Shown here: piece after piece, positions 1 through 39,599 of the stretch
Layout of the letters: each line of letters begins with the position of its first letter
How positions within the stretch are numbered: position 1 is the first letter of the stretch
NCBI GenBank assembly: GCA_902384455.1
Contig: CABMCB010000076.1
Coordinates: forward strand, 1-39,599
DNA: 39,599 bases
Direction: 5' to 3'
From: an uncultured archaeon
GTDB taxonomy: Archaea; Altiarchaeota; Altiarchaeia; IMC4; SCGC-AAA252-I15
Program-made: the position numbers and the translations under genes
Notes under the pieces: model-generated
What the model was told of the DNA's origin: nothing
What the model saw: only the letters and a program-made list of their open reading frames with translations
The model's database searches: none

Positions 1-285
1 CCAACTACGCCCATACCACAGCAAACCCCCCAAACACCCCCAGAAAAACCACCTGCGGCACCTGCCCCGACAGAACCTGAAAAACAACCCGCCGTACAAA
101 AACTCCCACCCGAAACCCGCCCAGGAAAAGCAATTACCCCCCCAACCCCAGCACCCTCACCCACAAAAACGACGCCAGACACGACAACCCCCTTCAAACC
201 CACAAAAACAGACGTACCCGCAAGCAGCTTCAAAAAACCAACCGGCTCACTAAAACTAAAAACAAAACGCCGACGAAATGTATAG
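1..285 (+). CDS. 3' end of a Pro/Thr-rich low-complexity protein (partial, starts before the window)
   Basis: Frame 1 is open from base 1 (PTTPIPQQTPQTPPEKPPAAPAP...KLKTKRRRNV) to TAG at 283-285, overlapping the rnhB start. Confidence 0.65.
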   Translation, partial: PTTPIPQQTPQTPPEKPPAAPAPTEPEKQPAVQKLPPETRPGKAITPPTPAPSPTKTTPDTTTPFKPTKTDVPASSFKKPTGSLKLKTKRRRNV

Positions 286-949
286 CCTCAAAAGAGTAGG
301 GGGAGGCGACGAAGCAGGACGAGCCGCAGTCATAGGGCCGCTTGTTCTAGCAATCGCAGTCTACGACGACGAAGGACGAAAAACAATAAAAGAACTCGGC
401 GTCCGCGACAGCAAACAACTATCCCCCAGACAAAGAGAAGAACTCGAACCCCACATAAAAAAAGCGGCCGTAGAATGGGAGGTAATGACCGTATCCGCTT
501 CTGACATAGACCGCAGACGATTAATAGAAAGCCTGAACGCAATGGAAGCACGCGACACAGTCGCATTAATAGGCCAGCTAAAAAGCCACCCCGACTCCAT
601 AATAATCGACGCAACAGACAGCATAGCGGAAAACTACCGCCACCGCATCCTACACCTGCTTGCAGAAACAAACGTCAAACACCAACCAACCCGCATAATA
701 GCCGAACACAAAGCAGACGCAAACTACCTCGAAGTATCAGCCGCAAGCGTCATAGCCAAGGTGGAACGCGACCGCGCAATAAAAGAGCTGGCGAAACAGT
801 ACGGAGACATAGGAAGCGGATACCCCGCGGACGAAAAAACAATCGCCTTCCTAAAACAACTTAAGGCGAAAGGCGAATACCCACCTTTTGTCCGAAAAAG
901 CTGGGAAACAATAGAAAAAATAAAGCAGACCGCCCTCTCAGACTTCTAA
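278..949 (+). CDS. rnhB: Ribonuclease HII
   Basis: DEAGR..VIGPL, VRDSKQL, KAD..Y.EVSAAS.IAKV.RD and GSGYP.D motifs. Confidence 0.96.
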   Translation: MYSLKRVGGGDEAGRAAVIGPLVLAIAVYDDEGRKTIKELGVRDSKQLSPRQREELEPHIKKAAVEWEVMTVSASDIDRRRLIESLNAMEARDTVALIGQLKSHPDSIIIDATDSIAENYRHRILHLLAETNVKHQPTRIIAEHKADANYLEVSAASVIAKVERDRAIKELAKQYGDIGSGYPADEKTIAFLKQLKAKGEYPPFVRKSWETIEKIKQTALSDF

Positions 950-1020
950 CCCAAAAACCCCAAACAGTAATGGTTTTTAAAGGATAACCGCACTATACTT
1001 AGAATATTCGCAATCTCAAA

Positions 1021-1563
1021 ATGGGCTTAAGACCAGCGAAATGCTACCGGTGGGACAGTCCCGCATACACTAGGACTAGTAAGAACCCTGGAGACAGCTT
1101 CATAACCGGAATACCCGGAAGCAAGCTAATCCACTACAACATGGGCAACGTAGCCGCAGCAGACACATTCGACACCGTCATATCAATAGTGCCCAACGGA
1201 AACATCATCCTGCGCCACAACGCGCTAGAAGCAGCCCGCATATTCGTCCAAAAAGCCATCGAAAAGAAGCTCGGAGTCTCAAACTACTTCTTCAAAGTAC
1301 GAGTCTTCCCCCACCACGTCATACGAGAAAACGTAATGGCCACAGGAGCAGGAGCAGACAGAGTCCAAAGCGGAATGCGCCAAGCATTCGGAAAACCAAT
1401 GGGACGAGCCGCCCGAATACGCACAGGACAACCCATATTCTCAATCTACTTCAACAACGATGAAACCCGCCTAACAATAATCAAAGGCGCAGTCAAAAAC
1501 GCAATCAAAAAACTACCCGGCGACCTAACAATCACGCTACAACCAAGCGAACGCAAAAAATGA
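1021..1563 (+). CDS. rpl10e: 50S ribosomal protein L10e (uL16)
   Basis: RPAKCYR N-terminus, ALEAARI, FPHHVIREN.MATGAGADR..GMR.AFGKP. Confidence 0.97.
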   Translation: MGLRPAKCYRWDSPAYTRTSKNPGDSFITGIPGSKLIHYNMGNVAAADTFDTVISIVPNGNIILRHNALEAARIFVQKAIEKKLGVSNYFFKVRVFPHHVIRENVMATGAGADRVQSGMRQAFGKPMGRAARIRTGQPIFSIYFNNDETRLTIIKGAVKNAIKKLPGDLTITLQPSERKK

Positions 1564-1844
1564 GCGACAAACCAGCCAAACTAAACGTAGCCGCAACAAT
1601 CCGAGTTCTACCAGACGCCGTAGAAACAGACCTAGACGCAATAACAAAAAAAATCGCCGAAATCACAGCCCCATACGGCCGCGTACACAGCTCGGAAAAA
1701 AAGCCCATCGCATTCGGACTCAAAAGCCTTGACGTAGTACTGCTTCTGGCCGACAAAAAAGGCGGAATAGACGAGATAACCGAGAAAGTCAAGGAAATGC
1801 CGGGAGTAAGCGAAGTAGACGTCATAGACGTCAACCTCGTATAA
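1560..1844 (+). CDS. ef1b: Archaeal translation elongation factor 1-beta
   Basis: 94 aa with P....DLD, PIAFGLK.L and GV..V.V motifs; ATGA overlap with rpl10e. Confidence 0.93.
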   Translation: MSDKPAKLNVAATIRVLPDAVETDLDAITKKIAEITAPYGRVHSSEKKPIAFGLKSLDVVLLLADKKGGIDEITEKVKEMPGVSEVDVIDVNLV

Positions 1845-1850
1845 GCCCCT

Positions 1851-2999
1851 TTATTCTTGTTTGCGCCCCGAAATCCTAAGCGCAAAACCCACCACCTGCT
1901 CGGCCGCAATACCCCCTAAATCCCGCCCCCCAAGGCTCAGTCCGACGAAAGGCACAGCAGTAATCTCGTTCACGTAAAAATTCCCCTGCTTATCCAAAAG
2001 ACCATCCACCGCAACCTGCCCGAAAGAACCAAGTAAAGTCTGAATCTCATCAACAACCATATTCGCCCCCAAAAAAACATTACCCGACGCCTTCGCCCTC
2101 AAAAAAGCGTCATCCCCAAAAGCATCCAAAACCCTATCCAAAACAACCTCATCACCACCTCGCGCCGCATTAGACACAATCTTGCCCTCAGCACCCAACC
2201 GACCAAACGCCGCAAGAACATTCACTCGGCCTTCACCATCCCTCTGATAAAGAACCCTCACGTCAGGAGTCCTACCGTCAACTGTAGCGACATCAATAGC
2301 CTGCTGCACAATATACTCCTCTCCCTCAACAGCCGAAACATTCATGGCATGTTCGACAGCTTCACCAAGCCTGTCTTGCGAAAACCTCCATGACTCACGC
2401 CGGTACCTGACTTCAAAACCCTCGTCAGTCCTACGGATTCCAGCCACACCAACGCCCCTCTGCCCGAAACGCGGCTTAAGAACGACTGAACCATACTTAT
2501 CCATCAAATCGCCAACAGCATCCAAAGAAAAAGGCAAAGTCTCAGCAACCCGCACATCACCCTCCGACCCCAAACCAATGCCCGCCAAAAAACTGTAGAC
2601 CCTAAGTTTGTCCCAACTAAGCTCCCTCAAAGGAAGAGGATTAACAAACGGCCTCCTTTCCGCAAGCTCGCGTTCCACAGCCATAAGCGTTGACCTAACC
2701 ACCGGATTAGGGTGCCTTCCTCCCGTCATCCTGTCATAAAATACGTCCGGCAAATCCAACTCCCTCCGCCGCCACTTACCTTCATCATCAAGAACATACC
2801 CCTGAGCCTTCCCAGCTCTAACGTCCAACTCCATAGGAGAAATAACGGCGACTTCAGCGTCGGCATTACGGGCCGCAGCCGCCAGCTTACGATAATACGA
2901 ATCAGCCACCCCAAAATCAGCCTCCCCCCCATCCAGTCTACCTACCATCCCCTTCTCCTGCTGGGACCTGTCTAAAACGCCAATCCTAACCTTCATCAT
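1851..2999 (-). CDS. ATP-grasp protein, YheC/YheD-like
   Basis: LPDVFYDR, DK..VY, VVLKP..G..G.GV, YIVQQAI, DVRVL.Q, SNAARGG, D.LLD..G.FY.NEI. Confidence 0.8.
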   Translation of the reverse strand: MMKVRIGVLDRSQQEKGMVGRLDGGEADFGVADSYYRKLAAAARNADAEVAVISPMELDVRAGKAQGYVLDDEGKWRRRELDLPDVFYDRMTGGRHPNPVVRSTLMAVERELAERRPFVNPLPLRELSWDKLRVYSFLAGIGLGSEGDVRVAETLPFSLDAVGDLMDKYGSVVLKPRFGQRGVGVAGIRRTDEGFEVRYRRESWRFSQDRLGEAVEHAMNVSAVEGEEYIVQQAIDVATVDGRTPDVRVLYQRDGEGRVNVLAAFGRLGAEGKIVSNAARGGDEVVLDRVLDAFGDDAFLRAKASGNVFLGANMVVDEIQTLLGSFGQVAVDGLLDKQGNFYVNEITAVPFVGLSLGGRDLGGIAAEQVVGFALRISGRKQE

Positions 3000-3033
3000 T
3001 ACCTACCCAAAGTCTAAGGATAAAAGCAGCCAC

Positions 3034-3678
3034 CTAAAGAAGCAGCATGACGACTGCGATAGCAATCATCAAAAGATGCCTGCCCCGATTCCACCGGCCT
3101 ACTGCGGTACCATCTCCCAAAGGCGCTGGAAGCAAAGTCATAAGAGCCAGACTGGCGTTCACAGACACGAAAACGTCAGCCGGATCCCTAACGAGAGTAA
3201 GAGGCGTAAGATAAAAAATAAGGAAGATGCCCGCCAAAAACAGATTCGCGGCAGCACCAGCAGCAGCAACTTCGCCAATAAGATTACCCTCCGCCTCATG
3301 GCGAAGCCGCACCCTACCAACCGCAGCAGCGACAAAACCATACGGAAGAAAACCCGTCAAAGAAGTCAACAACGGAAGAAAAAACAGGCGCTTATCAACC
3401 GTCTGCTCGCTTTCATTATGGTTGTGACGAGCCATATTCTTCTGCCCAGCCTCCTTAAACAGAAGCCCCATAAAAACCGCAAACACAACACAAACAACAG
3501 TGGCAATAGTACCAACATCAACCGACCCATGAGTAAAAAAAACAACAAACGCCACCGCCAAAACCAAACCCGCCTCCATCAAATCCCGGCGCTCAACGTC
3601 ACTAAACTCCCGACTATCCAAACTAATATTCACGCCGCGATGATCACCCTCATACACATTAACATCTTTCAGGCCCAT
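3034..3678 (-). CDS. Membrane protein of the archaeal M50 (site-2 protease)-like fold, lacking HExxH
   Basis: FS..E.RDL N-terminus, multiple TM helices, G.VAAAG.AAN, N..LA..LLP...GDG; the HExxH position reads KEAGQ. Confidence 0.7.
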   Translation of the reverse strand: MGLKDVNVYEGDHRGVNISLDSREFSDVERRDLMEAGLVLAVAFVVFFTHGSVDVGTIATVVCVVFAVFMGLLFKEAGQKNMARHNHNESEQTVDKRLFFLPLLTSLTGFLPYGFVAAAVGRVRLRHEAEGNLIGEVAAAGAAANLFLAGIFLIFYLTPLTLVRDPADVFVSVNASLALMTLLPAPLGDGTAVGRWNRGRHLLMIAIAVVMLLL

Positions 3679-3680
3679 AC

Positions 3681-4811
3681 TTAAGAACCACCACCCCCAC
3701 CAAGCAAACGACGAATATCCCCAACATCAAAACGAGGAATAAGACGACGAGTACGGCCGTGAACACCTTCGACGTATAATGCGTCTATGATGCGCAGATG
3801 CTCAAGCTTCTTCACCAGCTCATTGTACTTTTTGATTCCAACACCTGTTTTCCTCCGGTACACCTCGTAAACGCGCCCTGAAACAGGATCCTTAAGCTCC
3901 GCTATAGTCAAAAGCAGAGCCTTATCCTCATCCGACAACGCAGAAAGAACAGAAGAAAGCTCCGCAGCAGAATCCTGCCGCGAAGCCGAAGCATAAACAT
4001 GCTTTTCTGTCACGGCCTTAACCGCCTCCTTTTCGGCTTCATAAACCGCCTGCCTCATAAGTTGGATTCCGAAACGCAAATCTCCCCGCTTCACCGTCTC
4101 AGCGACGACTGCGTCCAAAGCGCCTTCGGAAAATACGTCCGCATACAAACCGTACCTCACCCTGTCTTTGAGTATGTCCCTAAACTCGTCTTCTCCGTAA
4201 GGCGCAAAATGAATGTGCAAGGGATTAAACACGCTCTTGGTCTTGTCGTCCAAGCGGGACAAAGCGCCCGCATCAATCATAATGGCGACTACCCCCACCT
4301 GAGAGTAACCGTAAGTGTCAGACGCCTTAAGCAAATCCACCAAAACCTTGTCTGCATGAGAATTCAACAACAACGCATCAAACTCGTCCAGAAACACGGC
4401 CAAACTCCGTCCGTCTTTAGAAAGCTTCTTGAAAACCTTCTCTTTGACCGATTCCAGAGGTTTTCCGGTGTCCGGCAAATAAACGTCGAAAAGCGCTTCA
4501 TGTATCTTGGCGAAAACAGCGTAAGGTGTAGTGGCGTCTTCGCAGTTGACGTAAACCGGAAGAAGCTTGTGGCTTGTCTCCTTGACTTCTTTGAGCATGA
4601 ACTTCACTGCCGTAGTCTTACCTGTCGCGGGAGGGCCGTAAAGCAGAGTGTTCATCGGCGGCTGACTGCGGAGGCCCGGTTTAATGGATGCTGCCAGTGC
4701 CTTAAGTTGTCCGTCACGGTGTCTGAAGTCTGTTGGAACGTAAGTTGGGGTGAAAACAGACTCGTCTTTGAACAAAGTCTGGTCATCCAGAAGGAGGCTG
4801 CCGCGTTTCAC
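3681..4811 (-). CDS. cdc6: Orc1/Cdc6 replication initiation protein (probable GTG start at 4811)
   Basis: F...YVP....HRD, Walker A GPPATGKT, Walker B FLDEFD, F.PY, GDLR.GI, C-terminal wHTH ending GRTR. Confidence 0.93.
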   Translation of the reverse strand: MKRGSLLLDDQTLFKDESVFTPTYVPTDFRHRDGQLKALAASIKPGLRSQPPMNTLLYGPPATGKTTAVKFMLKEVKETSHKLLPVYVNCEDATTPYAVFAKIHEALFDVYLPDTGKPLESVKEKVFKKLSKDGRSLAVFLDEFDALLLNSHADKVLVDLLKASDTYGYSQVGVVAIMIDAGALSRLDDKTKSVFNPLHIHFAPYGEDEFRDILKDRVRYGLYADVFSEGALDAVVAETVKRGDLRFGIQLMRQAVYEAEKEAVKAVTEKHVYASASRQDSAAELSSVLSALSDEDKALLLTIAELKDPVSGRVYEVYRRKTGVGIKKYNELVKKLEHLRIIDALYVEGVHGRTRRLIPRFDVGDIRRLLGGGGGS

Positions 4812-4854
4812 GTTGATTTCTGTTAGCTTTTTGTTAGGTTGGAAGAAAAAGAGT

Positions 4855-5064
4855 CGGGTATGAGCTTTGGGGGAGGTTTGCACCGCACATGCAACCATCT
4901 CAGCTTGTGGGAACTGAGATTTTGGCATACTTGGCGGCTTTAACGCAGGCAGTCCGCCGCCGCAGGCACCCATGTCGCCCTTTTTGGGTATATTATTTTG
5001 CGGTTTAGGCGGACGTCTGCTTTTTCCCCCGTTGCTCATACCCGGATCCAAGCGGATTATGAGC
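4855..5064. ncRNA. Unidentified structured element (candidate ncRNA or cis-regulatory leader) in the cdc6-ribB divergent intergenic region
   Basis: 11-bp closing stem 4855-4865/5034-5044, GGGGGA/TCCCCC 4869-4874/5025-5030, arm 4945-4958/5008-5020, hairpin 4897-4903/4914-4920; third TATGAGC at 5058-5064. Confidence 0.45.
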
Positions 5065-5236
5065 CCAACCACCCCCTTTACTTGGTTAAGGTTTTCGTTT
5101 GGGCTATAAAAAGGGTTTGCCTAGAGCGCAAGGGAAAAGTGAGAAAAAACCGCAAAAATCTACTCAAAAACAAGTAATAAATCAAAATTGAGTATTTATA
5201 AGGTGTCTTAACCTAAGCCTAACGCCACAAAAAACA

Positions 5237-6383
<1,147 letters not shown>

Positions 6384-6410
6384 AAAACCCAAACGGAGAA
6401 ACCAAAAAAA

Positions 6411-6836
6411 ATGGCATACAAAAACCCAACCCTCGGCATAGTCGCCAGCGAATTCAACTACGACATAACAAACGCAATGGTCGAGTTGGCCAAAGAGCAC
6501 GCCGCATTCCTCGGCTGCCCAGTAACCCACATAGTAAAAGTGCCCGGAGCATACGACATACCGCTCGCAGTCAAAAAACTAATGGAACAAGACGACGTAG
6601 ACGCAGTCGTGACTCTGGGAGCAGTCATAGAAGGCCAAACTGAGCACGACGAAATAGTAATCCAGCATGCCAGCCGAAAGATAATCGACCTATCACTGCA
6701 ATACAACAAACCCGCAGCACTCGGAATAACAGGGCCCGGAATGACACGCCTACAAGCACACAGCAGAATAGACTACGCCAAACGCGCAGTAGAAGCCGCA
6801 GTCAAAACACACAAGGCGCTAAACGAAATACGCTGA
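6411..6836 (+). CDS. ribH: 6,7-dimethyl-8-ribityllumazine synthase
   Basis: GIVASEFN.DIT, VPGAYDIP, LGAVIEG.T.H, LGITGPGM. Confidence 0.96.
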   Translation: MAYKNPTLGIVASEFNYDITNAMVELAKEHAAFLGCPVTHIVKVPGAYDIPLAVKKLMEQDDVDAVVTLGAVIEGQTEHDEIVIQHASRKIIDLSLQYNKPAALGITGPGMTRLQAHSRIDYAKRAVEAAVKTHKALNEIR

Positions 6837-6840
6837 ATTT

Positions 6841-6890
6841 ATAATAGTATGAATACTAATATACTACAGTAATATACATATTTTTATACT
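6841..6890 (+). promoter_or_regulatory. Promoter/operator copy A (palindrome TAGTAT-GA-ATACTA at 6845-6858; TATA box TTTTTATA at 6881-6888)
   Basis: 40/50 ungapped identity to the reverse complement of 7821-7870; TATA box ends 24 nt before ATG 6913. Confidence 0.7.
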
Positions 6891-6912
6891 GGGCTTCCGT
6901 TGTCATTTATTG

Positions 6913-7098
6913 ATGGCAACGGTCTCATTGGACATAAAAGACCTAAAGAAACCAAAAATCACTCTTACGCGAACTTTTGTCAAACAAATGGGCTTGTATG
7001 GGGGTGAAATTGTTTTAATACGAAAATATCGGCGTGAAATATACGTGTCAATTATCACAAAAAAAGGGGGTGACTTGAATGATCATCGGGGCTGGTAA
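6913..7098 (+). CDS. Small AbrB/MazE/SpoVT-like swapped-hairpin protein
   Basis: KITLTRTFVKQMGLYGGEIVLIRKYRREIYVSI fits the AbrB pattern (ITIP....LG...G+.V.+.....I.+); TATA box upstream (TTG 6910 is an alternative start). Confidence 0.55.
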   Translation: MATVSLDIKDLKKPKITLTRTFVKQMGLYGGEIVLIRKYRREIYVSIITKKGGDLNDHRGW

Positions 7099-7237
7099 AG
7101 TAAAACTTAAGAAACGGGGCGGGGAGATTTGGATGCCTGAACTGGTTTTTTACCAGATTAAGGCATTCAATCCGGACGTAATTAAAGTGAACGTAATAAG
7201 CGACGCAAGAATGGTCTTCAACCCACCGTCCTTATGA
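7079..7237 (+). CDS. Second small AbrB-like protein (52 aa, not in the ORF track): MIIGAGKVKLKKRGGEIWMPELVFYQIKAFNPDVIKVNVISDARMVFNPPSL
   Basis: SD GGGGGTGA at 7066-7073, ATG 7079, TGA 7235-7237; KV...GG.I.+P...+...D.+.V.+.....+.P pattern. Confidence 0.5.
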   Translation: MIIGAGKVKLKKRGGEIWMPELVFYQIKAFNPDVIKVNVISDARMVFNPPSL

Positions 7238-7547
7238 GTGCGCAGTCGGGTGTAACTTCAATGAATCGGTGTGCTGTGCCTTCGCTGTAGGCGTTGCATT
7301 GGTTTTCTGGCAGGTTGTCGACTGGCTGCCTTGGGTTGTGGGCGACGTCGCAAACCCAGTCTGGATATTCTTCAATGGGGTCGAGTATGCAGGGGCCGTT
7401 TGTCAGGTTGGCGCTTGATGTGAGGATGTGTTTGCAGTAGTTTATGCATGTTTTGGTGGCGTTATTCTGCTCGTTTTCTGTCTGTTGTCCTATGCATCCG
7501 GCGGCTGCGACGCCTATAAGTACGGCGAGAAATAGGTGTTTCTTCAT
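7218..7547 (-). CDS. Small cysteine-rich lipoprotein
   Basis: Signal peptide with lipobox (MKKHLFLAVLIGVAAAG-C); six further Cys; GPC, WVCDVAHNPR. Confidence 0.8.
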   Translation of the reverse strand: MKKHLFLAVLIGVAAAGCIGQQTENEQNNATKTCINYCKHILTSSANLTNGPCILDPIEEYPDWVCDVAHNPRQPVDNLPENQCNAYSEGTAHRFIEVTPDCALIRTVG

Positions 7548-7554
7548 CTAAAAT

Positions 7555-7575
7555 TATCTTGGGTCAGCCAAGATA
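7555..7575. promoter_or_regulatory. Perfect 8-bp inverted repeat TATCTTGG-N5-CCAAGATA at the lipoprotein promoter (putative operator)
   Basis: Minus strand reads AAAAATGGTTTATATCTTGGCTGACCCAAGATAATTTTAG-ATG. Confidence 0.5.
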
Positions 7576-7674
7576 TAAACCATTTTTCTTATCTGCAAGT
7601 GTGCAGTCAGAGAAAAAAGTATCTCAAATACGGTCGTTTCTATCCAGTGATGGACGTTGCTGGACAGTTTTATC

Positions 7675-7800
7675 CTATCTAGGCTGTTTCCACTCGTCTG
7701 GAAGAATGTTGTAAGGGTCGTAATTCTTCTCTCTTTCCTGCCTTTGTTGACCCCTCTTCTCCACCTCGACGATGTAGTTATGCACGAACGGCCCTCTCAT
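7675..7800 (-). CDS. 41-aa small peptide MRGPFVHNYIVEVEKRGQQRQEREKNYDPYNILPDEWKQPR (not in the ORF track)
   Basis: ATG 7800, TAG 7675-7677; GAGGGG 8 nt upstream; directly downstream of promoter copy B. Confidence 0.55.
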   Translation of the reverse strand: MRGPFVHNYIVEVEKRGQQRQEREKNYDPYNILPDEWKQPR

Positions 7801-7820
7801 GTTATATACCCCTCAACCAG

Positions 7821-7870
7821 AGTATAAAAATATACATACTACTGTATCCAATGAGTATCCATACTATAAT
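7821..7870 (-). promoter_or_regulatory. Promoter/operator copy B (AGTAT-N2-ATACT at 7854-7865; TTTTTATA on the minus strand at 7823-7830)
   Basis: Inverted 80%-identical copy of 6841-6890; lies between the small peptide gene and the divergent regulator. Confidence 0.7.
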
Positions 7871-7927
7871 ATTTTATATAGTTTAATTTCGTAGACTATA
7901 ATACGTATAATATTCTCTCAAAAACCC

Positions 7928-8899
7928 ATGGAGCTCGCAGAACTTGATAGCATAGTTAAGTGGCTGAACATCACTCAGCAGCAGCACGACGTACTCTCCT
8001 GCATCTATGCTCTTGAAGAACAAAAAAGCGAAATCAACCCAAAAAACATTCTTGACGCCTATAAAAAAACTTATAGTAAAAGCATCCAACCGAGCAATCT
8101 TTTTCCATTACTGAAGACTTTGGTGGAACGGGACATTATTATCAAAAAAGAGAAAGCCAACTACGCCCTTAACTCTGAAGGCATTAGAAACCAGCTTCTG
8201 ACCAGCCAACGAATCATGCAAAAAGAACTTGAAGATCAAACCTATGTGATAGACCACATTGACGAATACTTCAAATCAATAGCAAACCACGAAAAACAGC
8301 CAATTCTGAAATACTACTCCTATACAGATGGCTTTGAAAAATTGGCCGAAATACTCAAAAGCTGCAAAAAACACTATTGCACTTCAACGTTCCCGTACAT
8401 AGCGTGGATGCCGACATTAGCCTACCAGCGAGGAGTGGAAGCCTACAACAACGTCCTGTGGGAACGGTGCCTCACGAAGAAAGTGCTCGAGGTGACTTAC
8501 TTGACCCCCTTAGACATGGACCTCCTCTACAGCCGGGCGATGAAAGTGTTTGGTGTCGATAAACTGGCTTACGCAGAGTGCGAGTCCATGTTAAACAAGG
8601 TCGAGGCTCTTTTGGAACGAAATGAAAACCTTGACATAAAATACCTCGAAAACCCAGTAGGTTTCTTCGTAATGATACCCGAAAGGAATAGTCCAACTGA
8701 TGTTTTCATATTCCTTAGGGACGAGAACCGTGAAGTTATAGGTTATATTTACATCAACTCTGAGGACATAGCTTACCAAGCCAAGCAGCAGTTCCTAAGT
8801 GAAAGTAAGCATGCAGTTTCGCTCAGGGATCCAAAAGGTAAAGTAGTCCTAAAGAAAATCCGGAAACAGTTCGCCGAGAAATACGCCCACAGTAAGTGA
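7928..8899 (+). CDS. Winged-helix transcriptional regulator, TrmB-like architecture (wHTH + coiled coil + effector domain)
   Basis: N-terminal wHTH (SNLFPLLKTLVERDIIIK...YAL), helical linker, C-terminal alpha/beta domain ending YINSEDIA...F. Confidence 0.7.
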   Translation: MELAELDSIVKWLNITQQQHDVLSCIYALEEQKSEINPKNILDAYKKTYSKSIQPSNLFPLLKTLVERDIIIKKEKANYALNSEGIRNQLLTSQRIMQKELEDQTYVIDHIDEYFKSIANHEKQPILKYYSYTDGFEKLAEILKSCKKHYCTSTFPYIAWMPTLAYQRGVEAYNNVLWERCLTKKVLEVTYLTPLDMDLLYSRAMKVFGVDKLAYAECESMLNKVEALLERNENLDIKYLENPVGFFVMIPERNSPTDVFIFLRDENREVIGYIYINSEDIAYQAKQQFLSESKHAVSLRDPKGKVVLKKIRKQFAEKYAHSK

Positions 8900-9009
8900 T
8901 TGCTTGTATAATAACGGGGAATTGTGCGGCTCCAACCGGCATTAAATCGTTTTTTAACCCAAACGTGTTAAGATAAGGAAAGTTGGGTCTACATAAGTAG
9001 GGGTCACAG

Positions 9010-9447
9010 ATGGCAGAAAAAAAAGAGAAGCAGAAAATTTATAAAGACCTTATTGTTCATCCTGAACGGCGGAAAACTTCAGAACTAGTCCGCCACACCG
9101 ATGATAGTCCCGGAACAAGGTATGTAGCCCTAGACAAAAAAATTCTGTCTGAATCGACAGTCTATCAGGCCGTCAGGATAATCAAGGATTTGAAGGTTAA
9201 GCCACCCGAATACGTAAAGTCTCACTCTCATACGGTCGACAGCACTTATATTTTCTTGGGCGATAACGAAGACTTAAGCGGGCTTAAAGCCGAGGTTGTT
9301 CTTGGAGACGAGACCTACGTCATAGATTCTCCTGCATCCATATTCGTTCCTAAGCGTTTGAATCATTCTGTTAAGCTAATAGGTGGTTCTGGCCTATTCA
9401 TAAACACCGTACTAAACGGCGATTATAATGAAGCCACGTACTGGTGA
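9010..9447 (+). CDS. Cupin-fold protein
   Basis: HSHTVDSTYIFLG and SPASIFVPKRLNH cupin motifs. Confidence 0.75.
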   Translation: MAEKKEKQKIYKDLIVHPERRKTSELVRHTDDSPGTRYVALDKKILSESTVYQAVRIIKDLKVKPPEYVKSHSHTVDSTYIFLGDNEDLSGLKAEVVLGDETYVIDSPASIFVPKRLNHSVKLIGGSGLFINTVLNGDYNEATYW

Positions 9448-10369
9448 TGTCTTAAGTTGGGATAATGTCACTGAACCGTTGCAGCCAACTTATTCTCTAA
9501 GTCAGGTTTATGATAAACTCACTCAAAGAAATTTGGGTGTCTATAACAAGATCGAGCAAAAAAAGATTCGTGCGGCGTCAGTGGCAATCATCGGGGTGGG
9601 TTGCGACGGAGGAATGGACGCTTATATATTGGCGCGTATGGGTGTGGGCAAACTTGTTCTTGTCGACTTTGACGTAAACGAACTTTCTAATTTGAATCGC
9701 CAGCCCATGTCGACTTTCTCCACATTGGGTTTGCCTAAAGTGCTTGCTGCAAAGGCCATTCTCCACGACATGAACCCTCTTGTTAAGGTTGAGGCTGTAA
9801 ACAAAGCGGTAGAGGAGGATAATGCCGAGAAAATTGTGAAAAAAGCGGATGTAGTCCTCCAGTGTACTGACAGTATGGTTGCGCGTATTGTTACGGTTAG
9901 GGCGTGCATTAAGGCTAAAAAGCCTTGTATAGTGATGACTGGTCAGCCTCCTTTCAGGAGTTTCGTTTCAACCATACTTTCTCCCGGGCCTTCATACGAG
10001 GAGCTTTTCAATATCGGTTTTGTTAAGGGTAAGTTGTTCAAAGGTAATCCTAAGCTAGTCGGGAAGGTGAGGGGCCTTAAGCGTGAGCGTGCGTTGCATG
10101 CGAATAAGTTGCGTGCCTCTGAGGGTTGGTTGCAGAAGTATCTTATGGCTGAAGCTGGTTGGGGTATTACCCCTGAGAGGGCTTATTTAACTTCTGTTTA
10201 TCAGGTTCATGAGGCGTTGGCTTTGATTACTGGTCGTTCGCCTAAGGCTGTTGCTCCGAGGGCTTTTGTGTCTGATTTGAATGGTCTTTCGGAGTTTGGG
10301 CGGCCTGATGTTATTGCTGCTTTGTTGGATCCGCCTAATGGCAGGTGGTGGGATTACCGTATGTTCTGA
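9428..10369 (+). CDS. ThiF/MoeB/E1-like adenylyltransferase lacking Zn-binding CxxC motifs
   Basis: GVGCDG nucleotide-binding loop, VDFD..ELSNLNRQ, G.PKV..A, NP.V.V, DVVLQCTD. Confidence 0.88.
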   Translation: MKPRTGDVLSWDNVTEPLQPTYSLSQVYDKLTQRNLGVYNKIEQKKIRAASVAIIGVGCDGGMDAYILARMGVGKLVLVDFDVNELSNLNRQPMSTFSTLGLPKVLAAKAILHDMNPLVKVEAVNKAVEEDNAEKIVKKADVVLQCTDSMVARIVTVRACIKAKKPCIVMTGQPPFRSFVSTILSPGPSYEELFNIGFVKGKLFKGNPKLVGKVRGLKRERALHANKLRASEGWLQKYLMAEAGWGITPERAYLTSVYQVHEALALITGRSPKAVAPRAFVSDLNGLSEFGRPDVIAALLDPPNGRWWDYRMF

Positions 10370-10372
10370 AAG

Positions 10373-11311
10373 ATGGTTGAGCTTCTTGACAGCACTTTGC
10401 GGGAGGGGTGTCAGGCGCCGGGCGTTAGTTTTTCTGTTGAGCAGCGTCTTGAGGTTGCTTTGTTGTTGGATGAGTTTGGCGTGGATTTTATTGATGCTGG
10501 TCATCCGGTTGTTAGTAAGGACGTCCTTGAGGGCGTTAAGTTGGTTGCTGGGCAGGGTCTTAATGCGCATGTTATTTCTCATGCGCGCGCCTGCAGGAAG
10601 GATGTTGATGCTGTGATTGATTCTGGTTCGGAGTGGGTGGGCATCTTTTTGGGCGTCAACAAGTTTAGTCTGCATGAGAAGGTTCATTGCAGCAAGCGCG
10701 AGGCTTTTGACATGGTGGTCGACAGTGTTTCTTATGCTAAGGCTCATGGTCTGAAGGTGCGTTATACGCCTGAGGATGCTACTAGGACTGAGTGGGCTGA
10801 TTTGGTTGAAATTAGTTTGAGGGCGGTTGAGGCTGGGGCAGATAGGATTTCGATTGCTGATACTGTGGGTGTTTCTACGCCGGGTAGGATGGCTGCTTTG
10901 GTGTCTTATTTGAAGGGTCGTCTGCCGTGTCCGCTTAATGTTCATTGCCATAATGATTTGGGGTTGGCTGTGGCGAATTCTCTTGCGGCTTATGAGGCTG
11001 GTGTTACTCTTATTGACGCGTCTGTTAACGGGTTGGGTGAGCGGGCTGGTATTACTCCTCTTCATGAGATTACGGTGGCTTTGTCTTATTTGTATGGTGT
11101 TAAGAAGTGGAAGCTTGATATGTTGCCGGGTATTTCGCAGGTTGTGGCGAAGTATTCGGGGATTCCTGTGCATCCTGAGACGCCTCTTGTGGGCAAGTAT
11201 GCTTTCACGCATACTGCTGATTTGCATAAGAAGGCTGTTAAGAAGAATCCTGAGTCTTATGAGCCTTTTAGTCCTGATATGGTGGGGCGGAAGCGTTCGT
11301 TTTCTCCGTAG
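10373..11311 (+). CDS. Homocitrate synthase-like DRE-TIM metallolyase (LeuA family), C-terminally short
   Basis: DSTLREG.Q, EDATR, IADTVG, HCHNDLG.A.AN, GLGERAG, AFTH...H..AV..NP.SYE. Confidence 0.85.
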   Translation: MVELLDSTLREGCQAPGVSFSVEQRLEVALLLDEFGVDFIDAGHPVVSKDVLEGVKLVAGQGLNAHVISHARACRKDVDAVIDSGSEWVGIFLGVNKFSLHEKVHCSKREAFDMVVDSVSYAKAHGLKVRYTPEDATRTEWADLVEISLRAVEAGADRISIADTVGVSTPGRMAALVSYLKGRLPCPLNVHCHNDLGLAVANSLAAYEAGVTLIDASVNGLGERAGITPLHEITVALSYLYGVKKWKLDMLPGISQVVAKYSGIPVHPETPLVGKYAFTHTADLHKKAVKKNPESYEPFSPDMVGRKRSFSP

Positions 11312-11375
11312 GGGGTGGGTTTAGCGCGGCTTGTGGTTGCGGGTTTTTTAACTTCCCTGGTGTAAGAGAATAAGG

Positions 11376-12077
11376 GTGTTTAAGGTGCCTTCATACGTTA
11401 TCGCATCGACGACGTTGAGCGTTGACGGCAGGGTTGCTTTGCATGACAAGCCGATTGAGCTCACTAATCGCATAAGCGAGTATCATATTCAACGGTTGCG
11501 AGGTAGCGTTGACGCAATTATTGTGGACGTGTCTGCCTTCCTGAAGGGAGATCCGTTGTTTCCAGCTAAGGAATATCATCATAAGCATCCTGCGATAGTC
11601 ATTGTGGATAAGAACGCGGATCTTCCGCCGAATGCCGCCATCCTTAAGCAGGCAGACCATCATGTGATTCTTGTTGTCGGAAGGAACGCTTACAACACCC
11701 GCATTCAGCGTTTGCCCAAAAGCGACAGATTCGAAGTCCTCCAGAACAGCGGCACTAATGAAATAAACTTAAAGAGTCTTCTTGTGGACTTGTCGCTTAA
11801 GGGCATGCGGCGTGTGCTGGTGGAGTCGCAGGGCAATTTGATGAGGCGGTTTTTTGAGGACGGTTTTGTAAGCGAGTTGTACGTTACTTTCGCCCCTACG
11901 ATTGCCGGGGCAGGCGTTGATTTCCTCCATGAGACTCTTCTTGAGCCGGTGGATTTGAAGCTTGAGGGCATTATCCAGTTTGGGGACCATGTGGTGCTTC
12001 ACTACAAGGTTAAGTCCGATGAAATAGTGGTGGAGGGTGCGTCTGAGAAGCCGGCGGAAGGCGTTAAAGGTTCATAA
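11376..12077 (+). CDS. RibD C-terminal / archaeal pyrimidinone nucleotide reductase (ArfC)-like protein, divergent
   Basis: SVDGRVA, RLRG.VDAIIV, DP.F, LVE...L...F...G.V.EL.V.FAP.I.G; near the rib genes. Confidence 0.78.
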   Translation: MFKVPSYVIASTTLSVDGRVALHDKPIELTNRISEYHIQRLRGSVDAIIVDVSAFLKGDPLFPAKEYHHKHPAIVIVDKNADLPPNAAILKQADHHVILVVGRNAYNTRIQRLPKSDRFEVLQNSGTNEINLKSLLVDLSLKGMRRVLVESQGNLMRRFFEDGFVSELYVTFAPTIAGAGVDFLHETLLEPVDLKLEGIIQFGDHVVLHYKVKSDEIVVEGASEKPAEGVKGS

Positions 12078-12108
12078 GCTTTGGCTTCCTAGTTTAGTAA
12101 GGAGTTTC

Positions 12109-15042
12109 ATGCACAGTAATTTTGCGTTAGTTAGTGTTCTGTTTCTCCTGGCCTTCGCAGCCTTCTATATAGATCTTGGTGTTCCGTCGGGGGCTGTTGA
12201 GCGTTCATCGTTGTCCGTTGGTAGCCCCACTGCTTTCGCCATCTCCAAGCAGAAATCTGACGCTAATAAACAAATTACTCCAAGCGCTTTGGTTAAGGCT
12301 AGTAAGTCGTTGTCTGTTCGTATAGAGGCGGCTTCGGCTGGGGATACTATCCCCGCGATAGTCTTCCTTAAGGAGCCGAAAGGTGTGGGTCCGGTAGGTA
12401 AAGGGGGGCGTGTTTCTTCTGCGGCCGTTTCTGCAAGGGATTCGGCGGTTCGGGATGAGCAGGCTCGGGTTTCTGCGTCGTTGTCTGGTAAAACTCGGGT
12501 GACTCGGAGTTTGTCTTACATGAATGCGTTGGTTGGTGAGTTTGATGTTTCGGATCTTAAGATGCTTTTGAACAGCCCGTATGTTGATTTCGGGTACTTT
12601 GACGCTCCTGTTCGCATTATTGATCCGGTCACGCAAGATGCTCAGACTTTTCTTGCCGTAAGCGTTCCTTCAATAGGCGCGACTGCTGTGTGGGGCAATT
12701 ATAGCGTTTCAGGTAAGAACGTGACGGTCGCAGTGATTGATACCGGAATTGATTATACTCACCCGGATTTGGGCGGATGTTTGGGGCCTTCTTGTAAAGT
12801 TCGGGGTGGTTATGATTTCTATAATAATGACGCTGATCCTATGGACGATAATGGTCATGGTACTCATGTTGCGGGTACTGTGGCTGCTAATGGTACTGTG
12901 CGGGGTGTGGCTCCTGGTGCGAGTTTGTATGCTGTTAAGGTCTGTAGTAGTTCGGGTGATTGTTCTAGTTCTATGATTCTTGCGGGTGTTGATTGGGCTG
13001 TTGGTCATCAGGCTGATGTGATTAGCATGAGTCTTGGCGGGTACTATAACGTTAATGTGAATGATGGGTTGGATGGTTTGGAGGTTCATGCGCTTTCTAT
13101 TGCGGCTAAATACGGTATAGTGTCGGCTATTGCGGCGGGTAATGGCGGTCCCGGTACGAATACTATTGCGTGTCCTTCTTGTAATCCTGATGTTCTTACG
13201 GTGGGTGCTGTGAATGATGGTGGGACTGTTAGTCAGTCTGATGATACGGTGGCGTCTTTTAGCGGGAGGGGGCCTAGTGCGTTTGGGCGTCTTGATCCTG
13301 ATGTTTCTGCTCCTGGTGTGGGTATTGTGAGTACGTGGGTTGGTGGTGGGTATATGTCTTCTGATGGGACGAGTATGGCGACTCCTCATGTTGCTGGTGT
13401 TGCGGCTTTGTTGCTTGAGGCGGAGCCGGGTTTGTCTCCTGCTGGGGTTAGGGCTCGTTTGATGAGTACGGCGTTTCCTGTGGTGGGTAAGGTGTTTGAG
13501 GTTGGTGCTGGTGAGATTAACGTGTATCGTGCGCTTTCTTCGCCTCTTGATGTGTCTGTTGGGGGTGGCGATAGGTGGGAGACTGTTGTGATGCCGGGTT
13601 TTGTGCGCGTTGTCAATTTGACGTTGACTAATCGCGGCAATAGTACTCTCTCTGTTTGGTTTAGTGCTGAGAATCTTTCGGATTTGGAAAATAGTTATTT
13701 AGTGTCTTCTAGTTGGTTTACTCTTCCGGGCAACATCAGTTTAGCGAGCGGAGGGAGTGTGGTTCTGCCGGTTTCTTTGTGGGTGCCGTCTAATCAGCCT
13801 GCTTTCACTTACGGCGGCGTAATCAAGGTTCATTATGGCGGTGATTCGCTTCAGGTTCCTGTGGTGGTGACTGTGCCTTTCATTGGTTATGGTCTTATTA
13901 ACGGCACAGTCAACGACTATCAGTATTCTTACCATGAGGGTGATTGGGTGTATTACCTTCTGGTTAATCCCGCTTCGTCGTCTATCACTGTCGTTTTGAA
14001 TTGGAGCGGCTCAAGCGACCTAGATTTGTATTTGGTTTCGGACGACGGCGATATAGTGGGGACAAGCGACAGCGCAAGTAACGTTCAGGAAAGCGTCACT
14101 GTGTCGCCTCTGGCATACAGCCGGTATTGGGCGTTAGTCCGTTATTATACGGGTTCTGGAACGGTTCCTTATAATCTTACGGTTTCGTATGGCGGAAATC
14201 TTTCTGTTACTCCTCCAGTGTCCCAGATTAATGTGACAGGCAACCAAACAGCCAACATCACTTACGCCATCTACAACAACGGTCCTGCGGCAAACGCTGC
14301 GGCTTCACTCCGCCTGCTTAACAAAACCCAAGGCGTTACCCACGACATAAACCGGAGTTTAAACCCTCTTTTGTCGGACTACTGCGCGTTCCATTACCTG
14401 CGTTCATCGGAAGGGTTCAATCTCAACAACTCGGTCTTAGCTTCCGCGAACATCACTTGGAGTCACACTAACGACCTTGATTTGGTGCTTGGTTACATCG
14501 TGGGCTCCACCAACTACCGGTCGAGGATATCAGGCGACAGCAACAACACGTTATCAGGAAACTACTTTGAGGCTATTGACGCCGCAAACATAAGGGGCAT
14601 GGCGAGAACATATGACGACGTGTTCTTTGCGGTCTGCAATTTCGGCGGCGGAAGCTTCACCGGCGTGTACAACCTGTCAATATGGGTCTACGACGAGGCG
14701 CCGTGGCCCGCAGCTTCGGTTGCTCCGTCTTCGGTGACGTTTCCTGCGGGTGGAACCGCTAATGTGACATTGACGGTGAATGCGCAGGGGCTTTTGGAGA
14801 ACGCCACTTACGACGCCTACTTCACAGCATTAAGTCCGCAGGGACTAACTCTCGTAGAGTCTCCTCTGCTGGTCAACGTGCTCCCCCAGGAAGTTACTAC
14901 GACCACAACCACTACGACCACAACGACAACTACGACCACAACCACTACGACTACAACAACGACGTTGCCGGCCTCAATTCATGATTATTTCGGTCGTTTG
15001 TTTTCCGGTTGGAACCTGATTAGCGTTCCGCTTAACGTTTAA
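12109..15042 (+). CDS. Secreted subtilisin-like (S8) serine protease with prodomain, PPC-like/beta-sandwich domains and poly-Thr tail
   Basis: Catalytic triad VIDTG, HGTHVAG, GTSMATPHV; N-terminal hydrophobic signal; SD AAGGAG before ATG 12109. Confidence 0.93.
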   Translation: MHSNFALVSVLFLLAFAAFYIDLGVPSGAVERSSLSVGSPTAFAISKQKSDANKQITPSALVKASKSLSVRIEAASAGDTIPAIVFLKEPKGVGPVGKGGRVSSAAVSARDSAVRDEQARVSASLSGKTRVTRSLSYMNALVGEFDVSDLKMLLNSPYVDFGYFDAPVRIIDPVTQDAQTFLAVSVPSIGATAVWGNYSVSGKNVTVAVIDTGIDYTHPDLGGCLGPSCKVRGGYDFYNNDADPMDDNGHGTHVAGTVAANGTVRGVAPGASLYAVKVCSSSGDCSSSMILAGVDWAVGHQADVISMSLGGYYNVNVNDGLDGLEVHALSIAAKYGIVSAIAAGNGGPGTNTIACPSCNPDVLTVGAVNDGGTVSQSDDTVASFSGRGPSAFGRLDPDVSAPGVGIVSTWVGGGYMSSDGTSMATPHVAGVAALLLEAEPGLSPAGVRARLMSTAFPVVGKVFEVGAGEINVYRALSSPLDVSVGGGDRWETVVMPGFVRVVNLTLTNRGNSTLSVWFSAENLSDLENSYLVSSSWFTLPGNISLASGGSVVLPVSLWVPSNQPAFTYGGVIKVHYGGDSLQVPVVVTVPFIGYGLINGTVNDYQYSYHEGDWVYYLLVNPASSSITVVLNWSGSSDLDLYLVSDDGDIVGTSDSASNVQESVTVSPLAYSRYWALVRYYTGSGTVPYNLTVSYGGNLSVTPPVSQINVTGNQTANITYAIYNNGPAANAAASLRLLNKTQGVTHDINRSLNPLLSDYCAFHYLRSSEGFNLNNSVLASANITWSHTNDLDLVLGYIVGSTNYRSRISGDSNNTLSGNYFEAIDAANIRGMARTYDDVFFAVCNFGGGSFTGVYNLSIWVYDEAPWPAASVAPSSVTFPAGGTANVTLTVNAQGLLENATYDAYFTALSPQGLTLVESPLLVNVLPQEVTTTTTTTTTTTTTTTTTTTTTTTLPASIHDYFGRLFSGWNLISVPLNV
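14896..14964 (+). repeat. Poly-Thr (23 codons) built from degenerate ACTACGACCACAACC units
   Basis: Direct reading: 23 consecutive ACN codons. Confidence 0.9.
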
Positions 15043-15079
15043 TCCTCTTTTACGTCGTCATCTCAAAATAGAAAACAAT

Positions 15080-16363
15080 ATGGTCCGTTTGCAGCTGGCT
15101 CTCGACTTCGTGGACTTTGATCGCGCTTTGCGTGTAGCTGAAGCTGTGGCACCTTTTGTTGATGTTATCGAGGCGGGCACGCCTTTAATCAAAAGCGAGG
15201 GTTTGGGTGCTGTTAGGCTGTTGAGGAAGAGGTTTCCTGGCCATCAGATTCTTGCTGATATGAAGGTGTTGGATGCGGGGCGCATTGAGGTTGAGTCTGC
15301 GGCTAAGGCGGGCGCTCATTTGGTGGGCGTTGCCGGGGCGGCGTCTGATGCTACTGTTAGGGAGTGCGTGGAGGCGGCTAAGAACGTCGGTTGTCTTGTT
15401 GTGGCAGACTTGATTGCTGTGGGTAATCCTGTTAAGAGGGCTGGGGAGCTTGAGGCGTTGGGAGTTGTTGGTGTGGCGGTTCATTTGGCTATTGATCAGC
15501 ATATGCAGGCTAAGAATCCTCTTTCTACTTTGAGGTTGGTCCGTAAGACAGTGAAGATTCATGTTTACGTTGCCGGCGGTATTACGCCTAAGTCGGCGGC
15601 TTTGGCTGCTAAAGCTGGAGCGGACGTGGTCGTTGTGGGCGGCTACATCACTAAAGCAGAGAATCCCGGTAAGGCGGCGAAGGCGGTTAAAGCCGCGATT
15701 AAGACGGGTAAGGCGCCTGCTGAAAAACTGTTTGAGCGGACTATCGACGTGAAGAAGCTGCTCAAAAAAGTGTCTTCAGCCAACCTTTCAGACGCAATTC
15801 ACAGGAAGGGGGCTCTTTCCCACAAAATAAAGCCGCTTAAGGAGGGTTGTAGGGCGGTGGGGCCTGCTTACACAGTCAAGACTGTGCCTGGAGACTGGGC
15901 CAAGCCCGTTGAAGCAATAGATTCCGCCCCTAAGGGGAGTGTCATAGTTGTGGATGCGTTGGGGAGGCCTCCTGCGGTTTGGGGTGAGTTGGCGACTCGT
16001 AGTGCTTTGTTGAGGGGTGTTTCTGGTGTTGTGGTTTTTGGTGCTGTTCGTGATGTGGGTGATATTCGTATGTTGGGGTTGCCTGTTTTTGCGTCTCATA
16101 TGTCTCCTCATGCTGGTGAGCCTAAGGGTTTGGGTGAGATTAATGTGCCCGTGAGCATTGGCGGTGTGGAGGTGAGTCCTGGGGATTGGGTTTTGGCTGA
16201 TGATGATGGGGTCGTGGTGTTGCCTTCTGGGAGGGCGGTGGAGTACGCTAATCGCGCGGTGGATGTTTTGGAGAGGGAAAATAGGATTCGCGCTGAGATT
16301 AAGTCTACTAGGAAGGGGCTTTCTGAGGTTACTCATTTGTTGAAGTGGGAGAAGGCGAAGTAA
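15080..16363 (+). CDS. hxlA: 3-hexulose-6-phosphate synthase fused to an RraA/MenG-like domain
   Basis: LQLALD, IEAGTPLIKSEG, ADMKVLDAG.IE; C-terminal SANLSDA, GDWAKPVEAID, WGELA, VRDV, GD...ADDDGVV. Confidence 0.92.
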   Translation: MVRLQLALDFVDFDRALRVAEAVAPFVDVIEAGTPLIKSEGLGAVRLLRKRFPGHQILADMKVLDAGRIEVESAAKAGAHLVGVAGAASDATVRECVEAAKNVGCLVVADLIAVGNPVKRAGELEALGVVGVAVHLAIDQHMQAKNPLSTLRLVRKTVKIHVYVAGGITPKSAALAAKAGADVVVVGGYITKAENPGKAAKAVKAAIKTGKAPAEKLFERTIDVKKLLKKVSSANLSDAIHRKGALSHKIKPLKEGCRAVGPAYTVKTVPGDWAKPVEAIDSAPKGSVIVVDALGRPPAVWGELATRSALLRGVSGVVVFGAVRDVGDIRMLGLPVFASHMSPHAGEPKGLGEINVPVSIGGVEVSPGDWVLADDDGVVVLPSGRAVEYANRAVDVLERENRIRAEIKSTRKGLSEVTHLLKWEKAK

Positions 16364-16436
16364 CCTGTTGGTTAGTTTTGTTTTTATACTCCTCTAAAGC
16401 GATAAATAGAAGTAGGTGAGTTTGCCTGGTTGTATT

Positions 16437-16955
16437 ATGGCTCTTTCGAATCAGAAGACGTTGGGGGTTGCGTTGGGCGTGTTTGCCGTAGCCCTTATTG
16501 CGCTTTTGGCGATAGTTAAGGTTCAGGTTGATGAGGAGGGGGCTTTTTTGTGTAAGCTGGTTGATGAGTCCCCTAATTTGACTATGGACCAGTGTCCTGC
16601 GCACAACAACAATGTTTCCTGGTTTATTATTGCGGGTTTCGGAGTGGCTTTCCTAATCATTGCTATAGCCGGTTACTTATTTTTGACTGCGGGAAAGGAG
16701 GCTGCTGTTGCCGTTGCTGCTGTTGCCGTAGAAGGCAAGCAGTTTAAGGAGGTTGACGTTTCAGCGTTTGACGAGGAAGAGAAGGCAGTGTACGAGTTAA
16801 TCAGGAAAAATGAGGGCTCAATGTACCAAAGCGACTTGGTGCGGGAGTCCGGCTACTCCAAAGTCCGCGTGACCCGAATCCTTGATAAGCTGGAGAGCAA
16901 GAAAATAGTCGAGAGGAAGCGGCGGGGAATGGCCAACATAGTAGTCCTCTCGTGA
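16437..16955 (+). CDS. Membrane-anchored winged-helix transcriptional regulator (2 TM + C-terminal wHTH)
   Basis: Two TM helices flank a C..CPAH loop; G.MYQSDLV..SG.SKV.VTRILDKLE.K..VER.RRGM.N (GTG 16416 is an alternative start). Confidence 0.85.
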   Translation: MALSNQKTLGVALGVFAVALIALLAIVKVQVDEEGAFLCKLVDESPNLTMDQCPAHNNNVSWFIIAGFGVAFLIIAIAGYLFLTAGKEAAVAVAAVAVEGKQFKEVDVSAFDEEEKAVYELIRKNEGSMYQSDLVRESGYSKVRVTRILDKLESKKIVERKRRGMANIVVLS

Positions 16956-17021
16956 GCCGTATACTAGAGTATTTAAGTCTCCGGTTGTCACTACATATAC
17001 TCAGCTGTTGGAGGTGAAAAC

Positions 17022-17066
17022 ATGGCGGACACAAAGAAGAAGAAACCCGGTTGCGGCTGCTGCTAA
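17022..17066 (+). CDS. 14-aa micropeptide MADTKKKKPGCGCC
   Basis: Strong SD GGAGGTGA at 17010-17017, ATG 17022, TAA 17064-17066, T-tract at 17103-17109. Confidence 0.55.
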   Translation: MADTKKKKPGCGCC

Positions 17067-17131
17067 ACATAAGGCAAACCTTGGTTGAACAAGCAATATC
17101 CCTTTTTTTAATATTACCTTAATTTTCCGGT

Positions 17132-17587
17132 TTACCGCTGGCAAGCAACTTCAGTCTGAAGCCACTCCGTAACCATCTGAGGGGCTTTGCTTTTTGGGAA
17201 GGCCCTGACTTTGATTTTAACGTGCAATCCGGTTTCCGAGAGAACCAGTCGTCCTTCAGAGGCCTCTTTTACGTTAAGCCGCAGGAAGAAGTTGCCTTCT
17301 TCGTCTAAGCGGTTTTCCGCGTCTTCCCTGAGGTGTTTGCGTTCTTTTCTATCCAGGTTTTCAGTTAGCAGCGTGATGAACTTCTTGACGTCGCGCTGGC
17401 GCGTCGTCTTAGCAATCAAAACAGTCAGCTCAGTCAGAAAAACGCCTCCGTCCTCTTCGGCAGATAGAGTTTCAGTTTGGATTTCAGCGTCGGGCAGCAG
17501 ATATTTGAGGGCTCTTTTTGCCTCAGGAACATCCTCCTCCTTGGAGAACACTCTCAGTCTGATGCTTGACGCGGGAAGTGGGGCCAC
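17132..17587 (-). CDS. Archaeal RNA-binding domain protein (UPF0201/PF01877-like)
   Basis: +RVF...ED...K.AL..L, RLD..G.FFLRL, G...L.....+KIK+..FP pattern. Confidence 0.75.
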   Translation of the reverse strand: MAPLPASSIRLRVFSKEEDVPEAKRALKYLLPDAEIQTETLSAEEDGGVFLTELTVLIAKTTRQRDVKKFITLLTENLDRKERKHLREDAENRLDEEGNFFLRLNVKEASEGRLVLSETGLHVKIKVRAFPKSKAPQMVTEWLQTEVACQR

Positions 17588-19632
17588 TATCTTATTTTGG
17601 CGCCGACCGAAATGTCTTCTGCGGGAGATACAAGCACCACTTTCTGTCCGTCGTCTGCGGCAAGAAGCATCCCTTTGCTTTCCAAGCCCCTAAGTTTGGC
17701 GGGCGCAAGGTTTGCCACCACCACGATCTTGCGGCCGATAAGCTGCTCTTTAGTGTAGTGTCCTTTGAGTCCTGCGACTAGTGTTCTGTCTGCGCCTTCG
17801 CCTACGTCCACTGTGAGCGCGTATAGTTTGTCGGCGTTGGGGTTGTCTTTCACCGTTTTGACTACCCCCACTTTCATTTCGACTTTGGCGAACTCCTCGT
17901 AGGTTATTGCGGCTTTTGTTTCCTCTTTTTTGGGTTCTGTTGCTGTCACTTTGGTTTCCCCCGTTTTTTTCCCGCTTAAGTATTTTTTCTTGAATTCCTC
18001 CACATCCTCATCTTCTATTTGAGTGTAGAGGGCCTCTATTTTTCCTATTTTGTGTCCGCCTGTTATGAGCGGTTTTTTGGCGTCTTCCCAGCGGACGCCG
18101 TCCTTCATTTTAAGCATCGAGCGCACTTTCGCTCCGCTTTCAGGCAGGAACGGTTCCATGAGCACTGACAGCGACGCGGTGAGGTTGGCGCATATGTACA
18201 GTGCGTTGCTTTCTTTGCCTTTCCACGGCTCCTTCTTCTGGAAGTAGACGTTGCCTGCCGCCGCCACAGCCAGCAGCTTCTGCTGGGCCGCCTTAAGTTT
18301 CCTGTCGAATATGAGTTGGCCTATTTCGTCTGGCGCTTTTTCCATTAGGGTGAGTATTATTTTGTCGTCTTCGTCTAGTGTGGCGTGTTTGGGTATTGTG
18401 CCGCCTTTTTTCTCTATGAATGTGAGCGTTCTGTGTATGAAGTTTCCGAGGGTTCCGATGAGTTCCTTGTTTACGTGCTCTTTGAATTCGGTGAAGTTGA
18501 AGTCGCAGTCGCTTGTTTCGGGGTTTATGGCGATGAGGCCGTAGCGGACTGCGTCGACGTCGAATTCGGCGAGTATGTCGTGGAGCCAGACGACCCAGTT
18601 GCGGCTGGTGCTCATCTTTTGTCCTTCGAGGTTGAGGTATTCGTTGCTTGCGATAAGCCACGGTAGGTTGTATGTGCCTTCTGCGAGTAAGGTTGCTGGC
18701 CAGATTATTGTGTGGAATGCGATGTTGTCTTTTCCGATGAAGTGGACGATGCGCGTGCTTGCTCCTTCCTTCTTTTTCCAGTAGTGTTTCCAGAGGTCGG
18801 GTTTACCTTGTTTTTCCGCCCATTCTTTGGTGCTGCTTACGTAGCCGATGGGCGCTTCGAACCAGACGTAGATGACTTTCCCTTCTGCGTGGGAAAGGGG
18901 GACGGGTATTCCCCAGCTCATGTCGCGGGTTATTGCGCGGTCGGTGAGGCCTTCGTTTATCCAGCCGAGGGCGAAGTGCTTGGCGTTTTCGGGCCAGTGG
19001 TTGCATTCTTCGGTTATCCATTTTTTGAGGGGTGTTGTGAATTTGGAGAGTTCGAAGAACCAGTGTTTTGTGTCGCGCATCTCTGGTTTTTGTTTGTCGA
19101 GTATGCTGTATGAGTCGAGTAGTTCGTGGGGTTCGAGTTGTTTTCCGCATTTCTCGCACTGGTCGCCGCGTTGGTCGGGGCTTTTGCAGTGGGGGCATGT
19201 GCCTCTGACGTAGCGGTCGGGGAGGAAGCGTTTTGCGCCGACGCTGTATGGGCGTTTCACGGTCTCTTCGTGTATGAAGCCGTTTTTGAGGGCGGAAGTG
19301 AAGAATTGCTGTGAGAGTTCGAAGTGGACTTTCCGTGCGGTGCCTGAGAAGTTGTCGAAGCTGATTTGTAGGGTGTTGAATGCGTCTTCCTGGATTTTGT
19401 GGTAGCGGTCGACGATTTCGCGCGGGGATACGCCTTCCTGTTCGGCGGCAACCGATATGGGCGTCCCGTGTTCGTCTGTGCCGCATATGAAGACGACTTC
19501 TTCGCCGCGCATCTTCAGGTAGCGCACGTAGACGTCTGCGGGCAGGTATGCGCCTGCTGCGTGGCCTATGTGTAGTGGGCCGTTTGCGTATGGTAGTGCG
19601 CTTGTTACGAGGTAGCGTGTTTTGTTTTCCAC
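17587..19632 (-). CDS. metG: Methionyl-tRNA synthetase with C-terminal tRNA-binding OB domain (probable GTG start at 19632)
   Basis: LVTSALPYANGPLHIGH, GTDEHG, CPHC/CEKC, KMSTS, C-terminal ADKLY...S.GMLL. Confidence 0.97.
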   Translation of the reverse strand: MENKTRYLVTSALPYANGPLHIGHAAGAYLPADVYVRYLKMRGEEVVFICGTDEHGTPISVAAEQEGVSPREIVDRYHKIQEDAFNTLQISFDNFSGTARKVHFELSQQFFTSALKNGFIHEETVKRPYSVGAKRFLPDRYVRGTCPHCKSPDQRGDQCEKCGKQLEPHELLDSYSILDKQKPEMRDTKHWFFELSKFTTPLKKWITEECNHWPENAKHFALGWINEGLTDRAITRDMSWGIPVPLSHAEGKVIYVWFEAPIGYVSSTKEWAEKQGKPDLWKHYWKKKEGASTRIVHFIGKDNIAFHTIIWPATLLAEGTYNLPWLIASNEYLNLEGQKMSTSRNWVVWLHDILAEFDVDAVRYGLIAINPETSDCDFNFTEFKEHVNKELIGTLGNFIHRTLTFIEKKGGTIPKHATLDEDDKIILTLMEKAPDEIGQLIFDRKLKAAQQKLLAVAAAGNVYFQKKEPWKGKESNALYICANLTASLSVLMEPFLPESGAKVRSMLKMKDGVRWEDAKKPLITGGHKIGKIEALYTQIEDEDVEEFKKKYLSGKKTGETKVTATEPKKEETKAAITYEEFAKVEMKVGVVKTVKDNPNADKLYALTVDVGEGADRTLVAGLKGHYTKEQLIGRKIVVVANLAPAKLRGLESKGMLLAADDGQKVVLVSPAEDISVGAKIR

Positions 19633-19640
19633 GTTTTTTT

Positions 19641-19967
19641 TTATTTGATGTATGGTTTTAGTTTGGCTATTATGTTTTCTTTGGGTTGTGCGCCTATGAT
19701 TTTGTCGACTAGTTTTCCTTCGTTGAGTATGAGTAGGGTGGGTATGCTCATTACTCCGTATTGTGCGGCTGTTTCGTTGTTTTCGTCTATGTTCAGTTTG
19801 CCTACCGCTATTTTGCCTTTGTATTCGCTTGCTATTTCTTCCACTATCGGGGCGATTCTTCTGCATGGTCCGCACCATGGGGCCCATAGGTCTGCGAGTA
19901 CGAGGCGGTTATTTTTTACGTAGTCGTTGAATGTTTTGTCTGTTAGTTCCGTGGCGTTTTCACTCAT
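19641..19967 (-). CDS. trxA: Thioredoxin
   Basis: WAPWCGPC active site, SIPT cis-Pro motif. Confidence 0.96.
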   Translation of the reverse strand: MSENATELTDKTFNDYVKNNRLVLADLWAPWCGPCRRIAPIVEEIASEYKGKIAVGKLNIDENNETAAQYGVMSIPTLLILNEGKLVDKIIGAQPKENIIAKLKPYIK

Positions 19968-21102
19968 TGTTTATCACCTTTTTGATTCTGTCGAATGCGC
20001 TTGTGAGTATCTCTTTGTTTGCGCTTCCGTATGAGATGCGGATGCATTCTGCTCCTCTTGTGCCGAACGGGCTTCCGGGTACTGTTCCTACTCCTGCTTC
20101 TATGAGTTTGTCTGCTAGCGCCAGGTCATCCCATCCGTCGAAGCGTGGGAATACGTAGAATGCGCCTTCGGGTTTGTCGCAGACTACGCCGTCGAGGTCT
20201 TTCATTAGGTTCATTACGTGGTCTCTGCGTTCCTTGAATGTGTCGCGCATCTTTTTGGCGTACTCTCTGGCTTCTGGTGTGAATGCGGCGACTGCTCCGT
20301 ATTGGGCGAAGCTTGTGCAGCAGGAAAGGCTCATCTCCTGGATGAGGTTCATTGTGTCGATGAGCTCTTTCTTGGGGCTTGCTCCCCATCCTAGCCGCCA
20401 GCCTGTCATGGAAAGCCATTTGCTGAATGCGCCGACGGTGAGCGTTTTTTCGTAGTCGCTTCCTGGGCTGTATACGTCGCCGCCGTAAGTGAACACTTCG
20501 TACACTTCGTCTGAAATCAGCCAGGCGTCCTTTCGGGCGCATATGTCGGCTATCTGCTTGAGCGTCTTCTTGGGTATTACCGCGCCTGTCGGGTTGCTTG
20601 GGCTGTTTACGAGCACCACCTTGGCGTCGCCGTTCTCAAGCTCCGAAAGGAAGTCTTCGCCTGGAATAAACCCTTTTTCAGCGGAAGTCGGAAGCCACTG
20701 GACGTTACCTCCTGCGTACGCCACCATGTCCGCGTAACTGACCCACGCGGGGTTGGGTATTGCGACAGTGTCGCCGTCGTCAACCAAAGCGAGGAACGCC
20801 TCGAAAAGCACCTGCTTGCCTCCTCCGCTCACAATAACACGGTCAGCATCAACGCCTTTAACGCCGTTTTCCTTCATCAGTTTCTCAGAAATCCTCTGGC
20901 GTAGCTCGGGAATACCCTTCCCCGGAGTATAATGCACCTTCCCCTCATCAAGCGCCTTCTTGGCAGCCTCCTTGACCACCGGAGCAGTATCGAAATCAGG
21001 GCGGCCTACAGTGAGGTCTATTACGCCGGGCTTCTTGGCTAATGCAGCATACTTGAACGTAGCCGAAGGCTTCACATCCGTAAGTCGAGACGAAAACTTC
21101 AT
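19960..21102 (-). CDS. PLP-dependent aminotransferase class I/II (aspartate aminotransferase-like)
   Basis: G.PDF.T, NSPSNPTG, SDEVY, FSKWLSMTGWRLG, P.GAFY. Confidence 0.93.
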   Translation of the reverse strand: MKFSSRLTDVKPSATFKYAALAKKPGVIDLTVGRPDFDTAPVVKEAAKKALDEGKVHYTPGKGIPELRQRISEKLMKENGVKGVDADRVIVSGGGKQVLFEAFLALVDDGDTVAIPNPAWVSYADMVAYAGGNVQWLPTSAEKGFIPGEDFLSELENGDAKVVLVNSPSNPTGAVIPKKTLKQIADICARKDAWLISDEVYEVFTYGGDVYSPGSDYEKTLTVGAFSKWLSMTGWRLGWGASPKKELIDTMNLIQEMSLSCCTSFAQYGAVAAFTPEAREYAKKMRDTFKERRDHVMNLMKDLDGVVCDKPEGAFYVFPRFDGWDDLALADKLIEAGVGTVPGSPFGTRGAECIRISYGSANKEILTSAFDRIKKVINNE

Positions 21103-21145
21103 ACCTCAAGTAATGGGTAAATACTGCTAATAAAAAGGCGCGGCC

Positions 21146-21502
21146 TCAGAGTTCCGTGTATTTGCTTGCTTTCCCGTATGATTTCTCAATCGGGTATTTT
21201 CTGCCGGTCTTTATGAGTTTTTCTTGGAACGCCTTTTTGAGGTCTATGCCGCATTCGTGGGACAGAAGAAGCAGCGCGTGGAATACGTCCCCCATCTCAT
21301 CGGCAACTTCCTGCTTCTTCTTAGGGTTTTCCAGCATCAGGCGCTGTTCTTTTTCATCTTTGAATACGAAATGCGAGAGGAGTTCGTTGGATTCGACGCT
21401 CAAGTCCGCGGCCAGTGCGCCCGGAGTGTGGAATTTTTTCCAGTCGCGCGCGTCCCTGAACATAAGCGCTTCATTCAGAAGCAAATCTAAGTCGCTTTGC
21501 AT
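21146..21502 (-). CDS. MazG-like nucleotide pyrophosphohydrolase (dCTP pyrophosphatase-like)
   Basis: RDW..FHTP..LA..L.VE..EL, DEMGDV, K...KYP. Confidence 0.88.
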   Translation of the reverse strand: MQSDLDLLLNEALMFRDARDWKKFHTPGALAADLSVESNELLSHFVFKDEKEQRLMLENPKKKQEVADEMGDVFHALLLLSHECGIDLKKAFQEKLIKTGRKYPIEKSYGKASKYTEL

Positions 21503-21549
21503 ACCCTCATCTTGTGCGAAAGATAATAAGAGCTTAGTGCTGGCCTATT

Positions 21550-22746
21550 TTGACAGTATATTATTCCAAAATGCGTAAGGATAGCGTAATGGTCGCGCAC
21601 AAGATTCGTCAATACAAATCATTCGACGTTATCGGCGAGGACGGCTCAGTAATCGACGACCACCTGAAAGACAACCCCGAAACAGTCAGAAAAACGTTGG
21701 ATGGAACGTTTAAAATACGGGCCGTTGACACTGAAGGCCGGGTGCGGGAGATTCCTAATCCTGTGGTTTTGCAGAGGGCTGCTTCTATGGGTGAGAATGG
21801 CCGGGAGTTTGCTCACGAACTCAACAACCTCCTGCAGGTGGCTGGAGGATACGCCGATGAAATGATCGAATACCAGCCGGTGAAAGGCTTACGCGAGTTT
21901 AAGGATGCTGTTATCGGTTGCGTCGACGTGACGAAAGAATTCTTTTTGGCCGTACACAGGTTTCGGGATGCGAGAACAACAAAGACTTACGTTAGGACGG
22001 AGCCTGAAGCCCGGCATGTTATATCTTTGGCTGTGGACTTAGGCAAAAATGCCGGCAGAGCAATCGGAGAAATGGATGCCGTGCTAACGCGCATTCATCC
22101 ACCAAAAGACGATGCTGTTGGTTCTGCTCCCGACTTGAGGTTGAAGACTTTCAGCGACTATTACCTCACCCTGGAGGGCGCCGTATCAAGGGCTAAGAAG
22201 CTTCTGGAAGTCTATGAAGGCACCACATTAGGCCATACGCTGGTTGAGTCTATTTCGCCTGTTGACTTAAGTGAAATCGCCCTAAGCAGCCTTCGGGAAA
22301 TAAGCCTTTTCGGCGATTTCGCTGATGTGCCCATAATACAAAATATCTCGGACGGCCTGCCGAAGGTTGCTGCGGACCCGGACCGTCTAAGGCAGGTCGG
22401 AGTCAACTTGATTAAGAACGCTGCGGAATCCTGCGTGCAACGCAGGGAGACTGAACGAGGCGGAGAACCGTTGGGGGGAGTAGAAGTGCGCCCGCTTTAT
22501 GTCTCCACTTTCGCGGAAGGCGGAAACTCGATTTTAGAAGTCAGAGACGAAGGAATGGGGATAACCCCTGAAAACCTGCAAAGAATAATCACGGAAGGCG
22601 ACTTAACCACCAAACCAACCGGCCACGCGCTTGGGCTTAGGGCTTCAAGGAAGATTGTTGAGTCTTATGGGGGTAGACTTGAAATTGAGAGCGCCGGCTA
22701 TCTGATGGGGGCTACTGTCAGGATGGTTCTGCCGGCGCAGAATTAA
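21550..22746 (+). CDS. Soluble histidine kinase (HisKA + HATPase_c); start may be ATG 21571 or 21589
   Basis: H-box FAHELNN.L, N-box NLIKNAAES, G1 DEGMGI, TTKPTG.ALGL, G...IES. Confidence 0.85.
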   Translation: MTVYYSKMRKDSVMVAHKIRQYKSFDVIGEDGSVIDDHLKDNPETVRKTLDGTFKIRAVDTEGRVREIPNPVVLQRAASMGENGREFAHELNNLLQVAGGYADEMIEYQPVKGLREFKDAVIGCVDVTKEFFLAVHRFRDARTTKTYVRTEPEARHVISLAVDLGKNAGRAIGEMDAVLTRIHPPKDDAVGSAPDLRLKTFSDYYLTLEGAVSRAKKLLEVYEGTTLGHTLVESISPVDLSEIALSSLREISLFGDFADVPIIQNISDGLPKVAADPDRLRQVGVNLIKNAAESCVQRRETERGGEPLGGVEVRPLYVSTFAEGGNSILEVRDEGMGITPENLQRIITEGDLTTKPTGHALGLRASRKIVESYGGRLEIESAGYLMGATVRMVLPAQN

Positions 22747-22792
22747 CCCTAATCCCAAGATATTTTTGCTCGCGATACGTAAGGGTAGTATA

Positions 22793-23428
22793 GTGGACTC
22801 TTATATTGTGTTCTTGCAGCTCTCCTTAACATTCATCTTTGCGCTCCTTTTCGGCATTGAGCGTCAGCGTTCCCATAAGCCTGTGGGATTCGGCACATTC
22901 ATCTTCGTAGCAATCGGAGCATGCGCATTAGCAATCACAGCAACCAACCTCAACTCCGAAAACCCGCTCCCACTCCTTTCAGCAATAGTATCCGGAATAG
23001 GATTTTTGGGTGCGGGAGCGCTGCTTCGCCCATCAAGCGACAAAATATTCGGCGCCACCACCGCCGCAGGAATATGGGTGTTCGCCATAATAGGAATACT
23101 CATAGGAGTCAACGAATACGGCCTTGCCATCAGCGTCTACGTGCTAGTGTGGGTGACGATAATCGCCGACAGGTATCTTGCATCCCGCGGAATAGGGTTC
23201 TACCAGAAGAAGCTTACTATAACGACTGGAAAGCTTATGGACCCAAACGACGTGGACTGCGAGCTCTTAGACTGCTCTAAAAACCACAAGCTTCTGGTTA
23301 CCGACGTAGACAAGAAAGGCGACCGCATAACCCTCACTTTCATCATCGAGGGCACTTCGGAGGACATCCGCAAGGTCACGGGCAAGCTTGCGGCGTGCGA
23401 GTGGGTTGCGGCGTTCCACGTGGAATAA
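22793..23428 (+). CDS. MgtC/SapB family membrane protein with C-terminal ACT-like domain
   Basis: GIER....KP.G..T, IVSGIGFLGAG, G.TTAA.IW. Confidence 0.9.
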   Translation: MDSYIVFLQLSLTFIFALLFGIERQRSHKPVGFGTFIFVAIGACALAITATNLNSENPLPLLSAIVSGIGFLGAGALLRPSSDKIFGATTAAGIWVFAIIGILIGVNEYGLAISVYVLVWVTIIADRYLASRGIGFYQKKLTITTGKLMDPNDVDCELLDCSKNHKLLVTDVDKKGDRITLTFIIEGTSEDIRKVTGKLAACEWVAAFHVE

Positions 23429-23486
23429 ATTTCCGGGAATCTGCAGTATTTTTAGTATTAAAGCTTAGACTGCGGGGTGATACTCT

Positions 23487-24713
23487 ATGGCAGTTGCTAC
23501 AGATAGGCTTCGCACATCCGCGCAAGATGCAGCAGCGGGACCTCGCACTTCAGTACTCAACATTGATGCTATGGCCAATGAGACGGCCGGAATGTCCACT
23601 TTAGAGCGTGAAGGAATTTTTAAGGCGCGCGAAAAGGAATTCATTGCTGCCATGCCACAGATAGTTGCAGCTCTTGAACGACCGCAGACTCACACATGGG
23701 ACGGAGACAGGCAACGCAATGAATATGTCCGAGACATGTTCACCTACTTTGCGGCAAAACGCGGCGAACAGGAAGCAATCAAAGCCCTCGTAGGCTACGT
23801 ACACGACTGGAGACCGCCAACCAACGACGAACCCCGCCACAAGGACACGTCTGTCCTTAAACCCGCCGCCGAAGCCTTATTCGGAATCTACGACAGGGCA
23901 TCGCCAAGCGACGCTGCGTCGGTAAGTGTTGCGCGAAATACTCTAAGCGCGGCAGGGACACTTTTGAGTTCCTGCAGACCAGAACACTTCTCCTCTATGG
24001 CCCAATTAGTCGAGCACGCCGAAATCATGGCTCAACACAACCCTCAATTGCGCGAGCAAATAGACGGCATAATAAGGCTCCGTAGGCCAATCGACCAGTG
24101 GGAAGCCACAGGTCTTGGGCAAGGGGAATGGAGGAATCTGTTCGCAAGGATGAAAGACGAGAAAATAGGGATTATGGTCGCCCGCGGTGCTGGATCGAGC
24201 ACTGGAAGACGGCCCGCTGAAGTATTTTTCATTACGCCTGACATGATGCCGCCCGGCATAACAAACGTCATGGAGGAGTCGCGGCTTGAGCACTCGCTGG
24301 CAGGCAGTCTGCTAGGGCATCTTAGGTCGTCGGCGCCTCAAAACAAGGGCGACTTGACCGCGTACGGCGTGCAGAAGGCGACCGTCAGTATCGTCAAACT
24401 CGACGGCATACAAGGTCAAATGAGAGCCGGTCTACCCGCCGCCAATAACACGGCGCGTGAGAGCCGGCCTATGATGGCGTCCGCTCATGTAGATGACTCA
24501 CTTAATCCTGAGGTTCGTGCGGCTGTGCTTGCCGACGTAGTCGCGGACGAAACGCTCGTTAAACCTCTTGTCACTAAATTTACGACTGGCGTACAGCGTG
24601 GCGAATACCCTAAGGCAGGCGAAGTCCACGGTATTCAGACGGCATTCTCCGAAGCAGTGGGCGCTAAAGTCATTGAGGCTGCGGTAGGTTTGGTAGACGC
24701 CGGCAGAATATAG
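23487..24713 (+). CDS. Hypothetical soluble protein (408 aa)
   Basis: Long ORF with SD GGGGTGA upstream; no motif recognised. Confidence 0.75.
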   Translation: MAVATDRLRTSAQDAAAGPRTSVLNIDAMANETAGMSTLEREGIFKAREKEFIAAMPQIVAALERPQTHTWDGDRQRNEYVRDMFTYFAAKRGEQEAIKALVGYVHDWRPPTNDEPRHKDTSVLKPAAEALFGIYDRASPSDAASVSVARNTLSAAGTLLSSCRPEHFSSMAQLVEHAEIMAQHNPQLREQIDGIIRLRRPIDQWEATGLGQGEWRNLFARMKDEKIGIMVARGAGSSTGRRPAEVFFITPDMMPPGITNVMEESRLEHSLAGSLLGHLRSSAPQNKGDLTAYGVQKATVSIVKLDGIQGQMRAGLPAANNTARESRPMMASAHVDDSLNPEVRAAVLADVVADETLVKPLVTKFTTGVQRGEYPKAGEVHGIQTAFSEAVGAKVIEAAVGLVDAGRI

Positions 24714-24720
24714 CGTTTGC

Positions 24721-26757
24721 TTACTTCACTGCCGCAATGCGTTCGACGATAAGCAGGGCAATAGCTTCAGCGTCCGCCGCCGTAACCCCATCTACGTGAG
24801 CGTTAAGCACCGAACGGCCTGTGGCTGTGGAGACGTATATGTCGTAGAGGCCGAAGGCGAGGTCTAGTATGTCTCGGTCTATGAATACTTCCTGTATTTT
24901 GGTGAAGGGTATGGTTAGTTCGCGGCTGCCGAACACTCCTTTGCGTATCACTAGGACGTCGCTGTTTGCGTCGTAGAAGTATTTCCTTAGGTACGCTTTT
25001 TCGTAGAAGTACTTTGCGATAAGCGTCGGAATCGTGAGTATCACCGCGGCCGCCAGCAAGGCGTTTATTGCCGGCCACCGGGTTATTACGCCGGCGGCGA
25101 AAAGCAGGATTATAATCAAAGCGGGGATTATCGTCCACCACAGGGTTTTTTTGAGCGGCTTGCGCTTTGACAGCGGGATTCTGGTTACAAGAGGGTTTTC
25201 TCCTATTTTGGCGAGGTCTACTCCCATTCTGTCTGCGATAATCTTCTTCAGTTTGTCTGCGTCGGCTTCCAAAAGCGCGGGAACCGTCTCGTTCATCGTG
25301 GTCATGGAAACTGCGCGCCCCTGCCCTTCCTTTCCCACGTAATCTTTAGCCCCCGTCTCGAAAGTCACTTCCGCAAGTCCTGCGAAGCTGTCTGAGAATG
25401 AAATGTGCTTCTCTATGTCCTGGACTTTGGTGTAAGGAATCTGCTTTACCGTGGACGCAATGAATTTTATGGAAATACGCACAACGTCGGAAGCGACAGC
25501 AAACGAATACGAAACGTTGAGTACGACGGCCTTCACTAAAATCCCTAAAACAACCGCAACAAGAGCCAAGCCTGCTACTGCCGCAAGAATGAATACTGCC
25601 GGCAGAACCCCGCGTTCTCCTGCGGCGAAAACCAAAAGAAGGACGACGAGAGAAACCACGTAAGCCGCGAGAATAAAGCAGAAGGCGACTAACGCACTAT
25701 ACCTCGCTGAACGCAGGAAAGAAAGCTTAAACGGATTCTCAAGCGTCTTAACGTCCGCCCTCCTCACTGCGGCCTTCGCTGTTGTTGACGTGGACGTCGC
25801 CGCCTGCTTTGAAGCTTTTTTGCTTCTTTCTAGGATTTCTTCCCTCGTTTTTTTGGCGTCTTCGGATAATACGAAGTTGAGCATCGCCTGTGCGGCGCTT
25901 GTGTCAGTCATAGTCTTGACAAGAAGAGTGTGGATTCCAAGAAACCGCTCCAAAACCCCCTGAGTGTCCTCGACGTCCTGAATGTTGCGGTAAAGGAATA
26001 TGTTCTCCCTCGGAATCAGAAAGCCGGTTCTAATGAAAACCCCATCCTTCCTCAGCTCATACCTAATCGCCTTAAACTGAAGGTACCCTATGACCGCCGC
26101 CAGAGGCGAAAGAATTGCGAGAGGCCAGAAGAATATGGCTAGGAATATGGCTGCGGAAAAAAGGTATGACAGCATTAGAATCCACATTCCAGCGTTGCTA
26201 ACTGGAATGGATTTGACGGCCGCTTCAGCTGCAGTGGTTGAGGCGACATCCTTCTTCGCCGTTCCCCCTGTAATCCACTTCAAAAGTATTCCCCTTAGCG
26301 CCTGCGCGTCAGCGCTCCCTACGCCGTCAATGTGAGCCTCCCTCTGCGAAACGTCTGTAGCAGTGGACAAATGAAGGTCATACAACCCGAAGACGCGATC
26401 CAACAAATCCTGATCCAAATAAACATCCTGAACCTTATGCGCCGGCACAGTAATCTTCCAGCGCCCGAAAACTCCTTTGCTTATCACCAGGCCGTCGGGC
26501 GTGAGGTCGTAGAAGTAGTTGTTGTAGTAAAGCAACTGGTAGTAAAACATGAATCCAGCCAAACCGAAGAGCAACACTGCCGCTCCCGCAAGAATAAAGA
26601 AAGCTACGGCAGGGGAAAGAAAAGCCAGGGCGGCGGTGAGAGGTATGGCAATGAATGCGGCCGAAAAAATGAGGCCTACTATTGGGGAGAGCGTTTTCTT
26701 GATTATCTTGATTTTTTTGAGTGGGTATTGTTGGATGAGCGTTTTAGTCGGTGACAT
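24721..26757 (-). CDS. Membrane protein with four bacterial-PH (bPH_2) domains, YdbT-like
   Basis: Four repeats of TM pair + Y.+..D.+.I..G......+P...+QD+...Q....R.+G+. Confidence 0.85.
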   Translation of the reverse strand: MSPTKTLIQQYPLKKIKIIKKTLSPIVGLIFSAAFIAIPLTAALAFLSPAVAFFILAGAAVLLFGLAGFMFYYQLLYYNNYFYDLTPDGLVISKGVFGRWKITVPAHKVQDVYLDQDLLDRVFGLYDLHLSTATDVSQREAHIDGVGSADAQALRGILLKWITGGTAKKDVASTTAAEAAVKSIPVSNAGMWILMLSYLFSAAIFLAIFFWPLAILSPLAAVIGYLQFKAIRYELRKDGVFIRTGFLIPRENIFLYRNIQDVEDTQGVLERFLGIHTLLVKTMTDTSAAQAMLNFVLSEDAKKTREEILERSKKASKQAATSTSTTAKAAVRRADVKTLENPFKLSFLRSARYSALVAFCFILAAYVVSLVVLLLVFAAGERGVLPAVFILAAVAGLALVAVVLGILVKAVVLNVSYSFAVASDVVRISIKFIASTVKQIPYTKVQDIEKHISFSDSFAGLAEVTFETGAKDYVGKEGQGRAVSMTTMNETVPALLEADADKLKKIIADRMGVDLAKIGENPLVTRIPLSKRKPLKKTLWWTIIPALIIILLFAAGVITRWPAINALLAAAVILTIPTLIAKYFYEKAYLRKYFYDANSDVLVIRKGVFGSRELTIPFTKIQEVFIDRDILDLAFGLYDIYVSTATGRSVLNAHVDGVTAADAEAIALLIVERIAAVK

Positions 26758-27256
26758 TTTTTGCCTCCTTCATTTTCGTAAATAGCGCGTCCTTGAGTTT
26801 TTCCGCGTCTGTTTTGTCTAATGCTGGTATTGATACGGCGCCTCCTCCTATGGTTGCAGTGAATACTGTGACGCTCCACATTCCGAATAGTCTTTCCACG
26901 AACGTCTGGGTGACGTGGATGTCTTGGATGTTTTCGTAGGGGATGAGCGAGTAGCTGTATTTTATGATTCCCCGCCTTACCAGCAGGTTTCTTTTTTCCA
27001 GGATGAAGATGAATTTTCTGAGGGAAAAAACGGAGTAAAACAGGGTTAAAGTCAGCGTCAGCGGAAGAATCAATATCAAAGGAAACAGTATGACGCTGAC
27101 AATCAGCGTGCCCCACAAGGAAGAAGCAACATATCCTATTTGGGCGTTGGGCGCGAAACTGCAGAAGTTTTGTCTTCCTTCGGAAAGAAGTAGTCCGCCG
27201 CCAAAATCCTGCTCAACGACCTTTTTCCCGCCTTTAGAAACACCCGTCTTCCTCAT
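26744..27256 (-). CDS. Single bPH_2-domain membrane protein, YdbS-like (start uncertain)
   Basis: TM pair + LLVRRGII...IPYENIQDIHVTQ..ERLFG.....TA; overlaps the downstream YdbT-like start. Confidence 0.82.
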   Translation of the reverse strand: MRKTGVSKGGKKVVEQDFGGGLLLSEGRQNFCSFAPNAQIGYVASSLWGTLIVSVILFPLILILPLTLTLTLFYSVFSLRKFIFILEKRNLLVRRGIIKYSYSLIPYENIQDIHVTQTFVERLFGMWSVTVFTATIGGGAVSIPALDKTDAEKLKDALFTKMKEAKNVTD

Positions 27257-27431
27257 AACCCAAACACATAAAAACAAGGCATCCCACGCCTAAAAACAGG
27301 CGTTAGAGCCTCCCGTTACGGGCTAAGACGGGCCGTCCTTATCCGTCATATTCCGTCGGATATCTTCGGTCGTTTCTTTCTTTGAACCCGAGGGCCTTTC
27401 TTTCTTTTCTAACGAAAGAAAGGGGCTCTAG

Positions 27432-27506
27432 TGGACCCGCCCGGATTTGAACCGGGGATCTCCGCCGTGTGAAGGCGGCGTCATAGCCAGGCTAGACCAC
27501 GAGTCC
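27432..27506 (-). tRNA. tRNA-Val(CAC)
   Basis: GGACTCG/CGGGTCC acceptor stem, CCGCC-TTCACAC-GGCGG anticodon arm, GGTTCAAATCC T-loop; no encoded CCA. Confidence 0.96.
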
Positions 27507-27542
27507 GGGTGCGTGTAGAGAAGGATAAATAAGATGCGTGTA

Positions 27543-27617
27543 TGGGCCCGCCCGGATTTGAACCGGGGACCTTCGCCATGTCAAGGCGACGTCATAACCG
27601 AGCTAGACTACGAGCCC
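27543..27617 (-). tRNA. tRNA-Val(GAC)
   Basis: GGGCTCG/CGGGCCC acceptor stem, TCGCC-TTGACAT-GGCGA anticodon arm, GGTTCAAATCC T-loop. Confidence 0.96.
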
Positions 27618-27679
27618 GCGTGGTTTTTAGAAGTGTTTTTGGGGCGTGTTTGTTTAAATATGCGCCCCAAGGGTTTGCT

Positions 27680-27826
27680 TTAGTCGTTCCGGCGTTTGCT
27701 TTTGCCGAAGCCGCATTTGGCGCAGGTTTTGTGTACTGCGTGGAAGCTGAATTCTCCGCAGCGGCCGCATCTTGTGTGGGTGCGGGGTTTGTTGTGTTTG
27801 CCGAAGCTTGGTGTTCCTTTGGTCAT
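27680..27826 (-). CDS. rpl37e: 50S ribosomal protein L37e (48 aa, below the ORF-track cutoff)
   Basis: [48 protein letters not shown]; directly after the Sm gene. Confidence 0.95.
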
Positions 27827-27830
27827 CTTT

Positions 27831-28046
27831 TTAGCTTACGAAGACTATCATGTCGCCGCGGACGAAGAGGGTTTTGAATTTCCTTTGTATGTCGCCGTCG
27901 GTGTATGCTGCGTCTTCTAGGACGAGGTTTATGTGTATGTCGAAGGCTTTTAGCCTGCCTGATATTTCCATGCCGTTTTTGAGGCGCACGAGCACCTCGT
28001 TCCCCAGCGATTCGCCGAGGGCATCAAGGGGTTTCATTGGTTCCAC
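27831..28046 (-). CDS. Sm-like (SmAP/Lsm) RNA-binding protein
   Basis: V.V.LKNG..+.G.L.AFD.H.NLVL.DA, +VRGD.+VFVS; conserved linkage with rpl37e. Confidence 0.95.
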
Positions 28047-28094
28047 CGCAAAATAAAACGCTAATATACATTCGCGGTATCCTATATAAGCATC

Positions 28095-29135
28095 ATGGGT
28101 TCAGGTAAGGAGGTTTTTAGGCGCACAAGAAAGCTTCAGGCGTCGCTTGAGGATGCGGGGGAGCAGGCGCTGTTGGTGGGAAACAGGCGGAATGTTTTTT
28201 ACCTGACTGGTAAGGATGCGGGGCGGATTGTTGTCACGCCCGACGAGAGCGTTTTGTTTGTGAGGCCTTTGTATAGGCAGTTGTATTCGTCTTTGTATGG
28301 GCGGGGTTTTCCTCATAGGGTGGTGGATTTTGAGGAGGGTGCTATTAAGGGTTTTTTGAAGAAGGAGGGTGTACGTAAAGTTTGTTTGGATTCTGGGAGT
28401 GCGGGTGCTTTGGCCGATTACCGCAAGAGGTTGGGTGTGCGGGTTTCTGTGTCTGATTTGGTTGAGAGGCAGCGTGCGGTCAAATCGGATTTTGAGGTTG
28501 ATTTAATCAAAAAGAGTTGTCGCATAGCTCATGACGCGGTTTATTTTGCTGGTTGCCTTCTTAAGCCGGGTAAGAAGGAGTTGGATGTGGTTGCGGACGT
28601 GGAAGCGTTTATCCGCCGCCGCGGGAGCGAGACTCCTTCTTTTGACGACGGGATGCTTTTGGCGTCGGGAAGGCGCAGCGCAGACATCCATGCTCGCCCA
28701 GGTCTGTTCCCTCTACTTCGCGGACCGGTAGTCGTGGATTTGGGGGCTAAAATCGGCGGATACAACAGCGACGTCACCCGGACGTTCGGGTTCGGGCGCT
28801 TGACTGCGCGGGAAAAAGAGGTTATGGATTTCGTAAGAGAGCTTCAGCAGTCTGCTGCGGATTTAGTGCGTCCCGGAGCGGTTGCCGGAGACGTTCACAA
28901 GTTCGCCGAGGAGGAACTGAAGAAGGCGGGGTTCATGTTCCACCATAATCTAGGTCACGGAGTCGGGCTTGACATCCATGAGCTGCCTAATCTTTCAGGC
29001 AAAAGTGAGGACGTCTTTAAGCCCGGCATGGTCATAACGGTGGAGCCGGGCGTTTATCTGCCGCGCCATTTCGGAGTGCGGCATGAAGACACATTCCTTG
29101 TCACCAAAAGCAAACCAAAGAATCTGACTGCTTAA
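28095..29135 (+). CDS. pepQ: Xaa-Pro peptidase (M24B, prolidase-like)
   Basis: R.VKS..E, VDLGA...GY.SD.TRT, H.LGHGVGLDIHE.P, TVEPG.Y, GVRHED. Confidence 0.9.
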   Translation: MGSGKEVFRRTRKLQASLEDAGEQALLVGNRRNVFYLTGKDAGRIVVTPDESVLFVRPLYRQLYSSLYGRGFPHRVVDFEEGAIKGFLKKEGVRKVCLDSGSAGALADYRKRLGVRVSVSDLVERQRAVKSDFEVDLIKKSCRIAHDAVYFAGCLLKPGKKELDVVADVEAFIRRRGSETPSFDDGMLLASGRRSADIHARPGLFPLLRGPVVVDLGAKIGGYNSDVTRTFGFGRLTAREKEVMDFVRELQQSAADLVRPGAVAGDVHKFAEEELKKAGFMFHHNLGHGVGLDIHELPNLSGKSEDVFKPGMVITVEPGVYLPRHFGVRHEDTFLVTKSKPKNLTA

Positions 29136-29142
29136 AGAAAAT

Positions 29143-29628
29143 TCAGACGGCCCTTGCGCGTTGCGCAGCCTGCTCTTGCATGTCGAAATCCACTCCAGAC
29201 GCCTTCTCCAGATACTCAAGTGTCGAGGCCTTCGCCAGTGCTTCTACGTCTTCTGTTTTTGCCGCGGTTGGGTATTGCGCTGTGTCTTGTGTGGCTAGCT
29301 TTGTGAGTGCTTGTTGGGTTTCTGGCGTTAGCATGTTCCAGGCAAGCATTTTTGCTTCGGCCTTAAGTTCTTCGGCCGTTTTTCCTTGTGTTTTGCGTGC
29401 GGTTTCTCGCATGACTTTTATGCCGCGTTTCCTTTCTTCGGTGCTCATTGTGTCGCCGTATCTTAGAAGTCGTTCGTCTAGAACTTCTCCTACGCCCATT
29501 GGCTGTACGTCGAAAATGGTTCGCGGTTGCCGTTCTCCTGTTACTGTGACTGGGGAAACGCGTGTGACTTCGTCTCCGGGAGGTTCTTCCCTTTGCTTTG
29601 GGCGCCGTCCCTCGTAGACGCTGTCCAT
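29143..29628 (-). CDS. Hypothetical protein (161 aa)
   Basis: ORF fills the gap between pepQ and rnp4; protein-like composition; no motif recognised. Confidence 0.6.
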   Translation of the reverse strand: MDSVYEGRRPKQREEPPGDEVTRVSPVTVTGERQPRTIFDVQPMGVGEVLDERLLRYGDTMSTEERKRGIKVMRETARKTQGKTAEELKAEAKMLAWNMLTPETQQALTKLATQDTAQYPTAAKTEDVEALAKASTLEYLEKASGVDFDMQEQAAQRARAV

Positions 29629-29666
29629 ATTGTTTTATTAGACGCATTGTTCCCATAAATACGGAT

Positions 29667-30020
29667 ATGGCGCGTAATTGGGTTAAGGAGCGGCATCGTA
29701 AGATGGATGTGGCTGATGAGCGCGTTAGAATACTTGCTTTGGCGGCGGACAAGGCGGCTGTCGCGGGAGATATTGACTACGCCGACCGTTATCTGGCTAT
29801 TGCGCGCAAAATCGCCTTAAGGTCGTCTGTGCCGTTGCCCAAGCAGGTGAAGATGCGCCTATGCAAAGGTTGCCACAAGTACCTTATGCCCGGCAAGACG
29901 TCGCGCGTCCGGCTGAACTCGGAAAGCCATCGCGTGGAGACAAAATGCCTGTCTTGTGGTCGCGTTCAGTGTTCGCCTTATTTGAGGGAGCAGAGGGTTA
30001 GGAGGAAGAAGAGTGGATGA
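29667..30020 (+). CDS. rnp4: Ribonuclease P protein component 4 (Rpp21)
   Basis: A.ER+..L, A.RY+..AR.I, CKGC..L.PG..SRVR, CLSCG. Confidence 0.93.
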   Translation: MARNWVKERHRKMDVADERVRILALAADKAAVAGDIDYADRYLAIARKIALRSSVPLPKQVKMRLCKGCHKYLMPGKTSRVRLNSESHRVETKCLSCGRVQCSPYLREQRVRRKKSG

Positions 30021-30249
30021 TGTGTCGGCTACGATTAATGTGGGTAAGGGCGGTTTGTCTGAGCCTTTGATTAAGCATATTCGTTTGGCTTTGTCTAAGC
30101 ATGATGCGGTGAAACTGAAGTTTTTGAGGTCTTCGAGGGAGAAAAGCGACCGCAGGAAGCTTGCTGAAGATGCGGCTTTGAAGTGCGGGACAGTTTTGTT
30201 GGATGTGCGGGGCAACACGTGTCTTCTCATGGGCCGTAAAAAGGATTAA
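30013..30249 (+). CDS. YhbY/CRM-domain RNA-binding protein
   Basis: +NVGK.G+....I..I...L..H..VK+K, VRG.T; typical neighbour of rnp4. Confidence 0.9.
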   Translation: MDDVSATINVGKGGLSEPLIKHIRLALSKHDAVKLKFLRSSREKSDRRKLAEDAALKCGTVLLDVRGNTCLLMGRKKD

Positions 30250-30372
30250 AACCTGTGCGTACAATATCTTCCTATTATGAACGAAGATAATATTGCTTTG
30301 CGTAGGCGGCTTCAGTCTAAGGTTACTAATTCTCCGTCTTTTGCTTCCATAGGTGATGAGCGTAAGTTGATT

Positions 30373-30684
30373 ATGCGTAAGTCCGAGATTCGGCGGATTG
30401 TTTTGGATGTTTTGAAGCCGTATTCGCCGGACATTACTCTTCTTGCGAAGTCGCTTGCTGATTTGCCGGGTGTTGACGGAGTGAACATAAGTGTCTATGA
30501 GATTGATCATAAAGTGGAGAACGTCAAAATCACTGTTGAAGGGGCGTTTCATGATATCGAGGCGATTAAGCAGGTGATTATGGATTCGGGCGGGTCTCTT
30601 CATAGTATGGATGAAGTTGCGGTGGGTGTGCGGTTGGTCGAAGAGGAGGAGACGTTGCAGGATCGTACTAGGGCTTATGAGTGA
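30373..30684 (+). CDS. DUF211 family protein (ORF open from 30277)
   Basis: IRRIVLDVLKP, GVDGVNI, E.+KIT+EG, GGS+HS+DEV..G. Confidence 0.88.
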   Translation: MRKSEIRRIVLDVLKPYSPDITLLAKSLADLPGVDGVNISVYEIDHKVENVKITVEGAFHDIEAIKQVIMDSGGSLHSMDEVAVGVRLVEEEETLQDRTRAYE

Positions 30685-30961
30685 AGAATTAAAGACCTCA
30701 GTGGAGACGTATCTCTCTAACGCAAAGCCTCTTTTTTCGGGCTTAAAGGCGGTTAAGCCGGCTTCTCTTGATGGTGCTTTGAAGCTGGCTGAGGAGGCGA
30801 AGACGATGGCTCTTGCTTACTACGAGGATGCGCTGCATTTTCAGGAGAAAGGCGAGTATGCGCGGGCGCTTGCTGCTTTGGAGTATGCTGAGGGGTGGCT
30901 GGATGCCGGAGTGCGTTTGGGGTACTTGAAGACGACTTCTAAGAGGGACGGCGTCCTCTAA
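30677..30961 (+). CDS. DUF357 family protein
   Basis: MA.AY..DA.HF..KG....ALA...YA.GWLDAG.RLG. Confidence 0.88.
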   Translation: MSEELKTSVETYLSNAKPLFSGLKAVKPASLDGALKLAEEAKTMALAYYEDALHFQEKGEYARALAALEYAEGWLDAGVRLGYLKTTSKRDGVL

Positions 30962-33900
30962 GTCGTGTTTCCTGACGTCTCGTTTGCCGTCTTGTCTGCA
31001 GTTACGTTCGCCTCTGGTCTAGTCTCATTGGTCGGAATGCTTTTTGGGGTGGTGGTTGTGTTTGCGGGCAACGTCTGGGTTGTAGAGTTCTGTGTTGTGG
31101 CGTTGTTTGCGACTGCCGCAACAGTAGTCACGGGTGCTGGCGCCTTAAGCGTATCATTGCCGTAAAGTATCTCCCAGATGTTCACGTACCCAGCCGCAGT
31201 CTCAGCAACCTTCTTGAAGTGCGTCAAAGGAACGACGTCCCTGTTGTATAGGCCTACTTGTTTGTATTGGTCTAGGTAGTCTCCGAAGTAGAGGCGCGTC
31301 ATCATGAAGTCTTGGAATGGTCCTGGCGCGAACACTAGGGTGTTGTATGTGGGTACGTAGCAGATGCTGTTTGTGGGCAGTTGGTTCCAGTTTAGGGCGC
31401 ATGTGATTATTCCTGGTTTGCCTGTTGTTTGGTCTGCGATTAGCGGCTGTACCCCTAGGATGCTTGCGTCTTGGCTTTTGGTGAACGTGGTCCAGGGTAT
31501 GCTTCGTCCTGACTGGTCTATTATGACGTATACTCCGCTTATCTGGTCGTTCTTTATTTCAAAGTAGAATCCTGGAATCCATGCGTTGCAGGCGAATACT
31601 AGTCTGCGTATGTCGCTTACTGTGCCGTCGTCGGCTGGAGTGTAGCGGGGAGTCAGCTGGCTGAGTTGTGGGTTGAAGCTGCATTGAGCGTATGTGGCGA
31701 ATGAGCCTATGGCTCCCGTGTCTATGTTTCCTGTGGCTATTTCGTGTAGGGCGCTTCCTTTGCCTATCATTGTCCAGTCGATTACGGTGTATTTGAGCGT
31801 CCTATTTTGTTTCGCGTAGGCGTCGTTGTAGACTTCCACTGTCTTGAATGCTTCTTCTTCGCTTGTTTTGTTGTAGAAGAATCGGGCTACGTCTTGTATT
31901 TCGTAGCTGTCTGCCTGCAGGTTGTCTATGAGTACTGGGCGTCGGCTTATGCTGCTAATCCAGTGTCCGTAGTCCCACCATGTTAGTACTGCTGCGTTTG
32001 ATTCTGTTTTGTTGGCAATCCACATTAGTGCGTCGTCCCAGTAGTAGCGGTCTTCCATTGCGCCCATGTGGAATATGGCTGTTCCTATGCCGAATTTCTG
32101 GAAGTTCCATGTTCCAAGGACGGGCATGTAAAACATGGGCGTGAGTATGAGGAATATTGTGGGCAGAGCCCTAAGTCCCTCCCAGTCCTTCTTGTTGAGT
32201 GCGGCGTACAAGGCTACGCTGCCGCCCAAAACCATCACCGGCACGCTTGACCCGAAGAGCCACGCGCTCTTGTTGTAGGAGCCGTATAGCATCGGCAAAG
32301 CGTAAGCCAAAGCGAACATCGCCCCCGTCTTATTGTACTTCCACGCGAGGTAAGCAAGCACTGGAATCATGACTAAACCGTAAATGAAGACTATTCCGTG
32401 GCGGCCGTATCCTGCGTTGACGAATTCCATTAGTGTGTTGGCGAGTGGGTTTTGTTCTGCGATTGTGACTCCGACTACGTCGGTGTTTCTGGAGCCCTCA
32501 AGCGTGAATATCATGTAGTCTATTATCTCCATGGGGCTGTGGTATGCCAAGTACACTGCGGAGGCGGCCAGAATCAGTATTCCTATTGGCATAATCCATT
32601 CTTGGAGGCGCAGTTCCAGTTTGGGGCCGAGTCCTTTTCCTTCTACCTGGTTGATTCCGTTCTTTCTGACGCGGATTAACTCCAAGATAAAGGATGCGGC
32701 TATCCCTATGAGCACCGGCAGTCGCCCTATGTTCGGCGGTAGAGAGTAGGCGAAGTGAAGTCCTCTTTCGTGCAGTATTAGAGGCCACATTTGGCTGCCG
32801 ATTAGGAATGTGAGGTAATACGGCATTATGGCGACACAGCTTTTGTTGTGCTTGTAGCTCATCAGGGCGTAGACGAATGAGTACGCTCCCAAGACCACGT
32901 AGATGTACAGGTATGCGCTCCAATCTACCCTCAAAAGGAAGAAGCTGTAGGCCGCTACAAGAGCGTATTTCATGCTTTTTCTGTTGACTGCGGTGTGGAA
33001 CAAAAGCAGGCTTGCTACTGAAAGCATCATTCCTAAGGCGTCGTCTTCAGCGTAACTGCCTACCGCTTTAGAGGCGAACGCCGGCGAAAGCATGAGGGCG
33101 AACGCGGCAAGGAATGCGGCTACGTAAGCGTAAGGCTTGTCTTCGTTGAAGAGGGCCAGCACAAAAAGGTACACAAGCAGGATTGTCACCGCTCCGATAA
33201 GCCCCGGCAGAATCATGGCGGCGTCATACATGCTGATGCCGAAGCTGTTTATCATGAGGGCGTAGAAAGCGTAAGTGAAAGGCCACAGGAACGGGGACTG
33301 TGTGTTGTCCAATCCTGACGGCCAACTGTTCCATTGCGGGTGGCCTATGCCTCCGCGTAGCGGGTAAACGTATGTTTCCCAATCCGGTATGAAGCCTGTT
33401 TCGTAGACTCCTGTCGCCCACTTATAGTAATAGTACGGGTCAAGTTCGGCGAGGTAGGCGCTTGTGACCGCGGACACCAAGTGCAAAAGCAATGTGGCCA
33501 GAAACAGAGAGATGACGATTGAAATCTTGAAGTCGATTATGTCGTACGCCCCAATCACGTATCCTGCGGCGATTATTGAAACTCCCGCAGACAGAAACAT
33601 CACGTCTTGGCCGGTGTAACCGCCCAGTTGGTTGCTCTGGTACGCGAGTATTCCCGCAAGAAGAAGAAGCGGACCTATCCCGTAAAGCCTGGATGACTGG
33701 CCTCCTTTCACGTAGTCGTTGGCCAGGTACAGCGCTGCGATGCCTGCGGCAACAAGCGCGAAAGGAGTTGCTGAAGGAATGAATCCGTCTGCGCCGAAAA
33801 TTATCCTCATCAATCCGAGCAGGCTCGCCCCCAAAGCTATCGCGAAAAGCGGGTCTGAAATGCTAATCTGGAAGCGGTCGAAAGCTCCGTGACCTGCGTG

Positions 33901-33996
33901 CGCTTCCTTTACGGCTGGTTCAACCTCTTTTTCAGCGGTATTCGGGGCGGCCGCATGGGCGGCCTTATGGGTTGCTCCCTCTCTTCTTTTAGTCAT
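30958..33996 (-). CDS. aglB: Oligosaccharyltransferase AglB (STT3 family)
   Basis: ELDPYY, AEDD, TIAE, WWDYG, DWTMIGK; many TM helices. Confidence 0.92.
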   Translation of the reverse strand: MTKRREGATHKAAHAAAPNTAEKEVEPAVKEAHAGHGAFDRFQISISDPLFAIALGASLLGLMRIIFGADGFIPSATPFALVAAGIAALYLANDYVKGGQSSRLYGIGPLLLLAGILAYQSNQLGGYTGQDVMFLSAGVSIIAAGYVIGAYDIIDFKISIVISLFLATLLLHLVSAVTSAYLAELDPYYYYKWATGVYETGFIPDWETYVYPLRGGIGHPQWNSWPSGLDNTQSPFLWPFTYAFYALMINSFGISMYDAAMILPGLIGAVTILLVYLFVLALFNEDKPYAYVAAFLAAFALMLSPAFASKAVGSYAEDDALGMMLSVASLLLFHTAVNRKSMKYALVAAYSFFLLRVDWSAYLYIYVVLGAYSFVYALMSYKHNKSCVAIMPYYLTFLIGSQMWPLILHERGLHFAYSLPPNIGRLPVLIGIAASFILELIRVRKNGINQVEGKGLGPKLELRLQEWIMPIGILILAASAVYLAYHSPMEIIDYMIFTLEGSRNTDVVGVTIAEQNPLANTLMEFVNAGYGRHGIVFIYGLVMIPVLAYLAWKYNKTGAMFALAYALPMLYGSYNKSAWLFGSSVPVMVLGGSVALYAALNKKDWEGLRALPTIFLILTPMFYMPVLGTWNFQKFGIGTAIFHMGAMEDRYYWDDALMWIANKTESNAAVLTWWDYGHWISSISRRPVLIDNLQADSYEIQDVARFFYNKTSEEEAFKTVEVYNDAYAKQNRTLKYTVIDWTMIGKGSALHEIATGNIDTGAIGSFATYAQCSFNPQLSQLTPRYTPADDGTVSDIRRLVFACNAWIPGFYFEIKNDQISGVYVIIDQSGRSIPWTTFTKSQDASILGVQPLIADQTTGKPGIITCALNWNQLPTNSICYVPTYNTLVFAPGPFQDFMMTRLYFGDYLDQYKQVGLYNRDVVPLTHFKKVAETAAGYVNIWEILYGNDTLKAPAPVTTVAAVANNATTQNSTTQTLPANTTTTPKSIPTNETRPEANVTADKTANETSGNTT

Positions 33997-34011
33997 TTTA
34001 ATTTGATTTTT

Positions 34012-34704
34012 TTAGCGGCCGAATCGTCGGTCGCTTTGTTTGAATTCAGAAACTACTTTGGCGAGGTCGTCTTCCGTTATTTCCTGCCATAGTTTGTCTA
34101 TGAAGTATATTTCGCTGTAGGCGGACTGCCACAGTAGGAAGTTGCTTATCCGTTTTTCGCTTGTGCGGATTATGAAGTCTGCGTTGTCTTTGACCCAAAG
34201 GTTGGACTGGATGTTTTCTTCTGTGATGGGCAGCCCCTTTTGAGCCAGTTTTGAGGCAGCAAAAACAATCTCCTGCCTTCCGCCGTAGGCCAAAGCCATG
34301 TTGAGGCGTAGGCCGTCGTTTTTTTCCGTGTGTTTTTCTAGGGCGCGCAGGTTTTCTATTAGTTCTGTGTTGCCTGTGATTTCGTTGCTTTTTTGGGTTA
34401 GGTAGTCTATGTCGCCGCAGATTTTTATGCGGATTTTGGCTTCTTTTATCCGTTGGTCTGTGAGCGCCTTTTTGGCGTGCTCTGAGAATACCTTGAACAG
34501 GGCCTTGATTTCGTTGTCTCCTCTTTCTTTTATGTTTTCTGTTGAGAGGGCGTATATGGTGACTTCATTGATTCCGTACTTTGGGCACCATTGAAGCAAG
34601 TCGTAGAAGCGGCTGATTCCGCTTTGATAAGATTCCGCAAGGCTGCCGATGCCTTTCTTTCTCATGTACCGGCGGTTGCCGTCCGGGATAATACCAACGT
34701 GCAT
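34012..34704 (-). CDS. uppS: cis-prenyltransferase (undecaprenyl/polyprenyl diphosphate synthase)
   Basis: HVGIIPDGNRR, YALSTEN..R, YGGRQEI, IIRTS..R.SNFLLWQ.AYSE. Confidence 0.96.
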   Translation of the reverse strand: MHVGIIPDGNRRYMRKKGIGSLAESYQSGISRFYDLLQWCPKYGINEVTIYALSTENIKERGDNEIKALFKVFSEHAKKALTDQRIKEAKIRIKICGDIDYLTQKSNEITGNTELIENLRALEKHTEKNDGLRLNMALAYGGRQEIVFAASKLAQKGLPITEENIQSNLWVKDNADFIIRTSEKRISNFLLWQSAYSEIYFIDKLWQEITEDDLAKVVSEFKQSDRRFGR

Positions 34705-34754
34705 GGTTGCTTCTAAGCTAATAATCCTACTATCAATGGATTAAATACTAATAT

Positions 34755-35240
34755 ATGTATATGAAACCGATTCGGGTGCTGGATGCGTCGGCTATCCTAA
34801 GAAGCACCCTGGATTTCTCAGGCGGAAACTACCTGATGCCACATTCAGTAGCGCAAGAAGTGCGTGAGGGAAACGAAGCGCTGGCGCTTAACGCGGCTAT
34901 CGAGGCGGGCGCAGTCAAGATTGAGGAGCCGACAAAAGACGCGTTAAAGACGGTAGAAGAAGCCGCCAAATCGTCGGGGGACTTAGGCGCATTATCCAGG
35001 CCGGACTTGGACGTTCTGGCTGTCGCATTCAAAAACAAGGCGGCTATCGTGTCCGACGATTATGCCGTTCAAAACGTCGCCCGCCGCCTCAAACTGAACG
35101 TAGAGGCCTCCTTCCACAAAGGCATAAGAGAGGAAATCACCTGGGTTTTTGTTTGCGGCGGATGCGGGAAGGAATCTAAAGAAGGAATAAAAGAGTGCGC
35201 AGTATGCGGCAGCCAAATCAAAAGAAAAAGACGCCGCTAA
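34755..35240 (+). CDS. nob1: Nob1-like PIN endonuclease with Zn ribbon
   Basis: VLDASA, SGD...LS..D..+LA, SDDY.VQNVA, CGGC...CAVCGS. Confidence 0.9.
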   Translation: MYMKPIRVLDASAILRSTLDFSGGNYLMPHSVAQEVREGNEALALNAAIEAGAVKIEEPTKDALKTVEEAAKSSGDLGALSRPDLDVLAVAFKNKAAIVSDDYAVQNVARRLKLNVEASFHKGIREEITWVFVCGGCGKESKEGIKECAVCGSQIKRKRRR

Positions 35241-35241
35241 A

Positions 35242-36408
35242 CTACCCGACAACTTCGGCTGCGCCCTTAAGCATCAAATATACGGCAGCGCACTCCGGAA
35301 GATTGATTTTTTCGCCCGCCTTGAAAGGTCCGTGCTGAATTCCTCCGATGTCGAACTGAGGCACGTCCTTAATCGTCTTAGCTGTGGTTGGTTCGCTGCT
35401 GAATGCGACCGCGTCCGCAAGAGGGTCGAACGAATCCAAATCTTTCACGACTTTCGCAATCAATCCGCTTCCCGCATGCAAAGTGTCAGGAACCCTAATC
35501 AACCTGCTTAAGTCGCCAGTCACCTGCTTGTCCGCGTCGGCAATGGCGGTTACTGCCATGGTTTTTGCTTCGTCAAAAACTCGTTTGCCAACCAACGCCA
35601 AGAGGTAAGACCAGTTTCCTTCGTCCAGTTGCGTAAGGAATTTCTCCCGTTTCTCTATTATCTCCTTAGCTGTTTTTTCTCCTATGCCCGGTATGTTGGT
35701 GAGTTCGCCGTCAGGCTGGGTCAGAATCTCCCTTGTCTTAACGTAGTACCTGCCTGCCCATCCTGAGTCTCCTTTCTTTGGGCCGCCTACTATTTCGACT
35801 CCTGTGTTGGTCTGCTTCCAGTAGAATGGGAATGTGAGCTTCTTTTTTCCTTTCGGGTCTCTTGTTTGCGCGTCTGGGATGGGTTTTAGTCCTGTTCCTG
35901 TGACGTAGTCCACTAGTTCCTTGCGTTCGTCCTGGCCCATCCGTTGTACTCTGTCGCCTCTTATGTGGAAGTGGTATCCTTTGCTTCCGCTGAAGTTTAC
36001 TGAAACTTCGTTTTTCTCAAACCCGAAGTCGGTGAAGATGAAGTCGGAGAGACTCAAAGCTTCGTTTTTGGCTTTATCCAAATCTTGCGTATTAAGGTAG
36101 CCTGTTCTCATGGGCACATCCAAGTCAAACACCACGTCTGCGCCCAGCCACTCTTTGGCGGCCATCGGCTGGTTGGCGGGATACCTGTATAACGCGGTGC
36201 TGTAACTGAGGTAGAATGGGGCGTCTCGCTTTAGGAACTGGTGGAACTCGCGAGCCCCCGCGAAGCAGAAGTGGCGCACCTTAATCTTGTCCTCCAAAGT
36301 TCCGTAACCGAATTCCCTGCGCTCAATATCAGGCGGCTCCTGGACGGTATGCCTGAAATAATAGTCCTTGAACTTCTTTTTGAGGAAAACGCGCGTCTCA
36401 GTCTCCAT
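35242..36408 (-). CDS. priS: DNA primase small (catalytic) subunit
   Basis: REFG, W.GAD.VFDLD, FSG.KGYH, D..VT.D..RLIR.P.TLH..SGL; HhH-like IPGIGEKTA insert. Confidence 0.95.
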   Translation of the reverse strand: METETRVFLKKKFKDYYFRHTVQEPPDIERREFGYGTLEDKIKVRHFCFAGAREFHQFLKRDAPFYLSYSTALYRYPANQPMAAKEWLGADVVFDLDVPMRTGYLNTQDLDKAKNEALSLSDFIFTDFGFEKNEVSVNFSGSKGYHFHIRGDRVQRMGQDERKELVDYVTGTGLKPIPDAQTRDPKGKKKLTFPFYWKQTNTGVEIVGGPKKGDSGWAGRYYVKTREILTQPDGELTNIPGIGEKTAKEIIEKREKFLTQLDEGNWSYLLALVGKRVFDEAKTMAVTAIADADKQVTGDLSRLIRVPDTLHAGSGLIAKVVKDLDSFDPLADAVAFSSEPTTAKTIKDVPQFDIGGIQHGPFKAGEKINLPECAAVYLMLKGAAEVVG

Positions 36409-36450
36409 GCAAACAGTTTCTTAAACCCCCTCCTTAATAACTAAACGAAA

Positions 36451-38286
36451 ATGACGGACTACGGGGCGTTGGGGTTCAAATGCGGCCTGGAAATCCACCA
36501 GCAATTGGACACCGCAAAGCTGTTCTGCCCGTGCCCGTCAGTAATGAGGGAAGACGCCCCGCACCTAATCGTCCAAAGGAAAATGCGGGCGGTAGCAGGC
36601 GAACTGGGCGAAGTCGACCGCGCCGCGCTACACGAATTCCTTAAGGGACGCACACTACACTACGAAGCGTACCATGACACCAACTGCCTCGTGGAACTTG
36701 ACGAAGAGCCCCCTCACGACCTAAACAACGACGCACTCGAAGTCGCACTCACAGTCGCACTACTATTGAACGCTCGGCCCGTGGACGAACTGCACGTGAT
36801 GAGGAAGACTGTGGTTGACGGAAGCAACACCACAGGATTCCAGCGCACAATACTTGTTGCGGAAGACGGCTTCATAGAGACTTCTTTGGGGAAAGTGGGC
36901 GTGCCGTCAATCTGCCTTGAGGAGGACGCCGCCAGGAAAATATCCGAGAAAAGCGGCGACGTCACATACCGTCTGGATCGCCTGGGCATACCTCTTGTGG
37001 AGATAGCCACAGACGCCACCATAAAATCCCCCGAACACGCCCGCGAAGTCGCAGAAGCCCTAGGAAACATGCTTAGAGCCTGCCGCGTCAAAAGGGGGCT
37101 TGGCACAATACGCCAAGACCTCAACGTCAGCGTCAAAGGCGGAGCCAGAGTGGAAGCCAAAGGCGTCCAAGAACTAAAGCTCATATCAGAAGTAGTCAAA
37201 AAAGAAGTCGAACGCCAGCAGGCTCTGATTGAAGCCCGCGAAACCCTCAAAAAAAGAGGGGTAACGGAAAAAGACTTCGACGCCCACCCCACAGAACTAA
37301 CAGACCTACTCAAAAACACTCAGTCAACAATACTCAAGAAAAACGCGGAAAAAGGCGGCATAATACTCGCAACCAAACTCAAAGGATGCGCAGGAGAACT
37401 CAAAGGCAAACTAGGCCCAGAACTCGCAGGATACGCAAGAAGCCTAGCCGGAGTCGGAGGAATATTCCACAGCGACGAACTACCCTCCTACGGAATCACA
37501 GCCGAAGAAGTCGCAGCCATCACAAAACACCTGAAACTAACCGAAGAAGACGCATTCGCACTCGTAGCCGCACCCAAAAAACAGGCCGAAGAAGCAATCA
37601 AAGCAACAACAACCCGCGCAAAAAAAGCCCTCCACGGAGTGCCCGAAGAAACAAGACGCGCACTGGAAGACGGCCGCACCGAATTCATGCGGCCTCTGCC
37701 TGGTTCAGCGCGGATGTATCCTGAGACTGATGAGCCGCCGATTGCGGTCACGGCCGAAAAGATTGCGTCCCTTAAGTCGCGTCTGCCTGAGCTGCGCCAA
37801 GACAAGGCAGCTCGCTACGAAAAGGCGGGATTATCAAAGGAACTTGCGGGTCAGCTTGCCAAATCGCAGGAATCAGCCTTGTTTGACGAGCTAATCGAAG
37901 AAACCAAAGTCGATGTGACGATGCTTGCTCACCTTCTCCTTCAAGCCCCAAAGGAAGCCAAGAAAAGATTCCAAGCTTCAACCGAGTCCCTAACAGACGG
38001 CCACTTCCGCGCAACAGCCCACCTTCTTGCCGAAGGCAAAATAAGCAAGGATGCGGCAGTGGAACTGCTCGCTAAAATATCGCAGCACCCGAAGGAAGAC
38101 GTCCTTAAAACTGCGGAAAAAAACAACCTCACATCACTCTCGGAAAAAGACCTGAAACATCTCATAGACGAAGTCAAAAAGAAAAACCCCGAAACAGCAG
38201 GAAACCCAAACGCAATTCTCGGCCGCATTATGGCTGAAGCCAAGGGGCGGGCTGATCCCGCCACGGTGCTGAGGTTGCTGAGATGA
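36451..38286 (+). CDS. gatE: Glutamyl-tRNA(Gln) amidotransferase subunit E
   Basis: KCGLEIHQQL..KLFC, DEEPP, MRK.V+DGSNT.GFQRT, RGLGTIRQD.N, HSDELP.YG, RPLPG.ARMYPETD. Confidence 0.97.
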   Translation: MTDYGALGFKCGLEIHQQLDTAKLFCPCPSVMREDAPHLIVQRKMRAVAGELGEVDRAALHEFLKGRTLHYEAYHDTNCLVELDEEPPHDLNNDALEVALTVALLLNARPVDELHVMRKTVVDGSNTTGFQRTILVAEDGFIETSLGKVGVPSICLEEDAARKISEKSGDVTYRLDRLGIPLVEIATDATIKSPEHAREVAEALGNMLRACRVKRGLGTIRQDLNVSVKGGARVEAKGVQELKLISEVVKKEVERQQALIEARETLKKRGVTEKDFDAHPTELTDLLKNTQSTILKKNAEKGGIILATKLKGCAGELKGKLGPELAGYARSLAGVGGIFHSDELPSYGITAEEVAAITKHLKLTEEDAFALVAAPKKQAEEAIKATTTRAKKALHGVPEETRRALEDGRTEFMRPLPGSARMYPETDEPPIAVTAEKIASLKSRLPELRQDKAARYEKAGLSKELAGQLAKSQESALFDELIEETKVDVTMLAHLLLQAPKEAKKRFQASTESLTDGHFRATAHLLAEGKISKDAAVELLAKISQHPKEDVLKTAEKNNLTSLSEKDLKHLIDEVKKKNPETAGNPNAILGRIMAEAKGRADPATVLRLLR

Positions 38287-38338
38287 TGAGGGTTTTTCGG
38301 TTTTTTTCCCTTAAATGCAATAGAAATACACATTCAAA

Positions 38339-39120
38339 ATGAGTTCCGTTGCGTTTAAACCGATTTTTTTGTCGTTGCTTATAGCCGTTTTTTTCTCCCA
38401 CTTAGTGTCTGCTCAGGGAATCGGCGACGGAAAAACAAACATCAGCGTCGTAATCCTCAATGAGCCCCCCAGGGTGGACTGGGTGAAAGCCACCGACCCC
38501 TTCATCTTATCCTCCAACAGCAGCGTCGGATGGTGCAACATAACCGCGCGGGACCCAAACGGCGGAGACGACGTAGTCCTAGACAAAATATTAGTGTGGC
38601 ATAAAGAGACTTCCTCCGAGTCGTCGCCAGACAACCCAGAAGACCACTACACATTCAAAGAAGCGATGGTCAAAGACTACCGCACAGTATACCGAGACCT
38701 ATACGTTCCATTCCGCCTTCAAGGAGCCGCAAAACCCGGCGAATGGATATGCAAAGGCTACGTGAAAGACCACGAAAACCAGTCCGCCAACGGCCAGACA
38801 AACTTCACCGTCATAACCGCCTCATGCTACAACAACTACTTAAACGAAGGCGAAGAACTCACAGACTGCGGCGGACCATGCGCCGCCTGCCTGATAGCGA
38901 CGCCCGCATACATCGAAGGAAACATAGGGTCTGAAGTCAACGCCACCGAAAACCTGACGACCAACATCAAAACGCCGCACATAATCACTGAATACCAAAT
39001 CACAGACCTAACATCGCAGGCAGGCACAATACCCTCGCAAAACATTCGCATCCTGCCCGCGAACATAAGCGTGCCAGGAAACGAAACCAAAACATACTTC
39101 CCAATAATATACGTCAACCT
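38339..39120 (+). CDS. Secreted/surface protein with Ig-like repeat and Cys-rich motif; reliable only to about 39115 (ORF track extends it to 39469)
   Basis: Signal peptide, NEPP...WCN.T.RD.NG..D domain, CYNNYLNEGEELTDCGGPCAAC motif; sequence degrades after YVN. Confidence 0.7.
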
Positions 39121-39169
39121 CCGCCCGGCAGCGGCCGGCGCGGGGGGCTCGGGGGGCGGGGCGGTTCTA

Positions 39170-39599
39170 CGAGAGCCGACTGGGGCCGCCTCGGTCCATC
39201 ATTATTTTTTTGCAGGGCATTGTTCCTTTTGGGGGGTTGGAGGGTCGGGGTATTGGGGCGACGGGGCGGCCAATTGTTTGGGCGTTTGGGTTTGGGTTAG
39301 GGTGCTGTCGTTTTTGGTTATTGTTTGGATTGTGGTGCCTGTTGGGGGGGTTATTGTGAGTAGTGTTGTTTTGCTGTCGTTTTTGCCGTTGAAGTCTCTG
39401 GGTGTGGCGTTGCACCAGAGGGTTGTTGAGGTTTTTTGGCGGAATACTGGGTCTGTGACCGTTAAGTAGAGGATTTGCGGTGGGCTGTTTGGGGTTGATG
39501 CTTTGACTGTTAATGTGAATGTTGTGGTTGCAGTCGTGTTTGTTTTTACTGTGACTATTCCCGAGTATGTTGCGGGGGATGTTGCTGGGGGGATGTTGA
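39170..39599 (-). other. Inverted fragment encoding the continuation of the 38339 surface protein
   Basis: Minus strand reads NIPPATSPATYSGIVTVK...NSPPQILYLTVTDPV...WCNATPRDFNGKND, paralogous to that protein's first domain. Confidence 0.7.

Follow-up and report, generated by a model that had tools for sequence, protein, structure and literature searches.

A putatively acquired ThiF-cupin-homocitrate-synthase-like operon in an uncultured archaeon, with a possible role in making and activating a small organic acid

Background

What would bring a ThiF/E1-like adenylyltransferase, a cupin and a homocitrate-synthase-like enzyme of the DRE-TIM family together between two riboflavin genes of an uncultured archaeon? 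The three genes lie behind a putative regulator gene in a contig of 39,599 nucleotides, hereafter the window. A first-pass annotation had read them as a dedicated pathway in which a citrate- or homocitrate-like acid is made, tailored by the cupin and activated for transfer to a peptide, tRNA or small molecule. It knew of no characterised pathway with this trio, and we likewise found none in the literature. In our estimate there is about an even chance that the block is a self-contained operon, gained by horizontal transfer, that makes and ATP-activates a small organic acid. Of the earlier interpretation, the idea of a dedicated, co-inherited unit stands; the TrmB label given to the regulator and transfer to a peptide or tRNA find no support, and the DRE-TIM enzyme is dispensable.

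Results

Organization of the locus

Four intact open reading frames occupy the forward strand where they had first been placed, and Pfam confirms the ribH and RibD_C genes named as their flanks (Table 1). Pfam analysis of 20 further window ORFs likewise revealed no sulfur-carrier, Moco, thiamine, lysine or leucine genes.

Table 1. Positions of genes and other features at the locus, in window coordinates.
Feature	Position	Strand	Basis
ribH	6411-6836		Pfam
Putative inserted island between ribH and RibD_C reductase gene	6837-11375		Relatives' gene order, GC
AT-rich segment within 51-nt inverted repeat	6840-7871		Arms 6840-6890 and 7821-7871, 80% complementary
62-aa ORF inside AT-rich segment	6910-7098	+	Open reading frame
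109-aa lipoprotein-like ORF inside AT-rich segment	7218-7547	-	Open reading frame
Putative winged-helix regulator, 323 aa	7928-8899	+	Weak DtxR-family match
Monocupin with 3-His metal site, 145 aa	9010-9447	+	AF2 model, invariant residues
Zn-less ThiF/E1-like adenylyltransferase, 313 aa	9428-10369	+	PF00899, E 9.9e-41
Homocitrate-synthase-like DRE-TIM, 312 aa	10373-11311	+	PF00682 HMGL-like, E 2.6e-70
Terminator-like hairpin and T-run	11325-11351	+	7-pair stem 11325-11341, then GGTTTTTTAA; consensus match only
RibD_C gene	11376-12077		Pfam

Three relatives of the same family carry the order ribC-ribH-RibD_C, with ribH and RibD_C separated by 33 (G007), 666 (G010) and 56 nucleotides (G008). In the window the two genes are 4.5 kb apart. 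The GC content is 0.36-0.46 over positions 7600-9600, compared with 0.48-0.51 in the flanks and 0.505 in the genome, in line with the earlier remark that the 5' part of the block is AT-richer than its surroundings. The cassette genes were absent among 60 relatives examined. Gene order and base composition thus point to a horizontally acquired insertion of about 4.5 kb into the riboflavin operon. Since the block appears to be an acquired insertion, which the three relatives lack, its riboflavin neighbourhood is probably incidental. In one of these relatives (G008), ribB is also found upstream.

The ThiF and DRE-TIM genes are separated by exactly 3 nucleotides, which fits the tight coupling first proposed. 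The 20-nucleotide overlap of the cupin and ThiF genes, also put forward for such coupling, is uncertain: it rests on an ATG at 9428, and an in-frame TTG at 9479 would give a 296-residue ThiF protein with a 31-nucleotide gap after the cupin gene. Residues 1-18 of the ThiF model have a pLDDT below 50, and the usual length in the ThiF subfamily is 288-297 residues.

Recurrence of the cassette in archaea

We compared 13 loci encoding members of this ThiF subfamily, 10 of which had enough flanking sequence to assess the cupin. A cupin gene adjoins the ThiF gene in all 10, and a homocitrate-synthase-like DRE-TIM gene does so in 7 of the 13, its product ending at the same point of subdomain II in six of these seven. 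The genes occur in three orders, with the enzyme genes spaced -20 to +15 nucleotides, and the flanking genes are housekeeping genes that differ between loci. The DRE-TIM enzyme and the cupin form a single ORF in two loci (L015 and L023) and, as the first-pass annotation had thought worth asking, in proteins elsewhere: 19 of the 30 longer cupin-family proteins examined are such fusions, and none of the 30 is a ThiF-cupin fusion. Recurrence in three gene orders together with fusions in unrelated contigs argues for clustering beyond chance, and hence for a dedicated, co-inherited unit. A grouping of the members with ordinary TcdA/UbaA enzymes and with lysine-pathway homocitrate synthases that have their partner genes elsewhere in the genome, which the annotation had named as evidence against its proposal along with failure of the trio to recur, was looked for and not found.

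The trio is nevertheless not a fixed set, as ThiF and cupin are constant and the DRE-TIM enzyme is frequent yet dispensable. It is missing from three ThiF-cupin loci (L016, L018 and L022), and a fourth (L026) has only about 800 nucleotides downstream; the genome holding L016, whose completeness is not given, has no PF00682 match at all. These three or four loci suggest that the synthase is not obligatory. Overall the cassette is sparsely distributed, with no occurrence in the 60 relatives and with two of 215 and five of 401 genomes carrying it in two other phyla.

The ThiF-like adenylyltransferase

The ThiF protein has cysteines only at positions 59, 146, 160 and 167. Two CxxC pairs occur in none of the 36 subfamily members and a single CxxC in one, in agreement with the earlier observation that the zinc motif is lacking. 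A carrier of the ThiS/MoaD family was likewise not found at E <= 0.1 in the 92%-complete genome, in which this gene is the sole PF00899 member. All NCBIfam matches score far below their cut-offs; the best reaches 108 bits, and the cut-offs of the two best models are 275 (TIGR02356) and 159 (NF006395). About 38 proteins share 40-67% identity with the window's protein, after which identity drops to 30%. No close homologue is encoded in the 60 relatives, most of which lack any ThiF-family match.

The sequence evidence thus suggests a distinct Zn-less subfamily. Its invariant residues include R91, Q92, K104 and D148 and align with MoeB R73, K86 and D130, so that the adenylation residues are conserved. 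The subfamily carries the motifs GVGCDGG, MTGQPPFR and GWGITPERAY. All 36 members have an aromatic final residue, and in 34 of them the C-terminus fits the pattern W-[D/N]-[Y/F]-x-x-[F/Y].

The shortened synthase and the cupin

The DRE-TIM enzyme shares its fold with canonical archaeal and Thermus homocitrate synthases (LysS; PDB 6KTQ, 3A9I) and NifV, and is 54-58% identical to the canonical archaeal enzymes of about 373 residues. However, it is about 60 residues shorter at the C-terminus: it covers only positions 1-38 of the 82 in HCS_D2, the latter half of subdomain II is missing, and its best PDB match (Sulfolobus acidocaldarius homocitrate synthase, 6KTQ, E 3.3e-82) stops at residue 346 of the 412-residue chain. 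It also falls below the TIGR02146 cut-off (381 versus 413.6). Cluster-type enzymes retain 72 of the 100 positions that are at least 90% conserved in canonical homocitrate synthases, including LREG, VRYTxED, HxH and HxAxLH, and the catalytic residues are conserved; by our reading of the alignment, the residues that bind 2-oxoglutarate and metal in the Thermus enzyme are presumably present as well. The canonical Gly283 is replaced by Asp in the window's enzyme, and by Asp, Lys or Asn among cluster-type enzymes.

The six DRE-TIM enzymes closest to that of the window stop, or join a cupin, at the same point. The enzyme of L025 differs, being longer (409 residues) and 36% identical. In a tree of the family the cupin-associated enzymes do not form one resolved clade, so their association with the cupin may reflect more than one gain or loss, and the window's clade stands beside canonical homocitrate synthases. 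Unlike LysS and NifV, this type is always embedded in a ThiF-cupin cassette. The 92%-complete genome, which has a DapA-family gene, yielded no LysX, LysW or nitrogenase, and the enzyme accordingly stands apart from a lysine or nif pathway here, as first proposed.

The cupin model has a pLDDT of 94.2, and Foldseek matches it in the PDB only to small metallo-cupins (TM 0.5-0.7, identity at most 24%), among them a MarH-type 2-oxo-acid epimerase, oxalate decarboxylase, and phosphomannose and phosphoglucose isomerases; the modelled fold match thus appears generic. Residues E25, H29, R37, D42, Y52, R56, H72, H74, S78, H119 and Y139 are invariant across archaeal, Bacillus and Pseudomonas members. Cupins of this family are also fused to an ANL adenylase (P0197) and to methyltransferases (P0081, P0108 and P0206), and in a Pseudomonas cluster described below the cupin gene lies near a SAM methyltransferase gene and an AMP-binding gene. 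These other partners likewise act on carboxylates.

The upstream gene

The 323-residue protein had been labelled TrmB-like. We rejected this label, because hhalign gave a probability of 0.2% for kinship with the TrmB alignment of the other loci (A4), and the protein has no Pfam or NCBIfam match; none was found in PADLOC either. It weakly matches the DtxR-family proteins ScaR/SloR over residues 16-145 or thereabouts (E 0.0065-0.0073). Of the 12 other loci, 8 have genuine TrmB genes beside the cassette. A set of 5.8 billion proteins contained only two homologues of the 323-residue protein, each 54% identical to it. One is encoded on a contig of 2,724 nucleotides, which has the same source and length as that of the closest ThiF homologue (P0002), and because the lengths are equal the two probably lie on one contig.

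Bacterial homologues and related systems

In plasmids of the Bacillus cereus group, an operon with the order ThiF-ThiF-DUF441-alpha/beta hydrolase-DRE-TIM-cupin, the last two fused, was present in all three records read. The DRE-TIM-cupin gene is held by 42 plasmid records and is one ORF in 43 of 43 matches. The first ThiF protein shares 35% identity with that of the window across residues 24-311, a stretch that contains the subfamily motifs, and the DRE-TIM portion is 42% identical. With its truncated DRE-TIM enzyme and its cupin signature, this operon is a true homologue of the archaeal cassette, although it encodes a pair of ThiF paralogues instead of a single ThiF, always fuses the DRE-TIM enzyme to the cupin, adds hydrolase and DUF441 genes and lacks a TrmB gene. 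We found no paper on it. Its DRE-TIM gene is annotated as '2-isopropylmalate synthase'.

The window's cupin also matches a plasmid-borne Pseudomonas gene (41% identity, E 1e-25) for a DRE-TIM-cupin protein of 455 residues. The gene lies downstream of an NRPS gene, between a gene of the phytanoyl-CoA-dioxygenase family and genes for a SAM methyltransferase and an AMP-binding protein, an order that matches that of PA1215-PA1221 in a published account (PMC13351317). The cluster looks like the Pseudomonas aeruginosa orphan NRPS cluster PA1211-1222, and we infer, by gene order only, that the gene is PA1217 ('probable 2-isopropylmalate synthase'). The cupin signature residues are identical to those of the window; however, this cluster relies on ANL/NRPS adenylation and has no ThiF gene. 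PA1217 consumed acetyl-CoA and gave no product with alpha-ketoisovalerate, according to a preprint (bioRxiv 10.1101/577908), which fits a different substrate and points to none in particular.

Two characterised systems resemble parts of the cassette. ThiF-like enzymes nucleotidylate carboxylates, and the substrate of OxzB, from the tyrazolone oxazolone pathway, is a small molecule, as stated in a 2025 review (PMC12596934). By the same source OxzB acts without a ubiquitin-like carrier, in a compact operon with a substrate-making enzyme, as the window's ThiF protein is predicted to do. The structural neighbours of the latter include an Atlas cluster of ThiF-nitroreductase proteins (TM 0.75). In contrast to the window's enzyme, OxzB is fused to a nitroreductase and uses an N-acyl amino acid supplied by an acyltransferase; the archaeal cassette has no nitroreductase and pairs ThiF with a cupin and a DRE-TIM synthase, and its ThiF protein falls in a separate subfamily distinguished by its C-terminal half.

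In cystargolide biosynthesis, a beta-lactone and amides are made by an isopropylmalate-synthase homologue (CysA), followed by a carboxyl methyltransferase (CysG) and adenylating enzymes (CysC/CysF), as described in the published study (PMC10776993). The logic of a DRE-TIM Claisen condensation to an alkylmalate-type beta-hydroxy acid whose carboxylates are methylated or adenylated may, by analogy, be shared, and methyltransferases and ANL adenylases also partner the window's cupin family. The cystargolide and belactosin clusters, however, are from actinomycetes and have ANL and ATP-grasp enzymes instead of ThiF and a full-length, IPMS-like synthase rather than a truncated, HCS-like one; the text of the cystargolide paper contains no mention of a cupin (PMC10776993).

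Discussion

Proposed function

Its conserved residues suggest that the shortened synthase would condense acetyl-CoA with 2-oxoglutarate or a similar 2-oxo-dicarboxylate, giving a homocitrate-like beta-hydroxy tricarboxylate. Judging from the fusions, the cupin would occupy the place of the synthase's missing C-terminal subdomain, where its 3-His metal centre may bind the 2-oxo-acid substrate or the hydroxy-acid product of the synthase and isomerise, epimerise or otherwise process it. By the chemistry of its family, the Zn-less ThiF-type enzyme would adenylate one carboxylate of the acid. In every carrier-independent ThiF-like enzyme known to us, the acyl-adenylate is captured by a nearby nucleophile; here such capture may close a lactone or another ring, or it may link the acid to a second molecule as an amide or ester. 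Neither a sulfur carrier nor a ubiquitin-like protein would take part. The operon would be controlled by a dedicated regulator, the 323-residue protein here and a divergent TrmB gene in the majority of the remaining archaeal loci. In loci that lack the synthase gene, the acid used by the ThiF-cupin pair presumably has another source.

Alternative explanations

We consider it unlikely that the cassette modifies a peptide, protein or tRNA. In such a system ThiF would adenylate a carboxylate on a macromolecule, like MccB, PaaA and TcdA; the cupin would serve as a tailoring oxygenase or isomerase, and the DRE-TIM enzyme would be an accessory supplier or unrelated. PaaA and AclA are among the top Foldseek matches of the ThiF model. 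The closest solved structures also include MccB, all at the same TM as ThiF and MoeB, so structure does not tell small-molecule substrates apart from peptides. The ThiF-cupin core persists without the DRE-TIM enzyme, and in the pantocin cluster PaaA is paired with an Fe/2-oxoglutarate-oxygenase-like protein. Moreover, nearly all characterised carrier-independent ThiF-like enzymes target peptides, proteins or tRNA according to the 2025 review (PMC12596934). However, the ThiF protein has no N-terminal peptide-clamp or RRE domain, with about 25 poorly conserved residues preceding the Rossmann fold, and its score against the TcdA model is low (53 bits, cut-off 304). Within 10 cassettes and next to them, small ORFs show no conservation (145 candidates gave one marginal 13-residue match), and the spaces between genes leave no room for a precursor gene. 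Such a system would also leave unexplained why fusions between the cupin and an intact homocitrate-synthase-like enzyme recur. With neither precursor ORF nor peptide-binding domain found, the transfer to a peptide or tRNA first suggested receives no support.

Quite unlikely, too, is a regulated homocitrate/2-oxoadipate variant, in which the cupin would be a ligand-sensing module in place of the RAM or C-terminal regulatory portion of the synthase, and the single LeuCD/LeuB-type set of the genome would carry out the later steps. Precisely at the cupin fusion site, canonical relatives have a helical C-terminal subdomain and, in some cases, a RAM domain (PF01037); the closeness of the window's enzyme to them in identity and in the tree also favours this, as do one aconitase-family gene, one Iso_dh-family gene and a 519-residue LeuA-like gene in the genome. 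The invariance of the three histidines with E25, H29, R37, Y52, R56 and Y139 from archaea to Bacillus is instead as expected of a catalytic centre. The cupin, moreover, stays beside ThiF where the DRE-TIM enzyme is absent and has the ANL adenylase and methyltransferases as alternative fusion partners, LysX and LysW were not found in the genome, which has a DapA-family gene, and the cassette appears to be a recent insertion missing from 60 relatives.

An anti-phage or conflict system built on an E1-like enzyme, like CBASS Cap2, Bil or 6A-MBL, is very improbable. It would explain the sporadic, mobile distribution, including the plasmid occurrence and the AT-rich island, and PADLOC E1-E2 models do match the ThiF protein (best E 2.6e-15), but only over the generic Rossmann core (residues 45-169 or so). 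The regulator, cupin and DRE-TIM enzyme have no PADLOC match, E2, JAB, ubiquitin-like and effector genes are absent, and an apparently catalytically intact homocitrate-synthase-like enzyme is without precedent in such systems.

The presence of chance neighbours, namely a housekeeping MoeB/ThiF/UbaA-type sulfur-carrier E1 beside a lysine- or nif-type homocitrate synthase, is similarly far-fetched and largely refuted already: the gene is the only ThiF-family member of the genome, ThiF and MoeB models and structures are its best sequence matches, with the Rossmann fold and adenylation residues in common, and hesA lies next to nifV in some nif clusters, but the missing CxxC pairs and carrier, the distinct C-terminal half, the equivalog scores, the relatives without a close homologue, the failure to find nitrogenase, LysX or LysW, and the synteny and fusions conserved across domains all speak against it. 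More generally, alternatives that depend on partners are weakened because the search of the 92%-complete genome gave no ThiS/MoaD, LysX, LysW or nitrogenase and only one gene each of the aconitase and Iso_dh families.

Other features of the island

The two ORFs inside the AT-rich segment have no Pfam match. The terminator-like hairpin lies directly 3' of the DRE-TIM stop codon; terminator-like sites in the scanned region number 11, compared with 5.4 +/- 2.6 in shuffled sequences.

The cassette and its insertion into a riboflavin operon

The assembly comprises 2.41 Mb in 103 contigs (91.9% complete, 50.5% GC), and the window is the entire contig C76. The four-gene block recognized in the first-pass annotation is present as four intact open reading frames on the forward strand (see table), with the reported 3-nucleotide gap between the ThiF and DRE-TIM genes exactly as described. 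The reported 20-nucleotide overlap of the cupin and ThiF genes holds if ThiF starts at the ATG at 9428. It is replaced by a 31-nucleotide gap if translation starts at the in-frame TTG at 9479, which gives the protein the usual length for its subfamily; the N-terminal ~18 residues are disordered in the model. A terminator-like hairpin followed by a T-run lies directly 3' of the DRE-TIM stop codon.

Features of the cassette and of other parts of the window
Feature	Position	Strand	Remarks
Orc1/Cdc6 gene	3681-5072	-	Cdc6 lid and AAA domains
323-aa protein	7928-8899	+	Intact ORF
Cupin, 145 aa	9010-9447	+	Intact ORF
ThiF-family protein, 313 aa	9428-10369	+	Intact ORF; Pfam ThiF E 9.9e-41
DRE-TIM protein, 312 aa	10373-11311	+	Intact ORF; Pfam HMGL-like E 2.6e-70
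RibD_C reductase	11376-12077	+	
Subtilase, 1001 aa	12037-15042	+	PF00082, E 3.4e-63; run of ~24 threonines near the C-terminus
OMP-decarboxylase/HUMPS-family and RraA-like aldolase fusion	15080-16363	+	Unusual two-domain architecture

The block is a horizontally acquired insertion that has hit a riboflavin operon cleanly. Three relatives of the same family carry the genes in the order ribC-ribH-RibD_C, with ribB also upstream in one of them, and the spacing between ribH and RibD_C is 33, 56 and 666 nucleotides in these genomes versus 4.5 kb in the window. The 60 relatives, which are all other genomes available for this small phylum, contain no cupin at E ≤ 1e-8 and no close ThiF homologue; any ThiF match at all occurs in 10 of the 60, the best having 36% identity over the Rossmann core only. 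Since the block is an insertion missing from relatives, the riboflavin context is incidental. The 5' part was correctly seen to be AT-richer (GC 0.36-0.46 across 7600-9600), which fits a recent acquisition. Flanking direct repeats were considered as att sites and rejected, as only short, chance-level repeats were found. No Rfam family, riboswitches included, was detected at window positions 6700-11500 (E ≤ 1) or in six related loci (gathering scores). The RibD_C reductase scores only 95 bits against a cut-off of 186 for the archaeal reductase equivalog; relatives nonetheless keep its gene in synteny with ribH. Contig C56 carries another RibD_C-like gene, which is more distant.

Co-occurrence of the cassette genes

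Scans anchored on ThiF yielded four loci of its subfamily in species-representative genomes and eight in metagenomes, giving 13 loci with the window. A fifth match in the species-representative genomes (L019) is an ordinary ThiF and was left out. The trio first noticed in the window recurs elsewhere. The cupin adjoins ThiF in all ten loci with enough sequence, the remaining three (L020, L021 and L027) running off their contigs, and a DRE-TIM gene is adjacent in 7 of the 13 (the window, L015, L017, L020, L023, L024 and L025), that of L025 being a 409-aa variant with 36% identity. No DRE-TIM gene occurs in such flank as is available for L016, L018 and L022, or in the ~800 nucleotides past the cupin in L026; PF00682 has no match anywhere in the genome of L016, for which no completeness is given.

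The enzyme genes occur in three orders and are spaced by -20 to +15 nucleotides. DRE-TIM and cupin form one ORF in L015, whose protein also has an NCBI record, and in L023. At L017 6862-8232 the cupin and DRE-TIM lie in one reading frame with a single TGA codon between them, an arrangement that may represent a recent split or read-through; the fused proteins of L015 and L023 have the two parts in reverse order relative to L017. Genes outside the cassette vary by locus and are housekeeping in nature. A cupin-anchored search of three phyla gave few extra loci, and L060 has a lone cupin. Four Bacteroidota genomes encode distantly related cupins (~33% identity), in three cases with a gene for a 386-aa DRE-TIM 4-6 kb away; being too distant and not independent, these were not used.

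The cassette consistently comes with a regulator of its own. A divergent gene of ~245 aa lies upstream in 8 of the 12 loci other than the window, and matches PF01978 (TrmB, E ~1e-16) in the three loci scanned with Pfam (L015, L016 and L017). The other five upstream genes are homologues of these three by tblastn, two of them as short end fragments only. The description of the 323-aa gene of the window as TrmB-like did not survive: its product has no Pfam match at E ≤ 0.01, and alignment by hhalign to six cassette-linked TrmB proteins gave a probability of 0.2%. The protein has only two relatives (54% identity) and a weak match to the DtxR family, and it is unrelated to the TrmB proteins encoded at the other loci; the label is therefore unsupported in the window.

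A shortened homocitrate synthase

The DRE-TIM protein is, as its alignments indicate, a shortened homocitrate synthase (HCS). Its best solved relative is the Sulfolobus acidocaldarius HCS (6KTQ, E 3.3e-82), the alignment ending at residue 346 of 412, and the post-barrel domain HCS_D2 is matched over positions 1-38 of 82 only. The score against TIGR02146 (LysS_fung_arch) is 381.4 bits, below the cut-off of 413.55. Four proteins of ~312 aa have 60-66% identity to the window enzyme, followed by hundreds of canonical archaeal HCS of ~373 aa at 54-58%, some of which carry a RAM domain. The short enzymes all end at VGRKRxF, and canonical HCS run ~60 residues further.

We aligned 13 archaeal cassette-type enzymes with 18 canonical HCS and five bacterial fusions. 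The archaeal cassette-type enzymes keep 72 of the 100 positions that are at least 90% conserved in canonical HCS. The catalytic and 2-oxoglutarate-binding residues of DRE-TIM enzymes are present, with LREG, H68, VRYTPED, HCHND and HTADLH conserved, and the kept positions include the segments to which metal and 2-oxoglutarate bind in Thermus HCS. At window position 283, Asp, Lys or Asn replaces the Gly of canonical HCS, the sole consistent substitution.

In a tree of 43 hand-picked sequences (26 of the 120 matches listed, nine fusions, six locus-derived genes, the window enzyme and the LeuA-like protein of the same genome), the window DRE-TIM belongs to a five-member clade of ~312-aa proteins (98/98) that adjoins the canonical HCS groups. 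Cupin-associated DRE-TIMs outside this clade are placed in lineages of their own and, with a midpoint-only root and several long branches, a single origin of cupin-associated DRE-TIMs is therefore not established.

The suggestion that the enzyme is not an ordinary lysine-pathway homocitrate synthase is borne out by its genome, in which LysX (TIGR02144) and LysW (TIGR01206) were not found and a DapA-family gene is present. There are one aconitase-family gene, one Iso_dh-family gene and one gene for a 519-aa LeuA-like protein, and thus no alpha-aminoadipate partner set of LysX, LysW and dedicated homoaconitase and homoisocitrate dehydrogenase. The NifV/HesA pair of nif clusters would be expected with nitrogenase genes, whereas nitrogenase (PF00148) was not found in this genome. 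These absences, with the single aconitase and Iso_dh genes, put the window DRE-TIM outside any recognizable lysine, coenzyme or nif pathway.

A distinct ThiF subfamily

Among 5.8 billion proteins, the window ThiF has ~38 relatives of ~290 aa at 40-67% identity, followed by a sharp break at which identity is down to 30% and the score drops from 152 bits to 111. Judged by sequence, the protein belongs to a distinct clade. Its ATP-binding Rossmann core carries the arginine finger, the lysine and the aspartate of MoeB/ThiF/UbaA enzymes. Residues kept for adenylation are R91, Q92, K104 and D148; of these, R91, K104 and D148 are invariant in 19 subfamily sequences and align with R73, K86 and D130 of MoeB, which serve there in adenylation. 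Subfamily motifs are GVGCDGG, MTGQPPFR and GWGITPERAY. The C-terminal residue is aromatic in all 36 members compared, 34 of which end in W-[D/N]-[Y/F]-x-x-[F/Y]. The Zn-less character noted earlier extends to the subfamily: the window protein has no CxxC motif, and none of the 36 members has the two CxxC pairs of the structural Zn site.

No NCBIfam equivalog cut-off is reached, and all scores are far below them. The best score, 108 bits, is shared by TIGR02356 and NF006395, whose cut-offs are 275 and 159; the UbaA model gives 81 bits against 450, and the TcdA model 53 bits against 304. This is the sole ThiF-family gene of the genome. No beta-grasp carrier of the ThiS/MoaD/SAMP kind (PF02597) came up at E ≤ 0.1 in this 92%-complete genome, whose incompleteness leaves a small doubt; the same search matched 12 of 14 reference genomes used as a control.

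The main rival to adenylation of a small acid is a macromolecular substrate for ThiF, which we regard as unlikely. The AF2 model (pLDDT 88.9) matches PaaA, AclA, ThiF, MoeB, Uba5, Uba4 and MccB about equally (TMq 0.55-0.65). However, the RiPP-type enzymes MccB and PaaA have a peptide-binding N-terminal domain and an adjacent precursor gene, neither of which was found here: ~25 non-conserved, low-confidence residues, and no clamp or RRE domain, precede the Rossmann fold, and no conserved small ORF that could encode a precursor peptide lies within or beside ten cassettes, although such a peptide might be encoded elsewhere. OxzB-type oxazolone synthetases combine ThiF with nitroreductase and N-acyltransferase partners, whereas no nitroreductase or acyltransferase domain occurs in the four window proteins or scanned neighbours. 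A literature search on AclA, a top structural neighbour (PDB 9EGB), gave no relevant paper. Complex prediction of ThiF with the cupin from two alignments (A2 and A3) gave no answer, with a score of 0.00 in two runs, which counts neither for nor against binding.

A 626-aa protein encoded in a Bacteroidetes genome (L018, 101-3300) has the subfamily ThiF as its C-terminal half. Neither the N-terminal ~330 residues of this protein nor the 436-aa protein encoded before it has a match in Pfam, PADLOC or PDB sequences, and the N-terminal 325 residues gave no usable match in the ESM Atlas. These two regions may substitute for DRE-TIM in supplying the substrate.

The cupin and its family

The cupin, modelled from ten orthologues at pLDDT 94.2, has the small beta-barrel and HxH...H motifs of its superfamily. 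It reaches no Pfam cupin cut-off; the sole match is a sub-threshold one to PF01050 (mannose-6-phosphate-isomerase-type, E 0.008). Comparison with the PDB gave 184 matches at E ≤ 1e-3, those listed being cupins. Its neighbours, among them the 2-oxo-acid epimerase MarH, oxalate decarboxylase and phosphohexose isomerases (TM 0.5-0.7, at most 24% identity), are generic small metallo-cupins. H72, H74 and H119 of a putative 3-His metal site are invariant, and Ser78 replaces the usual motif-1 Glu. E25, H29, R37, D42, Y52, R56 and Y139 show no variation across archaea, Bacteroidetes, Pseudomonas and Bacillus. Beside these residues, a purely regulatory cupin seems quite improbable, and we rank it after a macromolecular ThiF substrate.

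A profile search of 1.84 billion representatives gave 363 clusters at E ≤ 1e-3, 55 of them at E ≤ 1e-30. The earlier conjecture that the cupin might be fused to LeuA-like proteins proved right: in 19 of the 30 longer matches scanned with Pfam it is the C-terminal domain of a truncated HMGL-like/HCS_D2 protein, two of these with an added methyltransferase domain. The other 11 include an ANL AMP-binding enzyme that ends in the cupin, a cupin-methyltransferase, and a tandem cupin with 540 cluster members; no ThiF-cupin fusion is among the 30. Source names are 'hypothetical protein' or '2-isopropylmalate synthase' only. Marked by the fixed signature E..H..R..Y..R..HxH...S...H...Y, the cupin is a C-terminal domain, not remarked on before, in many proteins named '2-isopropylmalate synthase'. 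Its recognition supplies a concrete hypothesis for orphan clusters whose current annotation is misleading.

Plasmid operons and a Pseudomonas cluster

Searching 72,556 plasmids by tblastn with the window cupin identified 43 records, 42 from the Bacillus cereus group and one from Pseudomonas aeruginosa. Nineteen of the 20 matches listed (of 43 in total) lie within genes that carry an annotation, which is '2-isopropylmalate synthase' in 17 cases and 'HMGL-like family protein' and 'hypothetical protein' in one each. The operon ThiF-ThiF-DUF441-alpha/beta hydrolase-DRE-TIM~cupin (the tilde denoting a single ORF) recurs in three Bacillus records, each time with different flanks; the depositor's label for the hydrolase in one of them is 'dienelactone hydrolase family'. 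The first Bacillus ThiF has 35% identity to the window ThiF over residues 24-311, including the PPxR, GWxITPxRA and WDYK motifs, the second has 34% over residues 18-270, and the DRE-TIM parts have 42%. Because homologous operons reside on plasmids of cultured Bacillus strains, the chemistry is directly testable even though the archaeal hosts are uncultured.

The Pseudomonas plasmid encodes, in order, an NRPS, a hypothetical protein, an alpha/beta hydrolase, a phytanoyl-CoA dioxygenase, DRE-TIM~cupin, a SAM methyltransferase and an AMP-binding protein. We infer that its DRE-TIM~cupin gene is the equivalent of P. aeruginosa PA1217, which, in the available part of a preprint, used acetyl-CoA without making 2-isopropylmalate (bioRxiv 10.1101/577908). 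The portions at hand of that preprint and of the text on the PA1211-1222 cluster do not mention a cupin. The PA1217-type gene, its identity being our inference, sits in a cluster that has resisted product assignment. In the plasmid copy (L072, 8613-14390), Mu-like phage genes (Mor, GemA and Gam) directly follow a 112-aa 'AMP-binding protein' fragment, and the adenylation gene seems to have been cut by the prophage. The reach of the cassette extends from archaea to Bacillus plasmids, and probably also to the Pseudomonas orphan cluster.

Proposed function

DRE-TIM synthases yield beta-hydroxy acids. On the reading we favour, whose chances we consider evenly balanced, the synthase would make a homocitrate-like acid; the cupin, standing in for the lost subdomain, would use its metal site to process either the 2-oxo-acid substrate or the hydroxy-acid product; and ThiF would adenylate a carboxylate for cyclisation or coupling. 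This reading is supported by the co-inheritance and fusion of the parts, by intact residues for adenylation and Claisen condensation, and by the failure to find carrier, lysine or nif partners in the genome. The parts come from known superfamilies and the logic has precedent. According to the sections available of a 2025 review, ThiF-like enzymes nucleotidylate carboxylates and, without a carrier, usually drive capture by a nearby nucleophile (PMC12596934). In the alkylmalate route to the cystargolide lactone, as given in the accessible text, carboxylates are both methylated and adenylated (PMC10776993). The alternation of ThiF, ANL adenylases and methyltransferases as partners of the cupin points to the carboxylate as the shared handle.

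A wider proposal is possible but doubtful. The cassette would be the archaeal form of a hitherto unrecognised biosynthetic module, widespread in Archaea, Bacillota, Pseudomonadota, Bacteroidota and Actinomycetota, in which an HCS-derived enzyme and a 3-His cupin make a new hydroxy-polycarboxylate, and a new ThiF clade, the first E1-like enzyme acting on a plain organic acid, activates it towards a strained lactone or conjugate. The products of the quorum-sensing-regulated PA1211-1222 cluster and of the conserved B. cereus-group plasmid operon would arise from this cupin-synthase chemistry as well.

The first-pass annotation knew of no characterised pathway with this trio, and the literature searched likewise contained no paper on a cassette of ThiF with a cupin, homocitrate synthase or isopropylmalate synthase. 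The words cupin, homocitrate and archaea are absent from the 2025 ThiF review, which gives only one validated case of a ThiF/E1-like enzyme acting on a small molecule (PMC12596934). A second, phylogenetically broad small-molecule ThiF clade with other partners would extend what is known of E1-superfamily chemistry.

Strand composition and other features of the window

Over window positions 1-20000, the forward strand is A/C-rich across 1-7 kb and G/T-rich across ~9.5-20 kb. Skews are patchy throughout the genome (in 2-kb windows, an sd of 0.205 for AT skew and of 0.115 for GC skew, with r -0.58), and genes range from A/C-ending to T/G-ending codons: among 365 ORFs of at least 400 aa, some of which may be antisense shadows, the coding-strand AT3 skew has an sd of 0.41 and an r of -0.82 with GC3 skew. 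Homology-verified genes on the same strand also differ in skew (ribB, ribC and ribH versus DRE-TIM and the S8 protease). A replication origin was considered as an explanation for the flip at the island. Since skew is patchy over the whole genome and varies from gene to gene, the flip was not used as evidence.

The Orc1/Cdc6 gene lies ~1.8 kb from an AT-rich kilobase (6840-7871) bracketed by a 51-nucleotide inverted repeat, near the flip in strand composition. A replication origin is conceivable near these two features; just as well, the repeat may delimit a small mobile insertion with a 109-aa lipoprotein-like ORF. The subtilase is probably a protease that is either secreted or anchored at the surface and has a glycosylated linker.
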